This document shows positions 1 to 64,000 of a stretch of 64,000 nucleotides of DNA, in pieces (positions within the stretch are counted from its first letter, which is position 1; each line of letters begins with the position of its first letter). The stretch covers positions 5,058 through 69,057 of IMG/VR virus record IMGVR_UViG_3300019845_000023; one strand, written 5' to 3'. The stretch comes from a virus (Duplodnaviria; Heunggongvirae; Uroviricota; Caudoviricetes). The notes beneath the pieces were generated by a model. That model was not told the origin of the DNA. It saw nothing but the letters and a program-made list of their open reading frames with translations, and searched no databases. Position numbers and translations under genes: made by a program.

Positions 1-236
1 GTGATTGGTGAGTTCCCGACTTCAGGCGGCATTGCGTCACCCCAGCTAAGTGTCACCAACAGTTCTTTGGACTTACGTCTTCGCTTCATCTTTCAAAGTT
101 CGTCGACAGCCAACCCTCGCACAAGCCCAGATTAAAACCATCAAGGTTATCGGTTACAATTACTTCACATTTATATAGCGGAGAACTCAGAAACCGTACC
201 GAACCGTGTACCGCTTTTTATTTTCTTTTCTCAACC

Positions 237-283
237 TTTTCTATAAATATTATATCATATTTTATAAAAAAAGTCAAATTTTT
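237..283 (-). promoter_or_regulatory. consensus extended sigma-70 promoter block
   Basis: on - strand TTGACT-17nt-TGATATAAT. Confidence 0.6.
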
Positions 284-296
284 CTTTTGTTCTTTC

Positions 297-539
297 TTAG
301 TAGATAAGAGGCTGAATTTCAACCCACATTACATCTTCGACAGAGAAGGCGCCCTCATATTCTCTAAGAGAGTTCTCAAACTCAGCAACTATGAGGTCGA
401 ACTCTTCCTTAGTGAACTCATTGGCGATTTCCTGAAGGTAATTTCTACCTTTCTGTTCTGCCGCCTCAGGAGAAGCACAGACGTCAATCTCCCAAGCGTT
501 ATCATAGTGAACGATGTAAACTTCAGTTATCTTTTCCAT
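297..539 (-). CDS. hypothetical protein (~80 aa)
   Basis: ORF; internal ATG preceded by GGGAGG RBS; TAATG overlap with upstream gene. Confidence 0.5.
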   Translation of the reverse strand: MEKITEVYIVHYDNAWEIDVCASPEAAEQKGRNYLQEIANEFTKEEFDLIVAEFENSLREYEGAFSVEDVMWVEIQPLIY

Positions 540-819
540 TAAAGTGCCTCCCATTCTGCCTGAAGCTCTGCGAGCTCCTTGCTGTAATAGTCTCTGAGTA
601 ATGCCACTATCTTAGCCCCAACTTCTTCGGAGATTCCGCAGAATCTTTCAGGAAGTCTGGTGCCGCCCTCTTCATTAGTATAACCAGAGAGCTTAATGTG
701 GTCAACTTTTACTCCAGAAGGTCCAGCTCCCATTCTCGTATTGAGAGCATCTACTCTTAACTCAATATCAGTTATTCTCTCATCGAGTTCCTTTGCTCTT
801 TCAAAGCTTTCTCTTGTCA
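539..819 (-). CDS. hypothetical protein (93 aa)
   Basis: ORF trimmed to ATG preceded by GGAGGA RBS; TAA stop. Confidence 0.55.
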
Positions 820-831
820 TAGTATCCTCCT

Positions 832-986
832 TACGCCCACTCAGGGTCACAGTCAGGGTTTTCGTACTCTTCCTCTTCACAGGGAGGGAAATCATCAGGG
901 CATCTTGACACCCAATGGCAAGATGGTCTCTCTTCATAATCTTCCTTCCAGAAATATCCACAGTCAGTACACTTGAAATCTCTCAT
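832..986 (-). CDS. small Cys-rich zinc-ribbon-like protein (51 aa)
   Basis: ATG 20 nt below promoter block; C-x2-C...C-x5-C; not in ORF track (<60 aa). Confidence 0.45.
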
Positions 987-1008
987 TCTTTTTCATTTCC
1001 TTTCCTCA

Positions 1009-1054
1009 TTTTCTATATATATTATAACATAAAATATGAAAAAAGTCAAATTTC
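1009..1054 (-). promoter_or_regulatory. consensus promoter block
   Basis: TTGACT-17-TGTTATAAT. Confidence 0.6.
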
Positions 1055-1067
1055 TTTTTGTTTATCT

Positions 1068-1232
1068 CTTAGTAGGCGGCGACTATCTGAAGATACCAGC
1101 TAAAGCCAGTTGCATCAACATAGACGCCCCTATATCTCTCTATAAAGTTTCGAGCATCCTCATAGGAAACGCCGCCGAGGATAACTCTCTCGAATCTGTC
1201 ATATGAGCTGAATCCGATTACGTTACACATTA
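1068..1232 (-). CDS. hypothetical small protein (54 aa)
   Basis: hand translation; TAATG coupling to upstream gene. Confidence 0.4.
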
Positions 1233-1388
1233 GTCATTCACCTGCCAAGTTCTTATTCTGACTACCCACTCGTCCTGCTCCATAGCCTGAGCATACTTTA
1301 CAGCCGAGGGATAATTTTTGAAGACATTGAGTATGGTCCATGCACCAGTATCTCTGCCCTGTCCTTCAACTACATAAACCTTTTCCAT
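1229..1388 (-). CDS. hypothetical small protein (53 aa)
   Basis: hand translation; start overlaps TAA of upstream gene (TAATG). Confidence 0.4.
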
Positions 1389-1645
1389 TACTTAGCCTCC
1401 CCTGCAAATAAGTCGATACGCCAGCACCAAAGGAACTCGTCAATTGAGAAACCCTGTCCCCATACGGAAGCGTCTCTGTTAGCGACAGACATTACAAGCT
1501 CCTTGTACATCTCCATCTTAGTCTCAGAGTCGTTATTAGACTCCTCAATCTGCTCAATCGCATACTTGAGAGCATCTTCAAAATGAACGAAGACACGATA
1601 CTCACAGTCGCAATCTTCTACCAGAAATACCTTCATATCTTCCAT
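1388..1645 (-). CDS. hypothetical protein
   Basis: ORF track; tiling on - strand. Confidence 0.5.
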   Translation of the reverse strand: MEDMKVFLVEDCDCEYRVFVHFEDALKYAIEQIEESNNDSETKMEMYKELVMSVANRDASVWGQGFSIDEFLWCWRIDLFAGEAK

Positions 1646-1960
1646 TTACTTTTCCTCGCTTTCTCTTATAATGTAGTCGCCGAACTCAGCGCTGCCGTGC
1701 CAGTCAAGTTCGTCTTCGATTTCCTCACAGAAAAACTGAATGTAGTTTTCCTTGATACGCTCCCAGTCTGGTTCGCTTATCATCTTTCTCATAATCGAAC
1801 CACTACCGAACTCGCCGCTGTCAAGAGGAAGTTCAATAGTCCCGAAGTCTGCGTTGAGGACCTCCTCAATATAAGCATCATCAACGAGGTCATTAACGAA
1901 CTCTGTGATTGTCTCATACTCGACATCAGTGCCGAGAATAGGTTCAGTTACTATAATCAT
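1646..1960 (-). CDS. hypothetical acidic protein
   Basis: ORF track; TAA stop. Confidence 0.5.
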   Translation of the reverse strand: MIIVTEPILGTDVEYETITEFVNDLVDDAYIEEVLNADFGTIELPLDSGEFGSGSIMRKMISEPDWERIKENYIQFFCEEIEDELDWHGSAEFGDYIIRESEEK

Positions 1961-1975
1961 ATTGTGCCGCCCTCC

Positions 1976-2158
1976 TTAACTTAAAAGATGCCAAATCTCG
2001 TCGAGTAACTCCTGAGCATCTTCCTTTGTTGCAGTAACATTAGTTACTGAGTCGCCATTATTCATTCTTATGGTTACCATTTTTCCCTCAACATTAACCC
2101 AAGCTATCTGCTCCTTTTGGATAATGTAGTCATTTATCTTTATGAACTTATCTCTCAT
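1976..2158 (-). CDS. hypothetical protein
   Basis: ORF track. Confidence 0.45.
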   Translation of the reverse strand: MRDKFIKINDYIIQKEQIAWVNVEGKMVTIRMNNGDSVTNVTATKEDAQELLDEIWHLLS

Positions 2159-2168
2159 ATTAAACTCC

Positions 2169-2519
2169 TTAGTCGTAGAACTCTACTTCACGAACGTAAA
2201 AACCGAATACGTTGTCAAGGATGTTAGTACCGTACCAATCCTTGCTTCTGTCAATGAGGCATTCTTCAAATTCCTTTCTTGCTTCAAGGACCTCTTCGTC
2301 GTCTTCGCCCCACTTCTCAGCGTAGTAATCAATCTCTTGACTAACAGCTTCGATAGCATCTTTCCAAGTGGTATAAACCATTGGGTCAGTACACTTATCT
2401 TCCTGATATATGAAGATGGTTCTATGTCTTGACTTCTCTAATGCCTTCTCAAGTCTTTCCTGCTCAAGTAACATATTGTCAGTCTCGTCTCCAAATGAAC
2501 ATAACGACATACTCAACAC
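2169..2519 (-). CDS. hypothetical protein
   Basis: ORF track. Confidence 0.5.
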   Translation of the reverse strand: MLSMSLCSFGDETDNMLLEQERLEKALEKSRHRTIFIYQEDKCTDPMVYTTWKDAIEAVSQEIDYYAEKWGEDDEEVLEARKEFEECLIDRSKDWYGTNILDNVFGFYVREVEFYD

Positions 2520-2752
2520 TCCTCACTGTCTATAGTCTTTTCGATAGCAACGATATACTCATTCATAAAGTAATCCTTGTTTTCCCTGCAACATTCATTA
2601 TAGCTCTTAAAGATTTCGTGGAATCCCTCGTCATTAATGTTTCCAACACGGTCAAAGTAGTTACATATATAACTCCAAGCCTTTTCCTTAGAAGAACAAA
2701 CAACGGCTGTCTCCAGACCATCTTCGAGCCATTCTATAATCCATACTTTCAT
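2513..2752 (-). CDS. hypothetical protein
   Basis: ORF track; promoter block 2774-2820 upstream. Confidence 0.5.
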   Translation of the reverse strand: MKVWIIEWLEDGLETAVVCSSKEKAWSYICNYFDRVGNINDEGFHEIFKSYNECCRENKDYFMNEYIVAIEKTIDSEEC

Positions 2753-2773
2753 TTTTTCTTTTCCTTTCTCATC

Positions 2774-2820
2774 TTTTCTATATATATTATATCATAAAAT
2801 AGAAAAAATGTCAAATTTTT
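2774..2820 (-). promoter_or_regulatory. consensus promoter block
   Basis: TTGACA-17-TGATATAAT. Confidence 0.6.
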
Positions 2821-2830
2821 ATTTGTTTAT

Positions 2831-2861
2831 AGAAAGAAAAAGGGGCAGCCTAATGCTGCCC
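2831..2861 (-). terminator. rho-independent terminator closing tRNA array 1
   Basis: GGGCAGC-AUUAG-GCUGCCC then CUUUUUCUUUCU. Confidence 0.55.
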
Positions 2862-2881
2862 GAGGTACTATGACTGAAACT

Positions 2882-2957
2882 TTTGGCGCGCCGCCAAGGA
2901 CTCGAACCCTGACCGTTTGGGTTGGAACCAAGTATGCTACCATTACACCAACGACGC
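2882..2957 (-). tRNA. tRNA-Trp (CCA)
   Basis: GGTTCGAGTCC T-arm; 7-bp acceptor with G-U pairs; anticodon loop UUCCAAC. Confidence 0.65.
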
Positions 2958-3301
2958 ATATAAGGAATCAGTTGCCTTCCTGTCGTCAGAGCTTTTCAGG
3001 GCTTCTGATACTTTAGTACTTGGCTACCAACTCCCCATTCAATTGAAATGGAATGATTGTCCATTGCCCGTCGACTGACAACTTCACGCCTATCTCTGGC
3101 AACTCGTAGGTGAGTCAAACCTCAACTGCCATACTCCCAGTTGATTTGGAGGGTAGTTCTAATGCTTTATCCTGAAACACTACCAAAGTCAGTCGTGACG
3201 AGCACTGAATCACCTGCACCCGCACGTTTCTACAATATGGTGTAGAGGGTTGATAAATCCTTGCACCATAAGGGAACTGTTTTTATGAGCCGCCAAGCTC
3301 A

Positions 3302-3377
3302 TGGTGCCCCAGACTGGTGTCGAACCAGTTCCTGCGGATTTTCAGTCCGCCGCTTCTACCGAGTTAGCTTCCGAGGC
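3302..3377 (-). tRNA. tRNA-Phe (GAA)
   Basis: cloverleaf; anticodon stem GCGGA/UCCGC; loop CUGAAAA. Confidence 0.65.
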
Positions 3378-3475
3378 ATTTATCAAGATAGGTTATACTT
3401 TGTGGATTTGAACCACTTCAATTTTTCTCAAAATAAAAAATCTTTAACCATTTGGTTTGCTGTGCCTATCTTTAT

Positions 3476-3551
3476 TGGTGGACTCGAAGGGAGTCGAACC
3501 CTCGACCTCCTGCTTGCAAGGCAGGCGCTCTCCCAATTGAGCTACGAGCCC
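3476..3551 (-). tRNA. tRNA-Ala (TGC)
   Basis: G3-U70; close to E. coli Ala; loop CUUGCAA. Confidence 0.75.
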
Positions 3552-3781
3552 ATTAACAAGGTAGCCGTACGCACTACTTTCATATTCCAGAAGCTGCTTG
3601 TCAGCTCGGTCAATCACCGTCTCGTGGGATTCCGTTCACGCCGCTTAATAAGTAGCAGTACTTAAACGCAACTATTATGGCGTTCCGACAGATAATTTCT
3701 TTAACTTGAAGAAACTACCAAATACGGTGCTCAGTGTCCCTGTGCCGCAGGGGAAGTTTATTCACGACACTTCCAAACGAA

Positions 3782-3859
3782 TGGTGCCTGTGGCGGGCAT
3801 CGAACCCACGACCTTACGCTTATGAGGCGCACACTCTAAACCATCTGAGCTACACAGGC
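3782..3859 (-). tRNA. tRNA-Met (CAT)
   Basis: loop CUCAUAA. Confidence 0.55.
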
Positions 3860-3955
3860 ATTTCTAATCGGTTACTGTTTAATACTGGCGGCACCTAAGC
3901 GGCTGCTTTTACGACAGTTCCGCACTCGAAGGTAAGAACCGATATTAAGAAACCT

Positions 3956-4030
3956 TGGTACTCACAGCCAGACTTGAACTGACAACTTCTTCCACGTCAA
4001 GGAAGCACTCTACCATTGAGTTATGCGAGT
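3956..4030 (-). tRNA. tRNA-Val (GAC)
   Basis: stem CUUCC/GGAAG; loop UUGACGU. Confidence 0.55.
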
Positions 4031-4074
4031 ATTAATGGGGGTTAGTTTAAGGAGGGTTTTCCCCGACCCTCGAA

Positions 4075-4149
4075 TGGCACCCCCAGTAGGAATCGAACCT
4101 ACATCACACGCTTAGAAGGCGCGTGCACTCTCCGTTATGCTATAGGGGC
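4075..4149 (-). tRNA. tRNA-Arg (TCT)
   Basis: stem CGCGC/GCGUG with G-U; loop CUUCUAA. Confidence 0.55.
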
Positions 4150-4152
4150 ATT

Positions 4153-4229
4153 TGGTTGCGGGAGAAGGATTTGAACCAACGACCTCAAGATAATGAATCT
4201 TGCGAGCTACCAGACTGCTCCACCCCGCA
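4153..4229 (-). tRNA. tRNA-Met (CAT), initiator-like D-arm
   Basis: TGGAGCAG.CTGGTAGCTCG resembles fMet; loop UUCAUUA. Confidence 0.55.
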
Positions 4230-4531
4230 ATATGTGCCGTTGAAAGATTTGCAACTCTTTCGGAAGGCTATCCAAGTCAATTTTACGTCTGAGGCTCAGC
4301 GACGACATACTCCGTAATTGCCACGGCGTCTTTTTACCTAAAGACACGGTAGGGAATAGGTTACTCACTCCTAAACAAGTTATCTGGTCCTTCTACCAGC
4401 ACTATCTCTGCATCACGTCCAGAACACCCGAAGTCAGTTCTTAGCACACCGACTCAAAAACTACGACCGCTTAGAGGTGCCGCGCCCCATATGTTTCCCT
4501 TTATTTTACAGTTGAGACTGGTATTCAACTC

Positions 4532-4605
4532 TGGTTTCCCTTGCAGGAGTCGAACCTACATTATCTGTTTCAGAGACAGGCGTCCTACCATTAGACGAAA
4601 GGGAA
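4532..4605 (-). tRNA. tRNA-Gln (CTG)
   Basis: loop CUCUGAA. Confidence 0.6.
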
Positions 4606-4610
4606 ATATC

Positions 4611-4690
4611 TGGTGACGGCACGGGGGCTCGAACCCCGACTCTCCAGCTTGAGAGGCTGGCGTGTTGACCAGTTCCACTATGCCGCCATC
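4611..4690 (-). tRNA. tRNA-Glu (CTC)
   Basis: stem CCAGC/GCUGG; loop CUCUCAA. Confidence 0.55.
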
Positions 4691-4740
4691 CACACGGCGG
4701 AACTATTGCTCCGCCGCGAATGCTTCAGTTTGAAGGGTTA

Positions 4741-5157
4741 TCAGCCCTCTGCCTCAGCCTCAGCCTTAGCAGGAGCCTTAGAAACGAACTCTACACCTGT
4801 GAGAGTGTAAGTCTTAACCTTACCCTTACCTGTTGCAGACTTTGCCTCGCCCTCTGCAACAACACCGTCAGCCTTAAGTGCTCTCATAAGAGCAGATGCC
4901 TTCTGTGTAGAAACACCAAGCATCTCAGCGACAGCAGATGCAGCGTAAGCAGTCTCTGCGTTTGCCTCAGCAACGAACTTAGCCTTAAGAGCCTCGTTCT
5001 CAGCCTGTGCAGGAGTAAGAGAGTTACGTCTCTTCTCGTTCTTCTCGTCGAGCTTTGTAAGCTCAGCCTTAGCGTAAGTTGCGAGGTCCTCTGCAAGACC
5101 CTCAGTAGCAAGAACGCCGTTAAGGAATGTTCTCATAGTCATCTTCTCGTTAGCCAT
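4741..5157 (-). CDS. Ala/Lys/Glu-rich protein, possible winged-helix DNA-binding protein
   Basis: ORF inside tRNA array with its own promoter block 5225-5271; overlapping + ORFs are low-complexity. Confidence 0.45.
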   Translation of the reverse strand: MANEKMTMRTFLNGVLATEGLAEDLATYAKAELTKLDEKNEKRRNSLTPAQAENEALKAKFVAEANAETAYAASAVAEMLGVSTQKASALMRALKADGVVAEGEAKSATGKGKVKTYTLTGVEFVSKAPAKAEAEAEG

Positions 5158-5224
5158 AATAGCCTCACTTTCTGTGCCTTAGCACGTCGTAATTTGATTT
5201 TTTTTTGAATTGGTTTTCTTGACC

Positions 5225-5271
5225 TTTTCTATAAATATTATACCATATTTTTTAGAAAAAGTCAAATTTTT
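5225..5271 (-). promoter_or_regulatory. consensus promoter block
   Basis: TTGACT-17-TGGTATAAT. Confidence 0.6.
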
Positions 5272-5293
5272 CTTTTCTTTTTCCTTTCGGAAA

Positions 5294-5373
5294 TGGTGAC
5301 GGCAACGGGATTCGAACCCGTGACTCCAGCGTGAAAGGCTGGTGACTTAGACCACTTGTCGATGCCGCCATTA
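5294..5373 (-). tRNA. tRNA-Glu (TTC)
   Basis: paralog of 4611-4690; loop CUUUCAC. Confidence 0.55.
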
Positions 5374-5535
5374 GTTCGGTTTTACTTTGCCTTCTTATTT
5401 GGTAACGGAGCGTTTGCCACAAAGCCACATATCTGACGCTCATTGATAAATCGCTGATTGTCTGCCAGTGGTAGTTGAAACCGTAAATCCATGTTAACGC
5501 TTCGTAGGGTTTAAGGTAGCGGACCCTATGCACCT

Positions 5536-5614
5536 TGGTGGACCTTATGGGAATCGAACCCATCTGTTTTCCTGTTTGCAAAACAGGTGACCACCCCTTG
5601 CAGTCCCAAAGCCC
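5536..5614 (-). tRNA. tRNA-Ala (TGC), second copy
   Basis: G3-U70; loop UUUGCAA; 9-nt D-loop. Confidence 0.5.
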
Positions 5615-5730
5615 ATTTATTTGCAGAGAGGTAAAACTCATAAAACCCTTATCCGCTATCAAAGATACTGTCCGTTTTTCAGGAACGCCCAGAGTTGCTT
5701 CATATCTTTGAAGTTTTAATCTCTTTCTCA

Positions 5731-5775
5731 TTTTCTATAAATATTATACCATATTTTATAGAAAAAGTCAAATTC
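5731..5775 (-). promoter_or_regulatory. consensus promoter block
   Basis: TTGACT-17-TGGTATAAT. Confidence 0.55.
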
Positions 5776-5787
5776 TTTTCTGCTATT

Positions 5788-5873
5788 GGTCGGTAGGGAG
5801 GGACTCGAACCCCCAGCGTTTCAATGTCACTGTTTTACAGACAGCTTGCTTCACCCAGTTTGCATACCTACCG
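5788..5873 (-). tRNA. tRNA-Tyr (GTA), class II
   Basis: long variable arm; loop CUGUAAA. Confidence 0.6.
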
Positions 5874-5980
5874 ATTTGGTGGACATTCTACGCTCATCAG
5901 CGACAGTAGCCCTCACTGGGTTGCAATTTGGTTCTTTGTTAAAGGAGTTCCTCTCTTGCAACTGAAATCCCATCTCCTAT

Positions 5981-6057
5981 TGGTGCCGCCGAGAGGACTC
6001 GAACCTCCGACCTCTCGGTTATCAGCCGAGTGCTCTAACCAGCTGAGCTACGACGGC
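5981..6057 (-). tRNA. tRNA-Ile (GAT)
   Basis: loop CUGAUAA. Confidence 0.65.
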
Positions 6058-6146
6058 ATTTGGTGGCAATTAACGTCTTGCCGCACGACATATGGGTTAT
6101 TATTTTTGTACCTCTCGTAACCTCTTTTGTTCTTAATCGAGCCTAT

Positions 6147-6219
6147 GGTGTGGGATAAGGGAATTGAACCCTCGACACCAGTATGGCAAACTGGTATTTT
6201 ACCACTAAACTAATCCCAC
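6147..6219 (-). tRNA. tRNA-Gly (GCC)
   Basis: loop UUGCCAU. Confidence 0.6.
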
Positions 6220-6222
6220 ATT

Positions 6223-6299
6223 TGGCGAGCACGAAGGGACTTGAACCCTCAACCTCTCGGGAGACAACCGAGCGTTCTACTCATTTGAACTACGCACCC
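6223..6299 (-). tRNA. tRNA-Asp-like (GTC), atypical (U37, no GG in D-loop)
   Basis: loop UUGUCUC. Confidence 0.4.
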
Positions 6300-6392
6300 A
6301 TTTAATTTCTTACTTGCCGCAACGCACCTCACCAATCTTTCAATTGCAGGGAGTTGCACCCTATTCATTGCGACTTTCAGAGGGTTACCCCT

Positions 6393-6468
6393 TGGCGATT
6401 CCGACGGGACTCGAACCCGTAACTGTAGCGTGACAGGCTACTGACTTAACCAGTTAATCGACAGAACC
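6393..6468 (-). tRNA. tRNA-Asp (GTC)
   Basis: T-arm GCGGGTTCGAGTCCCGTC identical to E. coli Asp; loop CUGUCAC. Confidence 0.65.
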
Positions 6469-6511
6469 ATTTATCGGAAGCTTTTCCTCCAGAGGACGGT
6501 TTACCAACCGA

Positions 6512-6558
6512 TTTTCTATATATATTATATCATAATTTTTTCAGAAAGTCAAATTTTT
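6512..6558 (-). promoter_or_regulatory. consensus promoter block
   Basis: TTGACT-...-TGATATAAT. Confidence 0.6.
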
Positions 6559-6559
6559 A

Positions 6560-6856
6560 TTAGGTTATATCCTCGAAATCGCTTTCATCTACACCATACT
6601 CATCGAAGATTTCCTCTTCATTCTCGTCAGTGATTTCAACGATGTCGTAACCACAACCCTCAAGGAACTCATCAAACTCTTCGTCTGTGTAAGAGCCTTC
6701 CCAGCCGAACTCAAGGTGAGTCCAACCTTCTGCGTAATCATAGAGACCTTCTTCCATATAAGCCGCAGCCTGCTCTTCATTTTCTGCGATAAGGAAGCGT
6801 CTGTCATCTGTACCACTGTAACCACAGTAGTAAGTAGCCATATATTTATTTGCCAT
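6560..6856 (-). CDS. hypothetical acidic protein
   Basis: ORF track. Confidence 0.5.
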   Translation of the reverse strand: MANKYMATYYCGYSGTDDRRFLIAENEEQAAAYMEEGLYDYAEGWTHLEFGWEGSYTDEEFDEFLEGCGYDIVEITDENEEEIFDEYGVDESDFEDIT

Positions 6857-6858
6857 TT

Positions 6859-7044
6859 TTATTCTCCTTCGTAAATCTTTTTAAGGTCGAGGTAAAGCTG
6901 GTAAGCATCTACATAAGTAGAATTGTAACCGCCTTCGTTAATTGCAACGACCACATCTCTGTCAAGGAAACCATTTCTTATGAAAGTAACTTCATAGCCC
7001 TCGGTCATTTCTGCCGCTTCAAGAACTATTTTTTCATTTTCCAT
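6859..7044 (-). CDS. hypothetical protein
   Basis: ORF track; promoter 7065-7111. Confidence 0.45.
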   Translation of the reverse strand: MENEKIVLEAAEMTEGYEVTFIRNGFLDRDVVVAINEGGYNSTYVDAYQLYLDLKKIYEGE

Positions 7045-7064
7045 TTTTGTTCCTCTCTTTCATC

Positions 7065-7111
7065 TTTTCTATAAATATTATATCATATTTTATAGAAAAA
7101 GTCAAATTTTT
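7065..7111 (-). promoter_or_regulatory. consensus promoter block
   Basis: same motif. Confidence 0.6.
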
Positions 7112-7118
7112 ATTTGTA

Positions 7119-7207
7119 TGGTCGGCAGGGAAGGACTCGAACCTTCAAGACCCCTAAGGGCAACGGGGTTACAGCCCGCGACGCTACCAGTTACGTTCTA
7201 CCTACCG
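7119..7207 (-). tRNA. tRNA-Tyr (GTA), class II, second copy
   Basis: loop CUGUAAC; long variable arm. Confidence 0.55.
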
Positions 7208-7303
7208 ATTTGGTTGACGTTTAAGTCCGCCTCGCTGCTCATACCCGTTTTTGTTTCGACCGTGAGAACTACATTTGCTCCAAAACTCACTATAAACTTG
7301 TCG

Positions 7304-7381
7304 TTGGCGATACCGACGGGACTCGAACCCGCAACCTCTGGAGTGACAGTCCAGTGCTCTACTCTATTGAACTACGGCACC
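7304..7381 (-). tRNA. tRNA-Asp (GTC), second copy
   Basis: loop CUGUCAC. Confidence 0.55.
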
Positions 7382-7499
7382 ATTTAATTGGAGCGATTAA
7401 GCGAACAGAGGTGTCGCTCCAGTGCAGTCGCTGTGACGTTATCCACACCCTCTTGTAGCGTTTACCATATGACTATTAAGCTACCACAATTTTCGTTTT

Positions 7500-7585
7500 T
7501 GGCGGGACGGACAGGATTCGAACCTGCATAGGAAATAAATTCCGACGGTTAACAGCCGCCTGCCTAACCGTTAGGCTACCGACCC
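7500..7585 (-). tRNA. class-II-shaped tRNA with anticodon GTT (Asn-like)
   Basis: 16-nt variable arm; loop CUGUUAA; one U-U in acceptor. Confidence 0.4.
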
Positions 7586-7588
7586 ATT

Positions 7589-7665
7589 TGGCGGGAAGTA
7601 TAGGACTCGAACCTATGACACCGCGGTTAACAGCCGCGTGCTCTAACCAACTGAGCTAACAACCC
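7589..7665 (-). tRNA. tRNA-Asn (GTT)
   Basis: loop CUGUUAA; acceptor has two U-U mismatches. Confidence 0.5.
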
Positions 7666-7692
7666 ATTTAAAATTGTCTTTCTCTCTTGACC

Positions 7693-7739
7693 TTTTCTAT
7701 AAATATTATATCATATTTTCTAAAAAAAGTCAAATTTTT
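7693..7739 (-). promoter_or_regulatory. consensus promoter block
   Basis: same motif. Confidence 0.6.
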
Positions 7740-7757
7740 ATTTGTTATTGAAGATTA

Positions 7758-7835
7758 TTGGTCGGGCATCGGGGACTCGAACCCCGAACTTACTGATTAA
7801 GAGTCAGTTACGCTAAACCAATTGCGTCAATGCCC
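7758..7835 (-). tRNA. tRNA-Lys (CTT)
   Basis: perfect acceptor; loop CUCUUAA. Confidence 0.7.
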
Positions 7836-8093
7836 GATATCTTAGGGAGCAGTACCACTCCCTAACGAAGTAAGATTACTCCGAGTTGGTTCGTTAAGCT
7901 TGCCAACTACTCACCCCGTTACCCTACACCTGCAACGGTAGATGCCAACTCTTACTCTGCTGACGAGGGAGAGTCTATATCCGACCTACTCTCACTACGG
8001 GACAAGGATTTAACCATCTAACCCTCCTCAAGGTGTCCGTTTTATGCTTGGCGAGGACAAATCCAAGGTTACTACTCGGCTAACCACACCGTA

Positions 8094-8169
8094 TGGGGCT
8101 GGCGACAGGAATCGAACCTGCAACCTTCCGCTTACAAGGCGGACGCACTACCTATTGTGCTACGCCAGC
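8094..8169 (-). tRNA. tRNA-Thr (TGT)
   Basis: perfect acceptor GCUGGCG; loop CUUGUAA. Confidence 0.7.
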
Positions 8170-8188
8170 ATTTCTATCTTGTGCCCTT

Positions 8189-8263
8189 TGGAGATACTGG
8201 TGGGAGTCGAACCCACGACTCCAGTTTTGCAGACTGGTGTCTTAGCCTCTTGACGACAGTATC
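8189..8263 (-). tRNA. tRNA-Cys (GCA) with Glu-type D-arm
   Basis: loop CUGCAAA; D-arm UCGUCAAGAGGCUAAGACA. Confidence 0.55.
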
Positions 8264-8286
8264 TCCAAAAGGCACAAGAATTAAGG

Positions 8287-8667
8287 TTAATCGTCTTGTG
8301 ATATTATGTAATATGATATTTGAGTGTTTTCAATAAATTCGTCCACCCATTTGTTATAGTCTACGTCTTTATAAGCAAAGCCGAGTCTATTAAACAGATG
8401 ATTAGCGGTTTCATAGAGGTCTCCGCCATCTTCATAGAGAGATTCAACAACCCAGTCCATTAAGTCCTTTTCGTCACATCTTAAGCCACGAATGACTCCT
8501 GTATGGGTTACGTTATATTGCTCATTTGTCCAAGTGTACTCGACATCGTGGACGAGATTCTTTAGAGCTTCCTTTGCTTTCTCTATGTAATACTCAAGTT
8601 CACCGAGAACGCCTTCTATCTCTTCATAATTACCATCGGCGATTATATCTGATACGAAATCAAACAT
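8287..8667 (-). CDS. hypothetical protein
   Basis: ORF track; promoter 8685-8732. Confidence 0.5.
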   Translation of the reverse strand: MFDFVSDIIADGNYEEIEGVLGELEYYIEKAKEALKNLVHDVEYTWTNEQYNVTHTGVIRGLRCDEKDLMDWVVESLYEDGGDLYETANHLFNRLGFAYKDVDYNKWVDEFIENTQISYYIISQDD

Positions 8668-8684
8668 CTTTAAACCCCTTTCTA

Positions 8685-8732
8685 ATTTTCTATAAATATT
8701 ATATCATATTTTATAGAAAAAGTCAAATTTTT
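8685..8732 (-). promoter_or_regulatory. consensus promoter block
   Basis: same motif. Confidence 0.6.
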
Positions 8733-8763
8733 GATTTTTGTTTTTTGTTTTTCTTGGAGAAAT

Positions 8764-8838
8764 TGGCACCCTCGGTAGGAATTGAACCCACATCTCAACG
8801 TCCGTAGCGTCGCGTCCTATCCTTTGAACGACGAGGGC
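8764..8838 (-). tRNA. tRNA-Arg (ACG)
   Basis: loop CUACGGA. Confidence 0.6.
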
Positions 8839-8841
8839 ATA

Positions 8842-8918
8842 TGGTCGGAAGTGCGGGATTCGAACCCACAGCCTCGTGCGTCCAAGGCACGCCGTCTACC
8901 AAATTGACGTAACTCCCG
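8842..8918 (-). tRNA. tRNA-Pro (TGG)
   Basis: loop CUUGGAC. Confidence 0.6.
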
Positions 8919-8961
8919 ATAAATGGGGCTACCGACAGGAATCGAACCTGCAACCTATTGA

Positions 8962-9438
8962 TTAATCTAACAATGCTCAGTCTTTCACCTCAGTAAGAAG
9001 ATTAATTTGTTTCTCCAATTCATAATCTTTTGCGAAAGAAATTCCAGCAGTTTGACCATTTTTTGGAGGAGCAAACCTTAAAGTTTTTTCTGTTGAACAT
9101 TCTTTTATTGGGACAATATAACATTTACCTTCCCAATATGTTGCAAAGAAATCAACATCTGCATCAGAATACTTTGAGCGTTTTACTCCGCTACAGTTTA
9201 CTACTGTACTTCTACAGCTAAAACATATAGCATTGTCTGTTCCCTTCTTTAAGCAAGAAGTTTTGACTTGAATTTTATAAAGATGTTTATCAATTTCGAC
9301 AATGAAATCGTACTTTGAGCAGTCTCCATAAGGAATACTTACTGTATATCCCAATTCGACAAAAGCCGTTAAACACCTTAATTCTGTTAAATTACCTTTT
9401 TGTTTACTATCCATTGTTATTTGAGTTTGTTAGACTAA
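8962..9438 (-). mobile_element. 477-bp insertion in a tRNA anticodon loop carrying a PD-(D/E)xK ORF, bounded by 12-bp inverted arms
   Basis: arms at 8962-8973 and 9427-9438 are reverse complements (11 of 12). Confidence 0.5.
8977..9414 (-). CDS. PD-(D/E)xK (Hjc / I-Ssp6803I-like) nuclease encoded inside a tRNA anticodon loop
   Basis: motifs G..E..L..GY.V...YGD...DFIVEIDK..IQVKT; fills an insertion in a Thr-like tRNA gene. Confidence 0.5.
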   Translation of the reverse strand: MDSKQKGNLTELRCLTAFVELGYTVSIPYGDCSKYDFIVEIDKHLYKIQVKTSCLKKGTDNAICFSCRSTVVNCSGVKRSKYSDADVDFFATYWEGKCYIVPIKECSTEKTLRFAPPKNGQTAGISFAKDYELEKQINLLTEVKD

Positions 9439-9516
9439 TCAATTGCTCTACCTATTGAGCTACGGCAGCATCAACACGGGAGGTGTAAAGCCCTCCCGAA
9501 AACTTAAGGGAAGATT

Positions 9517-9681
9517 ATCTGATAGGTGGCTTCTCAGTAACCACCTGAAACTTGAAATAGCCGTCGATGTTTGCACCAGTTGCAGGACAACGCTGAACAA
9601 CGGCATCATTCTTTTCTGCGAAAGCCTTAGCGGACTTTCTGTCTGAAAAACGTGAGATGTAAGTCTTCTTATCAGCCATAG
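9517..9681 (-). CDS. hypothetical small protein (54 aa)
   Basis: hand translation; promoter 9710-9747. Confidence 0.4.
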
Positions 9682-9709
9682 TTTTTTCTTCCTTTCTGAT
9701 TTTCTATAA

Positions 9710-9747
9710 ATATTATATCATATTTTAGAAAAAATGTCAAATTTTTT
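9710..9747 (-). promoter_or_regulatory. consensus promoter block
   Basis: TTGACA variant. Confidence 0.6.
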
Positions 9748-9752
9748 ATTGC

Positions 9753-10016
9753 TTAATCGAGGAACAAACCTACAAGTCCCATAAGTCCAAAACCGCCGAT
9801 AAGTAAACCAAGCGGAATTAGAGTCGGTGCAACAACTATACCCCAGCCGATTGCACAGACGCTTGCCAGCTTCAGAATACATAAAACGATTGAGATTACA
9901 AAGCCAGCTTCGATACCGATTGCTCCCAGAAATGCAGTTAACATTCCCAGAAAAGCACTTACTAATGCCAAAAAGTCTTTCATAATATTTCTTTCCTTTC
10001 TGTACTTACGTTTCAT
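9753..10016 (-). CDS. small hydrophobic membrane protein (holin-like?)
   Basis: two or three predicted TM helices; true start probably an internal ATG. Confidence 0.45.
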   Translation of the reverse strand: MKRKYRKERNIMKDFLALVSAFLGMLTAFLGAIGIEAGFVISIVLCILKLASVCAIGWGIVVAPTLIPLGLLIGGFGLMGLVGLFLD

Positions 10017-10036
10017 AGGATTTTCTTCCTTTTTGA

Positions 10037-10083
10037 TTTTCTATAAATATTATACCATAAAATCTAAAAAATGTCAAATTTTT
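10037..10083 (-). promoter_or_regulatory. consensus promoter block
   Basis: same motif. Confidence 0.6.
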
Positions 10084-10447
10084 ATGTGAGTGGGATTTCT
10101 ATACCGTAGAGTTTCGCAGTCATAAACACACGATTTAAACGGATAGAACGGTCCTTATTGGAGAGCTGTTCCCAATCCTTATAAGTAGAATGTTGTAGTG
10201 CCGCGACCTGAGAAACTGGTGCACCCATTAATATCATTCGCTCAAAAAGAAGCGAAGCATTAAACGAGTGTAAAGCACCCACTGCCGCGTCGCAGTCAAA
10301 TTCTACATTAGTAACGTCTGGGAGCTGCGGCACCTCTTTCTTAACGAACTTACCCGTAGCGAAAGCCTCTCTGCCACACTGATTAACACAGCGGACTGCC
10401 AGTGCTTCAGTGTCATACTCCTTGCCACAAAGACAGCAATGATACAT
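10082..10447 (-). CDS. hypothetical protein with N-terminal Cys cluster
   Basis: ORF track. Confidence 0.5.
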   Translation of the reverse strand: MYHCCLCGKEYDTEALAVRCVNQCGREAFATGKFVKKEVPQLPDVTNVEFDCDAAVGALHSFNASLLFERMILMGAPVSQVAALQHSTYKDWEQLSNKDRSIRLNRVFMTAKLYGIEIPLT

Positions 10448-10644
10448 TATCTCTTACCTCCCTTGAAAAAGAGATAAAAACGATACCACCACTTCTTCTT
10501 TCGTCTCTCCTTAGCTTCACGCTGTCGGAGTCTTTCCTTAGCTTTAATAGACCTCGGAAGTCGAGGACCTGTACTTAAGCCTGTCTTGGGGTCTTTGACT
10601 GGACCTGCTGGCAATATGCCATTTGGTGTAAAAGGTGATAACAT
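10447..10644 (-). CDS. hypothetical basic protein
   Basis: ORF track. Confidence 0.4.
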   Translation of the reverse strand: MLSPFTPNGILPAGPVKDPKTGLSTGPRLPRSIKAKERLRQREAKERRKKKWWYRFYLFFKGGKR

Positions 10645-10659
10645 AAGCGTTCTCCTTTC

Positions 10660-10995
10660 TTACAGCTCATCATACATCGGTGCATACTTACGGATATGTC
10701 TGTGTACAACTACACCGAGTACCTTTTCATTACCGCCGACTTCCTTTATATAAATGAAGCCTTTATCAGTAGTTACAGCACCACGTCCCTTGGGGCAGGT
10801 GAACTTCTTAGCCTGAAGCTCTACTGCAGCAAGGTCGATAGTGTTCATTTCCATACGACCGTTGTTTGCAATGATAACAAAGACAGGCATACCATTCTTG
10901 AGGTCTGGCTTGCAATCAAGCAGACGACCTGTCCACTTAACATCATACTCTTCATACTGAGCTTTGACGATTAAATGTGTCTTTACGAGTGGCAT
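10660..10995 (-). CDS. hypothetical protein (start MPLVK)
   Basis: ORF trimmed so it does not overlap the promoter block. Confidence 0.5.
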   Translation of the reverse strand: MPLVKTHLIVKAQYEEYDVKWTGRLLDCKPDLKNGMPVFVIIANNGRMEMNTIDLAAVELQAKKFTCPKGRGAVTTDKGFIYIKEVGGNEKVLGVVVHRHIRKYAPMYDEL

Positions 10996-11017
10996 TTCTA
11001 TCATTCCTTTCCTCATC

Positions 11018-11064
11018 TTTTCTATATATATTATAACATATTTTATGAGAAAAGTCAAATTTTT
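11018..11064 (-). promoter_or_regulatory. consensus promoter block
   Basis: same motif. Confidence 0.6.
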
Positions 11065-11069
11065 ATTTG

Positions 11070-11357
11070 TTATTTTTTGTCTTTAAGAGTGTAATTTCCT
11101 TCCTGAAATGAAACCCTTGTGCCGTCCTTAAGAGTTATTGTGATGATGTCATTAGCGTGATATTCATATTCAGCAGAAACACTTACTATATCTTCAGTTT
11201 TATAGGTTTCTCCATTGACTACGAGATAATTATACTGTCTCATTTCGTCCTCAAAAGAGTTGCTTGTGGCACACTGTGAAAGAAAAACGAGTATAAAGCA
11301 AATTACCAAGCAGATAATTACAGTATAGAAGGTAGCTTCTCCGTCATAATCTCTCAT
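11070..11357 (-). CDS. membrane-anchored hypothetical protein
   Basis: ORF track; N-terminal TM helix. Confidence 0.5.
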   Translation of the reverse strand: MRDYDGEATFYTVIICLVICFILVFLSQCATSNSFEDEMRQYNYLVVNGETYKTEDIVSVSAEYEYHANDIITITLKDGTRVSFQEGNYTLKDKK

Positions 11358-11399
11358 TATAAACTCCTTTCAATCAATAGGGTGATAACTAAAAGTGGA

Positions 11400-11615
11400 T
11401 TACTTTGTGCCGCCCTCAAAGATTTTCATTCTGATGATAGGGATAGTGAGCATTTCTGCTCCCTCCCAGTATTCCTTGAAAGTCTTAAATGGACGATTTG
11501 CAGAAATCTTATACATATGATACTGCTCCATCATCCAAGCGTCTCTCTCTTTTTGGGTAAGAAATCCAATAGAGGAATCCTGTATAATTACCGTATAAAT
11601 CTTATCTATCTTCAT
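11400..11615 (-). CDS. hypothetical protein
   Basis: ORF track; - strand preferred over the overlapping + ORF. Confidence 0.4.
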   Translation of the reverse strand: MKIDKIYTVIIQDSSIGFLTQKERDAWMMEQYHMYKISANRPFKTFKEYWEGAEMLTIPIIRMKIFEGGTK

Positions 11616-11617
11616 TC

Positions 11618-11917
11618 CTACCTCCAGTAACGGTCAATAAGTCTCTGCATATTCTCCCTGCCCACAGGGTTCTGTGTGTGAAGCTCAACAGGGTAGAAAC
11701 GCTCTGTCTCTGCCATCCAGTCAAGCAACTTTATACCGTCGCCGCCGTCCTTAGCCCACTGACCGAGGTCGTGGTCCAGACTGAGCTGGATAGTTGTGTC
11801 CTCGATATTCTCTGCGGCACAAATAACTATCTTAGCCTGATTGACAGACTTAACTGCCCACCAAGTCTTATCAGGTGCAGGACGAACATCGTCCAGCCAT
11901 ATCTTAATAACTCTCAT
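11618..11917 (-). CDS. hypothetical protein
   Basis: ORF track. Confidence 0.5.
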   Translation of the reverse strand: MRVIKIWLDDVRPAPDKTWWAVKSVNQAKIVICAAENIEDTTIQLSLDHDLGQWAKDGGDGIKLLDWMAETERFYPVELHTQNPVGRENMQRLIDRYWR

Positions 11918-11933
11918 ATTCGTCCTCCATTTC

Positions 11934-12464
11934 TTAGAAATTGATATATGCGTTTATATCTCCGATTAGCTTGAACACAGTGTAATTAGGCTCTTCGTCT
12001 ACATCGCTCCACCAGTTGGTGACCTGCGTAATAGTCTCCCAGCCTTTCTCACCTGCGTTTGGAAACTCCATTCGTTCCCACTGTCCCCTTAATATCTCAA
12101 GAGGGATTTGTCTTTTACGAGAGAAGTTACCCTTTACGCAGCGCTCCCAAGGAGCTGTTACCCATATACAATGGCGTGTAAATGTAGGAAACCACTCTAC
12201 AAACTGCTGTCTCTGACTTGCTGTCAAAGAGTTAGTTGTAAGTATAACATCTTTTCCTGCAATCTCAAGGTCATGCAGGTCCTGATATAACGTATGCCAT
12301 ACTGTAAAGGTATTCTTACGAACCCTTTCGTCGCCGTTGATTTTAGCATAGTATTCATCAACGTCAAGAACCTCTGTGATACTTGGGTTTAAGTTATGGA
12401 TATAATGCGACAGAAATGTCTTGCCGCCGCCACTTATTCCGCATACAAGATAAAAATTTCCCAT
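11934..12464 (-). CDS. P-loop NTPase / kinase (GISGGGKT)
   Basis: Walker A motif near N-terminus. Confidence 0.45.
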   Translation of the reverse strand: MGNFYLVCGISGGGKTFLSHYIHNLNPSITEVLDVDEYYAKINGDERVRKNTFTVWHTLYQDLHDLEIAGKDVILTTNSLTASQRQQFVEWFPTFTRHCIWVTAPWERCVKGNFSRKRQIPLEILRGQWERMEFPNAGEKGWETITQVTNWWSDVDEEPNYTVFKLIGDINAYINF

Positions 12465-12481
12465 AATGTACTCCTCTCTGT

Positions 12482-12827
12482 TGGTGGAGGCGAGGAGAAT
12501 CGAACTCCTGTCCGAACCTCGTCATATCTATCGTCTACAAGCTTAGTCCATTTTTTTATACAAGTTTCACGCCTTAAAGGACAAACAGTCTGTTAACTCG
12601 TCTTGTCAAGATAGTCCATCAGGCACAGACAAGAACGTGCAAGTGAACCGTTTTTTATATAGACCATATCACAGTGTAGCTTTCACTGTTGAATGATATG
12701 GCAAAGTGTTAAAAGTGCTGCTCAGGCAGCGATTGCATAATCTGCGTTTATATTTAAAAGTGGCTATATGGGTGCCGCCCGCTTGCAGATAGGGAACTCA
12801 GAAATCCGTCGAAACCTTTACGCCCCC
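12482..12827 (-). ncRNA. ssrA: tmRNA (SsrA-like)
   Basis: 5' GGGGGCG...GGUUUCGACGG; 3' GGACAGGAGUUCGAUUCUCCUCGCCUCCACCA; G3-U70; internal tag frame ...ADYAIAA-UGA. Confidence 0.6.
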
Positions 12828-12833
12828 ATTTCA

Positions 12834-12880
12834 TTTTCTATAAATATTATAACATACTTTATAGAAAATGTCAAATTTTT
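12834..12880 (-). promoter_or_regulatory. consensus promoter block (immediately upstream of tmRNA)
   Basis: TTGACA-...-TGTTATAAT. Confidence 0.6.
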
Positions 12881-12922
12881 CTTTTGTTAAGAAACACAGA
12901 ATGTGCGATATTTACTATCGCA

Positions 12923-13636
12923 CTAAACTGCTCTCTTTTTTGCAAAGTAAATTGTCTCAGAGTTATATCCCTCTGGGTCAAATCCTGCTTCCATTGTAGG
13001 GAGATTCTCTACTTCGTAGTATCCCATCTTGTGTGAGAACTGGTCCTTAAGCTGGTCATACTTTACGAAGTGGAAGTCGTGGTCACTACCACGATATGCG
13101 ATGCCGTACTCGTCTGGATTGAGCTCTTCCCAACCATTAATCTCTCTCATATCAGAGAAAGCCTTGAGCATATTAAGTGCCGCGATACGTACTGCAACTG
13201 GTGTGTTGTAGTTGTGGTCATTATAGAGCTGGAGAGCCTCTTCTGTTGCGTCCTCAATAGAAATACCTTCAGGCAATTCAATCTCGGAAAGCAACTCAAG
13301 AATATTTGTCTCGCCATCGCTTACTTTTGTCTGAACATAGTCATCAAGCTCGTCCTGATTAGGAGTGTCCATTTCTTGGAAAGCCCAATAAGAGTCAAAG
13401 CCGTTAGACATAAGCCACTTCTCTTCTGCATTTTCTGCGATTGAGCTTTCATTCATAATAGGAAGAAACCAGTTGAAAGTTTCAAGAGCATAGCCGCCGC
13501 AGTTGAATGCGAACTGATTTACATTATCAGCGTTTCTTACACGAACAGAGTTGTAAGGGTCTTCCTGCTCAACTTCAGTGACAAGAGTACCATTGTAAGC
13601 ATAAGCATAAACCATCTTGCTGAACTTATCACTCAT
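12923..13636 (-). CDS. hypothetical protein (237 aa)
   Basis: ORF track; ends in TAG, then 11 more sense codons before TAA. Confidence 0.55.
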   Translation of the reverse strand: MSDKFSKMVYAYAYNGTLVTEVEQEDPYNSVRVRNADNVNQFAFNCGGYALETFNWFLPIMNESSIAENAEEKWLMSNGFDSYWAFQEMDTPNQDELDDYVQTKVSDGETNILELLSEIELPEGISIEDATEEALQLYNDHNYNTPVAVRIAALNMLKAFSDMREINGWEELNPDEYGIAYRGSDHDFHFVKYDQLKDQFSHKMGYYEVENLPTMEAGFDPEGYNSETIYFAKKRAV

Positions 13637-13639
13637 TAG

Positions 13640-13725
13640 TTATCCTCCTTCGCTGCGGCACACATTGCCATAGCAAATGCACCTACAATTCCTCCAAATA
13701 TTGCCCCAAGAATAAACTGTGCCAT
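13640..13725 (-). CDS. small hydrophobic peptide (28 aa)
   Basis: hand translation; GGAGG RBS. Confidence 0.3.
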
Positions 13726-13739
13726 TTCAATATCCTCCT

Positions 13740-14099
13740 TTACTGTACTTCTACAATACGATAATCGCCGTAGTCAAAGTATCCTTCGTCAGCAATAAAA
13801 TCGGCAACAAGGTCTTTTCCTGCATCAGCAAGTGACATAAGTAAATGCTGAACGTGATAAGGACGGACCTGCGGAGGAAGATTCGCATCAGCATAACGAG
13901 CCACCGCAAGCTCAACCTCGCCAGTTTCAAAGTAGCCACTTAATGGCAGGTCGATGTCGCCCTCGTCAAGATTTGCAAAGCTATAAAATTCGAGAAGCTC
14001 CTTATCGGGAGCATCTTCGAGTATGGTGAGCAACAGCTCGGCCATATCATCGAATACTCTGGGGTCCATATCAGTTGACTTAGAAGTTATTGCCCACAT
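13740..14099 (-). CDS. hypothetical acidic protein
   Basis: ORF track. Confidence 0.5.
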   Translation of the reverse strand: MWAITSKSTDMDPRVFDDMAELLLTILEDAPDKELLEFYSFANLDEGDIDLPLSGYFETGEVELAVARYADANLPPQVRPYHVQHLLMSLADAGKDLVADFIADEGYFDYGDYRIVEVQ

Positions 14100-14115
14100 A
14101 ATTCATTCTCCTTTC

Positions 14116-14499
14116 TTAGAAGCCCGCTATTCTTATATTGTATTCGCCGTCAGTCTCATCTGTTAAACCAAAAGCAAGACGACTCTCATAAGACCGAAGG
14201 TCTCTGTAACCCCACTCTTTCATCTGAGCTACGATTGCATCGAGAAAATCCTCTGCGCCGCCTGCTTCGCCACCCTCGCTATCCCACAGACCAGCATTTG
14301 AGAAGTCAATCATTATAATCGCTGAACCAGCCTGTGCCGCCATATCAACGAAATCGAGAACATTTTCAAGTATCTCGTCCTCAAAGATTACTGCACCCGC
14401 CATATAATAGTTTGTGTCATCATTGGTTATTCCCTGAAAATCCTGAATGGCGAACATATCTGTTCCCCAGTCCTCAAAACTTTTAAATGTTACCTGCAT
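14116..14499 (-). CDS. hypothetical protein
   Basis: ORF track. Confidence 0.5.
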   Translation of the reverse strand: MQVTFKSFEDWGTDMFAIQDFQGITNDDTNYYMAGAVIFEDEILENVLDFVDMAAQAGSAIIMIDFSNAGLWDSEGGEAGGAEDFLDAIVAQMKEWGYRDLRSYESRLAFGLTDETDGEYNIRIAGF

Positions 14500-14888
14500 T
14501 ATTCTTCCTCCTCATATTCATCTTCGTCTGTGCCGTCGCCGCCCTCTTCTTCAAATGAATCTATCCACATCTGTGTGATAAGAATACCATTGACAGAAAG
14601 AGTGTGGAGAGCGTCTGAATTTTCAACTTCCTTGATAGCATCTTCGCATCGCTTTATTTCACGAGTCATCATACAACTCCAGTGAAACATATCTTCTCTT
14701 GTGTCAGAGCAAGGGTCAAATTCAGCATTATTAAGTTCACGCTTCAATGCTTTCATTCTGTCTTCGAACAGCATTTTAGCCAGTGTCTTTGCCTTATCCA
14801 TTGTGGAGCAGACATCGACCACATCATATACAGAGTTATCAGTAGCCCCGCGTCTTTTATGATAGACTATGAATACTGTACCGTCCAT
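14499..14888 (-). CDS. hypothetical protein
   Basis: ORF track; promoter 14909-14956. Confidence 0.5.
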   Translation of the reverse strand: MDGTVFIVYHKRRGATDNSVYDVVDVCSTMDKAKTLAKMLFEDRMKALKRELNNAEFDPCSDTREDMFHWSCMMTREIKRCEDAIKEVENSDALHTLSVNGILITQMWIDSFEEEGGDGTDEDEYEEEE

Positions 14889-14908
14889 ATAATCATTCCT
14901 TTCTCATC

Positions 14909-14956
14909 TTTTCTATATATATTATATCATAAAATATGAAAAAAGTCAAATTTTTT
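14909..14956 (-). promoter_or_regulatory. consensus promoter block
   Basis: same motif. Confidence 0.6.
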
Positions 14957-14962
14957 ATAGCT

Positions 14963-14987
14963 AAAAGAAAAAGAGCCTCGCGGCTCT
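14963..14987 (-). terminator. rho-independent terminator
   Basis: AGAGCC-GCGA-GGCUCU then UUUUUCUUUU. Confidence 0.5.
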
Positions 14988-14993
14988 TTCTCA

Positions 14994-15386
14994 TCACTTA
15001 ATAAGTTCTTTGATTTGTCTTGTCATTTCCAGCTTAGAGTCCGAAAGATTTGCAAGGTCATAGTCGAGTTCGCCGATACGCATCTCGAAATTTGCCTTCA
15101 TTTCCTTCATCACATTGTAATAGAAACTATACATCTGACGCAATGCCTTCTTACGAGCTATCTTCTTAGCATTTTCAACGTTGTTGACATCGCCGTCCTT
15201 GAGCTTAGCTACGCCGACAAATGCCTGCGGGCGCTGCTTCTGGAACTGAGGGAAACGCTCCTGATTAATATTGTAATATACGGCAAGAGCCTTCATATAT
15301 CGGTCGTCTTCAACGGACGGGGTTATAGTAACCTTGACCGCCCCGTTGAAAACCTTATAGTCGGAAGTGTACTTAGTTTTAAACAT
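14994..15386 (-). CDS. hypothetical protein
   Basis: ORF track. Confidence 0.5.
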   Translation of the reverse strand: MFKTKYTSDYKVFNGAVKVTITPSVEDDRYMKALAVYYNINQERFPQFQKQRPQAFVGVAKLKDGDVNNVENAKKIARKKALRQMYSFYYNVMKEMKANFEMRIGELDYDLANLSDSKLEMTRQIKELIK

Positions 15387-15988
15387 CAGCCGAGTTCCTC
15401 CATAAGCTTCATAAGACCATTAACGATACCGAGACCAGCCTCCATAGCGCAGATAAGCTCCTTCTTCTCGTCGTCTGAAGTAGCCTTATTCCACTCGCTA
15501 CGAAGCTCAGCAATCTTTATCTTGCAGTCAGCCTTCTCCTTAGCAGTAGTAGCCATCTTCATACCTATTTCCTCAAAAGCCTTGAGCTTCTCTTCGAACT
15601 TAGCCTCAAGAGGATTTGTCTTGGCTGTAGGCTCGTCAATCTTAAGAGCTGCCTTAAGTGCAGACTCAAGGTCTGAACCTGTAGCATTACCGCTGAACTC
15701 GTCTACCACACCAAAATCGGCACGCTTACCCTTGTAAGCTGAGATACCCTTGCCGTTCTTGAACTTCTTGCCGATTGTGAAGGTGTACTCGTATTCAGTA
15801 GAAAGAGAGTTGTACTCTTCAACAGCCTGCTCGAAAGCCTCTCTTGCGAGCAACATTGTGCTCTCGGCATCCTTCAATGCCTTTGTCTTATCTTCCTTCT
15901 TAGCGCACTCTGCTACGCACTGAGCCATAGCAGTTGCTGAAGTATAGGTTTTACCACAAATAGGGCATACATATGTATTCATCATCAT
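15386..15988 (-). CDS. zinc-ribbon plus coiled-coil protein
   Basis: CPICG...CVAEC N-terminus; overlapping 240-aa + ORF is low-complexity. Confidence 0.5.
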   Translation of the reverse strand: MMMNTYVCPICGKTYTSATAMAQCVAECAKKEDKTKALKDAESTMLLAREAFEQAVEEYNSLSTEYEYTFTIGKKFKNGKGISAYKGKRADFGVVDEFSGNATGSDLESALKAALKIDEPTAKTNPLEAKFEEKLKAFEEIGMKMATTAKEKADCKIKIAELRSEWNKATSDDEKKELICAMEAGLGIVNGLMKLMEELG

Positions 15989-16000
15989 AGTCCTCCTTTA

Positions 16001-16318
16001 TTAGTCAAAAAGATAGTGCATATAGCTCTGGTACTGAGCATCTACCATATTGATGTTTCCACATCTTTCCTTTACGGTGTACTCGACCTTTGCACCAGTC
16101 TCGCCTATCTTAACCTTCTTCTTCTCTACCTCATTCTCACAGATAAGGATATTTGTGCCCTTGAGGTAGGTCATCTGTCCGCCACAGATGCGGCACTTGC
16201 CAAACTTGGCTTTCTGAGAAGCCTTCTTCTCTTCGTCGGTCTTGGGTTCATACTTGCCCTTAGCCTTTTTGAGATTGAGCTTTTCCCAGTCTCCCCACTG
16301 TACATATGTTCTTGGCAT
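16001..16318 (-). CDS. Lys-rich zinc-binding protein
   Basis: CRICGG...C motif. Confidence 0.5.
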   Translation of the reverse strand: MPRTYVQWGDWEKLNLKKAKGKYEPKTDEEKKASQKAKFGKCRICGGQMTYLKGTNILICENEVEKKKVKIGETGAKVEYTVKERCGNINMVDAQYQSYMHYLFD

Positions 16319-16376
16319 TATATAGCCCTCCTTAAAAATATAGATATATAGTTAATTCACTATGTGAAGTGAAATC

Positions 16377-16574
16377 TTAGTAATAGAAGTCTAAGTCGTC
16401 ATTATACGACTCTTCTCTGTCCTGCTGTCGCTTACGTCGATATTGATTGCCGTGCGGCATATATTCGCTTTGTGAATGTTCCTGTTTCTGACGTCTCTTG
16501 TCCTTTTTCTTGAACTGATTTACTTCTCGTCTGTTCTTACTCTGCTCTTTATAAGCAGCGTCTTTTCCTGCCAT
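16377..16574 (-). CDS. highly basic small protein
   Basis: ORF track. Confidence 0.4.
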   Translation of the reverse strand: MAGKDAAYKEQSKNRREVNQFKKKDKRRQKQEHSQSEYMPHGNQYRRKRQQDREESYNDDLDFYY

Positions 16575-16687
16575 TAGAACTCTGTTCCCTCCTCAACATC
16601 GAACATATCTTCGTCGGACCATCTGTCCTCGAAGACCTCTTCACACTGTACAAAATCGAAACCGTCCATAAGATTTCTCCTTTCTGA

Positions 16688-16734
16688 TTTTCTATATATA
16701 TTATAACATCTTTTATGAAAAAAGTCAAATTTTT
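16688..16734 (-). promoter_or_regulatory. consensus promoter block
   Basis: same motif. Confidence 0.6.
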
Positions 16735-17590
16735 AATTGGTTGTGAACAGACAATCGTAGTCGAAACCGCCGTAATCAAAGATTACAGGAGTTCCGTCCT
16801 TAAGGTATCCATAGTTACCCTCGTGCATATCCTCAAGATGAACAGCATTAATCATATGAGCAAAAGCCTCAAGTGCCGCCGCACCATAAGTTCTGAGGAT
16901 AGCAAGAACAAAGTTGTTATTGAAACGAATTTCAGTCTGGTCTCTGCTTGTGTAGACCTTCTCCTTCTCGTCGTCTTCTGCCTCTATAAAGCTGTGATAG
17001 TCACCTATCTCACTTTCAGAACCAGCTACCTGTCTCTGGATATAAACAGGAATACCATTGTATTCTCCTATCCACTCATTGGGAAGGAAGATTCCAGCTA
17101 TCTCGCCGCAGTCTTCAACAGACGCACAGATTTCGTTCTCTACGTTCATAAGGTCATAGCCAGTAGTCTGAGCATCACACTCAAACTTTCTCTCAACCTC
17201 GTCGTACTCCTCGTATTCATCGTAATGACGCTGATGAGCCCAGCAAGTTTCCTGCTCTACTTCACCCTTTTCATTGAGTCTCTCAAGATAAATACGCTCT
17301 CCATAGATAGCTGTAATAGGCATCTTGATAACATATGGCTTGCCGTAAGGAATAATAACGAAACGAGAAGCTCCGTACTTGATAGTTATATCATTGTTCT
17401 CCTCAATTTCGTCATTGAAGGCGAAAGGAGTGAGAGTCTCATCGTAGAGAAGATTAGAATAAGCTACATCATAGTCGCTATCTACAGGGATATAGATACC
17501 CGTTGCATCTCTACCAAGAGCCTCCTTAAGTATAGAATAAACTTCTTCACGAAGTGCATCAGTAACGCCGATTTCGTTCATTCTATTCAC
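16733..17590 (-). CDS. hypothetical protein (285 aa)
   Basis: - ORF with promoter 17603-17649; overlapping 335-aa + ORF rejected. Confidence 0.55.
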   Translation of the reverse strand: MNRMNEIGVTDALREEVYSILKEALGRDATGIYIPVDSDYDVAYSNLLYDETLTPFAFNDEIEENNDITIKYGASRFVIIPYGKPYVIKMPITAIYGERIYLERLNEKGEVEQETCWAHQRHYDEYEEYDEVERKFECDAQTTGYDLMNVENEICASVEDCGEIAGIFLPNEWIGEYNGIPVYIQRQVAGSESEIGDYHSFIEAEDDEKEKVYTSRDQTEIRFNNNFVLAILRTYGAAALEAFAHMINAVHLEDMHEGNYGYLKDGTPVIFDYGGFDYDCLFTTN

Positions 17591-17602
17591 TCCTTTCTCA
17601 AC

Positions 17603-17649
17603 CTTTTCTATATATATTATAACATATTATATAAAAAAAGTCAAATTTT
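17603..17649 (-). promoter_or_regulatory. consensus promoter block
   Basis: same motif. Confidence 0.6.
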
Positions 17650-17651
17650 TA

Positions 17652-18083
17652 TTAGTCAGGTTCTTCGGGAAGCTTTTCATCCCAGTGAATATAAAGATAG
17701 GCTCGTCCATAATAGTAAGTAAAACTTAACTTTGAGGAGCTATGGTTTCTCGAAGTATATATATTGTCAAACCAATATCCCTGCTTAGTGAGAGTATCCC
17801 ACATTTCTTCAGAAGGTATAACAAGATATTCATCTGCGGTGAGGCAAACATAAGAACAGCCTTTATTAGCCTCTCTTTTAATTCTTTTTGTCAATTCTTT
17901 CCAAAATTTCTTCTTCTTTTGGAGAAATGCTTTTTCTTCTTCCCTCTTTATTCTTGCGGCGTTCTTTTCTGCTTCTCGTCTTATTTTATTAGCGTTAAAC
18001 ATCTTTAAACCCCTCTCCGACAGGCGGCATCTCGCCGCAGCCCGTATAATATCGTTTTCCGCAGGTACAATAAGCACCCACAT
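17652..18083 (-). CDS. hypothetical protein
   Basis: ORF track. Confidence 0.5.
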   Translation of the reverse strand: MWVLIVPAENDIIRAAARCRLSERGLKMFNANKIRREAEKNAARIKREEEKAFLQKKKKFWKELTKRIKREANKGCSYVCLTADEYLVIPSEEMWDTLTKQGYWFDNIYTSRNHSSSKLSFTYYYGRAYLYIHWDEKLPEEPD

Positions 18084-18261
18084 CTATTTCTCCGAACTCT
18101 GAATTGTATTCTACGCAATAATGCATTACGCCGTGCCCCTGCACGATGAGGTCCATCCATTGACAGACCTCTGCGTGCTTCTGTGCCCATTCATTTATTT
18201 CTGCAAGCTCGTCATTGGAAATGCGAGCGTCAGCCTTATCCCAAAGTAATCCCCCTGCCAT
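17995..18261 (-). CDS. hypothetical Cys-rich protein
   Basis: ORF track. Confidence 0.45.
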   Translation of the reverse strand: MAGGLLWDKADARISNDELAEINEWAQKHAEVCQWMDLIVQGHGVMHYCVEYNSEFGEIDVGAYCTCGKRYYTGCGEMPPVGEGFKDV

Positions 18262-19391
18262 TATGCGTCCTCCTTTAACTCAATCTTGAAAAGCGAAATG
18301 AACTTCTTGGTATCCATAGTCTCTACGGCATTTACAAGACGACCGTCGTACTCCGCGAAGTACAATGCACCGTACTTGTTCTTACCGTAGTCCTGTGCGA
18401 ACCACTTACGTGCAGTACGGTCGCCCTCCTCGAATGGATGCTCATTCTTCCAAAGAGCTACGTCCTGACGAATCTTCTCCTCTATACCCTCAGCACGGTC
18501 AATCTGATGCTTAACGTCGTCAAACACAGACTGGTACTCAGGGAAGTAAGATAAGAACTCGTAGTGGTCATTTGCACGAATAAGGTCTACGATACGCTCA
18601 AGAGTTAAAACACCATTGTTCTTTGCCTTGTGCATCTCAAAGTAAAGAAGTGTCTTAATCTTTACACGCTCATTGTACTGGTCACGAACTACGATGCCCT
18701 CATGACCCTCTGGCATATCTGCAACAAGCTGACGGTAGTCATTCTCGTTATTTAAGATATAAGCCTTTGGTATCTCAACTCTAAGCATCTTAGAGTATGC
18801 ATGAAGTGCAGGGTTAGTTAACTCGCGTAAGGTTGTCATATAACGCATAGAGAGAAGGTATACCTTAGTCTCAGGATAGTCGATGACTACCTTATTGTAA
18901 GGAGATACAAGCTCGAAAGTCCAGCAGATATTCTCGTAACGATTGCCTACAAAAGTAGACAAAGGAAGAACAGACTCGAAAAGCTCACCGAAGTTCTTGT
19001 AAGGACCTACACCCGCAAGCTCAGCCTTGAAAGCATCAATAGTACCGTTGGTAGAAAGATGCCACTTGCCACGAGCATACCATACAGACATAATAGAGCC
19101 GTCAATCTTCTCGGTTGCAACGGCAGTATTCCAGTCGAGCTTAGCTGCGTAGAACTCGTCTACATTGAAGAACTTCTTGAACGCGTAGCGAACTACACGG
19201 AAGTTGTCCTGAGAATCAAGTATAAGACCACGAGCCTCCTTGCAAATTTCCTGAGAGAAGTCGGAAGCTATTTGGTTATACTTGAAAAGAACGAAGCCGT
19301 CGTCCTCAGAAATCTTTAAGTTGTAAGGCGCATCAGCCAAAAGCTCACGCCAGTTATCGTGTGCAAGGATAAACTCCTGTATCTTTAACAT
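18261..19391 (-). CDS. RNA ligase 1 (T4 RnlA family)
   Basis: nucleotidyltransferase motif I TEKIDGS, EGIVVR motif IV, KIK motif V; start trimmed to MLKIQ after GGGAGAG RBS. Confidence 0.7.
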   Translation of the reverse strand: MLKIQEFILAHDNWRELLADAPYNLKISEDDGFVLFKYNQIASDFSQEICKEARGLILDSQDNFRVVRYAFKKFFNVDEFYAAKLDWNTAVATEKIDGSIMSVWYARGKWHLSTNGTIDAFKAELAGVGPYKNFGELFESVLPLSTFVGNRYENICWTFELVSPYNKVVIDYPETKVYLLSMRYMTTLRELTNPALHAYSKMLRVEIPKAYILNNENDYRQLVADMPEGHEGIVVRDQYNERVKIKTLLYFEMHKAKNNGVLTLERIVDLIRANDHYEFLSYFPEYQSVFDDVKHQIDRAEGIEEKIRQDVALWKNEHPFEEGDRTARKWFAQDYGKNKYGALYFAEYDGRLVNAVETMDTKKFISLFKIELKEDA

Positions 19392-19393
19392 TT

Positions 19394-19606
19394 TTATCTC
19401 TCCCTTATGTATTGCCAAAGCTGATTACCAGCTTTTAACATCGCTTTTATTTCTTTACTATTTTCAATTTGTTCTCTCTCTTCTGGAGTATAAAGCGACA
19501 TAGACCAGCCGCAGAAAGCGGGACTATCGCCTTCATCGAAATCATAATTAAATCTATCAATTATTATTTCGATTTCTTCTTTCGTGAGGTCAAGAGTTAC
19601 TTTCAT
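19394..19606 (-). CDS. hypothetical protein
   Basis: ORF track. Confidence 0.45.
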   Translation of the reverse strand: MKVTLDLTKEEIEIIIDRFNYDFDEGDSPAFCGWSMSLYTPEEREQIENSKEIKAMLKAGNQLWQYIRER

Positions 19607-19833
19607 TTTACCTCTTCCTTCCAGTCTACATTATAGACTTTTTTTAAAGTCTTAATCATATGTTGTCTATAATCGGGAAACCTATTATCTTTCAGCCGAG
19701 CGATAATTTGTTCTTTTGAAGCTGGCTCGAAATTGTTCTCACCCATTGCTGTCAGACAATTCATATCGCCAAGAGCACAAATATCGCAATCAAAACAAGG
19801 GGGTACATCTTTCTCGTCCCAATGACCGAACAT
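19603..19833 (-). CDS. hypothetical Cys-containing protein
   Basis: ORF track. Confidence 0.45.
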   Translation of the reverse strand: MFGHWDEKDVPPCFDCDICALGDMNCLTAMGENNFEPASKEQIIARLKDNRFPDYRQHMIKTLKKVYNVDWKEEVK

Positions 19834-19835
19834 TC

Positions 19836-20189
19836 TTATTCCTCCTTTGTTAAGGGTTTGCCAATGAGTACAATCGCACTTTCATTTTCAATCCTCATTT
19901 TCTCACTCGGAAGTCCTTCCTCTAATGTCAAAATATCTCGCATCTGCATATCATATTCCTCAGTATCCTGTCTAAGAAATTCAAGATAATGAGGACAGTC
20001 GTCTACGTCCCACTCACTATTAGTAGGGTGCGGCTCCCAAGGCGGAGAACGGAAATAACATAAGCCATCACAGTCTGATGGTGCTTTTGGATACCGTTCT
20101 CTTAAGCCGCCAGTAGTTGTGTATTCAAAAAGCTCGCAGTCTTTACATTTTTCCATTATACTTTCCTCATCTTTATAAGGTCGATACAC
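19836..20189 (-). CDS. hypothetical protein
   Basis: ORF track. Confidence 0.5.
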   Translation of the reverse strand: MYRPYKDEESIMEKCKDCELFEYTTTGGLRERYPKAPSDCDGLCYFRSPPWEPHPTNSEWDVDDCPHYLEFLRQDTEEYDMQMRDILTLEEGLPSEKMRIENESAIVLIGKPLTKEE

Positions 20190-20653
20190 ATTTTACCGTC
20201 TATCTCTCTCTTTGAGCCAAAAGCTGGCATATACTCCTTATACCAAATTGCCATAAGGGTAGGAATGTCAATCTTTTCCAATGGAATTGTAACAGTCTCT
20301 TCCATTCTATATTCGCTCTCAAAGAGCATTGCGTTCTCTTCACTCATTCCCAAGTTGCTTTCGGGATACCATTTGATGAGTTCCGCATCGAAATATATGT
20401 CTTGTCCTGTCATTTGATTACGAGTGACATATCTTCCTTCGCCCACTTTGCGTATGAAGAAAGGGCAGGAGAATTCGAGTTTAACTTCATCATTTGATGG
20501 TCCTCTCATATTAAAGACTCTTGAGAAAAAGTTTATATCCTCTTCATTGTTAATGAGAAGAATATAACCTGACTCGCCGTTCTTGGTACAATTAAATTTT
20601 AACTGACCAGCTATGCGTACGTATGAAAGAAGTTCTAATTTAATTGTTTCCAT
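20156..20653 (-). CDS. hypothetical protein
   Basis: ORF track. Confidence 0.5.
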   Translation of the reverse strand: METIKLELLSYVRIAGQLKFNCTKNGESGYILLINNEEDINFFSRVFNMRGPSNDEVKLEFSCPFFIRKVGEGRYVTRNQMTGQDIYFDAELIKWYPESNLGMSEENAMLFESEYRMEETVTIPLEKIDIPTLMAIWYKEYMPAFGSKREIDGKMCIDLIKMRKV

Positions 20654-20657
20654 TTAA

Positions 20658-20861
20658 TTAAACCTCCCCAGATACTATCGGACCTTCAAATCTAAGTATG
20701 CGTGCCGCGCCCCAGACCTGATACTTACAAGGATGTATACGAATATCCTTTGCAGGACGCTCAAGAGCTGTGCTTATTGATTCATCAGTTACATTACATA
20801 CATAACCGCCCTCGAATATTTCTCCGCAGTTTTCACACTTATATATTATTTTCAGTTTCAT
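20658..20861 (-). CDS. zinc-ribbon small protein
   Basis: CENCG...C motifs. Confidence 0.45.
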   Translation of the reverse strand: MKLKIIYKCENCGEIFEGGYVCNVTDESISTALERPAKDIRIHPCKYQVWGAARILRFEGPIVSGEV

Positions 20862-20882
20862 TATTTTTACTTCCTTTCCTTA

Positions 20883-20931
20883 ACTTTCTATATATATTAT
20901 ATCATAAAATATAAAAAATGTCAAAAATTTT
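20883..20931 (-). promoter_or_regulatory. promoter block variant (TTGACA)
   Basis: same motif. Confidence 0.55.
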
Positions 20932-20958
20932 AAAGGGCGGCACATTACTATGCCGCCC
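20928..20958 (-). terminator. GC hairpin terminator before the next promoter
   Basis: GGGCGGCA-loop-UGCCGCCC then UUUAAAAUUUUU. Confidence 0.45.
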
Positions 20959-20963
20959 TAATT

Positions 20964-21227
20964 TTATCTCCACTCGTCAATATTTGAACCGCATCCGTCT
21001 TCGCATAAGGCAACGAAGGAGTCAACTTTGTTTTCTCCTATATAGAAGTCAAAATTTACAGAATTAAACCAGTCCTTGAAGCCCTTTAGATAAATTCTCG
21101 TATGCATGGAGTGTATCTCAATGTAGTCAATTTCATAAAATTCGTCTACTTCGAGTTCTTCTCTTGGGTGCTTTCCTCCGTCCCATCCTGCGGTAGGATG
21201 GGTAAATCTTGCACGATAAAGTTCCAT
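20964..21227 (-). CDS. hypothetical protein
   Basis: ORF track. Confidence 0.5.
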   Translation of the reverse strand: MELYRARFTHPTAGWDGGKHPREELEVDEFYEIDYIEIHSMHTRIYLKGFKDWFNSVNFDFYIGENKVDSFVALCEDGCGSNIDEWR

Positions 21228-21240
21228 CTTATCTTCCTCC

Positions 21241-21558
21241 TTAAATTAATACATCTGATATAGAACTGCGATACTTTGTCCAGTCTCGGTCAGCTATAAC
21301 TATACGAGCCTGCCGATTCCACTTATCGGCAGGATAAAAGACTGATGGATAGGGAAGTTTATTCAGTAAATCATAAACCGAGTCGGTTTTGATATAGAGG
21401 TGGTCCTTTCCATCTTTTTCTATGAGCTGCCCATACTTATTTAGTATTTTCTCATACTTGTAAAGCTTCTTCTTTTGATATTGTAGCGATGCGTCTGACT
21501 CGATGACAATATCAATTGTCGTCCTCATTCGCTTCAGCCTCCTTGTATGCGTCTGCAA
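21241..21558 (-). CDS. hypothetical protein
   Basis: ORF track. Confidence 0.5.
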   Translation of the reverse strand: MQTHTRRLKRMRTTIDIVIESDASLQYQKKKLYKYEKILNKYGQLIEKDGKDHLYIKTDSVYDLLNKLPYPSVFYPADKWNRQARIVIADRDWTKYRSSISDVLI

Positions 21559-21760
21559 GCTTATCGTAGAGTACCATTATCTGCTTATGAGTCTCGTCGA
21601 ACTCATCTACATTGAGCTGGTCTTCCTTCTTTTCTACCTTACCAGAAAGAGTATCAGCGAGTTTCTGTGCCGCCATCTGATGAAATGCTCCAACACCTGC
21701 CGCAACGACAAGGTATTCTGCCAAATCGAGTTCGAGTTTTATCTTCATATTCTCATTCAT
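21512..21760 (-). CDS. hypothetical acidic protein
   Basis: ORF track. Confidence 0.45.
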   Translation of the reverse strand: MNENMKIKLELDLAEYLVVAAGVGAFHQMAAQKLADTLSGKVEKKEDQLNVDEFDETHKQIMVLYDKLADAYKEAEANEDDN

Positions 21761-21761
21761 T

Positions 21762-22163
21762 TTAATTTATCTCCTTCCAAGAAATCGTTAAGTCGTATGA
21801 GCTAAACCAGTGACCATCGCTATATTTAACTTCTGTCTTATAGCCAAGTTCACCTAAAACGTCCTGTATTATCTTCAAGTAATTGGACATTTCTTGCCAT
21901 ATTTCTGTCAAATAGTCGTCTGATGTTATATACTTTGAACATTCAGCTCTTCCTTTTTCAATGGCACTTGTAATTCTTGTCTTAATCTGTCTGGTTAATT
22001 CGCCGATGTCTTCTTTTGTTTTTTCATAGAGATTACTGGCACCGCTAGGCCGCGCCGTCTCAGCTGTTGGCAGTCCGCTGAGATTAGCTATGACTATGTC
22101 ACGGACTTCCTTTGAAAGGTCCTCAGCTGGCGGAGCTATCTGCTTCTTCTTTTTTCCGAACAT
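21762..22163 (-). CDS. hypothetical protein
   Basis: ORF track. Confidence 0.5.
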   Translation of the reverse strand: MFGKKKKQIAPPAEDLSKEVRDIVIANLSGLPTAETARPSGASNLYEKTKEDIGELTRQIKTRITSAIEKGRAECSKYITSDDYLTEIWQEMSNYLKIIQDVLGELGYKTEVKYSDGHWFSSYDLTISWKEIN

Positions 22164-22381
22164 TATGCTTCTCCTCTCAAAATTCTTGGGTCAATCTTAT
22201 CAGTCTCAACATCTATTTGCTTAAAGATAAGCTCAATATTGAGAACATCTGACAAAGCACTTGCTGACGAATCGCCAATAGAAGCTCCCCATTTTAACAT
22301 AGAGTTGTAATAGCCAAGACCTTTGGTAAGAGTTCTTAGTTGTGGTAAGGTAAGGTCAAGCTGTACTTTTATTTCGTCCAT
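22163..22381 (-). CDS. hypothetical protein
   Basis: ORF track. Confidence 0.45.
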   Translation of the reverse strand: MDEIKVQLDLTLPQLRTLTKGLGYYNSMLKWGASIGDSSASALSDVLNIELIFKQIDVETDKIDPRILRGEA

Positions 22382-22893
22382 TATATATCCTCCTTATAAG
22401 CATCAGGCCAGTTCTCCTTTGGACAAAAGCTAACAGGTTTCTTGTATCTGTAAGCCTTTTTGAGTGTACTCCAAACGCCGCCCTTCTGATGTCCATCGAA
22501 AATAGCAAACATAAAGTCACAGTTCTTCGCCATATACTCGTCACGGTCATTGTCGCAACCCCTTACCCAAGCATCATGGATATTAATAACCTCGTCTGCT
22601 CTCTCCATAATCTGATTATATACAGGGTCTTTTCTGCCATAACCTGTACAAGGACAAATACAACTTACCTTAACAGGAAAGCCTGACTGTTTCATTAGTG
22701 TGGCAACATATCCCATTACGATATCTGCGCCACTTGCCATACCTGTGAATACAGTTATTTCGCCGTACTTGTCAATAAATTCTTTCAGGGTATTATGTAT
22801 CCAGTAACGAATGGGAGCCCATTCGTTACCTCTAACATCAAGGGGCAGACCAAGACGCTCTGGTCTGTGCCCCGTCATAGCTATTGTTTTCAT
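22381..22893 (-). CDS. SLOG-superfamily protein (DUF1273 / YpsA-like)
   Basis: IAMTGHRPERLG N-terminus and GxxSGADIV motif match YpsA. Confidence 0.6.
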   Translation of the reverse strand: MKTIAMTGHRPERLGLPLDVRGNEWAPIRYWIHNTLKEFIDKYGEITVFTGMASGADIVMGYVATLMKQSGFPVKVSCICPCTGYGRKDPVYNQIMERADEVINIHDAWVRGCDNDRDEYMAKNCDFMFAIFDGHQKGGVWSTLKKAYRYKKPVSFCPKENWPDAYKEDI

Positions 22894-23600
22894 TAGATTA
22901 CCTCCTTATAGATGAAAGTAATATCTGCTCCATACTTCTTCTTTCTCTTTACCTGTGAATTGCAGCAGTCCTTTAAGGAGCTCTTAATCTGTGGAGCGTC
23001 CTGTCCGCAGTATGCAGAAATGAACTGCGCCGCCTGACCTAATCTGAGGTTCTCAGCAGTATTACCGCCAGTTGTTACTGTAAAGAGAACGCCATTGTCC
23101 TCTATATCAACTGGAACAGAAGAGCTACCCTTCTTCTTGTTCTTCTTCTTCTTTGTTTTAACAGAACCGTCGGAGTTTAATCCGTGGCTCTTATAGACAT
23201 TCTTACGTCTGTTTGAAGAAAGGTCAGGTGTTCCTCTTAAACCATGAATGTACTCAAAAGCGCCAATCTCCTTAAGTCCCTCAATGAAGGTCTCAAGAGC
23301 CTCATCGTGCTCGTTTTCCTTCTTTGAAAGCCAACGGAGGTTCTTTAAAGAGTTGTCACGCTTGTTGTGGTTAATGTGGTCAACTGTAAGAGTCTCATCT
23401 GCTACTGGCATCCAAGTCTTTAATACCAGACGATGAGCAGGAATCCATATCGAACCGAAGCGGAAGATAAGGTATCCCTGACAAGGAGCAGGAAAGATTT
23501 CCTTCTTGTCCTTGTCTCTGAAGCGACCCTGATTGGATACGTATACATTATATTCTTTATTGAACTTCCAACGCTCTATTGAGAAATGAATATTGAACAT
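22893..23600 (-). CDS. HNH homing endonuclease-like protein
   Basis: AHRLV...DHINHNKRDN...NLRWLSKKEN HNH motif. Confidence 0.65.
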   Translation of the reverse strand: MFNIHFSIERWKFNKEYNVYVSNQGRFRDKDKKEIFPAPCQGYLIFRFGSIWIPAHRLVLKTWMPVADETLTVDHINHNKRDNSLKNLRWLSKKENEHDEALETFIEGLKEIGAFEYIHGLRGTPDLSSNRRKNVYKSHGLNSDGSVKTKKKKNKKKGSSSVPVDIEDNGVLFTVTTGGNTAENLRLGQAAQFISAYCGQDAPQIKSSLKDCCNSQVKRKKKYGADITFIYKEVI

Positions 23601-23620
23601 AATTTTTACTTCCTTTCTGA

Positions 23621-23670
23621 TTTTCTATATATATTATATCATAATATATAAAAAAAGTCAAAGAATTTTT
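23621..23670 (-). promoter_or_regulatory. promoter block; -35 lies inside a terminator hairpin
   Basis: same motif. Confidence 0.55.
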
Positions 23671-23681
23671 AGTTCTTTGAC
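23650..23681 (-). terminator. terminator hairpin overlapping promoter -35
   Basis: GUCAAAGAA-loop-UUCUUUGAC then U7. Confidence 0.5.
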
Positions 23682-23693
23682 TCTCAAAATCAG

Positions 23694-24329
23694 TTATGTG
23701 AACTCAATATCATAGATTTTCTTGGAGAATTTATGTCTCTTAAAGGTAATATGACCGCCGATTTCAAGTCTTTCCCAGTCTCCCTCTGATATTTTATAGG
23801 TCTGATATTCTCCTTCCTCATCTACTCCGATAACTTCGTACCATTTATCTGTGCCGCGGCGCCGCTTATCTCCGAGTTGAGGGTTGTCAACATCATATGG
23901 AAGGTCGCAAGGCTTTTCGCAAGGAGTAGACCCCTCTAATCCGCTATTATCTATTGAGCCATTGTTGCACCATTCATTAGTCTTGTAATGATAGCGGGTA
24001 GTATAGTAATACTCATAATGATACTTCTCAGAATGATAGTGTCCATCTGAGTCTGTGTATGCAGACTTGTCAACTACCTTCTTCTGATGTCGTATTTGTT
24101 CTGTCCAAATATCATATGCATCTGCTGGCGGCCACCATTCAGATGTATGTGAGCAAGCTTTATAGCGTTGTACAGGTATATCCCAGTTCCAACGCAGATG
24201 CTCGATTGTCATTGAACCTGTGACTGGTATGGAGAGAAATATGATAATACTCGCAAGTATAGTTATAGCTATTGCTCCGATACAGCCCTCTTCGTGGTCG
24301 TAATAAAACTCTTTAATACGCTCTATCAT
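23694..24329 (-). CDS. membrane-anchored hypothetical protein
   Basis: ORF track; N-terminal TM helix. Confidence 0.5.
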   Translation of the reverse strand: MIERIKEFYYDHEEGCIGAIAITILASIIIFLSIPVTGSMTIEHLRWNWDIPVQRYKACSHTSEWWPPADAYDIWTEQIRHQKKVVDKSAYTDSDGHYHSEKYHYEYYYTTRYHYKTNEWCNNGSIDNSGLEGSTPCEKPCDLPYDVDNPQLGDKRRRGTDKWYEVIGVDEEGEYQTYKISEGDWERLEIGGHITFKRHKFSKKIYDIEFT

Positions 24330-24637
24330 AGCTTATTGTATCCTTTCTCTTGATGCTCCGCCGCCAAGTCAAGAAGAGACTGCGGAGCGACTCGTCCCTC
24401 TTTCTCATAGTACCTGTTAATTTGTGCTGGTCTTGCGATAAGAGTTGTGACCAGCCTGTTTGTGATTGCATTATAGATGATAATGATGCCAGTATCGGTT
24501 ACGCAATGTATCTCAGGACCGTCTTTATGACCTCTATCCCAGTAGAACTTTTCAATAACATTGCCATAACCGATGACATCGTGGATGAACTTCTCGCGTG
24601 AGCTACGCTCATTTTTATAATGGCTTGTTCTCTCCAT
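24326..24637 (-). CDS. hypothetical protein
   Basis: ORF track. Confidence 0.5.
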   Translation of the reverse strand: MERTSHYKNERSSREKFIHDVIGYGNVIEKFYWDRGHKDGPEIHCVTDTGIIIIYNAITNRLVTTLIARPAQINRYYEKEGRVAPQSLLDLAAEHQEKGYNKL

Positions 24638-24938
24638 TTCTTATAAGCTCCTCTCTGTAAGGACATCCTTCGCAAGTATCTGTGTTACATTCGCCGCACC
24701 AAGCGTTTGCAGGAATAGGATTTTCAATGGGCATATTTTCATAAGGCTTTTTAAGTTCTCTTTCCATAAACTCTTCGTCCTCCTTCTGTACTCTCTTAAA
24801 CTCTGCGATTACTTTTTCGCTAAAACCTTGGAATGGTCTGTACTCATATTTGCACCCCTCACAAGTGCTGGCACCGCATTCGCCGCACCAAACACCAAGA
24901 GCGTTCCAACCTATTCCATCTTTGTGTAAGCCACTCAT
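24615..24938 (-). CDS. duplicated Cys-rich (CGECxxxTCEGC) protein
   Basis: two zinc-ribbon-like repeats. Confidence 0.5.
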   Translation of the reverse strand: MSGLHKDGIGWNALGVWCGECGASTCEGCKYEYRPFQGFSEKVIAEFKRVQKEDEEFMERELKKPYENMPIENPIPANAWCGECNTDTCEGCPYREELIRNGENKPL

Positions 24939-25279
24939 TCCATTTCCTCCATTTCCTTTTCAAGGAGCTTCTTGAACTCCATAACTCTCTGAATGTACCA
25001 AGGCTCCTCCATAGTCTTCTCGATAAGCTCCTTGTTATTCTCAATCCACTCAACGCACTGGCGGCGAGTCTTCTGGATAGTAATGCAAGTACCAGAGTAG
25101 AGGTCTGTTGCCGCCCACTTAGTCCAGCCTGCACGCTTAGTGCAAATCTTGTGGAAACCGATTGTGTAGTCGTCATTTGCCCAACCAGAGACAATCTTAA
25201 TGGGCTTTTCAGCCTTGTCTATAAGTCTGATTGGGAATGTGTGCATATGAAAACCCATTAAGATACCTCCTTTAATCAA
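24935..25279 (-). CDS. hypothetical protein
   Basis: ORF track. Confidence 0.5.
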   Translation of the reverse strand: MIKGGILMGFHMHTFPIRLIDKAEKPIKIVSGWANDDYTIGFHKICTKRAGWTKWAATDLYSGTCITIQKTRRQCVEWIENNKELIEKTMEEPWYIQRVMEFKKLLEKEMEEME

Positions 25280-26123
25280 TCCATTTAAGTAAAATCTGAC
25301 AATGCGTATTGTCTACGAGGTCTATGTCGAAGTCCTCCTTAACCTTTTCCTTTACGAAAGGAAGGATATACTGTCTTGCATAGACGATTTCATAGTTGCC
25401 GTTCTCGATTATTTTATTGAGTAAGTCCTCAAAGTAGATTGGGAAATAGTTTTCTCTTACTTCTCTCTCCCAGTTCTCGATATAACGATACTTCATAAGG
25501 AAGTGAAGAACGTCTTTATTTTCAACTTCACAGCTTCTTTCATCTGCATCATAGCCGTTATGAACAAGGAAATTCTGCCACTGTTTTGTATCAAACTCGT
25601 GTATTTTATCATAATACTTGTTCCAATATTCATTACGGAAATTATGAATACCGCTCTGTGTATGTTCTACTATTGGGTTAACAAGATTTACAGACCTGTC
25701 AACCATCATATCTCTGATAGCGATATACTTATAGTTATCATTAAGAACGTGATTCCAGAAGTCATCAATTTCCTCATCAGTGCAGTAAGAATAAACCTCG
25801 TGGATAACGCTACTAAGATTAAGGAGATAATTCTCTTTTACTTGAACTCCTCCAAGGTTTACTGCCGCCTTCATAAAAGGACAGTTTGTTAATGCCCTGT
25901 CGAGCATCTTCTCGTTATTATCGACTCCGATGAATTTAACGTTCTCATTATGCTGAAGATACAACTGCTGATAAGCTTTGTCGATAAGTGCTCCGTCAGC
26001 ACAACCGAAGTCAACAACTGCGTCTATCTTTTCATTTTCAAGAAGTGGTATCCAGAACAGTTTGTCGTCAAGCGACTTCTGCATACCTTCTATATATGTT
26101 GTATAATTATCAATAGCTGTCAT
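25272..26123 (-). CDS. class I SAM-dependent methyltransferase
   Basis: motif I VVDFGCADG. Confidence 0.55.
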   Translation of the reverse strand: MTAIDNYTTYIEGMQKSLDDKLFWIPLLENEKIDAVVDFGCADGALIDKAYQQLYLQHNENVKFIGVDNNEKMLDRALTNCPFMKAAVNLGGVQVKENYLLNLSSVIHEVYSYCTDEEIDDFWNHVLNDNYKYIAIRDMMVDRSVNLVNPIVEHTQSGIHNFRNEYWNKYYDKIHEFDTKQWQNFLVHNGYDADERSCEVENKDVLHFLMKYRYIENWEREVRENYFPIYFEDLLNKIIENGNYEIVYARQYILPFVKEKVKEDFDIDLVDNTHCQILLKWID

Positions 26124-26143
26124 TTAACATCTTTCCTTTCATC

Positions 26144-26190
26144 TTTTCTATATATATTATAACATAAAATATAAAAAATGTCAAATTTTT
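26144..26190 (-). promoter_or_regulatory. consensus promoter block
   Basis: same motif. Confidence 0.6.
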
Positions 26191-26192
26191 AT

Positions 26193-26220
26193 TAAAAAGA
26201 AAAGGAGCATTACTGCTCCT
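26193..26220 (-). terminator. rho-independent terminator
   Basis: AGGAGC-loop-GCUCCU then UUUUCUUUUU. Confidence 0.5.
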
Positions 26221-26229
26221 TTCTCTCTT

Positions 26230-26676
26230 TTATTCTCCCTTATTTCTTGCGTCTACTGGAATGTCATCGACAGAAGGTATGTCCTCAATAACATCAAAGT
26301 CATTGCAGGCATATTCATTCCACCAGTTTGTCCACTTATTATTAGCCCAATACTGAGCATCAGTTAAATCGCTATTATATTTCTCGACCTCATCCCAAAG
26401 GTTAGGGTCTTCAGCACCATTTTCCCAAAGCGTTATACGAGCTGACAGTCCTCTATAGCGACTATCCCACTCTTTATAAGAAGTTTCATAACCACTTTTT
26501 GACCTTTCTGTTGCCGCAGTACCTGCTAATGCTATCGTGCCGCCGCCTCCTATGAAGAGACAAAGTATTACCATCCAAGCTCCAGCATCTGGTATCCAAT
26601 CGGTTAATGAAGATGGAAGGAGAAGACCTAAAAGTCCGATAGCTAACATTGATATTAATATAATTCCGAGTATCAT
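26230..26676 (-). CDS. membrane protein, paralog A (W-rich C-terminus)
   Basis: TM helices; tandem paralog of 26678-27106. Confidence 0.5.
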   Translation of the reverse strand: MILGIILISMLAIGLLGLLLPSSLTDWIPDAGAWMVILCLFIGGGGTIALAGTAATERSKSGYETSYKEWDSRYRGLSARITLWENGAEDPNLWDEVEKYNSDLTDAQYWANNKWTNWWNEYACNDFDVIEDIPSVDDIPVDARNKGE

Positions 26677-26677
26677 A

Positions 26678-27106
26678 TTATTCCTCGCTTTCTATCATAT
26701 TCTTTGGTATTTCAATCTTATCAAAATGCTGACAAGCGCTGTCATTAAACCAGTTTGTCCAAAGATTAGAGCTCCAGTATTGCTCATCTACAAGCTCTAC
26801 GTTGAAATTTGTTATGTCGCTGAAAAGAGTATTGTCTGCATTGCCCTGTTCCCACAGGTCTATTCTTTCTTCCAGTGCCGCGCGTCTGGTATCCCACTTT
26901 TTATACGAGTTGTCATACTGACACTGTTCTATGGGAATTGCAAAAGCACAAATTGCACTTGCTCCAATGCCGCATATACAAAGCAGCTGAGCAAATAGAG
27001 CCACTCCAAAATGGTTGTCAAAATAGCAACGGTCCTTCTTTAAACCTATCACTCTTATAACATAGGCAATAATGATTGCGCTTATAAAGATTAACATAAG
27101 TATCAT
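26678..27106 (-). CDS. membrane protein, paralog B
   Basis: shares QYW..N.WTNW.N..AC..FD motif with the neighbour. Confidence 0.5.
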   Translation of the reverse strand: MILMLIFISAIIIAYVIRVIGLKKDRCYFDNHFGVALFAQLLCICGIGASAICAFAIPIEQCQYDNSYKKWDTRRAALEERIDLWEQGNADNTLFSDITNFNVELVDEQYWSSNLWTNWFNDSACQHFDKIEIPKNMIESEE

Positions 27107-27108
27107 AA

Positions 27109-27564
27109 TTAGTCCTCCTTAATAGATGTTCCTCTTATATCTGACATAAACATAACATACTGGTCAATAACTTCCTGCAAAAATTCATTTGCAGAAACTT
27201 CTTCCCATTCTTTTTCCCATTCCTTTACAGGGTCTTCTGCTTCACAAGCCTTTGAGAAAATAGTATCTATCTCAACTGTTGGTACAGATGGGCCGCCATT
27301 ATCATTGTCCATAGAAGTCTTGAGCACAGGAATCTGAAACTCATTAAATGAGACACCAAGTGCTCTATATACTTCAAATGGCACAGAATAAACGAATACT
27401 ACTCGATTGTCTTTACGATTACGATAAGCTTTACCAACTAAAGGCTTTAATCTTTCTTTCTGTATCTCGCGTCTCTGTTCTGAAAGATGAAAAAGCTCAC
27501 TGTTAATCCTTATTGACTCTTCATTGAGTTCGTGATATTTTTCTTTTATCTCTTTTAATGTCAT
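27109..27564 (-). CDS. hypothetical protein
   Basis: ORF track. Confidence 0.5.
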   Translation of the reverse strand: MTLKEIKEKYHELNEESIRINSELFHLSEQRREIQKERLKPLVGKAYRNRKDNRVVFVYSVPFEVYRALGVSFNEFQIPVLKTSMDNDNGGPSVPTVEIDTIFSKACEAEDPVKEWEKEWEEVSANEFLQEVIDQYVMFMSDIRGTSIKED

Positions 27565-27576
27565 ATTGTTTCCTCC

Positions 27577-28011
27577 TTACCACCAAACAAGGTTATAAAA
27601 TTCTTCTGGAAATGTGCCGTCAGCGAACTTTTTATCTGCTATCTCAGTTATCTTCTTAGCAAGATAATTTATTCTATCAGCATCTTTTTCGCCTTCTTCT
27701 GCATACTCTTCGCTGTCAAAATAAAAGGTATCACTATCGCATCTTTCAAAAGACTCATTACCATACATCTGAGCATAATTTCTCCATACGATGTCACCGA
27801 TAATCTCAATGTCTCTTGCCTGAGCTTCAGTAAGCTGTACGTGCTCATACCAAATCTGTCTATGATTTGGCAGCCCCATTTCCTCACAGAATATATCTGT
27901 CAAATCGCGGCAATCTATTACTGGTATATTTTTAAATGACTCATGCATTAGCTTCTCTCTCCTTCTCATCAATAATATAATGAATAACATTGTAAGCTTC
28001 GGGCCAGCCAT
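27577..28011 (-). CDS. hypothetical protein
   Basis: ORF track. Confidence 0.5.
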   Translation of the reverse strand: MAGPKLTMLFIILLMRRREKLMHESFKNIPVIDCRDLTDIFCEEMGLPNHRQIWYEHVQLTEAQARDIEIIGDIVWRNYAQMYGNESFERCDSDTFYFDSEEYAEEGEKDADRINYLAKKITEIADKKFADGTFPEEFYNLVWW

Positions 28012-28519
28012 ATACGTGACCTACGCGTTCATCATCTTCATTCCAAGGATAACCCATACAAAGTGGAGTATATGAAATATCTCCCACAAGATTATCCATA
28101 CAATCGTCAAGTAATATGTCAAGTTTGAGAAGTTGCTTCTGACGAATGTTTATAGTGTGACTTTCAACATATCCTTCAGGGAAGAAGCTAAGATTACGAG
28201 ATAAGTGCTTAATCTTTTTGCGTAAATTCTCAGGCAAAGAACTGGTTACAAAGTAAATTTCGTGTCCCTCTTGGTAAAGTTTCTTAATATACTTCTTTGC
28301 ATACTTGATAAGTTTAACCTTTTTCCACATATACTTAGACTCAAAGGCTTCCTTAACAAGACGAGAATAGCCGACTGGCAAATTTTTCTCCAGCCAATAC
28401 TCCTTTACATCATCAATTTTTAAATTGAGATTTGGTATTCTCTCGTTTAAATACTCGATAACTGCTTCAGTAGTATTAACAACTACATTATCGAGGTCTA
28501 TACCGATTTTTAATGTCAT
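27941..28519 (-). CDS. HAD-family 5'(3')-deoxyribonucleotidase-like protein
   Basis: N-terminal IGIDLDNVV (DxDx[TV]) motif. Confidence 0.5.
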   Translation of the reverse strand: MTLKIGIDLDNVVVNTTEAVIEYLNERIPNLNLKIDDVKEYWLEKNLPVGYSRLVKEAFESKYMWKKVKLIKYAKKYIKKLYQEGHEIYFVTSSLPENLRKKIKHLSRNLSFFPEGYVESHTINIRQKQLLKLDILLDDCMDNLVGDISYTPLCMGYPWNEDDERVGHVYGWPEAYNVIHYIIDEKEREANA

Positions 28520-28905
28520 TCATTATCCTCCTCTACAGGGACCCACATTGTCTTAGTTACTTCCTTATATTCGCACTTTTCCGCCACTTGAGCATCATAC
28601 TCAGGAATACCATAGCTATCATGATAAGCAAAGGTCATCATATAGTTTTCATTATCTTCAATTTCAAAGATATAATCTCGCCAGATATATCCGTGGTCGA
28701 AGTATTCACCATCTTGACTCTCATAAGGAAAGACCTCGTAGTTAAAGAGTACAGCAATTTCATCAGAAGTAATCGTTATTCCTGACCTGAACTTCTCCTT
28801 TAATCTTGAAGCTATATACTCCATTTCCTTATTGGCTTCTTCCTCATTATTATTGACCCTATAATTATTGTAATTTTCAATTAACTCCGCATAATCGTAT
28901 CCCAT
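28516..28905 (-). CDS. hypothetical protein
   Basis: ORF track. Confidence 0.5.
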   Translation of the reverse strand: MGYDYAELIENYNNYRVNNNEEEANKEMEYIASRLKEKFRSGITITSDEIAVLFNYEVFPYESQDGEYFDHGYIWRDYIFEIEDNENYMMTFAYHDSYGIPEYDAQVAEKCEYKEVTKTMWVPVEEDNE

Positions 28906-28906
28906 T

Positions 28907-29641
28907 TTAATCCTCCTTATTTAACCTATTCTTTAAACAGAACTTATCATAAAGCAAATCTATCTTCGCAATATCTCGCTGTGTTAATATTGAAAATGTA
29001 TGTGCTTTATAATGAAGATTAGCTATCTTTTGTGCCCCTGTCATCGCCTTTATATCAACAGGACGATGGCGTTTATCATATATAAATATTAAGTCCTCTT
29101 TGATAATTTCAAAGACAATGGTATCACATATCTTACGGTTCTGCGGCGCGCCATTCTTTCTGAGAGTTCCGACCTCGACGCCGCCGTAGCGATTTATAAT
29201 GTTACGATAAAGCTTGACTGCTTCTTCATTATCTGCATAACAACGCCACTCGGCACTTTCGATGCCATACTTCAAGAACATATCCTTGAACATCTGAATA
29301 GCATCTTTCATAAAGGTTCTGTTGTGCTTTCTGAAAGCCATCAGTCCGAAGTTCATTGCACGCTTTGAGGGTTCATATACCCAGTATGAGAAGAAACCGA
29401 CTACTTCTCCCTGTTCATTGACAGAAACAAACTGATACTGATTATCGGGTTTGTCTGCTATATCAGGTATGCCAGGGGTAGTATCATAATAATACATATA
29501 ATCTGGGTCATACCAAGTCTCAGCAATCTTTTCCTTTAGCTGAGCTTCATATAATATTGCAGGTTTAATCATTTTATTCTCCTTCCTTATTTCAAAAAGA
29601 ATTGTACGAAATCGAAGTTTATCTTTAAACACTCCTTGCAT
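28907..29641 (-). CDS. hypothetical protein (possible GNAT-like)
   Basis: ORF track; weak acetyltransferase-like C-terminus. Confidence 0.4.
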   Translation of the reverse strand: MQGVFKDKLRFRTILFEIRKENKMIKPAILYEAQLKEKIAETWYDPDYMYYYDTTPGIPDIADKPDNQYQFVSVNEQGEVVGFFSYWVYEPSKRAMNFGLMAFRKHNRTFMKDAIQMFKDMFLKYGIESAEWRCYADNEEAVKLYRNIINRYGGVEVGTLRKNGAPQNRKICDTIVFEIIKEDLIFIYDKRHRPVDIKAMTGAQKIANLHYKAHTFSILTQRDIAKIDLLYDKFCLKNRLNKED

Positions 29642-29898
29642 AGATGCACTTCTTTATGTTCTACCAAAAACAGACCTCTCTTTGGGTAGAGAACTATTCT
29701 ATTATCAGTATGTTCACTATATGAGATTTTCTTTTTACATCTATCGCAATAATATTCTATAGTTTCCTTTTTCATTAGCCGCCCTCGTTTTTCTTTCTTA
29801 AATAAAACTCGAAGCCGCAGTTGCAAACAAATCCTTTGTATAAGATTCCTGCTCGCGGCGGCGCAAATATAACGAACTTCATCCAGTGCTTTGGACAT
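29587..29898 (-). CDS. zinc-ribbon protein
   Basis: CDRCKKK...CKEC. Confidence 0.45.
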   Translation of the reverse strand: MSKALDEVRYICAAASRNLIQRICLQLRLRVLFKKEKRGRLMKKETIEYYCDRCKKKISYSEHTDNRIVLYPKRGLFLVEHKEVHLCKECLKINFDFVQFFLK

Positions 29899-30008
29899 TT
29901 ATACCGTCCGCTATTGCCATCATCATTGGCATTTGCAACGTGTACTCTAAAGAAAGAACCAAGTTCGTCAAGCTCTTCCTTTGTAAAACTATATGTCTTG
30001 TCAACCAT
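29775..30008 (-). CDS. hypothetical protein
   Basis: ORF track; overlaps its neighbour. Confidence 0.35.
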   Translation of the reverse strand: MVDKTYSFTKEELDELGSFFRVHVANANDDGNSGRYKCPKHWMKFVIFAPPRAGILYKGFVCNCGFEFYLRKKNEGG

Positions 30009-30434
30009 TTACTTCACCTCTGGCTTCTCCTTAAAGAACTTACGAATATTGAACCATTTGTTCTTAGTGATGTGCCCGATGTCAGTAATAATGCCGTCAG
30101 TGATTTTTATTCTGAGATACTTATTAGGTAAATCTTCCCACTTGTTTACACCGATTACCTTTAGAACTTCTCTTATCAGTTCATCGGTATAAGGATAGCT
30201 TATATATTCTGTTGGTCCAAGTGATGGAGTAGTGAAATGACCGAACTGAGTTGTGAAATCAGAGCAATAGTCTGGTGTTGAAAGAGAAGGGTGCGCGTCA
30301 TCATAGAATATAGTTCTTATGTAAAAGAACAATGGCCCTGTGCCGTCGTAGAGACCAAGACAAGTGGACTCTATCTGTGCATTATAAATTCCGTCAACCA
30401 TTACTTGTCCTCCTCGTTGAGGTACTTGATGCAC
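30009..30434 (-). CDS. hypothetical protein
   Basis: ORF track. Confidence 0.5.
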   Translation of the reverse strand: MHQVPQRGGQVMVDGIYNAQIESTCLGLYDGTGPLFFYIRTIFYDDAHPSLSTPDYCSDFTTQFGHFTTPSLGPTEYISYPYTDELIREVLKVIGVNKWEDLPNKYLRIKITDGIITDIGHITKNKWFNIRKFFKEKPEVK

Positions 30435-30970
30435 TCATCAACCTTTGCATTGAAATCCTCAATAACCTGCTCAATAGAAACAGGTGTGCAGTTATGTGCA
30501 TCTGCCGCCACGTTGTACATATAAGGTCTGTCCTCGAAGAACTTATCCTTGCTATGAGTGTGACCGAAGATGTTGATTACTGCTCTATGAGGGTCCTGCT
30601 CAAGACCTGCTGTGAGTGTAGGATAATGGCAGAGGAAGAATGTTCTCTTCTTGTACTTAAGACGGAGTGCGTCAGCAATCTCGACAATATTATCCCAGTT
30701 GTCATACTCATCAATCTTAGCAGGCGTATCGTGATTTCCTACAATAAGATGAATCCTGCCCTTCAGAGTGTAGAGAACGTCCTTAATGAACTCCCAATCT
30801 GTGCCGAGGAAGAAGTCTCCAACAACATAGATGTCGTCCTCATCTGTAACAGTCTTATTCCAATTTTCAATGAGAGCCTTATGCATCTCATTAATGTTGC
30901 TGAACCCTCTCGGTCCAAATACGAACTCTCGGTCATGACCAAAATGGCAATCGCTAATAAAATAAATCAT
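30401..30970 (-). CDS. metallophosphoesterase (calcineurin-like)
   Basis: DCHFGHD...GDFF...GNHD motifs; start trimmed to MIYFISD after AAGGAGG. Confidence 0.65.
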   Translation of the reverse strand: MIYFISDCHFGHDREFVFGPRGFSNINEMHKALIENWNKTVTDEDDIYVVGDFFLGTDWEFIKDVLYTLKGRIHLIVGNHDTPAKIDEYDNWDNIVEIADALRLKYKKRTFFLCHYPTLTAGLEQDPHRAVINIFGHTHSKDKFFEDRPYMYNVAADAHNCTPVSIEQVIEDFNAKVDECIKYLNEEDK

Positions 30971-31130
30971 TTTAATCCTCCTTTTCAACAGATGCCGCCT
31001 CAGCCTTGAACAGAAAAACCTGCTCACGCATTTCCTTATTAGCATCTTCTAACTTTTCAAAAGCCTTTATTCTTATCCACTTGTGATTAAATTTTGCATA
31101 TACTACAAACATTATCTCACTTCTTTCTCA

Positions 31131-31179
31131 TTTTCTATATATATTATATCATAATATAAAAAAAAAGTCAAAGGTTTTT
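31131..31179 (-). promoter_or_regulatory. promoter block; -35 lies inside a terminator hairpin
   Basis: same motif. Confidence 0.55.
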
Positions 31180-31190
31180 ACGCCTTTGAC
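31158..31190 (-). terminator. terminator hairpin overlapping promoter -35
   Basis: GUCAAAGG-CGUAAAAA-CCUUUGAC then U9. Confidence 0.55.
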
Positions 31191-31199
31191 TTTCATAAA

Positions 31200-32777
31200 T
31201 TAGTCTTCCTTCTTCTCGATTAACTTACTGCCGAGAACGCCACCGAGGATTGACTGAATGTCAATACCTGTTGAGCCCTTCAAGCCATCATTAACCTGAT
31301 TGAGGGTTGTCATTATATCGCCTGTGAGCTTAGCTGTGTTACCTTCACCGTACATAGTGATTTTGTCAATCTGTGCCATAGGTGATGCGATTGCTCCAGC
31401 GATTGCAGGAAGCTGCTCGAAGTAAACCTTGAGTGCTTCAATCTGCATATCCATCTTAGCAGCGTCGCCGTACTGCTTCATAGCTTCAGCCTTCTTGAGG
31501 ATACCCTCGGCTTCAGCCTCTGCCTTAGCAAGGAGAGCTGCCGCTTCAGCTTCACCCTTTGCCTTAATACCTGCTGCTTCAGCTTCCATAGCTGCCTGCT
31601 GTGCGAGAGCGGCTGCCTTACGTGCCTCTGCCTTCTGCTGCTCTTCGTAAAGAGCTGCTTCTGCAGCGACCTTCTTAGCTTCTGCTTCACGCTCTGCCTG
31701 AACCTTCTGAGCCTCTGCCTGACGCTCAATTTCGTTCTTCTTAGCTTCTGCTGACTTCTGACGCTCGAACAAGTCTGCTTCTGCCGCCTTCTGTGTTTCG
31801 ATGAGACGAGCTTCAGCTTCCTGCTGTCTTGCGTACTTGTCTGCTTCTGCCTTCTTCTTGATTTCTGCTTCAAGAGCCTTCTCGGTGATGGCTACATTAC
31901 GCTCCTTCAACTCGATTTCCTTTTCGAGCTTAGCAAGGTTTGCATCAGCGGTTGTAGTCTCAACAGTCTTACGCTGTTCCTGCTCCTGAATCTGGTATGC
32001 AGCGTCGGCTTCTGCCTTCTTGATGTCTGCCTGCTTCTTGAGTTCTGCCTTCTGAATAGCAAGCTCATTCTTCTTCTTAGCGATTTCTGTGTCTGCCGCA
32101 ACCTGTGCATCGTTGGCATCCTTCTGTGCCTTAGCCTGAGCGATTGCGATTTCCTTTTCAGCATCTGCCTTAGCGATTGCCGCCTTCTTCTGAATCTTTA
32201 CGGTATTGTCGATACCGAGGTTCTCGATAAGTCCCTGCTCATCAGAGAAATTCTGAACATTGAATGAAACAATTTCGAGACCCATAGCCCTGAAGTCAGG
32301 ACCTGCATTTTCCGCAACCATTTCTGCGAACTTCTTTCGGTCATTTACCATCTCTTCCAAGGTCATCTGACCGATGATTTCACGCATATTACCTTCAAGC
32401 ACTTCTCGTGCTACCTTCGCGATGTCTGTGACGTCCTTATTAAGGAAGTTCTCTGCCGCGATTGATAAAAGTTCTGGATTGCTGGATACCTTTACGTTTA
32501 CATTACCATCAGCAATTACATTGATGTAGTCTGCCGTTGGAACTGAGTTGGAAGTCTTTACGTCTATCTGAATTAACTGGAGAGTTAACTTATCCAATCT
32601 TTCGAGGAATGGAATCTTGATAGATGACTTACCGATGACGGTCTTTTTACGAAGACCTGAGATGATGAATGCGGTGTCTGGCGGAGCCTTTACATAACCC
32701 GTCGCTATAATTACGATGAGTAAGATGATGGCGAGACCGCCGAGAATGAGTCCAAGATTAGCTAAAATTACTGACAT
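31200..32777 (-). CDS. flotillin-like SPFH/band-7 protein
   Basis: N-terminal TM helix, SPFH core, long Ala/Glu/Lys coiled coil; overlapping ORFs are antisense low-complexity. Confidence 0.6.
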   Translation of the reverse strand: MSVILANLGLILGGLAIILLIVIIATGYVKAPPDTAFIISGLRKKTVIGKSSIKIPFLERLDKLTLQLIQIDVKTSNSVPTADYINVIADGNVNVKVSSNPELLSIAAENFLNKDVTDIAKVAREVLEGNMREIIGQMTLEEMVNDRKKFAEMVAENAGPDFRAMGLEIVSFNVQNFSDEQGLIENLGIDNTVKIQKKAAIAKADAEKEIAIAQAKAQKDANDAQVAADTEIAKKKNELAIQKAELKKQADIKKAEADAAYQIQEQEQRKTVETTTADANLAKLEKEIELKERNVAITEKALEAEIKKKAEADKYARQQEAEARLIETQKAAEADLFERQKSAEAKKNEIERQAEAQKVQAEREAEAKKVAAEAALYEEQQKAEARKAAALAQQAAMEAEAAGIKAKGEAEAAALLAKAEAEAEGILKKAEAMKQYGDAAKMDMQIEALKVYFEQLPAIAGAIASPMAQIDKITMYGEGNTAKLTGDIMTTLNQVNDGLKGSTGIDIQSILGGVLGSKLIEKKED

Positions 32778-32806
32778 ATTTTTGTCCTCCTTAATATTTT
32801 AACATC

Positions 32807-32983
32807 AGCCATCGCAGTGGTCTGGTGTTATTGTCAAGTTGCCTACGGCGAAGTTTCTCGCCACTCTGAGTGCCCGCTCTGTCTCTTCGAGCCGCTTTTC
32901 AAGTTCCCTTATATACGCGACTGTTTGAGGCGGGCTGGTTTCAATCATTGTCTTGAGTTCCCAATCTGTTAACTTCTTATACA
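32807..32983 (-). CDS. hypothetical small protein (59 aa)
   Basis: hand translation. Confidence 0.35.
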
Positions 32984-33162
32984 TAGATTACATACACTCC
33001 ATTCCTATGTTTTATTAGGTTTACTCTGCGTTGAGCATATTCAACCCATTGAGATTTATTTCCAACGGCGATGCCCTCAAAAAGAACATCGTCGTGAAAA
33101 GTCAAGCGGATACTTACTTCAGCGAAAGCTTCAAGAGCCGCTATTAGATTCTCCAGTGTCAT
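32977..33162 (-). CDS. hypothetical protein
   Basis: ORF track. Confidence 0.4.
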   Translation of the reverse strand: MTLENLIAALEAFAEVSIRLTFHDDVLFEGIAVGNKSQWVEYAQRRVNLIKHRNGVYVIYV

Positions 33163-33361
33163 TGTCGTACTCCTTTACGATTGTGACCATATCCTTATTA
33201 ACGCCAGTCTTCATCACAAAGTCAGTAAGGATACCTTCGATAGTATTATCGAGTTCCTTTTCTGATTTAGCTGTAAGATATGTCCATGACTTATGCTCTG
33301 TATTGCCGCTGAGTCCTTCAGCGGAAGGAGCTGTGAATGTTACCTTTACATTAATATCCAT
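33131..33361 (-). CDS. hypothetical protein
   Basis: ORF track. Confidence 0.45.
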   Translation of the reverse strand: MDINVKVTFTAPSAEGLSGNTEHKSWTYLTAKSEKELDNTIEGILTDFVMKTGVNKDMVTIVKEYDNDTGESNSGS

Positions 33362-33372
33362 ATGAGTCCTCC

Positions 33373-34305
33373 TTATCTGCTCTTAAGCATATCTCTTACG
33401 TATGTCATTGTAAGGCTACCGCAAATCTTACCAAAGTTCTCGCAAGCTGCGACTACCTCTGGCTCCTCCTTACGGCAATCCTCATACATCATCTTAGGAA
33501 GTACCTTTGCGATTGCTCCCATATCGTGCTCGTCCCAATCAGGTCTAAGCTGACCCTCATCGACAAGCTTCTGAAGACACTTCTCAGTTCTACGAGCAGT
33601 TGCAACACTTGCTATGTACTGTCTCTCAGCCTCTCTCTTCTTGAGCTCCTCTGGGTCTACAGGCTTGTGATGGTCCTGATGAACCTCGGAAAACTTCTCT
33701 GCGACAATCTTAAGGTATGAAGGAGTTCTGCTGTTCTTGTTGTCAAGTCTGTCCTGAGACTTAATAACGACGCCCTCACCACAAGGCTCTGCGCCGAGCA
33801 TAGACTGACCTACAAGCTGGTAAACAGTATCCCAACCTCTGAACTCACCTGTGTAGAAGATAGGAACAAAGTAGATTACCTGCTGAGTAAGCTGTACTGC
33901 GTTCTCAAGTCCCTTGAAGATTGCGTATGTGTCCTCGTGAGGGAGGTACTCCTCTGTCTGAGTATCCCATACGTCGAACATATAGAAGTTCTTGTATCTG
34001 TTCTCAGGGTACTTGATTGTATGCTTTGTAAGCCACTCGCCGAAGATTACATATCTGCCGTGCTGTGTAAGCATATCAATCTGAGAAACGTTGAGCTGCT
34101 GTGCCCAGTTCCAGAAACCGTTGAGTGTGTTAGCCTCATTAAGCTGGTTCTTACGAGAAAACGCAAGAACAGTATTTGTTGTGGGGTCATATGTGAATGA
34201 TGCATTTGAGCCGTCAACCTTCTCGGTAATCGTTACCTGCTCACCGAGTGAAAAGACGGTATCATACTTCTCCTTGAAACGCTCGATATCTACATACTTT
34301 TTCAT
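33373..34305 (-). CDS. RNA ligase 2-family (Rnl2-like) nick-sealing ligase
   Basis: motif I TEKVDGSN, FGEW (III), EGVVIK (IV), K.K (V). Confidence 0.7.
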   Translation of the reverse strand: MKKYVDIERFKEKYDTVFSLGEQVTITEKVDGSNASFTYDPTTNTVLAFSRKNQLNEANTLNGFWNWAQQLNVSQIDMLTQHGRYVIFGEWLTKHTIKYPENRYKNFYMFDVWDTQTEEYLPHEDTYAIFKGLENAVQLTQQVIYFVPIFYTGEFRGWDTVYQLVGQSMLGAEPCGEGVVIKSQDRLDNKNSRTPSYLKIVAEKFSEVHQDHHKPVDPEELKKREAERQYIASVATARRTEKCLQKLVDEGQLRPDWDEHDMGAIAKVLPKMMYEDCRKEEPEVVAACENFGKICGSLTMTYVRDMLKSR

Positions 34306-34325
34306 TTCTTTTTACCTCTTTCTCA

Positions 34326-34372
34326 TTTTCTATATATATTATATCATAAAATATAAAAAATGTCAAATTTTT
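34326..34372 (-). promoter_or_regulatory. consensus promoter block
   Basis: same motif. Confidence 0.6.
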
Positions 34373-34739
34373 ATATGAATTTTCCGCCGTTAATTATTCT
34401 TAGGTCCTTGTATTCAGGGAGTTCGAGAAGTTCATCATCATTTATTGCTCGATAATAACCATTATTTGTAGGGAAACAAACAGCAGTTTTGTCACATACA
34501 AGTTTACCACAGATACGGCATATTCTACCAACGCAGAGTCCGTACCAGTCGTCATAGTTAATGAGAACTTTCTCATAGTCATGCTTATGGTTAGCTTTCT
34601 TAACCTTTTCTTTTACCTTCTTCTTACCTGTTGAAGGTTTATTTTGCGCCGCCTCACCATAAAAATTATTAAGAGAAGAGCGACTGCCGCCCTCTCCATC
34701 CCAACATTCATTTACCTTTCTGTAATCTCCCTTGCCCAT
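34371..34739 (-). CDS. Cys-rich hypothetical protein
   Basis: ORF track. Confidence 0.5.
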   Translation of the reverse strand: MGKGDYRKVNECWDGEGGSRSSLNNFYGEAAQNKPSTGKKKVKEKVKKANHKHDYEKVLINYDDWYGLCVGRICRICGKLVCDKTAVCFPTNNGYYRAINDDELLELPEYKDLRIINGGKFI

Positions 34740-34962
34740 TAGCTACCTCCATATCTTTTCTTGTTTTCCGTGCCCACTTATTCCATTTTTCGATAGCTTC
34801 TTTGCTTGATTTTACATTGATAACTTCATACATTTTAACTGACATTGGACAGTTATGTGTCCTGCATTTTATAATCCAGTAAAAGTATGAAGCCATTCCG
34901 ATTATCTCTTCCTGCTTTTTAGAGATTGTCATTTCATTATCACAATAAGGACATCTTTCCAT
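34708..34962 (-). CDS. zinc-finger small protein
   Basis: CPYCDN...CRTHNC. Confidence 0.45.
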   Translation of the reverse strand: MERCPYCDNEMTISKKQEEIIGMASYFYWIIKCRTHNCPMSVKMYEVINVKSSKEAIEKWNKWARKTRKDMEVANGQGRLQKGK

Positions 34963-35252
34963 TACTTCGTCTCCTCAAAATCTTTTACACCGATGCCGAT
35001 TAAATCTCCTATACCATAAAAGAGGTCATCGCCGTTAGAATGTAACGGAACGCCAAGGCATCTCTTATGCTTACCAACATTCGGCGGTCCCATATCTCTG
35101 ACCTGTGACTCGAAACTTACTTTGTCAATAGTAAATTTTTCAGTAAAGACAAGTCCACAGCTTCGACATTTATAATAACGTGTACCGTCATAATACTTTT
35201 CTCTTCCCATTATGTCCTCCTTAATATACCAGACCAGAGTGACACATTCCAA
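34962..35252 (-). CDS. hypothetical protein
   Basis: ORF track. Confidence 0.45.
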   Translation of the reverse strand: MECVTLVWYIKEDIMGREKYYDGTRYYKCRSCGLVFTEKFTIDKVSFESQVRDMGPPNVGKHKRCLGVPLHSNGDDLFYGIGDLIGIGVKDFEETK

Positions 35253-35625
35253 AGACCAATGTCTCTGGCGTATGGATTATCTCTCTGAACATATTAACTT
35301 CTGTAAGATAATCTCTGAAAGTTTTTGCAATGCGCCGCCCTTCCTTACAGAGAATGATATTCTTCGGCGGCTCATAGTAACCATACACACTCCAGTCCTC
35401 AGCTTCTTTGATAAAAAGATGGTCTACATCAAGAATAACAAGAGCTATTCTGGTCATACCAATGAGCTTAGTCATATCGTGTATCTGTGTATTTGTATCT
35501 GCCGCTGTAGGCTTAATGTAAATTGCGGAGTTTACTTCTGTATCAATAGGAAGTATAAACTCCTTCTTATACTTTTCAAGAATAGTAAAAGGAATATCCT
35601 TTAATTTCATTATTGTAAACTCCAT
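35221..35625 (-). CDS. hypothetical protein
   Basis: ORF track; promoter 35647-35694. Confidence 0.5.
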   Translation of the reverse strand: MEFTIMKLKDIPFTILEKYKKEFILPIDTEVNSAIYIKPTAADTNTQIHDMTKLIGMTRIALVILDVDHLFIKEAEDWSVYGYYEPPKNIILCKEGRRIAKTFRDYLTEVNMFREIIHTPETLVFGMCHSGLVY

Positions 35626-35646
35626 TTATTTTTCTCCTTTAACTGA

Positions 35647-35694
35647 TTTTCTATATATATTATAACATAAAATAAGCGGAAAGTCAAATTTTTT
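35647..35694 (-). promoter_or_regulatory. consensus promoter block
   Basis: same motif. Confidence 0.6.
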
Positions 35695-35741
35695 ATTGAC
35701 TCTCCGCTTTTATAGTTAAATATTACGTTTCAGTTGTCGCG

Positions 35742-37148
35742 TCAATTTTCGCTGGGCTTTGCGCTTGAGTCCTTCTGGACGCCGAAGCCTTTCGCCATAA
35801 GCATTGCCATCAAAAAATCCTTATTGTCGCCGCCAGACTTATCGCTGAGCATAAGGAAAGGAAGCATTGCATTCATGTCCATTGTGCCGCCGTTAGCATT
35901 GTTCATCATAGAGAACATAAGCATAGAGCTCATATCTGTATTACCGTCGCTGAACATAAGGAAAGGAAGTATGTTGCCGAATGGATTCTCAGCATTTGCA
36001 TTTGTGCCGCCGAACATATCCATAGGTGTCATAATCTTAGTGTAGAAATCGAAACCGAAGATAGACTTCTTAGGTGCGAAAGTCTTGATTTCATTGCTCT
36101 TAGGCTCAACAGCAACGATAGCTGTCTTTGCGTTCTCCTTTACGACAAGAGGAGTTCTGTCAGCAGGGTGAAGGATTACATCACCAACTGCAAGCTGTGA
36201 CTTAGACACAGGCATTGCAAAGATAGGAATGTCCATTACCATATCAGATACATTGGTAAGTGAACCGTCCTCATTATATACGTTATATGTTACGCCGTCT
36301 TCTGCCTTAAAAGCGATACCGTTGAAAGAATACTTGATGGTATTTGTATCTACCTTACCGAACATAAAGTCGCCCATTAACTTTTTCATATTCATTGATT
36401 TTTCCTCCTTAATAACTTCTATACTTTTGCCATTTTTAAACACTATTTTAGGCTCTGAATTTACATCACTCAAAGAGAATGAATGTATTGCATCGCCTAT
36501 TGTTACTACGTCATCTTTCTTCACATAGAGTGAAGAAGGTTCGTATTTAACATATACTGGCTCACACTTTTTAATGTCGTAATCTATAATTTTAGACCAT
36601 GCGCCAAGTGCGCTAAGAGCCTCGAGTTTAGCAGGCATACACTTGTAATTAACGTCTCGAAATACTTCTAAGACCTGCATCCAGCTATCGCCATAAGGGT
36701 CTTTCTTAATTGTTCCCATAGACACGGAATCAACATCTGACAAATGCTGAGTTACACGAGCATTGGTCAATACCTTGATTTTGTCACCAACGGCTAAGCC
36801 ATTAAGTGTAGCAACTTCGTAGTAATAGACCTTTGCGTCAGGACTATAATTACCGTCTCTATTAGGGAAGATAGCTGCAATAAAATCGCCTTTAGCCATT
36901 TCTTCCTCCTTCTTTCCTGTTAATACTTCAAGATTAAAAGCTGGTGTGCTAAATGATACTGATATACTTTTATTGGTCTACCACGGCATTTCAAGCATAC
37001 CGCTGCAGGAACAAACTGAATCGTAAGAAGTCTCAACTTTTAGGTCTGAAACTTCCCCGAAGTCAATCTGAATTTTCTCGCCTTTTGAATTTGTGCCCCA
37101 ACCTATAAGTTTATAGGTCTATGGCATAGTAGGGTACTCACTGTACAT
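35742..37148 (-). CDS. hypothetical protein with Met-rich C-terminal repeats; N-terminal extension read through two in-frame TAG codons
   Basis: frame open from ATG 37148 (GGAGGA RBS) through TAG 37119-37121 and TAG 36978-36980 into the annotated MAKGD ORF. Confidence 0.45.
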
Positions 37149-37980
37149 TCTCATTCCTCCAGATTTCGTCGCTTAACGCACGCTTAATGATGAGGAATTT
37201 CTGCTCGTCCATACTGTCAAGAACAGACTGGTCAAAGTTTAGACCCTCTTCTCTGTACTTAGCGAGCCAAGCATCTGCCTCTTCAACGATACGCTTACCA
37301 AGGTCCTTAGCCTGAGCCGCAGAGTAGTTGATTTGTCTATCCTTAACACCAAGGATTTCACCCCAGTATCTCTGCATATTCAAGTCTGAACCCTTAAATG
37401 GGTTAAGAATGTACGCGTAGTCTTCCTGCTTAAATTTTGAAAGCATAGCAAGCAATCTCATTTCGTGAGAGAGCTGCTTTGAAGCATAACCGTACTTCTC
37501 GACTTCCTCGACCTGAACTGGATAAGGGTGGTCAAGAGCATTAAACTTTTCCTTAATCTGACCGACAATAGCCTTTAATGCAGACTCTTCATTTGCGTGT
37601 GCAATAGCGTCCCTATTAAGAATAAACCAGAACATAGGGCTGTAATCTGGATTTACCCAGAACCAGTCTGAGTAAAGAAGCTCAACAAAGTTTGAAGAAC
37701 CCTTCTTCCACTGGTCAACGATAAGACGAATGTCCTTAACATCGACCTGACCGTTGAAAGGCATTTCTTCAACATGGCTTACAGGCTTTGAGTTGAATAC
37801 AATATCCCTCAGTGAAGGAACGACAACTGCCTTGTAATCGTAGTCACTCTTAGGTCGTCTCAGATTGTAGTTCTGAGCACCGTATAGAGCGATAAAGATT
37901 ACATTAAAACCTCTTTTCTGAAGCTCCCTGACTGCAACGTGCATAAGCTCCTCTTCTGGCATTATCACTTTCTCGTCCAT
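37138..37980 (-). CDS. Pol-beta superfamily nucleotidyltransferase
   Basis: YGAQNYNLRRPKSDYDY = hG[GSA]x10SDhDh signature. Confidence 0.5.
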   Translation of the reverse strand: MDEKVIMPEEELMHVAVRELQKRGFNVIFIALYGAQNYNLRRPKSDYDYKAVVVPSLRDIVFNSKPVSHVEEMPFNGQVDVKDIRLIVDQWKKGSSNFVELLYSDWFWVNPDYSPMFWFILNRDAIAHANEESALKAIVGQIKEKFNALDHPYPVQVEEVEKYGYASKQLSHEMRLLAMLSKFKQEDYAYILNPFKGSDLNMQRYWGEILGVKDRQINYSAAQAKDLGKRIVEEADAWLAKYREEGLNFDQSVLDSMDEQKFLIIKRALSDEIWRNENVQ

Positions 37981-38000
37981 TTTCTTCTCTCCTTTCCTTT

Positions 38001-38045
38001 ATTATAATAATATTATATCATAGATTATTTATAAAGTCAAATTTT
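38001..38045 (-). promoter_or_regulatory. promoter block variant
   Basis: TTGACT...TATAAT, upstream half diverged. Confidence 0.45.
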
Positions 38046-38527
38046 TAACTGTATCTGTAAGCTACAAAGATAACGTTATTCTCCTTCTCGACTTCTTCCA
38101 GTGTTTTCTTCATCACTGACCAGTCGCCGCCACCAAGACCGCAACCAAAAAGATAAGGAATAGCTATCGGCATCTGAGCGTAATCAGCAGGAATACATTC
38201 AAGTTCTCTGTAGCCGAGTATCATATCAGTAAAACCGTCCTTTACTGCCTGATAATCTGTATAGCATTTATCTCTGCCATAGTCATCTTGACCAAAGATA
38301 TTCCATATTTCGTGTCCATCTGCGGTCCAAGCACAACCTGTACCTAATGGAGACTTGTGATTGATAGCCCAGTATTCATCAATGAACTCCTTATAGACAT
38401 CAAAGACTTCGGGATAGCGGTCTTTAATTGTCCTTGCTAAGCCGCCGCCCATAACTCCTCGACAGTTTACCTGATGAGCTATAATGTGTACGTCTGTATT
38501 TAAAACATCACCGTGGGTAATTATCAT
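38045..38527 (-). CDS. macro-domain protein (ADP-ribose binding/hydrolase)
   Basis: IIAHQVNCRGVMGGGLA motif. Confidence 0.65.
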   Translation of the reverse strand: MIITHGDVLNTDVHIIAHQVNCRGVMGGGLARTIKDRYPEVFDVYKEFIDEYWAINHKSPLGTGCAWTADGHEIWNIFGQDDYGRDKCYTDYQAVKDGFTDMILGYRELECIPADYAQMPIAIPYLFGCGLGGGDWSVMKKTLEEVEKENNVIFVAYRYS

Positions 38528-38823
38528 TCGTCTTCCTCCTTTATTCCATAATCGTCCCATTCCGCATCATCGGGAATCCAGGTCCAGCTATCTTCAAGGG
38601 CAGTTCGATAAGATGTAACAACTACTCTGTGCTGCTTATATGCAACCGCATTTATATCAAAAGGATGGTCTAATATCCACTTGTCGATATAATCACCGAA
38701 GTCTTCTTCCTCAGATAGCTCATAAAGATTTATAGGGCTTATAGGAGTATCCCTATCTTCAGGCTTTGCAAAGAACCATACCATTAATGTTCTCAATCGG
38801 TCAACCTCCAATTTATGTATCAT
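38524..38823 (-). CDS. hypothetical acidic protein
   Basis: ORF track. Confidence 0.5.
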   Translation of the reverse strand: MIHKLEVDRLRTLMVWFFAKPEDRDTPISPINLYELSEEEDFGDYIDKWILDHPFDINAVAYKQHRVVVTSYRTALEDSWTWIPDDAEWDDYGIKEEDE

Positions 38824-39014
38824 TAGTCCTCCTTAAGTGTCTGCTTGACATCATCAACTGTAAACTTTATACCCATGCCAGTGCTTTTGAGGAAATCTGT
38901 TGCCTTCTTTGTATCCTCTTCAGACTCAATATCTTCATCAAAATAAATGATAAGATACCAGAGCATAAAGATTACAAGTGCCGCCGTAAATAAAATTGCT
39001 ATCATAATCTTCAC
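38823..39014 (-). CDS. small membrane protein
   Basis: TM helix. Confidence 0.45.
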   Translation of the reverse strand: MKIMIAILFTAALVIFMLWYLIIYFDEDIESEEDTKKATDFLKSTGMGIKFTVDDVKQTLKED

Positions 39015-39023
39015 TCCTTTTCA

Positions 39024-39071
39024 CTTTCTATAAATATTATATCATATATAATAAAAAAAGTCAAAGCTTTT
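39024..39071 (-). promoter_or_regulatory. promoter block; -35 lies inside a terminator hairpin
   Basis: same motif. Confidence 0.55.
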
Positions 39072-39082
39072 ATAGCTTTGAC
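39053..39082 (-). terminator. terminator hairpin overlapping promoter -35
   Basis: GUCAAAGC-loop-GCUUUGAC then U-run. Confidence 0.5.
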
Positions 39083-39084
39083 TC

Positions 39085-39351
39085 TTAGAAAATTTTGTAC
39101 GGCGGCACTATAAGGTCGCATCTACCCTCTCCGGACCAGTAAAATCTAATCCACGGTTTGGGTTTACGCCATTCGCCGCCCCAGCCTTCGCTGATTTTTA
39201 TTTGCCTTAGTTTAAGTTCGTCCTTAATTTCAGAAGATAATGGTGGGATATATGCGTTAAAATATATTGTTACGCCACTATACCCATTACAACTTGCCTT
39301 ATCAATCCAATATGCAAGATACTGGTATTGAATATGGTTAATGAGCCCCAT
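39085..39351 (-). CDS. hypothetical protein
   Basis: ORF track. Confidence 0.45.
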   Translation of the reverse strand: MGLINHIQYQYLAYWIDKASCNGYSGVTIYFNAYIPPLSSEIKDELKLRQIKISEGWGGEWRKPKPWIRFYWSGEGRCDLIVPPYKIF

Positions 39352-39937
39352 TACAATTCCTCCATATAAAAAAAATAGAGCAGACTAACGTCTACTCTTT
39401 TAAAACGGTAGTTTTTAAGAACACGATTGCCAGTCAATAGCCTTGACTGTTGGCTTAAACTGTAAAGTATAGCGCAATGCTTCCTTAACTGTTTTACTAT
39501 CATTTGATTGTTCAAAAATAGTTGCTGATGCAATCGTAATATAAGAACTCGACTTCCTGCTGGGTCCACCAGACTTTTCCTTCCATTACCCTGAAGGGGG
39601 ATAGGTTCTTATACCTATAAGCAAGTCGTCATGGTGACTAACCAGTGCCATACCATTTCAGATATGGGAATTTTACTATGACGTTTCCGACGCATCGGAT
39701 TCGCCGTCACCCTGTCCGAAGACCATAGGTGACTTCCTGTTATCTAAATTCATATCAAATCTATTATAGAAGATTGCTGATAGAAGTCGAAACCATTTTT
39801 TATTTTAACGAGGGCGCGGCACCACGTCCTCATCTTGCTCAGTGAGCTTTCTTTATTTATAGGACGTTGCTCTACGTCCATTCTCTCGTAAGTCAATACG
39901 AAGACTATTGCCCTCGTACTGTTGTATTTATAAGTGG

Positions 39938-39962
39938 GATTTTACTCCCACCCATACAACAT
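39938..39962 (-). terminator. hairpin after the vWA gene
   Basis: GUGGGA-GUAAAAU-CCCAC then UUAUAAAU. Confidence 0.3.
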
Positions 39963-39967
39963 TTTCA

Positions 39968-41431
39968 TTACTTCCAAGAATATACATCCTTAGAAAGTAT
40001 CTTGACCATAGCCTCATAAGCATTGCACTCGATGAGTTCTCTAAGGTCATTGAATGGACCTACACCAGAACCGCTGCAGTAACTGATGTTATCGTAGATA
40101 GTACCGATGTAGTTGTCCTGACGTGCCTCAACATTCCAGCTTACGACCTTAGTCTCAGGGAGACCAGCCTCGCGAAGCTTCTTGTTCCACTTACCGACAA
40201 TGGAGTCAGCAGTGTCTGGACGTACGTCGTAGTCGAACTGACCGTCTGATATAACTACAAGAGCCTTTGGAACCTCGCGGGTTCTTACAGCAGTCTTATA
40301 GATAAGCTCGAAAGCCTTATCAAGGTTAGTGTTGTAACCCATGTCAGTTGACATTACCTTTCTAAGACACTCCTCAAGTCCCCAGCTATCCTCGAGGGAT
40401 ATGAAGTGAGGATTGTTAGTGAATGTCATATAAAGGTTGTGGTATGCACCCTTATTACGCTGAGCGAAGTAAGTTGCAAGACCAACAGAAGTTGCCATAG
40501 GCTGACCTAACATGGAGCCAGATACATCTGCCATTACGACAACATCGTACTCTCCGCTAACGTAGTTAGGAAGAGCCTTCCACTGAGCTTCGTCTACAGG
40601 GTCAAGATGGTAACGAGAGCTACCATACATATACTTGTACACGATGTCGTATGGGTAAAGAGTAGAAGCATTTACCTTAGCCTCGCCCTTTTCAAGGGAA
40701 GCCTTGTAAGCTGCAAATCTCTCCTGACAACGCTTGTTGTAAGTCTTGATATATCTGCTCATTGCAACAGATGGAACAGACTGGAAGTCTATCTCATCCC
40801 ACTTACCAGCAGACATCTTTGTCTCGACGACGCCGATGTGTGCACGAAGCTTTGCAAGAGTCTTACGATATGTACGCTCGGTAAGACCGAGGTAACGACA
40901 AGCTCTACGACCAAGCTTACGAGTCTCCTGAGAAGAAGTATTGATAGATGGCATCCACTTAGCAAGGATGGAGATAGGCTGGTTCTTAGCCATACCCTCT
41001 GCATCAGCACGAAGCTGCTTGGAGATAAACTCCCATACCTTTGCCTCAATTACTGGATACTTTCCGTTAAGGAAGATGAAAAGGTCATCCCATCTACCTG
41101 TATCAACAATGGTCTGAAGATTGCGGACAATCTTCTGAGGGTCGATACGACCGAGTTCTGCAAGCAGAATACGACCGATACGTCTCTCACCAAGACCACA
41201 GTCTCTGATGTTACGAGCGTAAAGGATAAGGTTATCTGCAAGAGTAGGGTTCTCCTGTCTTGCTGCCTTCCAATCGCTGATTATAGCGGAAGCATCTCTC
41301 TTTCTCATACCACCTATCTTTGCATAGATGTCAAGAAGAGCGCCGCCGTTTGTTGAACTATATGCGAGTCCACCGTTTTCGGTAAGTGTCTGATTAGCCA
41401 TTGCCTTAGCTGCGTTTACGAAATTACTCAT
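39968..41431 (-). CDS. vWA-domain protein with large N-terminal domain (possible TROVE/Ro60-like)
   Basis: MIDAS motif DVSGSM; vWA fold at C-terminus; N-terminal helical domain; start at MSNF after GGAGAG RBS. Confidence 0.6.
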   Translation of the reverse strand: MSNFVNAAKAMANQTLTENGGLAYSSTNGGALLDIYAKIGGMRKRDASAIISDWKAARQENPTLADNLILYARNIRDCGLGERRIGRILLAELGRIDPQKIVRNLQTIVDTGRWDDLFIFLNGKYPVIEAKVWEFISKQLRADAEGMAKNQPISILAKWMPSINTSSQETRKLGRRACRYLGLTERTYRKTLAKLRAHIGVVETKMSAGKWDEIDFQSVPSVAMSRYIKTYNKRCQERFAAYKASLEKGEAKVNASTLYPYDIVYKYMYGSSRYHLDPVDEAQWKALPNYVSGEYDVVVMADVSGSMLGQPMATSVGLATYFAQRNKGAYHNLYMTFTNNPHFISLEDSWGLEECLRKVMSTDMGYNTNLDKAFELIYKTAVRTREVPKALVVISDGQFDYDVRPDTADSIVGKWNKKLREAGLPETKVVSWNVEARQDNYIGTIYDNISYCSGSGVGPFNDLRELIECNAYEAMVKILSKDVYSWK

Positions 41432-41470
41432 TACACATCTCTCCTTCAAGATAATTATTTTTGTTTGCTG

Positions 41471-41523
41471 TTTTTATCTTACTTATATATTATACTATAA
41501 AATATAATTTTTGTCAAATATTT
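41471..41523 (-). promoter_or_regulatory. promoter block variant (TTGACA...TATAAT)
   Basis: diverged block. Confidence 0.45.
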
Positions 41524-42076
41524 AATTGCACCTGTCTTCGTAAAAGGTTGCTACCCTACGAAAAATAGAGTCTGGCGCCGCCACAAATTCCTTCTGCCAC
41601 TCTCTTTTGAAAGTTTTGAAGTATTCATCGACTTCCATATCGCCGAAAACATAAACTCTTATATTATTTCGTCTTGAGAAAACTTGTCTATGATAGACTA
41701 TCTCCTTAAAGACTTCTAAGTCTCGCTTATCCTTAATCGAAATCGTAAGTCCATCAATGCCCCAGAGGTTCTTTTCTCTTTTATAAAGATACTCATATAA
41801 CTCATAAGCATTGGTATAAACATACACCTTTTTGATATTAGGATAAGTTCCTTTTAAAAAGGAAGCTGTCATACAAGGGTCTGCATATGCAAATGGTTCG
41901 CCGCCCGTCAAGAAAATGTTTTCAGCTTCTTCAAGCTCTTCATTCGTAACGACGGGAATTTCATTTACATTATACTGCTTATTGCAACAAAGCGGGCAAT
42001 TTCTATCACAACGATTTGTAATCATTATGTGAATATTACGCTTCGTTATATCTGTCTTTTCATTTAATTGAGCCAT
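41522..42076 (-). CDS. small radical-SAM enzyme (NrdG/QueE-like)
   Basis: CDRNCPLC = CxxxCxxC cluster; GGEP motif. Confidence 0.6.
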   Translation of the reverse strand: MAQLNEKTDITKRNIHIMITNRCDRNCPLCCNKQYNVNEIPVVTNEELEEAENIFLTGGEPFAYADPCMTASFLKGTYPNIKKVYVYTNAYELYEYLYKREKNLWGIDGLTISIKDKRDLEVFKEIVYHRQVFSRRNNIRVYVFGDMEVDEYFKTFKREWQKEFVAAPDSIFRRVATFYEDRCN

Positions 42077-42099
42077 TTAAACTCGTCCTTTCCATTTGA

Positions 42100-42146
42100 T
42101 TTTCTATAAATATTATACTATATTTTATAAAAAAAGTCAAATTTTT
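42100..42146 (-). promoter_or_regulatory. consensus promoter block
   Basis: same motif. Confidence 0.6.
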
Positions 42147-42150
42147 GAGG

Positions 42151-42181
42151 GAAAAATAAGGGCAACGTCGCAACGCTACCC
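42151..42181 (-). terminator. terminator after tRNA-Ser and the tRNA-like RNA
   Basis: GGGUAGCGUUGC..GUUGCCC then UUAUUUUU. Confidence 0.4.
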
Positions 42182-42224
42182 TTACTCAGCTTTCGCTGAT
42201 GGTATCAATTTAAACACGATAGGT

Positions 42225-42316
42225 TTGTGGCGGACCGCCGCCTGTATAAACGGGGGAGTCGAACCCCACGTAACCAATTTCTGAGGGTTTACATTTGGTT
42301 TGCTGAACTATCGTTA
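42225..42316 (-). ncRNA. tRNA-like RNA (T-arm plus acceptor minihelix) between tRNA-Ser and a terminator
   Basis: GGGGUUCGACUCCCC T-arm; acceptor UGUAAAC/GUUUAUA; no D or anticodon arms. Confidence 0.3.
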
Positions 42317-42408
42317 TGGCGACGAAGTGAGGTGTCGAGCCCCATACCGCTCATCACGGTACCAACTGCTTTCAAGGCAGTGCTCAAGGCCGCTTGAGAT
42401 ACTCCGCC
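42317..42408 (-). tRNA. tRNA-Ser (TGA), class II
   Basis: stem ACUGC/GCAGU; loop CUUGAAA; long variable arm; CCA encoded. Confidence 0.55.
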
Positions 42409-42431
42409 ATTATCAAGATACGTTTTTTTCT

Positions 42432-42462
42432 CGTGCCTCTGCCAATTGGGCTACTCCCCGAT
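42432..42462 (-). other. orphan tRNA 5' half (acceptor plus D-arm) fused to leader module AAAAAAACGUAUCUUGAUAAU
   Basis: CGGGGAGUAGCCCAAUUGGCAGAGGC, same D-arm as tRNA 43542-43618. Confidence 0.4.
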
Positions 42463-42620
42463 ATGCTGCCCGAGACAGGAATCGAACCGTTACCCTCCGC
42501 CTTCTTCAGGCGGCGTGCACACCTATGCACTACAAGGGCAGTCTGGTCGGGGAGGATGGGATTCGAACCCACACTCATCGTGCTCCTAACGCATTAATTG
42601 AGTAGCTGACGTATCTTTAT
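42463..42620 (-). other. two degenerate tRNA-like segments (G33 loop, broken T-stem; 3' half without partner)
   Basis: partial cloverleaf elements only. Confidence 0.3.
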
Positions 42621-42696
42621 TGGTGCCGAGGGGGAGAGTCGAACTCCCTACGCCAAGCTCTTCAGGCTTGCGCTCTACCAGTTGAGCTACCTCGGC
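42621..42696 (-). tRNA. tRNA-Phe (GAA), second copy
   Basis: perfect acceptor; loop CUGAAGA. Confidence 0.6.
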
Positions 42697-42720
42697 ATTA
42701 TCAAGACAGTTATACTTATA

Positions 42721-42828
42721 AACTCTACCCGTTGAGCTACGCGACGCGAACGCCACGGTGGGATTCGAACCCACATCCCCCTTTGTGCAAAAAAGAAAAA
42801 GTTTTAAGTGTTTTGCTGAACTGCCTTA
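42721..42828 (-). other. orphan tRNA 5' half next to orphan T-arm/acceptor fragment
   Basis: GCGUCGCGUAGCUCAACGGGUAGAGU then UUAUAAG...UGUCUUGAUAAU. Confidence 0.3.
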
Positions 42829-42829
42829 T

Positions 42830-42906
42830 TGGTCGGGGCGGTGGGATTCGAACCCACAGAATCGTGATTTTGAGTCACGCACGTTTACCAGTTACGTCAC
42901 GCCCCG
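42830..42906 (-). tRNA. class-I-shaped tRNA with Leu anticodon CAA
   Basis: 5-nt variable loop; loop CUCAAAA; A73. Confidence 0.5.
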
Positions 42907-43033
42907 ATATAAAATGCAAAATATGAAGAGGATACCACACCCTGCAGAGGCCCATATTTATTTATATCCCGCACCATAAGCTTCTTCGCGCTTCAATCCG
43001 TCGACTGTCCTCATGGCCATCCGTGCGGTTTTC

Positions 43034-43109
43034 TGGGTGGAAAGATGAGATTCGAACTCACACCTTCATGGGCCACAACCATGCGCTCTACCATTAAGCT
43101 ACTCACCAC
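43034..43109 (-). tRNA. tRNA-His (GTG) with encoded G-1
   Basis: loop UUGUGGC; C73; extra 5' G. Confidence 0.6.
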
Positions 43110-43143
43110 ATCAATTCCGACTTTAACCCAAGTCGGCAGGGTT

Positions 43144-43176
43144 AAATAAAACCAAATCTGCCTCCACACAGTGGAG
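43144..43176 (-). terminator. rho-independent terminator inside tRNA array 2
   Basis: CUCCAC-UGU-GUGGAG then GCAGAUUUGGUUUUAUUU. Confidence 0.45.
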
Positions 43177-43216
43177 TTAGCTGTAGACAATAGCACTGAA
43201 CATAACTATTCCTACT

Positions 43217-43292
43217 TGGTCTCGGTTATAGGACTCGAACCTATGACTTTCTCCTTGTAAGGGAGACACTCTCGCCGCTGAGTTAAACCGAG
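43217..43292 (-). tRNA. tRNA-Val (TAC)
   Basis: loop CUUACAA. Confidence 0.65.
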
Positions 43293-43321
43293 ATTATCAA
43301 GACTCTCTATACCTTGCGGTT

Positions 43322-43394
43322 CCGGAAGGGGGATTCGAACCCCCATATGTACGATTTTAGGTCGTATGACTTAGCCACTTTGTCTATTCTGGAA
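43322..43394 (-). tRNA. class-I-shaped tRNA with anticodon TAA and C33
   Basis: loop CCUAAAA; no encoded CCA. Confidence 0.4.
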
Positions 43395-43541
43395 AGGAAT
43401 ATTGCTGAAGAGTCTTTATTTGGTTCGGGTATGCTTATCGGAGTCAAGTACTCGCAGTTCCTCTTTCGAGGTATTTTCTTCGGAGTAAAGACCTTAAGGT
43501 TCGCGTAACCTCTCGTGCCCTAACCCATATCCGAAACCCGA

Positions 43542-43618
43542 TGGTGCCGTTAGAGGGACTCGAACCCACACTAACCAGTTCCTAAGACTGGCGCCTCTGC
43601 CAATTGGGCTATAACGGC
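43542..43618 (-). tRNA. class-I-shaped tRNA with Leu anticodon TAG
   Basis: perfect acceptor; loop CUUAGGA. Confidence 0.5.
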
Positions 43619-43682
43619 ATTGTTAAACAGTTCGAGTTACGGTCAAACTGAAGGTAAGCACCGATTAAGCAGCCAGATACTC

Positions 43683-43913
43683 CTATTCAGAATAATCAAG
43701 CTTTTCAATTCTTTTCATATCGGAATATGTAACCTGCTTCCAACCACTCTTAGGGTGGTTAAAGGCACACATCCAGCAGGAACAATGAATTTTACCTTTG
43801 GCTAACTTTCCGTCGCAATCACAAAACCAATGATGAGTTTCATCAATGATATGTCTTTTGCGAGCTATGTGTTGTCTTCTCTGATAACGATAGTATGCTC
43901 TATCTCTTTCCAT
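43683..43913 (-). CDS. Cys/His-rich small protein
   Basis: ORF track; embedded in tRNA array. Confidence 0.4.
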   Translation of the reverse strand: MERDRAYYRYQRRQHIARKRHIIDETHHWFCDCDGKLAKGKIHCSCWMCAFNHPKSGWKQVTYSDMKRIEKLDYSE

Positions 43914-44053
43914 TGTGCCGCCCTCCGAAAAATTATAATAACGAATATAGGCAACCCACTACTTACTTTCCTTACCAGCGTAAATTAAGCACCTTCGCTA
44001 CGTATTGCTACTACCTCAGTATTTAATTTACTATGCCCTTCCCTCGATATTCG

Positions 44054-44575
44054 TTACTTAGTAATTCTGTTTGCGATACCAGAAGCAGCGTAGCTGTCTG
44101 GCTTGATAGCAACCTCGAAGCCGCAAGTCTTAATCCAAGAGGTAATCTCAGTAATAAGCTGATTTGTCTTACCTGCGTGACCAATGTCAGCGTGGACAGC
44201 GAAAGTAAATCTTCCGTCATTAGACATTTGCTCAAGGTCAATATCATAGTCGATAAGAGCATAAGCAAGAGCATCTACGAAACCTGTTGCGTTCTCAATA
44301 GAACGAGAAGTCTCTTCCTGTATCTTAGTCTTAAGAACTCTTATCTTTGGTATATCTTGCTTGCGATAGAAGAAAATGCCGCCATCACCGATACGGTGAA
44401 CAGCAATTACTTCCACCATTCTTGTGCACTTGTGGTTCTGGCTATCTGTACCCACAGTTATTTCGTATGAGGCGTTAGGTGCCTTTGCGATGTAGTCGGC
44501 TACAATAGAGCCTATCTGTGAATAACGAACCTTCTCACCATTACCACGAGTAAATATCTTCTCGGTAATCACGGT
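44054..44575 (-). CDS. hypothetical protein (possible RNase H-like fold)
   Basis: ORF; probable GTG start after AAGGAG. Confidence 0.4.
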   Translation of the reverse strand, partial: TVITEKIFTRGNGEKVRYSQIGSIVADYIAKAPNASYEITVGTDSQNHKCTRMVEVIAVHRIGDGGIFFYRKQDIPKIRVLKTKIQEETSRSIENATGFVDALAYALIDYDIDLEQMSNDGRFTFAVHADIGHAGKTNQLITEITSWIKTCGFEVAIKPDSYAASGIANRITK

Positions 44576-44728
44576 TAATCTCTCCTTTATATTCAAATAT
44601 TCAAGACAGTTATGTTAGCTACCTTTTGATTAAAATTCAAATGCTTTTAAAGAATTGCTGGACTGTCTTAGTGGTGATAATACGTGCCGCGGCACCACAG
44701 ACCGCTATATGTGGTCGCACGTATTCTC

Positions 44729-44815
44729 TGGTCGGCTCGGTGGGACTCGAACCCACACGCCCTTGCGGGCACCAGCTCCTTAGGCTGGCGCGTCTGCCAA
44801 TTCCGCCACGAGCCG
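44729..44815 (-). tRNA. tRNA-Leu (AAG), class II
   Basis: long variable arm GCCC-UUGC-GGGC; loop CUAAGGA. Confidence 0.55.
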
Positions 44816-44883
44816 ATTTATCAAGACTCATCTTGTGTTTTTATATGCCCAAAAAACTTTCAGAGTTGCTGCTGAGTCTTATC

Positions 44884-44960
44884 TGGTCGGAGATGCGGGA
44901 CTCGAACCCACGGCCTCTCGCTCCCAAGGCGAGCGCTCTACCAAACTGAGCTAATCCCCG
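44884..44960 (-). tRNA. tRNA-Pro (TGG), second copy
   Basis: loop CUUGGGA. Confidence 0.6.
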
Positions 44961-45030
44961 ATTAATTGGCGGCTTCAGGGACGCTACAAGATAACCAACC
45001 GCCAGAGTTATCACGCACTTAATGTCCCAA

Positions 45031-45107
45031 TGGTCGGCGAGATGGGATTCGAACCCACACTGAATGGATTTTAAGTCCATTGCCTCTGCCTGTTGCGCTA
45101 CTCGCCG
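45031..45107 (-). tRNA. class-I-shaped tRNA with Leu anticodon TAA
   Basis: perfect acceptor; loop CUUAAAA. Confidence 0.5.
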
Positions 45108-45174
45108 ATAAGCCTATTAAATAGGCTACAAGATATAACCCCTTTTACCGCGGGGCAGTCTCCCCAATATAATT

Positions 45175-45227
45175 GGTTGGGGAGATAGGAATTGAACCTA
45201 CAAAAGTGAGTTGCTGATATATCTTAG
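45175..45227 (-). other. orphan tRNA 3' fragment (T-arm plus acceptor CUCCCCA-A-CCA)
   Basis: GUAGGUUCAAUUCCUAU T-arm without a 5' partner. Confidence 0.3.
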
Positions 45228-45303
45228 TGGTCACGCCAGCGAGGCTCGAACTCGCATTTTAGCCTTGAAAGAGCTACTTCCTACACCTGTTAGAAGATGG
45301 CGC
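45228..45303 (-). tRNA. tRNA-Glu (TTC)
   Basis: loop CUUUCAA; Glu-like D region. Confidence 0.5.
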
Positions 45304-45324
45304 GATTCATCAAGATGTGCTTTT

Positions 45325-45400
45325 ACCTCTCATGAGGATTTGAACCTTACCGTCCCCTTTTTGGGGCTGTGCTACCAGATTACACCATAACGCCGAGAGG
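45325..45400 (-). tRNA. tRNA-like gene with atypical anticodon arm (CCCC-AAAAA-GGGG)
   Basis: good acceptor and T-arm; anticodon not assignable. Confidence 0.35.
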
Positions 45401-45456
45401 ATTTAAAATGGCGGCGTTAAAAACTTTAAAGAAAAAGTTGCTGACACATCTTTATT

Positions 45457-45530
45457 TGGTTGCGCAGACAGGACTCGAACCTATATCAACGGATAATGAC
45501 TCCGTTATGCTACCTTTGCACTACCGCGCG
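45457..45530 (-). tRNA. tRNA-Met-like (CAT) with C1-A72 mismatch (initiator-like?)
   Basis: stem ACGGA/UCCGU; loop GUCAUUA. Confidence 0.45.
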
Positions 45531-45539
45531 TTCTCTTTA

Positions 45540-45587
45540 TTTTCTATAATTATTATAGCATAAATTATAAAAAATGTCAAATTTTTG
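45540..45587 (-). promoter_or_regulatory. promoter block TTGACA-17-TATAAT within tRNA array
   Basis: AAATTTGACATTTTTTATAATTTATGCTATAAT. Confidence 0.6.
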
Positions 45588-46381
45588 ATTTCTAAGTCAT
45601 TTCGTAAGCACTCTCACCGCGTGAAGGTAGACTTAATTGAGAGTATTTCTTCAACAATCTTGGGTGCCGCCACATCTCCTGCACACAGGAGACAGGGTAC
45701 TCGAACCCCTCCATCGCCAGTTGCTGAAAGGAATTTCAACCTAATCTCATTAGTTATAAAGCCACTGAGCTGTAGCTATGCGAATAATTTGCCGCAATCA
45801 ACGGGCGACTATTCTAATCGCCGTCATAACCAACACAAGTTATGAACCATTGTAATGTCGTCAGGTTCCCACACTTACGCAGTAAACGCGCCGCTTAACC
45901 ACTTGGTTTAGGTATGTTCATAACCAAGAAATTTTCCCTTTTACATCGTCAGCAGTAGATGTCGTAATTTTATCGGTACTTCCCCGAATGGACATTGCGT
46001 GCCTATCGTACTCACGGTAATGTACGTAACCGCTGCCGTGCCAGCCAATACACGGATTTATACTGCCATCACACAGTCGGGCAGGTCTGTGATGGGTCTC
46101 TGCCCAATTTGGTTTTTGTGGTTTTAAACAGTCCAATGAGTAAACCTCAACTCAACTGTAGAGAATATTTGGTGGTTCGCTCTCTCTCAGCGAAGGTGTA
46201 AAGGGAGTTTAAACCACTTCCTCGTGGGGTTTTAACGTCTTTTCCTTGACAAGTCTCGCCGCAACCAGTACCATTTAAGGTACGCCAATCACTACGGGTT
46301 GCACATCCTTACTTTACCTGCCCAACAGGTCGGCGGTTGGACCCGCCAGTGTCCCTTTTATTCTCTTTAAGTAATTGGCAA

Positions 46382-46456
46382 TGGTGTGGGATAGGAGAAT
46401 CGAACTCCCACCGCCTGTTTGGAAGACAGGAATACTGACCGTTATACGAATCCCAC
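46382..46456 (-). tRNA. tRNA-Gly (TCC)
   Basis: perfect acceptor; loop CUUCCAA. Confidence 0.7.
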
Positions 46457-46469
46457 ATTAGTTCTTATT

Positions 46470-46518
46470 TTTAAGTATAATTTATTATAACATATTCTAA
46501 GAAAAAAGTCAAATTTTT
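46470..46518 (-). promoter_or_regulatory. promoter block variant within tRNA array
   Basis: TTGACT-17-TATAAT. Confidence 0.55.
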
Positions 46519-46528
46519 AATAGTGATT

Positions 46529-46654
46529 GTCTTTGTAGGGGTCTGTCTTCTTCTTATCATGGGTTGCGGCGATGATGTCTGGCATAACCTCTATGAGCTT
46601 CCAAAGAAGTACGGTTACGCAAACAACTATTAGGTACTGCATCAGACAGACCTC
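46529..46654 (-). CDS. small membrane peptide (41 aa)
   Basis: hand translation; AAGGAGG RBS. Confidence 0.35.
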
Positions 46655-46666
46655 CTTTCAAGACAT

Positions 46667-46743
46667 TGGTTTCTCCGCTTGGATTCGAACCAAGGAATGG
46701 CAGTTTTAGAGACTGCTGTCTTAAGCCTCTTGACGACGGAGAA
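46667..46743 (-). tRNA. amber suppressor tRNA (anticodon CTA), Glu/Gln-type body
   Basis: perfect acceptor UUCUCCG/CGGAGAA; stem GCAGU/ACUGC; loop CUCUAAA; D-arm UCGUCAAGAGGCUUAAGACA. Confidence 0.65.
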
Positions 46744-46747
46744 TTAT

Positions 46748-46822
46748 GGTTGCCGCTCTGGGAATCGAACCCAGTAAGACGGAGTTAGAGTCCGTTGTCC
46801 TCGCCAACTAAACGAAGCGGCA
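46748..46822 (-). tRNA. amber suppressor tRNA (anticodon CTA), Glu-type body
   Basis: perfect acceptor UGCCGCU/AGCGGCA; stem ACGGA/UCCGU; loop CUCUAAC. Confidence 0.65.
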
Positions 46823-46907
46823 AAATTCTCCAAGACGCCTTTACATTTACCTTTTAAACATTTTAAGTGTTCTATTGTAAGAAATGATTGCAGGATGCGT
46901 CTTTCAT

Positions 46908-46955
46908 TCTTATAAAATAATTATAACATATTTTATAAAAATTGTCAAATTTTTG
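46908..46955 (-). promoter_or_regulatory. promoter block variant
   Basis: TTGACA...TATAAT. Confidence 0.5.
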
Positions 46956-46963
46956 AGTGCTTA

Positions 46964-47227
46964 TTAGTCTACAGCAGTTGTAGTAGTTGTCTCTGTTGTA
47001 GTCTCTTCTGCCTCAGTTTCTGTGGTAGTAGTTGTTTCTTCGGTAGCCTCAGTTGTCTCCTCTGCTACTGTTGTAGCTTCAGTTGTTTCAGCTTCTGTTG
47101 TTTCAACTTCTGTTGTAACTACTGTTGTGGTTTCACTGTTGCTTCCGCTATCCTTTGATGTATCGCAAGAAACAAAAGTTACAGCCATAGCGCCTGCCAT
47201 AAGACAAGCTAAAATAGCCTTCTTCAT
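46964..47227 (-). CDS. Thr/Glu-rich lipoprotein
   Basis: signal peptide with lipobox-like Cys. Confidence 0.5.
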   Translation of the reverse strand: MKKAILACLMAGAMAVTFVSCDTSKDSGSNSETTTVVTTEVETTEAETTEATTVAEETTEATEETTTTTETEAEETTTETTTTTAVD

Positions 47228-47580
47228 TGTGTTTCACCTCTTTGCTTTTTAAATAAGAACCCTTGCTTGTATATCGAAACCTCGTATTATATCCACAGTC
47301 ACATCGTGATTTACTCCCACACAAGAGGGCTACCATGGAGAAGGGGCACGCCCCGAGATGGGCGGCAATAATCATAGAACGCTATACGAAAAGCATAACG
47401 TACTAAGGAACTCTTTCCACACGTGGTGGATGAGCTATCGTATTTCTACGACCCCGCACAGCGGGTAGAAGTCATAATGACCTCTTAACAGTAATTTTGA
47501 TTGAGCCGCGTTTCCTCTTTTAAGTCTGACTAACTGCGGTAAAAAATCCAGACTTCAAAATTACTTTTAAGAAATCATTA

Positions 47581-47675
47581 TGGCGCGGTCGGGGAGACTC
47601 GAACTCCCACACCGATTGCTCGATTACTCATAGTTTAGCAAACTACTGCCTTACCAAATTAGGCTTACGACCGCA
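47581..47675 (-). tRNA. tRNA-Ser (GCT), class II
   Basis: perfect acceptor; loop UUGCUAA; long variable arm. Confidence 0.55.
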
Positions 47676-47807
47676 TTATCAAGATACGTTTTTTCGATAT
47701 ACGTTGTTCTACCAGTTGAACTACTCCGCCATATTGGCGACGGAGGCAGGACTTGAACCTACACCTACGGCGTGATAGGCAATCTATTGCTTGCTGACGT
47801 ATCTTAG
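47676..47807 (-). other. orphan tRNA 5' half with leader module plus orphan 3' fragment
   Basis: GGCGGAGUAGUUCAACUGGUAGAAC...AAAAAACGUAUCUUGAUAAU; T-arm GUAGGUUCAAGUCCUGC. Confidence 0.35.
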
Positions 47808-47809
47808 TT

Positions 47810-47887
47810 TGGTGTGCCTGATGGGACTCGAACCCATGACCCCCTGATTAAAAGTCAGGTGTTCTATGCCAACTGAACTACAGGCAC
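47810..47887 (-). tRNA. tRNA-Lys (TTT)
   Basis: perfect acceptor; loop CUUUUAA. Confidence 0.7.
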
Positions 47888-47986
47888 ATTAACATCCGCT
47901 GAGCATCTTATTGGAACGCTTTCACCATGCGAGACCTCTATTGTTTATTTGCTGGCAGAATTTGAACCATTAACCATAGCGAATAT

Positions 47987-48062
47987 TTGGTGGGACGCCT
48001 GAGATTCGAACTCAGATAAGCTCGGTTATGAGCCGAGTGCACTAACCATTGTACTAACGTCC
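47987..48062 (-). tRNA. tRNA-Ile2/Met (CAT), Ile-derived body
   Basis: anticodon arm CUCGG-CUCAUAA-CCGAG parallels tRNA-Ile(GAT) at 5981. Confidence 0.55.
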
Positions 48063-48119
48063 CATTAAAGAAAGGAAAGGGGCATACTTTCAAGATGGCT
48101 ATGCCAGACCACTAAGTTA

Positions 48120-48193
48120 TTGGCTTCGGCAAAGGGAGTCGAACCCCTATCAACAGAGCCAAAATCTGTTGTCCTACCATTAGACGATACCGA
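48120..48193 (-). tRNA. tRNA-Gln (TTG)
   Basis: loop UUUUGGC; D region shared with Gln(CTG) at 4532. Confidence 0.6.
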
Positions 48194-48222
48194 AATCTAT
48201 GGAGTCATAAAGACTCCAAATA

Positions 48223-48582
48223 TTACTTTTTGTTAGTTTTGTCTTTGCCTTTATCTTTATCTTTATCTTTATCCTTGTCTTTTCCTTCGGTATCTTCTTT
48301 GGTTTCTTCTTTTGCCATTGTAGAAGTCCAGCCAACCATCTGTTCAGCTAACCAGCCTGGGAGTCCAAAATATACTTCTCCCAAAACTTCATTTATTTCT
48401 GTGAGGTAAACCCAGCCTTCGCCAGGGATGTTGGCTCTACATTTTGCTTTACCCTTACCTTTGTCAACATATTCTGACTTCAGATATTCGATAAGCTCAT
48501 CTACTGTCATACCATAAGTAGCTTCTTTTCTTACGTCTTTTTCAGACTTTTTAGTTACTTTGGTTATCTTTTCGACTTTCAT
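48223..48582 (-). CDS. hypothetical protein with C-terminal (KD)n repeat
   Basis: ORF; tandem hexamer repeat 48250-48285. Confidence 0.5.
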   Translation of the reverse strand: MKVEKITKVTKKSEKDVRKEATYGMTVDELIEYLKSEYVDKGKGKAKCRANIPGEGWVYLTEINEVLGEVYFGLPGWLAEQMVGWTSTMAKEETKEDTEGKDKDKDKDKDKGKDKTNKK

Positions 48583-48637
48583 TTTCTCACCTCACTATAA
48601 ATATTATATCATATTTTATTTAAAAAGTCAAATTTTT
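48583..48637 (-). promoter_or_regulatory. promoter block variant
   Basis: TTGACT...TGATATAAT. Confidence 0.55.
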
Positions 48638-49092
48638 GAAAACTCTTGAATATCATAATCGTGGTTTCTAAACCACTTATGTATCATAAGTCTCTCAGAA
48701 CAAAGCTGTTCAGGTTTCTCATAAACTATGAGAGCGGCAACAGGTTCTTCTTCAAAATGTAAGAAGTCTTGAACCCGATGTCCAATGCTTTCAAACCTCT
48801 CCATTATATTATCATAATTGAGGTATTTGAGCTGTAAATAATAATCGTGCAGAAAGTTACAAGTGTTTGGATTCTGCTTACATGACTTGCCGCCACACTC
48901 AGCGATGTTCTGAAAATCTGGTACAAATGGCTCTGCTCGGCACCCAATAAGGACACCATTCTTATCAACATAAGTTGACTTCATATCGCCGTTAATATGA
49001 TACCAAGCAGGGTCAGATATTGCTGTACTTAATGGAATGATATTAGGAGTAAAGAATCTTATTTGGTAAAAATAAGATGTTACTATTTTCAT
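48628..49092 (-). CDS. hypothetical protein
   Basis: ORF track. Confidence 0.5.
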   Translation of the reverse strand: MKIVTSYFYQIRFFTPNIIPLSTAISDPAWYHINGDMKSTYVDKNGVLIGCRAEPFVPDFQNIAECGGKSCKQNPNTCNFLHDYYLQLKYLNYDNIMERFESIGHRVQDFLHFEEEPVAALIVYEKPEQLCSERLMIHKWFRNHDYDIQEFSKI

Positions 49093-49223
49093 TCCTCGCC
49101 GCGACCTTCACCTTCAAGGGATACTATCTTCTCCCAACACTCAGGGCAAAGTGTAGCCTCTTCATCAACTGATTCAAAAGGCTTGCCGCACTCTTCACAG
49201 ATTACTTCATATGTATCAGCCAT
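49089..49223 (-). CDS. zinc-ribbon peptide (44 aa)
   Basis: hand translation; CEECG...CPEC. Confidence 0.4.
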   Translation of the reverse strand: MADTYEVICEECGKPFESVDEEATLCPECWEKIVSLEGEGRGEE

Positions 49224-49239
49224 TTAAAATCGCTCCTTT

Positions 49240-49290
49240 TTAATAATGTAATAATATTATATTATATTTTATTTAAAAAGTCAAATTTTT
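49240..49290 (-). promoter_or_regulatory. promoter block variant
   Basis: TTGACT...TATAAT. Confidence 0.5.
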
Positions 49291-49591
49291 AATTGGTCTT
49301 TTCAGCGAAAGTCCAAGCCTTTCTTCCGTCAGCAAGAATATAAATTCCATTTATCTGGAACTTCTCAGGCTTCTCATAAACAATCTCAACCTTGTGCTTA
49401 ACGCCGTCAAGTCTGTCCTGCTCAAGGCTTGTTCTGAACTCCTTACCGCTCATCTTAAAAATTTGATTGTCGGTAACTTTAAGTGATGTTACCCCATTCT
49501 CATCTTCAACTTTTTCGAGCATTGTTACATTCATAAGAACCTTAGACTTTACTATATCCCAAGGCTGGAATCCTCTCTGTTTTAAATCCAT
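49289..49591 (-). CDS. hypothetical protein
   Basis: ORF track. Confidence 0.5.
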   Translation of the reverse strand: MDLKQRGFQPWDIVKSKVLMNVTMLEKVEDENGVTSLKVTDNQIFKMSGKEFRTSLEQDRLDGVKHKVEIVYEKPEKFQINGIYILADGRKAWTFAEKTN

Positions 49592-50028
49592 TACTTTTCC
49601 TCCTTAAAATCGTTCCTTAGTTTCATCAAGGTGTAACCAAGCTGATTACGACCTACGCCGCGGCAACTGGGACAAGTGCATATACCCCAGTATCTATCGT
49701 GCCAAGTTGTAGCTTCAACAAGAGTCTCATCACCAGTTTCAAGGAGAGCTTCCTTTAACTCTGGGTTTTGAGTAAACTTCTCATAAAGAACATCGTACAT
49801 AACTTGGTCTTTAACCTGTTCCCAGTCAGGACGAAGGTTTGCACTTCTACCCATAGACTTAGCAAAAGAAGGTGGTCTGTCCGCATACTTCTCTGCATTT
49901 TCAGGCTCTTTCTGTGATTGAAATGCCGCCTCGGAGTTAGTAAAATGAATACCCTTATAAGTAAAAGAGGACGCATAAAAGTTACTTAAGAAACCATATT
50001 TGCCTATATTACCTGTAAAATGTATCAT
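49591..50028 (-). CDS. NADAR (YbiA-like) domain protein
   Basis: collinear match to E. coli YbiA: YGFLSNF, SEAAFQSQK, WEQVKDQVM, NQLGYTLMKLR. Confidence 0.8.
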   Translation of the reverse strand: MIHFTGNIGKYGFLSNFYASSFTYKGIHFTNSEAAFQSQKEPENAEKYADRPPSFAKSMGRSANLRPDWEQVKDQVMYDVLYEKFTQNPELKEALLETGDETLVEATTWHDRYWGICTCPSCRGVGRNQLGYTLMKLRNDFKEEK

Positions 50029-50046
50029 ATATTTCCTCCCGTTTGA

Positions 50047-50093
50047 TTTTCTATAAATATTATATAATAATATTTTTAAAAAGTCAAATTTTT
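50047..50093 (-). promoter_or_regulatory. consensus promoter block
   Basis: same motif. Confidence 0.55.
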
Positions 50094-50121
50094 AATCATA
50101 ATATTCCGTTGCAAATTTATC

Positions 50122-50685
50122 CTATTCATTTTCCAGCCACTCTTTTGTCTGTGCTTTATGGATATAATCCAGCACTTCATTACAAATACGAGTGTATCCT
50201 TCTTCAGTACCGTCCATTATCCAGTAGTAAATATCGTGGCTTTCAAGGAATTTCTTTATTCTGACATCAATCTCTTTCGCTTCTTCCTCTGTCTGATTCC
50301 TGCCAACAGGATTGTAAGGCTTTTTTCGATTGATAAAAAAGTTAATGTTATCATAAGTATTAAACACATCCATTACTAAATGTTCGTAGTGCGGGCCCAA
50401 GACTGGGTTCTGATTATAAAATACGCCGAGCGGCAATGGGCTATCTGTGATGATAACATCCACCTGGTCGCGGCACCTGTCCATTTTATAGGACTGTTTA
50501 CCGAAAACATATTCCTGACATCTTAATGCTGAATAGTTCTTCTCCCAAGTTTTATCCTTAGCAAACTCAGTTATCAACTCGCAATTAACACCTTTCATCT
50601 TTAATTGACTAAAAATAAAAGCTGCCGCCGTAGACTTTCCTGCACCGGGGCCTGCAAATAAGTTTATGACTATTGGCTTCTTCAT
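50122..50685 (-). CDS. P-loop kinase (dNMP/nucleoside kinase-like)
   Basis: GPGAGKST Walker A. Confidence 0.5.
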   Translation of the reverse strand: MKKPIVINLFAGPGAGKSTAAAFIFSQLKMKGVNCELITEFAKDKTWEKNYSALRCQEYVFGKQSYKMDRCRDQVDVIITDSPLPLGVFYNQNPVLGPHYEHLVMDVFNTYDNINFFINRKKPYNPVGRNQTEEEAKEIDVRIKKFLESHDIYYWIMDGTEEGYTRICNEVLDYIHKAQTKEWLENE

Positions 50686-50702
50686 TGGCTTTCCCTCCTT
50701 TC

Positions 50703-50745
50703 TGATTATATAAATATTATATCACAGAAAAAATAAAAAGTCAAG
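50703..50745 (-). promoter_or_regulatory. weak promoter variant
   Basis: CTTGACT...TGATATAAT with altered spacer. Confidence 0.35.
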
Positions 50746-50783
50746 AAAAAGAAAGAGGGATTCTTCCGAACCCCTCAAAGCTA

Positions 50784-51278
50784 TTAACCAGTAATAGCTT
50801 CCTCTATACCACCTGGTGTAGTCTCAACTTCGTCATCAAGCTCATCAGCAAGCTCTTTAATCTGAGCCTGAATGAGTCCACGCTGATGTTCAAGTATTGT
50901 CTTGACTGTTGCAGCATAGCTGCCGTCTGCCCAGTCCTTAATCTCCGCGTCAATATTACCAAAGTTAAAGCTTGTATCGCCAACCTTAATAATGACATCC
51001 TTCTTCTTTGTTTCAAGGTTCTCAAGCATACGATTAATCATCGCAGCCTTCTTAGAGAGCTTGCAAATCTGTGCTTCCTTACTGTTCTTTCCTGGCTCTG
51101 GCTCAGGTTCTGGCTGAGGAGGGAAAGGAGGGAAAGGAGGAGGAGGACATGGAGGAACTGGAGGGAATGGATAATCTGGTGGCATTGGAGGGAATGGAGG
51201 GCAAGCTGGTCCTAAGTACATACCAACGTCGCCGCACTTACAGCCGTTCTTTTTAGAATAATCTGGATACTGATACAT
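50784..51278 (-). CDS. Pro-rich hypothetical protein
   Basis: ORF; PPxP repeats. Confidence 0.5.
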   Translation of the reverse strand: MYQYPDYSKKNGCKCGDVGMYLGPACPPFPPMPPDYPFPPVPPCPPPPFPPFPPQPEPEPEPGKNSKEAQICKLSKKAAMINRMLENLETKKKDVIIKVGDTSFNFGNIDAEIKDWADGSYAATVKTILEHQRGLIQAQIKELADELDDEVETTPGGIEEAITG

Positions 51279-51396
51279 ATCAGAGTTCTAAGGCTTATCA
51301 ATATTTGGCATTAAAATTCCCCCTATAAATAAATTAGGGTATCCGAAGATACCCTTCTTATATAAGGTAAAAATTGCCTTTGGGAATTATAATCTT

Positions 51397-52320
51397 TTAG
51401 TGCGCCGCCTTATCAGCTTCGTGAAGACGCTCAAGGTCACGCATAAAGTCTGCACTATAACGAGCTGCCATCTTCTCCATATACTTCTCGCCCTTGTAGT
51501 GGTCCATATGGTGGTTGATTAAAAGAACGATATAGTGATTACGGTCAGAGCAACCAGTATGAGATAAGTAGAAGTATGCTCCTACATTCTCATGGTTATA
51601 GAAGTGTGCCTCTTCTGTAGGGTTGTTGCGAGCGTCGTGATAAACCTTGCAGTAAGGCTTACCAATATCGTGGAAGAGTGCCGCAGTTCTTACTAAGTCA
51701 GAACGAGTTGAGTCTCTTACTGTCTTATTCATCTCGTCAACGATATACTTCTCTGCCGCTCTCATATGTGCGCCGATAGTTAAAGAGTGGTGATGATTAT
51801 CGTGAGGGATATTATCAGCTTCGAAAAGCATTTCTCCTATTACATCGAAGTTATTATCATTACCGAAAGTCATTATCTTATCCCAACCCTCAGAGTAGTC
51901 AGGTACCTCGAAGCTTCTAAGCATACGGTCGAGAACGAACTCAGGAACGACACGCTCACGGGAAGCATTACGCTCCTTTACAACCTCGAAAGGAGGTACG
52001 CAAAGAACGCATATCTTTACAAGGTCAGGTATCTTAGATAACTCCTTTAAGAAGCCTATACGACGCTTAGCATTGACGTTTGTTGCGTCATAGTAAACAT
52101 CGACATTAGCCTTTAAAAGGTCGCGAGTACGAGTTAACATTAAGTTGAATACTTCTGCGTTATGAGTCTGGTCATTAACGTCTCCAAATACGTCCTGCCG
52201 TATCTGGTCAGAAGATACATAAGCTGCTTCAGAGAAGTAAGCCTTATATAAAGTAGACTTACCAGAGCCAGGGAGTCCTACAGTGAAAAATAATCTTGGC
52301 ATATTTAGTCTCCTTTCCAT
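51397..52320 (-). CDS. polynucleotide kinase fused to an HD phosphohydrolase
   Basis: N-terminus LFFTVGLPGSGKST...SSDQIRQDVFG matches T4 Pnk kinase; C-terminal H..HD motifs. Confidence 0.65.
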   Translation of the reverse strand: MERRLNMPRLFFTVGLPGSGKSTLYKAYFSEAAYVSSDQIRQDVFGDVNDQTHNAEVFNLMLTRTRDLLKANVDVYYDATNVNAKRRIGFLKELSKIPDLVKICVLCVPPFEVVKERNASRERVVPEFVLDRMLRSFEVPDYSEGWDKIMTFGNDNNFDVIGEMLFEADNIPHDNHHHSLTIGAHMRAAEKYIVDEMNKTVRDSTRSDLVRTAALFHDIGKPYCKVYHDARNNPTEEAHFYNHENVGAYFYLSHTGCSDRNHYIVLLINHHMDHYKGEKYMEKMAARYSADFMRDLERLHEADKAAH

Positions 52321-52529
52321 TTTACAAATCCGCCAATGTTAATAATGAAATATGCTATATACATTAAAACCATTGGCAAATTAAATACTCCTACAATATT
52401 GACCGCTATCCATAGGAAGTTTCCTATTATCCAAGCTATCCAACCAATACGCTTTTTTAACATAATGAGGATATTTCCGCCGAGACTAAAGATAGCTCCA
52501 AGAATAGAAAGTATCAATATCAAATTCAT
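52305..52529 (-). CDS. small membrane protein
   Basis: TM helices. Confidence 0.45.
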   Translation of the reverse strand: MNLILILSILGAIFSLGGNILIMLKKRIGWIAWIIGNFLWIAVNIVGVFNLPMVLMYIAYFIINIGGFVKWKGD

Positions 52530-52539
52530 TTTATCACCT

Positions 52540-52587
52540 TTGATATAAATATTATACTATAAATCAGAAAAAAAGTCAAAGGTTTTT
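52540..52587 (-). promoter_or_regulatory. promoter block; -35 lies inside a terminator hairpin
   Basis: same motif. Confidence 0.5.
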
Positions 52588-52598
52588 AAGCCTTTGAC
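52567..52598 (-). terminator. terminator hairpin overlapping promoter -35
   Basis: GUCAAAGG-loop-CCUUUGAC then U7. Confidence 0.5.
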
Positions 52599-52617
52599 TT
52601 ATAAAAGTTAGATTAGT

Positions 52618-52761
52618 CCTTATTAGGTTCCTCATCTTTATCTTCTTCTTCTTCCTTGTTTGCTGCGGCAAGAGCTGCTGCTTCGATTTCTTTCAAAGTA
52701 CCAGCATCAATGAACTCTCTTCTTGTGCCGCCACCGATAATCATATCCATGTTCATTATTC
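52618..52761 (-). CDS. acidic small protein (47 aa)
   Basis: hand translation. Confidence 0.35.
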
Positions 52762-53400
52762 TGCCTCCTTTACCTTATAGTATGTTCCAGTACCCCAATC
52801 ATTAGGCTGTGAACTAAGAAGTACGTATTTTGTTCCTTCTAATTCGTAGTATGTATTCTCTGCGAACGCTGGTGAGTATGTAGTAGTTGAAGTAAATTCT
52901 ACTGGAGTAAATACATAAGAGCCTTCTGCTCCACTTCTTGTATAGAATGTTCCAGTTCCCCAACCTGCTGGCTGTTCAGTTAATGCTACTGCACTCTGTT
53001 CATTTGAATCATAGTAGATGCCAGATTCAAAAGCTGGTGAGTATGTAGTAGTTGAACTAAATGTCACAGCCTCATACTCTGGAGTTGGCTCTGGAGCATT
53101 AGTATCCTCTGCCCAAGTCTCAAAAGCCTGTGCGTAAGCAACTACACCTGCACCCATAAGTTCCTGCTTTGTTCCTGGCTGAGGGTAAATAGTTTTCTCG
53201 AAGCCTTCAATAGTAGGCTTAGTCTTACTATCACCAACTGCCAATGACTGAGCAGGCTGTGGCTTTGTACTCTGCTGATATTCAGCTTCACGATATGCCG
53301 CAGGACCATAGAAGGACTCCTTAATTCCATGCATTGGTCTTGAATTATAAGTCATTGTTTTCCCTCCTTTATTAAGAATAAGCAGAAACCTCTGCTTCAA
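52756..53400 (-). CDS. repeat-containing protein (TSTTTYSPAF...GWGTGTYY units)
   Basis: two near-identical repeats of about 45 aa. Confidence 0.5.
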   Translation of the reverse strand: MKQRFLLILNKGGKTMTYNSRPMHGIKESFYGPAAYREAEYQQSTKPQPAQSLAVGDSKTKPTIEGFEKTIYPQPGTKQELMGAGVVAYAQAFETWAEDTNAPEPTPEYEAVTFSSTTTYSPAFESGIYYDSNEQSAVALTEQPAGWGTGTFYTRSGAEGSYVFTPVEFTSTTTYSPAFAENTYYELEGTKYVLLSSQPNDWGTGTYYKVKEAE

Positions 53401-53412
53401 AATAAAGTAGAT

Positions 53413-53601
53413 TTATATAACATTTCCTCTAACTATTATCTCTCTCTGTACATAATAATAGTCACATCCGCCGCCTTGCTTTAATCTTTCGCCCATTTCT
53501 TCTGCTTGATACTGCTCTTCAAAAACTTGATAAAGTTTTGCACTTATAGAGTTATAACTTCCGATGTATAAAAGATAACAAAACATAATCAGCACCTCCA
53601 T
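53413..53601 (-). CDS. hypothetical protein
   Basis: ORF track. Confidence 0.35.
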   Translation of the reverse strand: MEVLIMFCYLLYIGSYNSISAKLYQVFEEQYQAEEMGERLKQGGGCDYYYVQREIIVRGNVI

Positions 53602-53648
53602 ATACAGGTTGCGCCGCGACCCTCAAAATTAAAGACCGCGGCTTAGTT

Positions 53649-53960
53649 TTAACGATACTGGTGATAGAAGGATTGAACGAATCTATCCCATTCCTTATTG
53701 ATAAGATTGCATATTTTCTCTGCATCCTTCTTATTCTTGAACACACAGTGAGGGAAACCTGTGCGACCCTTTATCGTGCCGCCATTGACAGCACAGTAGC
53801 GAAGATACTCAGGGTAAGTAAAACCGAGGAGTCTTGCGGCGAGGACGCCATATGAACCACGGAGAATTAAGTTTGGATTTTTGTCGTGAAAGTCTTCTGT
53901 AAGACCAATCGTATAATTGACAAGTTCACAGTCTTCACGAACTGTAAAAGCCTTTTCCAT
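53649..53960 (-). CDS. hypothetical protein
   Basis: ORF track. Confidence 0.45.
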   Translation of the reverse strand: MEKAFTVREDCELVNYTIGLTEDFHDKNPNLILRGSYGVLAARLLGFTYPEYLRYCAVNGGTIKGRTGFPHCVFKNKKDAEKICNLINKEWDRFVQSFYHQYR

Positions 53961-54499
53961 TAAAATACTCCTTCCGCATAATATTTTGTATTACAATATT
54001 CACAACTCATTGTACTTAAACTAATTGTGCCGCCGCAGCGTTCACAAGTAGGTACAGGTTTAAGTCCTTGTAACATAGGTATTTTCTTCTCCTCATCTTC
54101 TGGCTTTTTAATTCTCTTAACCCAGTCTTTACATAAGTCAACAAGAAGAGTTTCTCCCCCAAAACAACTGTCATTACACATCTCAAGGAAAGGAGCTCGT
54201 CCAACAGAGAAAGTATTTCTCCAAGGTATCTTATAGGAATAGAATTTCTTTTCCCAGTAGATGAGAATGAAAAGCTTCTCGTCGAAAAGATTAAGCTGTT
54301 GAAAAAGTTTTATTTTTCTGTCATATTCTCTTAATACAAATTCCTCTACCCTATCCATTTGCTGATGATGGCTAAGACCACAGACCATAGTTGCAGGATA
54401 ATCTTCTCTATATGGCCATTGTCCCATTTGAACTACTGGATAGCCATTAAATGTAACTATCTCATGAATAGCCTCATCATTAGTTTTAACACATCTCAT
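53960..54499 (-). CDS. hypothetical protein with C-terminal zinc ribbon
   Basis: CERCGG...CEYCN. Confidence 0.5.
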   Translation of the reverse strand: MRCVKTNDEAIHEIVTFNGYPVVQMGQWPYREDYPATMVCGLSHHQQMDRVEEFVLREYDRKIKLFQQLNLFDEKLFILIYWEKKFYSYKIPWRNTFSVGRAPFLEMCNDSCFGGETLLVDLCKDWVKRIKKPEDEEKKIPMLQGLKPVPTCERCGGTISLSTMSCEYCNTKYYAEGVF

Positions 54500-54819
54500 C
54501 AGAATATCTCCCTTCTCAGAGCTTCAAGTTCAGCCCTTTCAGTTGCATCTATAGAGCAAGTCTTAAGAAGTGCTTCAGGAACGCCGCAACTTTGTGCAAT
54601 TAAATCATTAATCTTCATAATGAAGCCGCCACAATCATTCGCTTCCTTATCAAAAGTTATCTGAATACGCTGTGACTTAGGAACGTAGTCAGGAATTATA
54701 TACTTGCTTACTGTGCTAACTGAACGTCCTACAGCTTCAGCAACCCTTGCCTTTACTTTAAATTCACAATAAAGCTCGTTAATAAGCTCTATCTCTTCCT
54801 GTGTAACTTTATTAGCCAC
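54499..54819 (-). CDS. HTH DNA-binding protein (sigma region-4 / LuxR-like helix)
   Basis: ARVAEAVGRSVSTVSKYI. Confidence 0.45.
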   Translation of the reverse strand: MANKVTQEEIELINELYCEFKVKARVAEAVGRSVSTVSKYIIPDYVPKSQRIQITFDKEANDCGGFIMKINDLIAQSCGVPEALLKTCSIDATERAELEALRREIF

Positions 54820-55033
54820 AATACCTCTCTCCTTTCGACTTCACAAATTCACGAAATTCCTGTTTATTTTTTAAGTTCATTTCTTCTCTTGGATTCTTAT
54901 TATCAGACATAATGAATATAGGTTCTTCATCAAGATTCAAGCCTGTCACTCTATTCGCAAGGATTTCAATGTTTTTAGCTAAGAGTGAGGCGATATGTCC
55001 GCTATCGTTAGCAGAAACAATAGCTACTCTCAT
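54812..55033 (-). CDS. hypothetical protein
   Basis: ORF track. Confidence 0.45.
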   Translation of the reverse strand: MRVAIVSANDSGHIASLLAKNIEILANRVTGLNLDEEPIFIMSDNKNPREEMNLKNKQEFREFVKSKGERYCG

Positions 55034-55034
55034 A

Positions 55035-55292
55035 TTATTCCTCCCTTTCCTTTAACCAAGCTGACTTACCAGTCTTGGAAATGTAAAGCCAGTTCTCCAT
55101 CATTTCTCCTTCAGGATAGCCCTCGACTAACTTTACCTTTAAATCGAGATTAGCTGTCTGAGAGAGAAACTCTTTTTTCTTCATTTTAATTGAATGTTCT
55201 TTTTCTTCGCCGTAGGAATTGACTGTTGTAATCATAAGATTAAAACGTGAAGCCAAAGCCTGCTCAGCGAGGACTCTATTTGTTCCCGTCAT
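55035..55292 (-). CDS. hypothetical protein
   Basis: ORF track; promoter 55308-55360. Confidence 0.5.
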   Translation of the reverse strand: MTGTNRVLAEQALASRFNLMITTVNSYGEEKEHSIKMKKKEFLSQTANLDLKVKLVEGYPEGEMMENWLYISKTGKSAWLKEREE

Positions 55293-55307
55293 TCTAATCT
55301 CTCCTTT

Positions 55308-55360
55308 ACTTTTATAATAATATTATACTATAAAATATAAAAAAAGTCAAAGCTTTTTTA
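55308..55360 (-). promoter_or_regulatory. promoter block; -35 lies inside a terminator hairpin
   Basis: same motif. Confidence 0.5.
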
Positions 55361-55369
55361 GCTTTGACT
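55340..55369 (-). terminator. terminator hairpin overlapping promoter -35
   Basis: GUCAAAGC-UAAAAAA-GCUUUGAC then U7. Confidence 0.5.
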
Positions 55370-55395
55370 TTCTTAAATCAGTTTTCATTTGCTTC

Positions 55396-55710
55396 CTAAT
55401 TAGAAGTATCTTCGGCAGGCGTTGCTTCTGAGAAATTAAGGAAGAGACTGTCGTCAATACAATTGACTATTTTTGTAACTCTACCTCCCTCATCTACATC
55501 AAACTGAACAACCTGTCCATTGAGGTTTTCCCAGTTTGGTGTGTCTGCCGCCTGAAGGATACCTGCGATTCCATTTAAGTCTTGTATTATAATTGGACCT
55601 ACGGGATAATGCTGCTCTTTAGTTGCAACTACAAGCTATACTCCCATTACCCATTCGTCACCGTTCTTTGCAAGTCCAAGATATGTACCAGTAATCTTAC
55701 CATTCATCAT
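55396..55710 (-). CDS. hypothetical protein read through an in-frame TAG at codon 25
   Basis: ATG 55710 with AAGGAGG RBS; TAG 55636-55638; 80 further sense codons with no internal start; terminal TAG 55396. Confidence 0.45.
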
Positions 55711-55725
55711 TAGAAAATCTCCTCC

Positions 55726-56436
55726 TTAGAAAATTGTTTCTTTACTATCATCTGCAATCATACGCACATCATCGTAAAGGATTATTCCGTCTGGAGTTAC
55801 CTTATCAACGTGGTAATGACCACAATAATGTTGTTTATAAATAGTTTCATTTAAAACCTTATCAAGCATAAGGTCAGATACAGTAGATTTGAAACCAAGA
55901 AAGTTACAAATCTTTGAGCCGCCAGTGTGAGAAAAGACATAATCTACTGTGCCGCGATAGCAAGAAAGATTAGCCTTTGCTATCTCAACTTCTTCCTCTG
56001 TTATTTGCTCCTGCTCCCACCAAGAGGTATGTGGATGACGATAACGCTTACCGTCAATAAATATATCGTGTGAGTCTGCCCCATTCATAACAAGACAATC
56101 CTGACCACACAGATGATATATTTTACCAGTCATAGCGTAGTAGATAGAATCAGAAACTTGATAGCACTCTTCGCCGCCGAATGTAGTGGTAGGAAGCTGT
56201 TCAATTCTGTCGTAGTTCTCGTGATTACCAAGGACACAGAAAGTTGTCCAAGGCTTATCGTTCAAAAACTTTTGCCAAAATCTCTCCTGAGAACTATCAG
56301 CCCAAATGAAACCTGCGTCTCCCATTATGACAAGAATATCTTCTTTAGTCAAATCATTACATTTAAAATGGCGGCTATTTAATTTTGACATATCGAGACC
56401 ACCGTGGGTGTCTCCTGTGACAAATAATCTTGCCAT
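55726..56436 (-). CDS. metallophosphoesterase
   Basis: GDTHG...MGDAGF...GNHE motifs. Confidence 0.6.
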   Translation of the reverse strand: MARLFVTGDTHGGLDMSKLNSRHFKCNDLTKEDILVIMGDAGFIWADSSQERFWQKFLNDKPWTTFCVLGNHENYDRIEQLPTTTFGGEECYQVSDSIYYAMTGKIYHLCGQDCLVMNGADSHDIFIDGKRYRHPHTSWWEQEQITEEEVEIAKANLSCYRGTVDYVFSHTGGSKICNFLGFKSTVSDLMLDKVLNETIYKQHYCGHYHVDKVTPDGIILYDDVRMIADDSKETIF

Positions 56437-56448
56437 AAAAATCTCTCC

Positions 56449-56712
56449 TTATTCGTGAATATAGTTGCCGTCGCCGCCCTCGATATTTATCCAAGGTTCA
56501 ACAACAGAATAAAGGTCATTATCACTCTCGAACCAGATGTCATCGCCCCACTCAGCGTGAGCCATTAAAACACCAAGAAAACTTCTTGCGTCGACTCTGT
56601 AACGACCATTGCTATGGACAAGCTCCATACGACTTTCATCATTTAAAAAGTTTAACTTTCTACTGAAAGCTTCAACGTCCTTATAACCATCGAGATAAAT
56701 TCTTACTCTCAT
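56449..56712 (-). CDS. hypothetical protein
   Basis: ORF track. Confidence 0.5.
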   Translation of the reverse strand: MRVRIYLDGYKDVEAFSRKLNFLNDESRMELVHSNGRYRVDARSFLGVLMAHAEWGDDIWFESDNDLYSVVEPWINIEGGDGNYIHE

Positions 56713-56825
56713 TCTCTTTCCTCCTTACTTAGAGTTGCCGAAGAAACCATCAAGGACAGCTTTAGTAAGGACATATACAATTATGCCAAATAATATCAAT
56801 CCCATTTGAATTTCTCCTTTCATCT

Positions 56826-56872
56826 TTTGATATAAAAATTATATCATAAAAGAAAGGGAAAGTCAAATAATT
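56826..56872 (-). promoter_or_regulatory. weak promoter variant
   Basis: TTGACT...TATAAT-like. Confidence 0.35.
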
Positions 56873-56874
56873 GA

Positions 56875-57906
56875 TTATCCCTTTCTGATGTTATATCCAT
56901 ACTGGTCGGAGTGATAAAATTCTATCCAGTATTTTTCTTTTTCGGTCTGTTCTTCTTTTGGGCAAACCTCTACGATTTCCCAAGTGAAGTTCTCCAAACC
57001 TTCTTTGAACATAGCGTCATAGATTTGACCAGCTATTCGTTCAATATTACAGCCGCGCTTAGCATGGGTACGCCAACGGTCTATAAACTTTGTTGTTTTA
57101 CCAATATAAACTTTTTCATCATTTATATTAGTAATCTTATAAATGCCGCCCTTATCTTTCTTGTCACCAAGAACTCGTTTAAAGAGCTCCTCTATTTGAG
57201 TTTTATAGTAAGTCTCATATAGGAGTTTATAAAAGATTTCTGGACGGGAGAAGCCAGGTGCCATAGACTTTAACTTAGCTATATCTGAAAGAGTTAAAGT
57301 ATCGAGAGTAATGTGATAGAAGTCGCGTTGCTTACGAACTTCCTCATCTTTCTTAAACTAAGCTACGATTGCCGCCTGTCTTTGTTCAAAGGCTTTAATT
57401 TCTTCAGTCAACGCCGCCTTTTTCAAATTTATTTCGTCGCTGAACGTCTAAAAATTTACAGCCAACTGCTCCTTATCTTTCTCATATTGAGCCTGAACAC
57501 CAGCTATCTTCTTTTCTCGTTCTGCTGTCGCCGCGGCAACGATTTCAGCATTTTCTTTTTGACGCTCAAGTTCAGCTTCCCTATCCATTTTAGCATACTC
57601 TTCACGAGTTGCTATATATTGTGCGTCAAGTCTTTGTACATCGGTATTATATTGAGCTTTCTTCTCTTCGAGCATACAGGTGTATTCTCTTAATGATGCC
57701 TGTTTTCCTGCAATCTCCTTTTGGATTTCATCCGTCATTTCCTTGACGGCGGCATCTTTCTTCTCAATAAGTCCTTTCTTAACTTTCTCCTATTCGGAAG
57801 AAAACTTTAGCTTACCTTTAAGAGACTTAACCGATAGAATATCGCAGACGGCATATGTAATGCCGCCACACACGATACCAAGTAATATGACCAATATCCA
57901 TATCAT
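56875..57906 (-). CDS. TM helix, coiled coil and GIY-YIG nuclease fusion read through three in-frame TAG codons
   Basis: ATGA overlap at 57906; TAGs at 57790-57792, 57448-57450, 57358-57360; no TAA/TGA over 344 codons; GIYKITN..YIGKT motif in C-terminal part. Confidence 0.5.
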
Positions 57907-58232
57907 TCAGTATTCACCCCTGAAGCTAAATCAATTCCCACTATAAATGGATATTGAGCAGATAGATTATAACCATGTCCATCTTTACATTGGGAGTTAA
58001 ATTTCTTGATATAAAAACTACGCCACTCATTTAATTTTTCGTTTGGAAATTCTCCTATTATATAAAATAGAAAATTCTCTTTCCCATACTTTTCCATTTC
58101 GTTGAGAAGTAAAGGATTTTCTTTTATTTCTTCTTTAATATAATGGCGATATATGATTTTAGGACTTTCAATTGTTTTACCCACATATATCTTTCCATTA
58201 ATTAAATTTTTAAGATAGTATAAGTATCCCAT
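57903..58232 (-). CDS. GIY-YIG homing-endonuclease-like protein
   Basis: YLYYLKNLINGKIYVGKT. Confidence 0.6.
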   Translation of the reverse strand: MGYLYYLKNLINGKIYVGKTIESPKIIYRHYIKEEIKENPLLLNEMEKYGKENFLFYIIGEFPNEKLNEWRSFYIKKFNSQCKDGHGYNLSAQYPFIVGIDLASGVNTE

Positions 58233-59053
58233 TACTCCATTTCAGCTCCACAGTCTGGGCAGTACTTAGTTTTCTCCTGAAATGCTCCTTCACATTCTGA
58301 ACACCAGTAATATGTACACATACCACTTGGAGTACTATCGTGCATTTTAGCCCATTCATATACATCTATCCAGCGACCCTTTGGACGCCAAGTAAATTCC
58401 TTAATAGGCTTATGTCTACCGCAGCAATCCTTTGCGCTTTCTGGACAAGCCTTAATCTGTCCTGCTTCACACTTAGGCACAAGAACAGTAGAAAGTATTG
58501 CCTTTTCTTCATCAGAAATCTGTCGTGCCGCCAAGACCTCTCTTGTCATACCATTGGCAACCTCATGGATTTCCTTTGAAGCTCTGCTACACATACGCTC
58601 ATTACAGAAGTGCATAAACGCTCTTAAATTAAAAGTAATATAGATTACTGTTGGAGTAGCATTAGGAAGAACGTCACGAGCATCTTCGGTTCTTACTCCT
58701 TTACCAATCATTAGTTTATACTCAGCAAGAGCATTGTCGCAGTAATAACTGAGTTCTTCTTTAAGTTCTGCTGGTACTCCATCTAATGCCCAGTCTAAAT
58801 CATCGTAAGTTACATAGCGCTGAGACTGTTGTGAATATGAAGCGATTCTATGTCTTACAATCTGATGAGAACAAACTCTTGAAATTCCTTCTACCCTAAA
58901 AGTAAATGAGCAATGTTCAAGAACAGAATGATGCCCCGAACGAATACAACCCTTTATAACATTAAGGTCAGGTTCACTATCATAACAAGCTGCTGCCGCC
59001 TCAGCACAAACATATAACGGATTAGGTGTATATCCTACAAGTGTTACTTTCAT
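58232..59053 (-). CDS. thyX: FAD-dependent thymidylate synthase ThyX with Cys-rich C-terminal extension
   Basis: RHRIASYSQQSQRY = ThyX RHRx7S motif. Confidence 0.7.
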   Translation of the reverse strand: MKVTLVGYTPNPLYVCAEAAAACYDSEPDLNVIKGCIRSGHHSVLEHCSFTFRVEGISRVCSHQIVRHRIASYSQQSQRYVTYDDLDWALDGVPAELKEELSYYCDNALAEYKLMIGKGVRTEDARDVLPNATPTVIYITFNLRAFMHFCNERMCSRASKEIHEVANGMTREVLAARQISDEEKAILSTVLVPKCEAGQIKACPESAKDCCGRHKPIKEFTWRPKGRWIDVYEWAKMHDSTPSGMCTYYWCSECEGAFQEKTKYCPDCGAEME

Positions 59054-59069
59054 TCTTTATCTTCCTCCA

Positions 59070-59627
59070 TTACTTCTCGCTTAGGTTTATTTCTTCATTG
59101 TTCATAGACTCAAATAAGATTGCATCATCAATCATACGCGAAACATCAGTATAAAGTATTGGAGTGTAATTCCAATGTTCCATACTGAGGTTCAAGATAT
59201 TGTTTTTGAATCTTTCCTTTTTCTTACTTAAAGACTGCGCCGCCGCATAGTATTTTACTTCATGACTTCCGAAGTTTCGTGGTTCTACGGCGATAATAGC
59301 TGGCTGTTCCTCGCCACATATCTCGCCAATTGTGTATCCACCGACACAGATGGTTCGTGAAATTCCAAAATTTAGCCATTTTTCTTTTGAAAAAAATCCT
59401 GATGGAAGGTCTTCCCCATAGTCGATTATCTCCAATGTGCCCGTGAGCTGCGATATGACTTCTTTTATTTTATCTTCACCAGCTTCTTTATTAACAAAGT
59501 TTCCGATAATAAGAGCAATATCATCTGGTTTTATAACCGAACGCCAGTTCTTAATTACTCTCTGTGTGATTTTCTCATCTGTCAATAGATTTGCGTCAGC
59601 ACAGATATAAACTTTTCCCATAGCCAT
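59070..59627 (-). CDS. hypothetical protein
   Basis: ORF track. Confidence 0.5.
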   Translation of the reverse strand: MAMGKVYICADANLLTDEKITQRVIKNWRSVIKPDDIALIIGNFVNKEAGEDKIKEVISQLTGTLEIIDYGEDLPSGFFSKEKWLNFGISRTICVGGYTIGEICGEEQPAIIAVEPRNFGSHEVKYYAAAQSLSKKKERFKNNILNLSMEHWNYTPILYTDVSRMIDDAILFESMNNEEINLSEK

Positions 59628-59644
59628 TTCCTCCTTTTCATTCT

Positions 59645-59687
59645 TTTATTAAATTATAACACAAATATTTTAAAAAGTCAAATAATT
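59645..59687 (-). promoter_or_regulatory. weak promoter variant
   Basis: TTGACT...TAATTT. Confidence 0.3.
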
Positions 59688-59821
59688 AAAAAAAAGAGTA
59701 GTCAATGACTACTCCTTTCGTTTGCGTGTTCCCATTTCGATATTTTCTGTTTTTGCCTTTTTACTTTTCTCGCTTACGCAATTGAGTTGCCAAGTCAATC
59801 ACATATCTTTTCTAATGGGTA

Positions 59822-60322
59822 TTAGATAGTGCGGAAGTGGTTATATTTTCCATCTCCCCACCATTGGTTGCAAGTCCAGCCTGCAAATGTGTCGGGGTTG
59901 TTAAAGTAATAATCTACAGCGTCTGCCATCGCTGAGTAATGGATTGAGCCGCCGCAGAAATAATCTGAATATTTATTAAATCCCCAAGGAGCACAAGTCT
60001 GGTCGAGTACTGCTTCAACCGAACCAGGCCAACGAGAATCATTTACCATATTCATTACTGAAGCTACGATTTTTGCTCTTTCGTAGACATCAGGCATTCC
60101 ACCGTATTCACTTGCGACAATCTTGCAAAGCAATGTGTAATCATAATCGCTAACTACAGGAGCGGTTGCATTGCTTACATACGGATTTACTATTTCTAAA
60201 TTTGGATTACATTCGCTACATTTTCTACACTCAATATCGTTTGTATCTGTGATTTCATAACAAGTTGAATCAACCCAGTGACAAGTTGACTTATGTATAT
60301 AGTGTGTACTTGGTTTGTACAC
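59822..60322 (-). CDS. SleB-like cell-wall hydrolase (candidate lysin)
   Basis: Cys-rich N-terminus; RWPGSVEAVL..QF..W motif. Confidence 0.4.
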   Translation of the reverse strand: MYKPSTHYIHKSTCHWVDSTCYEITDTNDIECRKCSECNPNLEIVNPYVSNATAPVVSDYDYTLLCKIVASEYGGMPDVYERAKIVASVMNMVNDSRWPGSVEAVLDQTCAPWGFNKYSDYFCGGSIHYSAMADAVDYYFNNPDTFAGWTCNQWWGDGKYNHFRTI

Positions 60323-60346
60323 TGTGTACTCTCTTGGTGTCTCTGC

Positions 60347-60757
60347 CTATGTTGGTGCCGCTTCAGTAACTTCGGCAGTTGTTACTGGTGCCGCCGGCTC
60401 AGTTTCTTCAACTGAGGAAGTGGATGTGCTTGTGAGTGTTGTAGTTGTGGATGTGCTTGTGAGCGAAGTTGTGGATGTGCTTGTGGTTGTAGTTGAGGTA
60501 ACAGTGGTAGCTGTTGTGACTGGAGTTGTTGTAACTACTGTTGTAGTTGTTGACTCAGTTATTTCAGTAACCATTGCCGCCTTTACTGGCAGGTTTGTGC
60601 CGTGAGCTTTGTCAGTTCTTACCACGGTAGGTGTCGCTAAACAAAGCACGACAGCAGCTGCAAGAACTGCTGTCGCAACCTGAATTGTTCTTTTTACAGT
60701 TATTTTCATTATAAATTCCTCCTTTTCGTCCTTGCGGACTATGAGGGGAACACGCAT
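60347..60757 (-). CDS. Thr-rich secreted (mucin-like) protein
   Basis: signal peptide; (T/S/V) repeats. Confidence 0.45.
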   Translation of the reverse strand: MRVPLIVRKDEKEEFIMKITVKRTIQVATAVLAAAVVLCLATPTVVRTDKAHGTNLPVKAAMVTEITESTTTTVVTTTPVTTATTVTSTTTTSTSTTSLTSTSTTTTLTSTSTSSVEETEPAAPVTTAEVTEAAPT

Positions 60758-60824
60758 TTATACCGCCCGTTTAGCGGACGGCGATATATTTAAGTAGAAA
60801 ATTATATAACCCCTTATATAAAAT

Positions 60825-61325
60825 TCATACTGAAATATCATTTTCAATTAAATCATCGAAGCCCCAAAAGACAATTCTTAATTTTTCTTCGGTAATATGA
60901 GCACAGTATCCTCGAACCCCTCTTACTGGAGTATGAAAAATAGCTGTGTAAACTACACCTTTTATTATTTCTTGTTCAGAATAAAGTTCTTTTAGTTCTT
61001 CAAGAATTTCAAGGTAATCATCTGGATTACTTAAATCATCATATGTGGATAAGTAATTTAATGCTACTGCAAACACGTCAAATGGCTCAGCCAAACCAAT
61101 AAAGGTACGTGGCTCTATTATAGGAACTTGTGCAAAGTATTCAGTAGGAATATCTACCTTAAACCCCGCTTCTCTTAGTTGCTTTTTAACTAAAGCAAGT
61201 AGAATAACTTTTTCTCCTTCTGATAAATTAAACATCGGAGTTTTACATTCTACCAAAGCCATATGTGCCGCGAGAGCAATTTCTATTACATAGTCCTCAT
61301 TATCACATAATACTTTCGTTTTCAA
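60825..61325 (-). CDS. hypothetical protein
   Basis: ORF track. Confidence 0.5.
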   Translation of the reverse strand: MKTKVLCDNEDYVIEIALAAHMALVECKTPMFNLSEGEKVILLALVKKQLREAGFKVDIPTEYFAQVPIIEPRTFIGLAEPFDVFAVALNYLSTYDDLSNPDDYLEILEELKELYSEQEIIKGVVYTAIFHTPVRGVRGYCAHITEEKLRIVFWGFDDLIENDISV

Positions 61326-62440
61326 AACTCAATCATCTCCGTGGTGGACTTATCAAAGATTCTGCCCGCCTCGGCTGATTTCGGAAGTGCTCTGTGACCT
61401 TTCTTAGTTCTTGGAGCAATAGCATTACACCAATATAATGCGTTCTCTGCTCTTGTTGCTGCGACGTATGAGATTTTACGTTCCTCTTCATTATAGAGAC
61501 GTGCGCCTGTAACAATTACATTTTTATTTTCAAGACCTTTAGCTGAATGAATAGTGAGAACCTTAACACGATTACTTGTTAAAAGTGCTGCGAGTTCATC
61601 CAAATCAAGGTCTCCCTTTTTAAAGGTGACGTTTGGAATTTTTCTACTGTTTAAAATATCCTGTGCCGCCGCAAGCTCATTATTGGTTCTGGTTAATATA
61701 AACCAAGAACCCCAGTTCTGTGAAAGCTCCAGTTCTTCAAGAGCTTCAATAAACGGCATACGCTCTTCTTTTCCTTCAAGAATACCTACCCTCGTTTTAA
61801 CTGGCATTGAACTTGGACTTAGCTTTGTGTAAGAGTCCAAGAAACTTTCTGCAAAGCGAACAATGTTTGGTGCATTGCGGTAGTTTTCAGTTAAGTAATA
61901 TTTTTTGAAATCGGTATCTTTCCACATAGAAATTAGGTATTCATCTGTACAACCTCGGAAGCCGTAGATAGCTTGTCTGTTATCTCCTACGAAAAAGATA
62001 TTTTCGGTTGGAATTTTCATTAAAAATTGATATTCCAGAGGGCTTAAATCCTGACACTCATCAATAAGTAAATGCTTGATTTTAGGAAACTTTGAAGAAG
62101 GTATCTTTACTGCCCTTAGAAGAATAGCATCAAAGTCATAATCGTCAAGATACTTTTGAGTATCAATGCCGTTAATAGTACAAATCTTATTACCATAAGA
62201 ATGGATAGTACCGATAAAAGCTCCTGATGCCGCCCCGCCTATACGACGTTTCATTTCATCAGCCGCCATATTAGTAAATGATATTGCAACTATATCTTGT
62301 GGAAAAACATTTTTTTCTTCTATTAGAACTCGAACCCTTTCAGTTAAAACTCTTGTCTTTCCGCAGGCTGCGGTTGCGAGGCATAGTATTTTAGGCTCTT
62401 CAGCATAAATAACTTTCTTTTGTCTTTCATTAAAATTCAT
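61322..62440 (-). CDS. UvrD/PcrA-like SF1 helicase (short form)
   Basis: Walker A AACGKT, LLIDECQD, IYGFRG, TIHSAKGLE. Confidence 0.65.
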   Translation of the reverse strand: MNFNERQKKVIYAEEPKILCLATAACGKTRVLTERVRVLIEEKNVFPQDIVAISFTNMAADEMKRRIGGAASGAFIGTIHSYGNKICTINGIDTQKYLDDYDFDAILLRAVKIPSSKFPKIKHLLIDECQDLSPLEYQFLMKIPTENIFFVGDNRQAIYGFRGCTDEYLISMWKDTDFKKYYLTENYRNAPNIVRFAESFLDSYTKLSPSSMPVKTRVGILEGKEERMPFIEALEELELSQNWGSWFILTRTNNELAAAQDILNSRKIPNVTFKKGDLDLDELAALLTSNRVKVLTIHSAKGLENKNVIVTGARLYNEEERKISYVAATRAENALYWCNAIAPRTKKGHRALPKSAEAGRIFDKSTTEMIEF

Positions 62441-62469
62441 TCATACCTCTCCTCCAATTTGATTACTGT

Positions 62470-62508
62470 AAACATTATACCACAAGAAAAAGAAAAAGTC
62501 AATCATTT
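62470..62508 (-). promoter_or_regulatory. weak promoter variant; -35 lies inside a terminator hairpin
   Basis: TTGACT...TATAAT-like. Confidence 0.3.
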
Positions 62509-62517
62509 AAGATTGAC
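62487..62517 (-). terminator. terminator hairpin overlapping weak promoter
   Basis: GUCAAUC-UUAAAUGAUUGAC then UUUUUCUUUUU. Confidence 0.45.
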
Positions 62518-63079
62518 TTTCTTCTTCATCAAGTATTGCATCTTCCAAATTGGCAGCTCGTCTTTCCAAAACACCAATCTTATATATTAATTCATTCATA
62601 TTAGGTTCTGCTGGACGCTCTTGCCATTCAGGAAGTGCAGGATAACGTCTTTTAAGAACATTATAAGTAATTCTATCGTAGTTAATGCCAGACTCATCGT
62701 GATAACCTTGATAAATAAAGTAAATGAAGTCGGGTCCTATAAGCCCCTCTGCAACTAACTCTTGATATTCTTCCCAAGTTTCATTGTAGTGATAAGGAAG
62801 GTATTCCCATTTATAGGTTACATCATTTGAATCTGTATCCTTGATATTGCCGCGAGCAAATTCTCGTGCAACTAATTCATCAATCTTAGCTTCTGTTAAT
62901 GAAGCAATAAAACGATAGACAGTTTGTTTATCTTCATCACCATTAACATTAGAAAAGTCAAAATTCATTTCTGCTTTTCTTTCTCCGTCATTAGGCTCAA
63001 AAGTATATGTTTTCGGGGTGGCCTTTTCACCAGGCTCAGCCCCGATATCATATTTAAACTTCTTTGTAAAATCAGACAT
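62507..63079 (-). CDS. hypothetical protein
   Basis: ORF track. Confidence 0.5.
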   Translation of the reverse strand: MSDFTKKFKYDIGAEPGEKATPKTYTFEPNDGERKAEMNFDFSNVNGDEDKQTVYRFIASLTEAKIDELVAREFARGNIKDTDSNDVTYKWEYLPYHYNETWEEYQELVAEGLIGPDFIYFIYQGYHDESGINYDRITYNVLKRRYPALPEWQERPAEPNMNELIYKIGVLERRAANLEDAILDEEESQS

Positions 63080-63962
63080 TATTCATCGCTCCATAGAATT
63101 GCTGGAGATAATCTTCTGCTTTCTTATCAATTATGTAGAAATCAGCGCCATGCTTCTTTGGCAAGAATGTTGGCCAATCCCACCAAAAAACTCCAGCGAA
63201 GTATGGGTCGTCTTTGAATACTTCCATACAAGACATATAGAAATTCAACTGTTCATCTTCATCATATGAGAGGCTTTCTGTAAAGTCCCAAGGATGAGCA
63301 GAAGCATTCATTACTGAGCGGCATCCTACTTCCATAAAAATAAATTGTTTGCCGCGGTCCTTCGCAATAGCATCAAGACGATAACGAATTTCCCACCATC
63401 TTTTTACAAGAGAGTCGTAGCTATTATCTACTGGTCCATCGAGGTACTCTGCACCGACTGGATAATAAGCAGAAGTGCCAAGATAATCACAAAGCTCAAA
63501 CCATTGCTGGTCATCTTCATGGTCATGATTAGTGTTGTAAACAATTTTACCTTTATAAACACGACGGACTTCTTTAATTATATATTCCCAGTCATACTTA
63601 CGGTGTTCAGTGCCAAGCATTTCACAGCCGATACATAGCATTTCTGCTCCACACTCTTGTGCTATTTCTGCGTAGTTGAGGATAAAGTTTTTATAGCTTT
63701 CAAACCAAGGGCCCCAATAAGCATTTAGGTCGTCCATATTGAGGTCTGGGAAGCCGATATGGGCTCTCCAAACATTATCTCTTGAATGTACCATAGGTTT
63801 TAAACAAACTTTAACCCCACGTTTATGCGCCGCCCTGACAAATTCTTTAATATCGCCTTCCGTTGGCGTTGCCAAGTGGTCTGCATAAATTCGAGTTGAA
63901 TGATATGTGTCTTGATAGTTTACTATTGTTAAGCAAACCCAATTATTATTAAGCTTATACAT
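63072..63962 (-). CDS. TIM-barrel glycoside hydrolase-like protein
   Basis: NTNHD and FMEVGC catalytic-type motifs. Confidence 0.4.
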   Translation of the reverse strand: MYKLNNNWVCLTIVNYQDTYHSTRIYADHLATPTEGDIKEFVRAAHKRGVKVCLKPMVHSRDNVWRAHIGFPDLNMDDLNAYWGPWFESYKNFILNYAEIAQECGAEMLCIGCEMLGTEHRKYDWEYIIKEVRRVYKGKIVYNTNHDHEDDQQWFELCDYLGTSAYYPVGAEYLDGPVDNSYDSLVKRWWEIRYRLDAIAKDRGKQFIFMEVGCRSVMNASAHPWDFTESLSYDEDEQLNFYMSCMEVFKDDPYFAGVFWWDWPTFLPKKHGADFYIIDKKAEDYLQQFYGAMNNV

Positions 63963-64000
63963 ACGCTCCTGAGATTCTATTCCCTCAGCAGATTTAATTT

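Follow-up and report, generated by a model that had tools for sequence, protein, structure and literature searches.

The window analysed here is a 64,000-nt stretch of a Caudoviricetes phage genome (IMG/VR record IMGVR_UViG_3300019845_000023, positions 5,058 to 69,057). On its minus strand a 76-nt tRNA-Thr(AGU) gene is broken at 36/37 by an insert of 470 nt, of which 438 nt form an open reading frame (ORF) for an I-Ssp6803I-type PD-(D/E)xK homing endonuclease and about 32 nt are non-coding (Table 1). The 5' exon contains the 5' strand of the acceptor stem, the D-arm, the stem strand ATTGA, U32, U33 and the anticodon A34 G35 U36, and the 3' exon consists of A37 and A38, the stem strand TCAAT, the variable loop, the T-arm, the 3' acceptor strand, the discriminator C and an encoded CCA. 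A single tRNA over 8924-9469 is called by ARAGORN once introns are allowed, and joining 9469-9434 to 8963-8924 gives a 76-nt tRNA-Thr(AGU) with a complete cloverleaf and a predicted exon-exon junction in which ...AATTGATTAGT is followed directly by AATCAATAGG. This tRNA has the same D-loop, variable loop and T-arm as the intact tRNA-Thr(UGU) at 8094-8169. A preliminary description of this DNA had given coordinates for the split tRNA and the insert that are exact to the base, and had recognised both the identity of the tRNA after removal of the insert and its likeness to the neighbouring tRNA-Thr, where the three elements are indeed identical. It had placed the junction after position 35 or 36; the second placement is the correct one, as seen from comparison of Enterococcus phage EFP01 with EFDG1 and phiSHEF16 (below) and from a family-wide rule. 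Among Thr codons 54% are ACU or ACC, which no other tRNA of the window could read by A34 or G34.

Table 1. Features of the interrupted tRNA-Thr locus and candidate processing enzymes elsewhere in the window.
Feature	Position	Strand	Evidence
tRNA 5' part: GCTGCCG TA GCTC AATAGGTA GAGC A ATTGA (acceptor, D-arm, 5' anticodon-stem strand)	9469-9439	-	
5' arm: TTAGTCTAACAA	9438-9427	-	
3' arm: TTGTTAGATTAA	8973-8962	-	
tRNA 3' part: TCAAT AGGTT GCAGG TTCGATT CCTGT CGGTAGC C CCA	8961-8924	-	
5' exon, tRNA 1-36	9434..9469	-	sequence, ARAGORN with introns, EFP01/EFDG1 junction, family rule
Intervening sequence, 470 nt; first bases CUAACAAACUCA, last bases CUGAGCAUUGUUAGAUU	8964..9433	-	ARAGORN and sequence
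3' exon, tRNA 37-76	8924..8963	-	sequence
145-aa ORF, I-Ssp6803I-type PD-(D/E)xK homing endonuclease; E11, D36, Q49, K51	8977..9414	-	Pfam PF11645, PDB 2OST
17-bp helix, 5' strand: anticodon stem (9443-9439), U32 U33, anticodon, intron +1 to +7 (9438-9427 from U32)	9427..9443	-	fold, covariation
17-bp helix, 3' strand: intron -10 to -1 (8973-8964), A37 A38, anticodon-stem strand (8961-8957)	8957..8973	-	fold, covariation
Conserved unpaired A (+8), 5' side of asymmetric internal loop closing the 17-bp helix	9426..9426	-	A in 53/64 distinct relatives
CA (-12, -11), 3' side of asymmetric internal loop	8974..8975	-	-11 A in 51/64, -12 C in 38/64
Helix 2, 5' strand CUCA	9422..9425	-	fold, family covariation
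Helix 2, 3' strand UGAG, includes ORF stop codon UGA (8979-8977)	8976..8979	-	fold, family covariation
Shine-Dalgarno-like GAGGUGA within ORF 3' end, 7 nt ahead of helix 2 (GGAGG-based count)	8985..8991	-	anti-SD energy
Candidate sealing enzyme, Rnl1-type RNA ligase (putative intron link)	18261..19418	-	PF09511 E=2e-14
Candidate sealing enzyme, Rnl2-type RNA ligase (putative intron link)	33373..34305	-	PF09414 E=8e-28
Candidate end-healing enzyme, P-loop kinase (AAA_33) and HD phosphohydrolase fusion (putative intron link)	51397..52320	-	
Further AAA_33 kinase	11934-12464		
Calcineurin-like phosphoesterase	30401-31045		

The ORF product matches Pfam PF11645 (PDDEXK_5; E=6.5e-29, 101 bits where 26 is the cut-off) and, at E=5.9e-9, the structure of I-Ssp6803I (2OST); among 74 intron-borne homologs D36, Q49 and K51 do not vary and E11 is conserved in 99%, all of which bears out the earlier report of I-Ssp6803I-like PD-(D/E)xK motifs. 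The overhang left by I-Ssp6803I is reportedly 3 nt, a figure said to go back to Bonocora and Shub in 2001. The I-Ssp6803I target is a pseudopalindrome formed by the tRNA-fMet anticodon stem-loop, and the enzyme acts as a tetramer that cuts across the minor groove to give 3' overhangs (PMC2175346). From this homology and the site of insertion, the phage enzyme is predicted to make a site-specific double-strand cut around the anticodon of the intron-less tRNA gene.

Homologous ORFs lie at the same place in a tRNA, with the tRNA spanning the ORF, in 96 of 110 related loci. The family, with several hundred members (642 protein clusters), occurs in gut and rumen phages of Firmicutes, and its introns are 444-491 nt long and interrupt tRNAs for Thr, Ser, Gly, Val, Ile, Asn, Lys, Ala, Pro or Gln, with the anticodons UGU, AGU, GCU, UCC, UAC, GAU, GUU, UUU, UGC, UGG and UUG. 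One member is present in the cultured Enterococcus phage EFP01, whose tRNA-Asn contains a 463-nt insert (ARAGORN call), and about 29 Schiekvirus sisters (EFDG1, phiSHEF16 and about 27 others) have an intact tRNA-Asn with identical flanks. Alignment of the EFP01 boundaries (CTGTT/insert/AACCAG) with EFDG1 and phiSHEF16 places the junction at 36/37, with no target-site duplication. The uninterrupted tRNA that the preliminary description suggested seeking in related phages is therefore found for EFP01 tRNA-Asn, and the pattern is that of a mobile intron, with precise presence or absence at one site in collinear phages, conserved flanks and no duplication. Because it is present or absent at an identical site in otherwise collinear phages, the insert is, to judge from these genome comparisons, one that spreads by homing. 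The EFP01 insertion is recent, with exons identical to the intact allele, and is thus uninformative on tRNA function.

Across the family, cloverleaves are intact in about 90% of loci even though the ORFs diverge to 40% identity and synonymous sites are saturated, and no intron-less allele of the window tRNA or of the commonest Thr(UGU) allele was hit in viral contigs (2.9 million for the commonest allele). The divergence of the endonuclease correlates with that of the exons (Spearman 0.47), but this could stem from the need of homing for exon homology. Two loci are degenerate, with the ORF beside a truncated tRNA in L022 and flanked only by a stem-loop remnant in L023, and free-standing homologs are present between tRNA genes in the cultured phages My1, PM10, Morian, BCP12 and Sf-FR1. 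Neither the tRNAs of 150 loci nor 28 viral matches to the 3' junction of type A include a mini-intron that has the helix signature described below and lacks an ORF; five of the matches are true junctions, all with the ORF, and one more is cut off by the locus edge. Three contigs of 540-598 nt, considered as possibly derived from circular RNA, are ordinary linear DNA with tRNA flanks.

The insert is bounded by 12-nt arms that had been described as reverse complements of each other. In RNA the pairing is complete, but as DNA the complementarity is imperfect, with 11 complementary positions and one G·U pair; if G·U is allowed, 12 pairs in a row at a given position would arise by chance with a probability of ~0.375^12, roughly 1e-5. 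In the sense transcript the anticodon stem runs unbroken through U33-A37, the last three intron bases AUU pair with the anticodon AGU, and the first seven intron bases (+1 to +7) pair with -4 to -10, giving a helix of about 17 bp (7+3+7) that is centred on anticodon base 35 and has the ORF as its loop. The MFE and centroid folds of the 546-nt transcript both retain the acceptor, D and T arms, the 17-bp helix and an extra 4-bp helix (helix 2), with a fold z-score of -4.6 relative to 100 shuffles. The proposal that the 5-bp anticodon stem continues as a 17-bp helix is thus recovered in both folds, and the helix covaries in relatives. Over 60 distinct relatives 91% of cells are paired compared with 61% in shuffles, and none of 500 shuffles is as high, although the junctions were registered at the best-paired offset within +/-3 nt and the percentages are somewhat inflated; sliding the partner by 1-3 columns leaves at most 42% paired. 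The covariation score is 0.79 for the helix and 0.20 in shuffles. Pairs 35:-2 and 36:-3 are never unpaired and occur as six and three pair types respectively, and the helix is continuous, since 33:37 is never unpaired and +1:-4 is unpaired in only 1 of 60 relatives. The last three intron bases follow the anticodon across at least ten anticodon types. G·U pairs outnumber A·C mismatches by 69 to 8 (53 to 7 on 44 distinct helices), and therefore selection acts on the sense RNA. For helix 2, duplexes formed within a locus average -6.8 kcal/mol versus -2.6 kcal/mol for cross-locus combinations (p=2e-22).

The distal half of the helix is unlike the tRNA half-site in sequence, and half-site mimicry was set aside on inspection, as in most lineages this half is not a copy of the tRNA stem. 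Nor do the intron ends appear to be permuted tRNA remnants, with no specific similarity to their own tRNA halves at 76 loci (mean z=0.18). By hand count the 3' end of the EFP01 intron resembles tRNA positions 8-36 at 22 of 29 positions, and the window has GAGCA-TTG-TTAG.

Group I introns have a P3-P9 core with a guanosine site in P7, end in omega-G and pair the U of the 5' exon with a guide G, and group II introns are six-domain ribozymes of at least 400-600 nt that include domain V and whose ORF, if any, encodes a reverse transcriptase. The interval 8700-9700 has no match at E<=10 to Intron_gpI (RF00028) or any other catalytic RNA in Rfam, even with permissive filters. Entropy at four-fold degenerate codons is 1.2-2.0 bits throughout the ORF across 74 homologs, and this free synonymous variation gives no sign of a group I core concealed within it. 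The last intron base is A in 43, C in 13, U in 6 and G in 2 of 64 introns, its identity following the anticodon, and the partner of exon base 36 is intron base -3, at the 3' end, and not an internal guide sequence. A group I intron is rejected on the lack of an Rfam core, synonymous constraint, a terminal G and an internal guide sequence, in agreement with the earlier statement that there is no group I core, and a group II intron on the total length of 470 nt, the PD-(D/E)xK nuclease ORF and the absence of an Rfam match. Inspection of the leader and tail by eye revealed no hammerhead-like CUGANGA/GAAA arrangement; GUGAAA is confined to a single lineage, and the window lacks it.

The 5' leader (9433-9415) has no Shine-Dalgarno motif upstream of the AUG, and such a motif is instead located at the other end of the ORF. 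In the window, duplexes with the anti-SD sequence have an energy of -9.9 kcal/mol in the tail compared with +2.2 in the leader. Family-wide, -8 kcal/mol or better is attained by 86% of tails but by only 1% of leaders and by 2.7% of ORF-interior windows. Added up across helix 2, the spacing in the window comes to 13 nt, also the most frequent value in the family. With the motif at the ORF 3' end, the endonuclease is therefore probably translated only when helix 2 brings it beside the AUG, or after circularisation of the intron. This displacement suggests translation that relies on RNA end-joining or a bridging helix, an arrangement that is rare in bacteria.

The explanation that we favour, with a probability of roughly 0.55, is that the insert is a mobile tRNA intron that lacks a ribozyme and would be spliced by enzymes, through cutting and then ligation. 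The helix would set both splice sites at twofold-symmetric positions, 3 bp apart with a 3' stagger, a protein endonuclease would cut both strands at these sites, and an RNA ligase would join U36 to A37 to give tRNA-Thr(AGU). Signs of retained tRNA function are the intact cloverleaves, the divergence correlation, the lack of an empty form of the commonest allele, the invariant catalytic residues and the share of ACU and ACC among Thr codons. An insert that is almost all endonuclease gene, has no self-splicing core and is one of a widespread family in which the ends always pair with the anticodon suggests an enzyme-dependent kind of tRNA intron that is undescribed for bacteria or their viruses, and the literature searched contains no account of ribozyme-less tRNA introns in phages. 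The most economical candidate for the splicing nuclease would be the intron's own tetrameric PD-(D/E)xK enzyme, because its characterised relative cuts anticodon stem-loop DNA across the minor groove with 3' overhangs. We know of no PD-(D/E)xK homing endonuclease that cleaves RNA, nor of a bacterial or phage enzyme that cuts a continuous RNA helix with a 3-nt 3' stagger.

In the window phage the joining could be done by an Rnl1- or Rnl2-like enzyme, assisted by a kinase/phosphoesterase should the ends need healing. The Rnl1, Rnl2 and kinase genes of the preliminary description correspond to Rnl1-like and Rnl2-like ligases and to kinase and phosphoesterase proteins in the window. An Rnl2-type ligase is absent from all Enterococcus phages in the collection searched, including the intron-bearing EFP01, and therefore the ligases of this phage cannot be a general requirement; other phages would need a host enzyme for sealing. 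A scan for Rnl1 recovered five close relatives only, all on other contigs, and no ligase is encoded within +/-10 kb of the intron on three long contigs.

A tentative and rather doubtful extension is that the homing endonuclease doubles as the splicing endonuclease, with a ligase both closing the anticodon loop and circularising the intron, and the endonuclease made only from the circular intron RNA. The 17-bp RNA helix would then mimic the ~17-bp palindromic DNA target of the enzyme, with the same 3' stagger around the anticodon. Circularisation would put the 3'-end Shine-Dalgarno motif upstream of the AUG, across the hairpin, and the circle junction in the window phage would read ...CATTGTTAGATT followed by CTAACAAACTCAA. 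If true, the bacterial and phage world would gain its first protein-catalysed pathway of RNA splicing, and the enzyme would be the first homing endonuclease to cleave both its DNA target and its own transcript.

A serious rival to enzymatic splicing, although in our view a less likely one, is that the tRNA gene is simply dead: a selfish cassette would have destroyed a dispensable phage tRNA, and the helix would serve endonuclease expression and nuclease resistance, holding the mRNA ends together such that the 3'-end Shine-Dalgarno motif is set by the AUG. Individual phage tRNAs are dispensable, the EFP01 insertion is recent in a viable phage, and the free-standing homologs between tRNA genes of many cultured phages, the two degenerate arrangements and the lack of a universal ligase partner are all in keeping with this; the split ribosome-binding site moreover gives the helix a purpose of its own. 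However, an expression helix has no need of exon bases, yet the intron end tracks the anticodon through at least ten types, and a conserved loop closes the helix in a mirror image of the tRNA side (7+3+7). Intact cloverleaves alongside such diverged ORFs, and an endonuclease that has not decayed although no empty site was found for the commonest allele, also count against it. Simple inactivation, which the preliminary description had offered as an alternative, is thus weakened by the exon-inclusive covariation, by the roughly 90% of intact cloverleaves and by the commonest allele having no empty site among the contigs searched.

The remaining alternatives carry much less weight. Excision by host RNase III (or Mini-III), as for 23S rRNA intervening sequences, would leave halves that are either unjoined, staying together through the acceptor and other stems, or trimmed and repaired. 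The stem, with 21-34 bp of near-continuous double-stranded RNA, is a typical substrate, and its asymmetric internal loop is conserved, as in phage T7 processing signals. RNase III leaves 2-nt 3' overhangs and the splice sites are offset by 3 bp, which makes it a poor fit: 2-nt staggered cuts around the anticodon would give a loop of 6 or 8 nt after joining rather than 7, a tRNA nicked beside the anticodon is not expected to decode, and the covariation is centred on the anticodon and not on the middle of the whole stem. We consider this route improbable, and give slighter credence still to an unrecognised RNA that splices or cleaves itself, whether through a group I core within the coding sequence or as a new small ribozyme formed by the helix and the A/CA loop. 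In its favour, known PF11645-encoding tRNA introns are group I (PMC13011429; PMC1995217), the Synechocystis ORF overlaps P1/P2 by 61 nt (PMC3073962), and base conservation around the internal loop is strong. Against it are the empty Rfam scan and the lack of synonymous-site constraint anywhere in the ORF, the pairing of the 5' exon end (U36 or C36) with the intron 3' end, the rarity of a terminal G, the small amount of non-coding sequence, and the lack by eye of a hammerhead core, other small self-cleaving motifs being covered by the Rfam scan alone. Least probable, and very remote, is an element acting purely as DNA, in which junction inverted repeats of 17-24 bp would be nuclease-recognised termini for cut-and-paste movement with no RNA role. 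The junctions do form inverted repeats, the anticodon stem within them being palindromic by nature, and Hjc-like PD-(D/E)xK enzymes act on branched DNA (PMC3384342), but differences between the arms are overwhelmingly of the G·U type on the sense strand, where duplex DNA would predict as many of the A·C type, there is no target-site duplication, and the endonuclease belongs to a family with a proven homing enzyme.

Among the closest known systems is the tRNA-fMet intron of Synechocystis PCC 6803, which shares the PF11645 family, the palindromic anticodon stem-loop target, the insertion in the anticodon loop beside the anticodon triplet and homing; other group I introns encoding PF11645 proteins are in tRNA-Arg(UCU) of Bacteroidota and Campylobacterota. 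These group I introns are 500-900 nt long with a self-splicing core, whereas those described here have no core. The Synechocystis intron is 655 nt, has a 150-codon ORF in P1 and lies at 33/34, in contrast to 36/37 here, and the phage intron differs in having no terminal G and no internal guide sequence, and in that the exon pairs with the intron 3' end. Free-standing PDDEXK_5 genes in phage tRNA arrays are of the same family but lie beside tRNAs, whereas here the gene is inside the tRNA, with a covarying RNA helix that includes the anticodon and no upstream Shine-Dalgarno motif. Phages are also known to have genes that an endonuclease insertion splits and whose parts come together again once transcribed, as in the T4-like split nrdA and topoisomerase genes.

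Enzymatic splicing as we propose it resembles that of archaeal bulge-helix-bulge introns, which likewise have no ribozyme, have twofold-symmetric sites on a single exon-intron helix and may contain an ORF in the loop. Such introns are cut by EndA/Sen-family enzymes to leave 2',3'-cyclic phosphate and 5'-OH ends and are then ligated. In archaea EndA cuts and RtcB seals, the intron products are circular, and LAGLIDADG ORFs are carried by rRNA introns; the likeness is in the proposed cleavage and ligation, and a circular intron could serve here, as there, as endonuclease mRNA. To our knowledge no EndA occurs in bacteriophages of Firmicutes, and no tRNA_int_endo domain is found by Pfam in the 41 ORFs scanned from the window, which is part of a genome. 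The EndA catalytic domain belongs to the PD-(D/E)xK fold superfamily (PMC3424549). The two 3-nt bulges and 4-bp helix of the archaeal motif are not seen in the phage introns, where the helix is continuous in the fold and in 60 relatives, and what is present is pairing of the anticodon loop with the intron and twofold symmetry about 35:-2. The phage introns differ further in having sites 3 bp apart, in lying at 36/37 and not the canonical 37/38, and in encoding PF11645 and not LAGLIDADG proteins. The split tRNAs of Nanoarchaeum equitans share the division in the anticodon loop and complementary extensions of 12-14 nt beside the anticodon-stem strands, but are made as separate transcripts and trans-spliced by EndA at a bulge-helix-bulge, whereas here the halves are in cis with the ORF between them and no bulges. 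For an intervening sequence of the RNase III type the stem length fits, and restoring a 7-nt loop needs sites 3 bp apart and religation. In T4 the anticodon-loop break made by PrrC is healed and sealed by Pnkp and Rnl1, and homologs of the repair enzymes are encoded in the window; that repair, however, answers host attack on an intact tRNA, and its enzymes are not in all intron-bearing phages. We know of no demonstration that T4 tRNA repair removes an intervening sequence.

Bacterial and phage introns are regarded as ribozymes of group I or II, and enzymatic tRNA splicing as a hallmark of archaea and eukaryotes. Either enzymatic splicing reaches the bacterial virosphere, or these elements represent a new lifestyle of a selfish gene inside a structural RNA gene. 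The former would suggest what the RNA ligases and end-healing enzymes encoded beside the tRNA arrays of many large phages may be for. EFP01 and Enterococcus faecium provide a cultured test system, with the intron-less sister phages as controls. Phage tRNA counts are underestimated, as standard ARAGORN misses every one of these genes and the interrupted tRNA-Asn of EFP01 is unannotated.

A tRNA-Thr gene on the minus strand is interrupted by an insert carrying a 145-codon ORF (see table), and the coordinates in the preliminary description are exact throughout when checked on the sequence. Its claim that the D-loop, variable loop and T-arm are common to this gene and the intact tRNA-Thr(UGU) at 8094-8169 also holds, the elements being identical, and the Thr anticodon it expected is obtained when base 36 is joined to base 37 to give a 76-nt tRNA-Thr(AGU). 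The two 12-nt arms, described as reverse complements, do pair at 12 of 12 positions in RNA, but one of the pairs is G·U, leaving 11 Watson-Crick pairs. ARAGORN does not call the split gene in default mode and returns a single tRNA (8924-9469) when introns are allowed. Folding of the 546-nt transcript (z-score -4.6) preserves the cloverleaf arms in both the minimum-free-energy and the centroid structure, along with a 17-bp helix, a small internal loop and an additional helix of 4 bp.

Features of the interrupted tRNA gene and candidate RNA-repair genes (window positions unless a related locus is named)
Feature	Position	Strand	Sequence or basis
tRNA 5' part	9469-9439	minus	GCTGCCG TA GCTC AATAGGTA GAGC A ATTGA
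12-nt arm after 5' stem strand	9438-9427	minus	TTAGTCTAACAA
145-codon ORF between tRNA parts	9414-8977	minus	sequence
12-nt arm before 3' stem strand	8973-8962	minus	TTGTTAGATTAA
tRNA 3' part	8961-8924	minus	TCAAT AGGTT GCAGG TTCGATT CCTGT CGGTAGC C CCA
Rnl1-like ligase, candidate sealing enzyme	18261-19418		
Rnl2-like ligase, candidate sealing enzyme	33373-34305		
P-loop kinase, candidate end-healing enzyme	11934-12464		
P-loop kinase fused to HD phosphohydrolase, candidate end-healing enzyme	51397-52320		
Calcineurin-like phosphoesterase, candidate end-healing enzyme	30401-31045		
DUF2828/DUF7788/vWA protein, including nearby weak RlaP match	39968-41449, 37138-37980; L156 14119-15600; L157 12818-14281	minus (window)	

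The ORF product gives a full-length match to Pfam PF11645 (PDDEXK_5; E=6.5e-29) and also matches the I-Ssp6803I crystal-structure sequence 2OST (E=5.9e-9), in agreement with the nuclease type proposed from its motifs, and the catalytic residues are invariant among intron-borne homologs. The group I intron in the Synechocystis tRNA-fMet gene encodes I-Ssp6803I, a tetrameric homing endonuclease whose target in DNA is the tRNA gene's pseudopalindromic anticodon stem-loop; it cuts there across the minor groove to give 3' overhangs (PMC2175346, PMC3384342). The metagenomic protein clusters contain at least 642 relatives. We compared 110 loci around homologs, from viral contigs, metagenomes and genomes binned as Oscillospiraceae, Ruminococcus, Acutalibacteraceae and Clostridium, and a tRNA spans the ORF in 96 of these (85 distinct sequences); of the 14 without a spanning call, four are cut by contig ends and one (L089) has an 813-nt insert. 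This L089 insert, in a tRNA-Pro(UGG) at 1118-2004, is nearly twice the usual length and follows the same anticodon-pairing rule, and may contain a second ORF or a larger endonuclease. With the junction set at 36|37 the host is Thr(UGU) in the majority, Thr(AGU) in the window and L065, Ser(GCU) with its expected long variable arm, and elsewhere Gly(UCC), Val(UAC), Ile(GAU), Asn(GUU), Lys(UUU), Ala(UGC), Pro(UGG) or Gln(UUG); several phages (L024, L026, L088) have two interrupted tRNAs. Default tRNA finders miss every member of this family.

The position of the junction is fixed by the cultured Enterococcus phage EFP01 (KY549443, Schiekvirus), in which ORF EFP01_109, 50% identical to that of the window, lies inside a tRNA-Asn(GUU); the tRNA-Asn at this site is intact and annotated in about 29 related Schiekvirus genomes. 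When EFP01 is aligned with its intron-less sister phages EFDG1 and phiSHEF16 the flanks are identical, the insert falls exactly between T36 and A37 (CTGTT|...AAAGC|AACCAG) with no duplication, deletion or junction ambiguity, and its removal restores the natural tRNA. This is thus a precise presence/absence polymorphism, as homing predicts, and of the junctions first considered, after position 35 or 36, it is 36 that stands. GenBank annotates only EFP01_109, as a hypothetical protein, within the interrupted gene (KY549443.1 105242-105777). The 3' end of the EFP01 intron (about 1915-1945 of the fetched locus, L115) is similar to the D-arm and anticodon-stem stretch within its 5' exon, tRNA 8-36, with 22 of 29 positions identical (alignment A3), and the window has a weaker echo (CUGAGCA-UUG-UUAG and GAGCAAUUGAUUAG); as a general feature of the family this likeness was rejected (mean z=0.18).

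In every lineage the anticodon stem is continued by 32:38, where the familiar C·A mismatch is frequent, by U33-A37, 34:-1, 35:-2 and 36:-3, and then within the intron by +1:-4 to +7:-10 (+1 and -1 being the first and last intron bases), which makes the helix about 17 bp long, in a 7+3+7 layout centred on base 35. Intron bases -3 to -1 are complementary to the anticodon (AGU:AUU, UGU:ACA/AUA/AUG, GAU:AUC, GCU:AGC, UAC:GUA, UUU:AAA, UCC:GGA/GGU). Across 60 distinct junctions in the ungapped alignment A4, 91% of helix cells are paired versus 61% in shuffles (0 of 500 as high), figures somewhat inflated by choosing the junction register within +/-3 nt for maximal pairing, and the covariation score is 0.79 versus 0.20. 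Sliding the partner strand by 1-3 columns leaves at most 42% paired, and 35:-2 and 36:-3 are unbroken throughout, with six and three pair types respectively. The helix is closed off by an asymmetric internal loop, also conserved, in which A at +8 faces (C)A at -12/-11; C-A-A at +5 to +7 and U-U-G at -10 to -8 are per-position majorities rather than a fixed motif. A second helix of 4-17 bp (helix 2) follows the loop and also covaries, own-locus duplexes averaging -6.8 kcal/mol versus -2.6 kcal/mol for cross-locus ones (p=2e-22). Terminal inverted repeats recognised as duplex DNA would give G·U and A·C-type differences equally, but the non-Watson-Crick cells in the intron part of the helix are 69 G·U versus 8 A·C (53 versus 7 on 44 distinct helices), and the sense transcript is therefore the selected molecule.

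There is, as the preliminary description held, no room for a group I core. A permissive Rfam scan of 8700-9700 matched only the neighbouring tRNAs, the non-ORF part of the insert is about 32 of 470 nt, and synonymous positions vary freely over the full length of a codon alignment of 74 intron-borne ORFs, such that the coding sequence conceals no conserved RNA core. G is the last intron base in 2 of 64 distinct sequences, and the pairing partner of the last exon base is the intron 3' end instead of an internal guide sequence. The tRNA-fMet intron of Synechocystis has 655 nt and its insertion site is 33/34 (PMC1995217, PMC3073962). The phage element shares its endonuclease and target with that cyanobacterial group I intron but lacks the defining catalytic core and terminal G; with archaeal bulge-helix-bulge introns it shares the lack of a ribozyme, the pairing of exon with intron at the anticodon, the symmetry of the splice sites and the ORF's place in the loop, but it has none of the defining bulges. 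We class it as a variant of mobile tRNA intron. A literature search found no description of such ribozyme-less phage tRNA elements, and enzymatic splicing, if confirmed, would be categorically new for bacteria and phages.

The most likely scenario, to which we give a probability of 0.55, is that the RNA is spliced by proteins; rivals other than a dead tRNA have small probabilities. A 7-nt anticodon loop is restored only by cutting the 5' strand after 36 and the 3' strand before 37, sites that are twofold symmetric about the 35:-2 pair with a 3-bp offset and 3' protruding ends. Excision by RNase III, an enzyme that the preliminary description named for an in-vitro cleavage test, has little probability, as its 2-nt overhangs would yield a loop of 6 or 8 nt. 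The overhangs of I-Ssp6803I reportedly (Bonocora and Shub, in 2001) are 3 nt and flank the anticodon, and if so the cut geometry would be that of this characterised relative on DNA. Its specificity window is given as 17 bp (PMC3424549), close to the length of the helix. In its distal half the helix does not reproduce the tRNA half-site. We know of no member of the endonuclease's family that cuts RNA, and that the intron's own enzyme makes the cuts is quite unlikely. The ligases and kinases listed in the table bear out the expectation that the phage encodes Rnl1, Rnl2 and Pnk, and with the other end-healing candidate they make sealing plausible in this phage. Rnl2-type ligase is absent from every Enterococcus phage searched, and the window's ligase and healing enzymes are thus not a universal partner.

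A tRNA simply killed by the insertion would accord with degenerate arrangements in two loci (L022, L023), but, as indirect evidence of retained function, the full cloverleaf is kept in about 90% of evaluable loci despite ORF divergence to 40% identity and saturated synonymous sites, and we regard a dead tRNA as rather improbable. Endonuclease and exon divergence are correlated (Spearman 0.47), which could arise from the need of homing for exon homology. A search of 2.9 million viral contigs found no copy of the commonest Thr(UGU) allele free of the intron, and its ORF is intact at five of five checkable true 3' junctions. Homing endonucleases usually decay after fixation, and intact ORFs with invariant catalytic residues where intron-less Thr(UGU) copies are lacking are unlike this pattern. 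The EFP01 insertion is recent and so uninformative on tRNA function. Codon usage is further indirect evidence of function: of the Thr codons in the window 54% are ACU or ACC, and the codons used most by the phage are those that suit its other A34 tRNAs, Leu(AAG) twice and Arg(ACG).

We scored anti-Shine-Dalgarno binding in 74 loci, taking as the tail window the 33 nt just upstream of the helix 2 3' strand, which are the last ORF codons. Binding of -8 kcal/mol or better is seen in the tail windows of 86% of loci, in 1% of leaders upstream of the AUG and in 2.7% of ORF-interior windows. Typical tail motifs are GGAGGAAGU, GAGGUGA and GAGGAGGUG; the frame of GGAGGAAGU differs between lineages (…GGSN* versus …EEVAEH*), and it is therefore kept as nucleotides, not amino acids. 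When the spacing between GGAGG and helix 2 is added to that between helix 2 and the AUG, the total is 12-14 nt for 38 of 61 loci, with a mode of 13, which is also the value in the window, despite helix 2 varying from 4 to 17 bp and a varying split (4+9, 6+7, 8+5). Two homologs outside tRNAs (BCP12, L022) have the motif at the normal place upstream of the AUG. We infer that translation of the endonuclease starts from a split ribosome-binding site, whose parts are brought together either by helix 2 or when the excised intron is circularised.

Among the other arrangements, L022 has a free-standing ORF (1495-1926) after an intact tRNA-Thr, and downstream of it no more of a tRNA than the T-arm and the acceptor 3' part, and in L023 the ORF (1495-1929) lies between two tRNAs, its only flanking structure being a hairpin that resembles an anticodon stem, retains the intron helices and has no acceptor, D or T arms. 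Free-standing PDDEXK_5 homologs lie between tRNA genes in the cultured phages My1 (L116), PM10 (L117), Morian (L151), BCP12 (L152) and Sf-FR1 (L153), whose hosts are Pectobacterium, Salmonella, Vibrio, Bacillus and Synechococcus, and tRNA gene arrays appear to be a speciality of the whole family.

A phage-encoded tmRNA (12482-12827, minus; tag ADYAIAA) adjoins the P-loop kinase gene at 11934-12464, within a region that has 45 tRNA genes in two arrays (2884-8918 and 42465-48194). The A34 tRNAs at 42465-42540, 44729-44815 and 8764-8838 (minus), to which the split Thr(AGU) would add another, correspond to the most used codons CUU/CUC, CGU and ACU/ACC; A34 beyond tRNA-Arg is unusual in bacteria, and the non-Arg examples imply inosine formation or decoding by unmodified A34. 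Two adjacent suppressor tRNAs with anticodon CUA (46667-46822, minus) are labelled 'Pyl' by ARAGORN. TAG terminates just 3 of 75 long ORFs in the window, and its read-through fuses several (e.g. 59822-60757, 35742-37154); in L017, L019, L020, L120 and L122 the endonuclease ORF has in-frame TAG at conserved Gln columns, so those related phages read TAG as Gln. A PF04308 ORF (44054-44596, minus; RNase H-like, DUF458/YkuK type; E=1.9e-42) among the tRNA genes of the second array is possibly an RNA-processing enzyme. A DUF2828/DUF7788/vWA protein, of a type related to Ro60/TROVE proteins, recurs near tRNA arrays in related intron-bearing phages, with a weak match to the RNA-repair nucleotidyltransferase RlaP nearby, and with the ligases, kinases and phosphoesterase these constitute a large RNA-repair tool kit. 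Intron-bearing phages are also rich in selfish nuclease genes, including a second, unrelated homing-endonuclease-like gene in the window (22893-23600, minus; HNH_3 and NUMOD4) and GIY-YIG genes near the intron in L156.

Follow-up and report, generated by a model that had tools for sequence, protein, structure and literature searches.

The viral DNA analysed here carries a complete tmRNA gene (ssrA) that is probably a functional phage gene, belonging to a clade of ~180-kb rumen or gut phages that read TAG as glutamine, and is neither a bacterial gene nor the remnant of an integration site. Phage tmRNAs as such have already been described, and the main notable feature of this one is its short, strongly conserved tag. 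By the window we mean the whole stretch of DNA under study, 64,000 nt long, and all coordinates are positions within it.

A complete tmRNA with an alanine-type tRNA-like domain

The preliminary description of this DNA placed a tmRNA of roughly 346 nt on the minus strand at 12482-12827, and named a tmRNA search with ARAGORN or Rfam RF00023 as the way to check it. Two independent detectors returned exactly the same coordinates: ARAGORN called a 346-nt tmRNA with the tag ADYAIAA* at gene positions 83-106, and Rfam RF00023 matched on the minus strand over model positions 1-374 of 374 with a score of 123.6 bits (E = 7.6e-48), far above its gathering score of 47 bits. The RNA shares the architecture of the bacterial one-piece tmRNA over the full length of the model, and its termini, read directly, are GGGGGCGTAAAGGTTTCGACGG at the 5' end and GGACAGGAGTTCGATTCTCCTCGCCTCCACCA at the 3' end. 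The gene and the parts of its tRNA-like domain are as follows.

12482-12827, minus strand: complete one-piece tmRNA gene with encoded CCA (ARAGORN and Rfam RF00023)
12821-12827, minus strand: 5' strand of the acceptor stem, GGGGGCG (RNA positions 1-7), pairing with 12486-12492, G3:U70 included
12482-12492, minus strand: 3' strand of the acceptor stem, CGCCUCC (12492-12486), then the discriminator A and CCA (12485-12482), by direct reading
12493-12509, minus strand: T-arm with a 5-bp stem AGGAG/CUCCU and a 7-nt loop UUCGAUU (RNA 319-335), 100% paired in relatives

The pairing of the two ends that had been claimed, GGGGGCG with CGCCUCC including G3:U70, is present on direct reading, and all 7 of its pairs are invariant among five distinct relatives. 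Together with the discriminator A and the 3' CCA, G3:U70 makes up what read as the alanine identity elements of the molecule; discriminator, CCA and T-loop likewise do not vary among the relatives. A T-arm and a long helix 2 are present and an anticodon arm is absent. In two close relatives, L076 and L077, the T-arm stem is lengthened by a G inserted on one side and a C on the other; ARAGORN overlooks the tmRNAs of both, and Rfam finds them. The open reading frames of the interval had been dismissed as spurious, which agrees with the JGI gene caller, since it calls nothing across the whole interval on the identical contig L039. With a minimum length of 50 aa, a single ORF overlaps the tmRNA, a plus-strand frame of 66 aa (12396-12596), and gene callers should mask 12482-12827.

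A seven-codon tag and its resume signal

The internal frame given in the preliminary description was read directly in the gene, and it is the frame from which ARAGORN derives the tag.

12722-12750, minus strand: frame-setting U78-A79, the -1 triplet AAC and the tag frame GCA GAU UAU GCA AUC GCU GCC UGA (12745-12722), encoding ADYAIAA*
12717-12730, minus strand: helix 5, GCUGC/GCAGC, its 4-nt loop holding the UGA stop (direct reading)

U78-A79 stands at -5 and -4 of the resume codon GCA83, the same position relative to that codon as in the tmRNA of E. coli, where the ruler is U85/A86 and a conserved A at -4 sets the resume codon (PMC2481249). The tag has a hydrophobic C-terminus ending in Ala-Ala and is 7 codons long, as against 9-17 codons in all bacterial-type tags recovered. 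An exact search of IMG/VR with the 24-nt tag gave no match; the relatives' tmRNAs were recovered from IMG/VR with a degenerate pattern at the peptide level, and six further tmRNAs of relatives encode ADYAIAA*.

The block formed by resume signal and tag is 94-100% conserved among relatives. Compared with the more distant type represented by L078, 34 of its 36 nt are identical (94%), against only 68% for the RNA as a whole; the tag frame differs at just two points, an Ile codon (ATC in the window, ATT in the L078 type) and the stop codon (TGA in the window, TAA in the L078 type). Such identity exceeds what selection on the peptide alone would leave, so that a constraint at the RNA level or the exchange of a module could contribute. 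The L078-type equivalent of helix 5, CUGCC-UAA-GGCAG, is shifted in register, and a column-wise count therefore scores this helix as 68% paired.

Helix 2 and the pseudoknot region

The remainder of the molecule consists of the long helix 2 and the region in which bacterial tmRNAs carry their pseudoknots, with the following elements.

12781-12810, minus strand: 5' strand of helix 2 (RNA 18-47), starting with the tandem G.A pairs G18.A317 and A19.G316 (Rfam structure line)
12511-12542, minus strand: 3' strand of helix 2 (RNA 286-317)
12762-12780, minus strand: candidate minimal PK1, GGG(48-50)/CCC(56-58) plus GGC(52-54)/GCC(64-66), read by hand
12664-12701, minus strand: long hairpin at the PK2 position, CCAUAUCA/UGAUAUGG stacked on CAGUG/CACUG, read by hand
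12571-12637, minus strand: hairpin at the PK3 position (RNA 191-229), read by hand

All 17 tested pairs of helix 2 are 100% paired in five distinct sequences; 6 pairs are changed on both sides, that is, in a compensatory manner, with a covariation score of 0.249 where slid controls give 0.044-0.078. The candidate PK1 has 3+3 bp at best, its pairing is kept to 73-87% across relatives with one pair lost in the L076 type, and a stronger stem, of 5 bp, occupies this position in the L078 type. PK1 is the pseudoknot nearest the resume codon.

In the hairpin at the PK2 position, C128-G163 is replaced by U-A in L076 and L077, and in the hairpin at the PK3 position the same two relatives have A-U for G198-C223 and C-G for U199-A222. 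The loop of the latter (GCCU...GGAC) can pair with a downstream segment (GUCC...AGGC, RNA 246-257), and this pairing is kept in L076 and L077 through two wobble changes. Rfam posterior probabilities are low across the PK2-PK4 region, and in L075 the pseudoknot region has been replaced outright with the tag kept. Two further pairings, a helix at RNA positions 181-185/258-262 and an alternative at 198-202/236-240, were rejected, the first fitting the window and not L076 and the second likewise failing to fit L076.

Conservation among related phages

Three relatives, L075, L076 and L077, have proteins 95-98% identical to those of the window and the same promoter, terminator and leader. Two others, L078 and L079, show the same synteny, a homologue of the upstream 237-aa protein followed by the tmRNA, with proteins 29-58% identical to those of the window. 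Homologous tmRNAs sit on IMG/VR viral contigs of ~180 kb, and the gene, to judge from these sequences, is inherited in the same genomic place across phage lineages whose proteins have diverged.

Between the window and the L078 type, the tRNA-like ends are 90% (5') and 100% (3') identical, helix 2 is 38-51% identical and the pseudoknot region 34%. Conserved ends and tag, a compensated helix 2 and diverged pseudoknots form the pattern expected, at the sequence level, of a working tmRNA. Conservation here singles out the parts that matter, namely the tRNA-like ends, helix 2 as a structure and the seven-codon tag; the pseudoknot region, swapped out in one relative, is apparently dispensable by this measure.

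Promoter, leader and neighbouring genes

The tmRNA lies between a consensus promoter and two downstream genes, and the features on either side of it are these.

12903-12923, minus strand: terminator-like hairpin GTGCGATAGTAAATATCGCAC followed by a T-rich tail, ending the upstream 237-aa gene; identical in L075, L076 and L077
12846-12874, minus strand: promoter with -35 TTGACA (12874-12869), a 17-nt spacer ending in TGT (extended -10) and -10 TATAAT (12851-12846), 12/12 consensus positions
12828-12845, minus strand: 18-nt stretch from the -10 element to G1 (sequence reading)
11934-12464, minus strand: P-loop kinase (AAA_33, polynucleotide-kinase-like), downstream of the tmRNA
11618-11917, minus strand: cREC_REC protein (cyclic-phosphate-processing receiver domain; E = 2.1e-21)

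The consensus promoter that had been noted just upstream of the tmRNA is indeed there, with TTGACA and TATAAT separated by 17 nt at 12874-12846 on the minus strand, and it is invariant across L075, L076 and L077. The window contains 10 perfect, near-identical minus-strand promoters where 0.09 would be expected by chance, and by its sequence the tmRNA promoter is of the sigma-70 type and belongs to this stereotyped class used 10 times. The terminator-like hairpin appears to insulate the tmRNA transcription unit from the upstream 237-aa gene, for which an IMG/VR search with the protein returned no relative. Transcription would start near 12839 and give a leader of ~11-12 nt for removal by RNase P, a prediction that draws on general knowledge of tRNA and tmRNA biology (PMC3985003).

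The ribosome-binding site of the downstream kinase, GAGGAG at 12476-12471, begins 6 nt past the CCA of the tmRNA, and as no terminator lies between the CCA and the kinase, the two are probably co-transcribed. Kinase and cREC_REC protein constitute an RNA-repair context. The kinase was considered as a conserved partner of the tmRNA and rejected, because their adjacency is not conserved: ~470 nt are inserted between them in L076, and in L075 the kinase is missing, a GIY-YIG gene taking its place. Homologues of the kinase in L001 and L002 (60% identity) have no tmRNA nearby.

Phage context, TAG recoding and the presumed source of SmpB

That the tmRNA is encoded by a phage, as the preliminary description had it, is supported by the gene content, the tRNA genes, the repeated promoters, the lack of smpB, the viral relatives in IMG/VR and the recoding of TAG. 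ARAGORN finds 44 co-oriented tRNA genes in the window, among them the following pair.

46667-46822, minus strand: two tRNA genes with anticodon CUA (amber suppressors, Gln-like U1...A72), called by ARAGORN

Genes of phage type include those for the T4-type RNA ligases Rnl1 and Rnl2, gp30.3 and phrog_850, and HNH and GIY-YIG (homing) endonuclease genes share their regions of the window with the tRNA arrays. TAG and CAG interchange between close relatives, and TAG-to-Gln recoding is seen in near-identical cattle contigs; three large ORFs contain 13, 21 and 2 in-frame TAGs, and the early genes of the window contain none. For a suppressor tRNA of the sister lineage, IMG/VR was searched with a 15-nt anticodon-arm pattern, uninformatively short, which gave 30 matches, none of them on a tmRNA-bearing contig.

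A search of the 64 kb for smpB found none (phmmer, best E = 0.11; no PF01668 in the Pfam scans), whereas positive controls in bacterial loci gave phmmer E values of 1e-18 to 1e-38. The gene adjoins ssrA in all 30 bacterial-type loci fetched and is absent from the phage-type loci. SmpB is presumably supplied by the host, and with none in the 64 kb, the RNA would have to be compatible with host SmpB unless the phage genome encodes one outside the window.

The lack of smpB and the 12/12 promoter also fit a molecule that acts as a decoy, in which abundant RNA from a strong early promoter would titrate host SmpB, AlaRS or EF-Tu and block host trans-translation, either turning host quality control off or sparing phage proteins from tagging at in-frame UAG pauses. 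In mycobacteriophage DS6A the ssrA derivative, which may also act upon the host's SmpB, consists of little beyond the tRNA-like domain; for a similar molecule, strong inhibition of tmRNA is reported, perhaps through titration of SmpB (PMC4131195). Rescue by tmRNA at unassigned UAG codons hampers the propagation of UAG-containing viruses in a recoded E. coli (PMC6207430), and the present lineage has many in-frame TAGs. A pure decoy, however, needs the tRNA-like domain only. DS6A has no mRNA-like part, whereas the gene in the window keeps resume signal, tag and stop codon; the U-A, the resume codon, the 7 sense codons, the stop and helix 2 are all kept between lineages, and L075 retains the tag despite its replaced pseudoknot region. 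We consider the decoy quite unlikely and favour a phage ssrA that works in trans-translation.

It is very unlikely that the DNA has a non-viral source, such as a large plasmid with translation genes, whose tmRNA would serve that element or its host. Neither capsid nor portal nor terminase genes were seen across the window and the 10-kb flanks read, the latter showing unannotated ORFs only, and of the three large TAG-rich ORFs upstream, the two submitted to PHROG had no match; with no capsid or terminase in the sequence read, the designation as phage is very likely, short of proof. Against a non-viral origin stand the in-frame TAG recoding, the TAG/CAG interchange and the two tRNA(CUA) genes, a phage trait according to the literature retrieved, the T4-type Rnl1, gp30.3 and endonuclease genes among the tRNA arrays, and the classification of the relatives as viral genomes in IMG/VR.

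Comparison with bacterial tmRNAs

The first 22 nt of the phage tmRNA recur unchanged in the ssrA of Faecalibacterium, Ruminococcus and other Oscillospiraceae (named by their adjacent smpB), and the bacterial-type ssrA of L013 agrees with it exactly over those 22 nt as well as over the last 35 nt; overall identity between the phage tmRNA and the bacterial-type tmRNAs recovered is only 61-70%. The Oscillospiraceae-type genes have tags of 9-17 codons and an adjacent smpB, whereas the phage gene has 7 codons, no adjacent smpB, a promoter of the phage class and phage genes around it.

Clues to the host conflict. The tRNA-like ends match Oscillospiraceae-type ssrA exactly, while every bacterial tag with the ending ADYAIAA belongs to a spirochaete. 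Tags of spirochaete tmRNAs (Marispirochaeta and related), such as ANNNEADYAIAA, have the same last seven residues as the tag in the window, which makes ...IAA a natural bacterial tag ending; these tmRNAs differ from the phage tmRNA in their 11-13-codon tags, their adjacent smpB and several positions of the tRNA-like ends. A spirochaete host, suggested by the tag, gains no support from the RNAs themselves, whose identity of 63-64% is no more than background. Ribosome-binding sites of the GGAG type, present in 81 of 113 ORFs, lean weakly to Clostridia as the host.

Temperate elements integrate at ssrA 3' ends. Bacterial-type ssrA genes at prophage ends, e.g. that of L013, share the first 22 and the last 35 nt of the phage tmRNA exactly, and in the IMG/VR contigs recovered the end of a contig or prophage falls at the 3' end of ssrA. 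Even so, we find it very improbable that the gene is a captured host ssrA without function or a mere attachment site for integration into host ssrA, as it is full length, has its own phage-type promoter, is syntenic and selectively conserved over deeply diverged phage lineages, occurs with no integrase or recombinase family among the Pfam matches of the 113 ORFs, and is not a recent capture, given the 61-70% overall identity to every bacterial-type tmRNA recovered.

Comparison with other phage tmRNAs

A full ssrA is likewise found in the Bxz1 group of mycobacteriophages, in Wildcat and in Bacillus phage G, all large phages with their own tRNA genes: carriage of ssrA has been reported for Bxz1-type mycobacteriophages and phage G (PMC4131195; PMC12484599), and there are 30 or 32 tRNA genes in cluster C mycobacteriophages (genome announcements) and 18 in phage G. 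These cultured phages belong to another host group and habitat, and the lineage of the window additionally recodes TAG; the tag of phage G is AKLNITNNELQVA, as against ADYAIAA here. A blastn search of the tmRNA against 50,697 phage records gave similarity at the 3' end only (longest query range 272-344), with none covering 80%, and a megablast search of positions 9000-20000 against the same records gave no match. The tmRNA is, on this sequence comparison, the same kind of element as the deposited phage tmRNAs and a separate lineage.

The huge phages of Al-Shayeb et al. 2020 are also uncultivated and large, with many tRNA genes and tmRNAs called by ARAGORN; both tmRNA and SmpB have been reported from them (PMC7162821), whereas no phage-encoded SmpB was seen in the window. 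The short-tag lineage, its synteny and the pattern of its conservation come from the present analysis and not from that work. Phage tmRNAs are listed in genome surveys, and the present locus offers a clean comparative case.

Proposed function and implications

Our preferred reading, a functional phage ssrA, would operate as follows. The gene would be transcribed early in infection by host RNA polymerase, its leader of ~12 nt cut off by RNase P, and the RNA charged with alanine by host AlaRS via G3:U70. Bound to host SmpB and EF-Tu, the charged RNA would enter ribosomes stalled at mRNA 3' ends, translation would resume at GCA83, and the nascent chain would gain (A)ADYAIAA and terminate at UGA, releasing the ribosome. 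The tagged peptide would probably be marked for ClpXP-type proteolysis by its hydrophobic-Ala-Ala end, and the phage may benefit from additional ribosome recycling when infection yields abundant truncated or read-through mRNAs. Charging, tagging and a degron role of ...IAA are predicted steps beyond the conservation of the gene, and that conservation, as seen in the sequences, argues that the phage uses trans-translation and does not carry a relic.

A further idea, tentative and on balance doubtful, is that the tmRNA has been kept because the lineage rewires the reading of stop codons, and serves as a countermeasure to non-stop ribosomes driven by suppression. Suppressor tRNAs would cause readthrough of TAG stops in host and early phage genes, so that ribosomes run to mRNA 3' ends; a limited suppressor supply would cause stalls at UAG; and the load of non-stop ribosomes may rise sharply. 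A tmRNA made from an early promoter, with a tag that stops at TGA or TAA and never at TAG, could be a built-in countermeasure, and the short tag might tune the fate of the rescued peptides. In the literature searched, no report was found that couples code-15 recoding with phage-encoded ribosome rescue. The presence of a ribosome-rescue RNA in a TAG-recoding phage with amber suppressors suggests a testable link between recoding and rescue.

The tmRNA gene and its promoter

ARAGORN recognizes 45 RNA genes in the window, 44 of them tRNA genes and one a tmRNA gene at 12482-12827 (-) with the tag peptide ADYAIAA* at gene positions 83-106. The Rfam model RF00023 matches the same interval over its entire length (1-374 of 374; 123.6 bits, E = 7.6e-48, gathering score 47), so that the covariance search and ARAGORN both bear out the minus-strand tmRNA of about 346 nt that the preliminary description had placed here. 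Read directly from the strand, its 5' end (GGGGGCGUAAAGGUUUCGACGG) and 3' end (GGACAGGAGUUCGAUUCUCCUCGCCUCCACCA), the acceptor pairing of GGGGGCG with CGCCUCC including G3:U70, and the internal frame GCA GAU UAU GCA AUC GCU GCC UGA are as that description gave them; an A discriminator precedes the CCA, which the gene itself encodes. The observation is fully confirmed, far beyond chance. The elements of the RNA, counted from G1 at 12827, are as follows.

Acceptor stem: RNA positions 1-7 with 336-342
T-arm: RNA positions 319-335, loop UUCGAUU
Helix 2: first pairs tandem G.A (G18.A317, A19.G316); three segments, last pair C47-G286
Candidate PK1: a 3+3 bp pseudoknot at best
Resume region: U78-A79 at -5/-4 relative to resume codon GCA83
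Helix 5: GCUGC/GCAGC, with the UGA stop within the loop
PK2 and PK3 positions: occupied by two long hairpins

Rfam posterior probabilities are high in the tRNA-like domain, helix 2 and the resume region, and low in the pseudoknot region. ARAGORN labels the tag 'not identified'; in the E. coli tmRNA (U85/A86), A86 fixes the reading frame at a point four nucleotides further on (PMC2481249), and since U78-A79 have the same spacing to GCA83, the seven-codon tag is real rather than an ARAGORN error.

The consensus promoter noted upstream is TTGACA-17-TATAAT at 12874-12846 (-), matching 12 of 12 consensus positions and carrying a TG extended -10, with 18 nt between the end of the -10 element and G1. 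It is one of ten perfect TTGACA-N17-TATAAT promoters on the minus strand (0.09 expected), whose spacer is nearly the same in all (TTTTTTATATTTTATGnTATAAT) and which look like a phage early-promoter family with extended -10.

Perfect promoters, minus strand (start coordinates):
2786
9712
10049
12846
20896
26156
34338
41489
45552
46920

The ORFs drawn over the tmRNA had been called spurious, and indeed a single ORF of at least 50 aa overlaps it (plus strand, 66 aa), and the JGI gene caller placed no gene there on the identical contig. The ribosome-binding site of the downstream P-loop kinase gene begins 6 nt past the tmRNA CCA and no terminator was found between the two, so they are probably co-transcribed in the window phage; their adjacency is not kept among relatives.

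Relatives carrying the tmRNA

Zero matches to the exact tag DNA were found in IMG/VR; a degenerate pattern encoding ADYAIAA-stop recovered relatives there, and adding the AAAY resume context recovered more from metagenomes. In three close relatives (L075, L076 and L077) the order of the neighbouring genes is that of the window and their proteins are 95-98% identical to the window's; there is no difference in the terminator hairpin, promoter and leader upstream of the tmRNA, and the tmRNAs score 92-98.6 bits with Rfam. The L076 and L077 genes (5404-5749 and 698-1043) are missed by ARAGORN though Rfam gives 98.6 bits; their T-stem is longer, with a G inserted on one side and a C on the other, and the T-loop is changed to UUCGACC. 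At L075 3328-4030 (contig Ga0326512_10000008, 181,757 bp; 95-98% protein identity) the tmRNA is without an encoded CCA, and a GIY-YIG endonuclease homologue directly follows it, where the window has the kinase. A 186.9-kb contig near-identical to the window originates from a cattle sample.

A second group (the L078 type) consists of L078, L079 and IMG/VR contig 3300021400_000027 (loci L045 and L038, about 180 kb), the last from a sheep rumen metagenome (PMC6118326), and has a 342-nt tmRNA (Rfam 137-141 bits) with the identical tag ADYAIAA*. This tmRNA is 68% identical overall to that of the window, and the neighbouring proteins are 29-58% identical. The gene order is kept in this group: Rnl2-type ligase, Rnl1, four further homologues, the homologue of the 237-aa protein encoded directly upstream of the tmRNA, and the tmRNA itself. 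The same order despite such protein divergence argues that the tmRNA already occupied this place before two well-separated phage lineages split from their common ancestor. The 237-aa protein (12923-13636, minus strand) is syntenic with the tmRNA in both lineages, with 33% identity in L078 and L079; Pfam and PHROG searches gave it no match.

Five further large viral contigs from IMG/VR, of 75-238 kb (L043, L044, L046, L048 and L049), form a separate group with tmRNAs of 369-383 nt, 59-63% identical to that of the window, whose tag of 24 codons, DVELSTMTFED[AV]M[SA]FVGADYAIAA*, is set by their own UA-AAC-GAC resume signal and has the window tag as its last seven residues; these short loci showed no proteins homologous to those of the window. 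In another tRNA-rich viral contig (L037; IMG/VR 3300021255_004061, sheep rumen, 55 kb), a tmRNA at 5381-5722 with the tag DEYEYRLAA* lies among 8 tRNA genes and near a ThyX homologue (35% identity), and its 3' 35 nt are exactly those of the window.

Selective conservation of tmRNA modules

Identity between the window and L078-type tmRNAs, by region
5' tRNA-like end: 90%
Helix 2, 5' strand: 38%
PK1: 48%
Resume signal and tag: 94%
Helix 5 remainder and pseudoknot region: 34%
Helix 2, 3' strand: 51%
3' tRNA-like end: 100%

The tag frames of the window and the L078 type differ at just two codons, an Ile codon (ATC in the window, ATT in the L078 type) and the stop codon (TGA and TAA, respectively). 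The sequence of helix 2 has changed but its structure is kept: all 17 tested pairs are intact in all five distinct sequences, both sides have changed at 6 pairs (one pair being seen as A-U, U-A and G-C), and the covariation score is 0.249 versus 0.044-0.078 with partner columns slid, in agreement with RNAalifold. When L076 or L077 is set against the window, three base pairs in the hairpins at the PK2 and PK3 positions have changed in a fully compensatory way. In L075 the entire pseudoknot region has given way to unrelated sequence of about the same length, with no change in the tRNA-like domain, helix 2, PK1 or tag. This agrees with experiments in which pseudoknots were replaced without loss of activity (PMC2481249); together with the missing CCA and the GIY-YIG homologue next to the tmRNA, it suggests a module replacement driven by a homing endonuclease. 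On sequence comparison, this pattern is the signature expected of an RNA that is charged, enters ribosomes and is translated, and not that of a relic.

Genomic context and TAG recoding

The minus strand carries every one of the 44 tRNA genes and essentially every ORF. The tRNA genes form two arrays, 2884-8918 and 42465-48194 (-), in which some species are duplicated (Asp three, Met four and Leu six copies); the order of the first array is kept in L076. Pfam and PHROG identify T4 Rnl1-type and Rnl2-type RNA ligases, two polynucleotide-kinase-like P-loop kinases (one fused to an HD domain), a cyclic-phosphate-processing receiver domain (cREC_REC) and a DUF2828/vWA protein (phrog_850, 'RNA-binding protein'), along with T4 gp30.3, ThyX, a UvrD-type helicase, NADAR and SLOG domains, and HNH and GIY-YIG endonuclease genes, one GIY-YIG gene being 56875-57738 (-).

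11618-12464, 18261-19418, 33373-34305, 39968-41449 and 51397-52320, minus strand: RNA-repair toolkit genes around the tmRNA (kinases, cREC_REC, ligases, DUF2828)

Given this gene content, the tmRNA belongs to an early region given over to tRNA supply and RNA repair. An SmpB query (validated at 194 bits with Pfam) finds smpB directly beside ssrA in 30 bacterial-type loci (E 1e-18 to 1e-38) and finds none in the window (best E = 0.11) or the phage-type loci. No integrase family is among the window's Pfam hits.

Two tRNA(CUA) genes, 46667-46743 and 46747-46822 (-), have a Gln-like U1...A72, and two window genes, 56875-57738 (-) and 59822-60757 (-), are unbroken only if TAG is a sense codon. Two near-identical cattle contigs (L081 and L082) keep the window's in-frame TAGs and carry TAG in place of the window's CAG (Gln) at two positions. 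Just past the upper end of the window (L081 684-8112), 13, 21 and 2 in-frame TAGs are found in three large ORFs. Taken together, these features argue that the lineage reads TAG as glutamine (genetic code 15) in some genes, a reading described in the literature for gut and rumen phages. The 113 called ORFs end in TAA (82), TGA (24) or TAG (7), and the tmRNA tag in TGA or TAA, never TAG. The annotated stop of the 237-aa protein is TAG, and read-through under code 15 would add 11 codons.

The host may be sought, with a weak leaning, among the Clostridia. The 5' 22 nt of the tmRNA are identical to ssrA genes with adjacent SmpB named Faecalibacterium, Ruminococcus or Oscillospiraceae, both tmRNA ends are identical to those of a bacterial-type ssrA locus at a prophage end (L013), and GGAG-type ribosome-binding sites precede 81 of the 113 ORFs. 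Pointing the other way, tags ending in ADYAIAA are otherwise found in Spirochaetes.

Proposed role and alternative explanations

The tmRNA gene of the window is thus complete, driven by a promoter and selectively conserved, and it lies in a phage genome that has no smpB nearby. We propose that early in infection the gene would be transcribed by host RNA polymerase, its 5' end trimmed by RNase P and the RNA charged with alanine by host AlaRS; it would then bind host SmpB and EF-Tu and enter stalled ribosomes, where translation would resume at GCA83, the nascent chain gain (A)ADYAIAA and release follow at UGA. The tagged peptide would probably be degraded via its hydrophobic-Ala-Ala end; ...IAA endings do occur in bacteria, in Spirochaete tags such as ANNNEADYAIAA. 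The favoured benefit is extra ribosome-recycling capacity during infection. Suppressor tRNAs create tmRNA substrates via read-through (Ueda et al. 2002, as cited in PMC3985003) and tmRNA acts at unassigned UAG codons too (PMC6207430), so a link between the tmRNA and the phage's own TAG recoding is plausible by analogy.

The RNA could instead be a decoy that titrates SmpB, as proposed for the DS6A fragment, but this would leave the preserved tag frame unexplained. That the element is non-viral is unlikely in view of the TAG recoding and gene content; a small doubt between phage and large plasmid persists because no capsid or terminase genes were found in the window or the 10-kb flanks read. A passenger gene or attachment site is contradicted by the gene's own promoter, its deep synteny and an identity to bacterial tmRNAs of just 61-70%.

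Among phages, ssrA genes were already known from Bxz1-type mycobacteriophages, Wildcat and Bacillus phage G (PMC4131195; PMC12484599), and metagenomic huge phages have been reported with ssrA together with SmpB (PMC7162821), whereas the window has no smpB. In the deposited phage collection there are no sequence relatives beyond similarity at the tmRNA 3' end, and by sequence the window tmRNA represents a new lineage of an already known type of element, the phage tmRNA. What it adds is modestly new: a seven-codon tag fixed across a phage clade, the co-occurrence of a tmRNA with TAG recoding, and a clear example from nature of which parts of a tmRNA are under selection in a phage.
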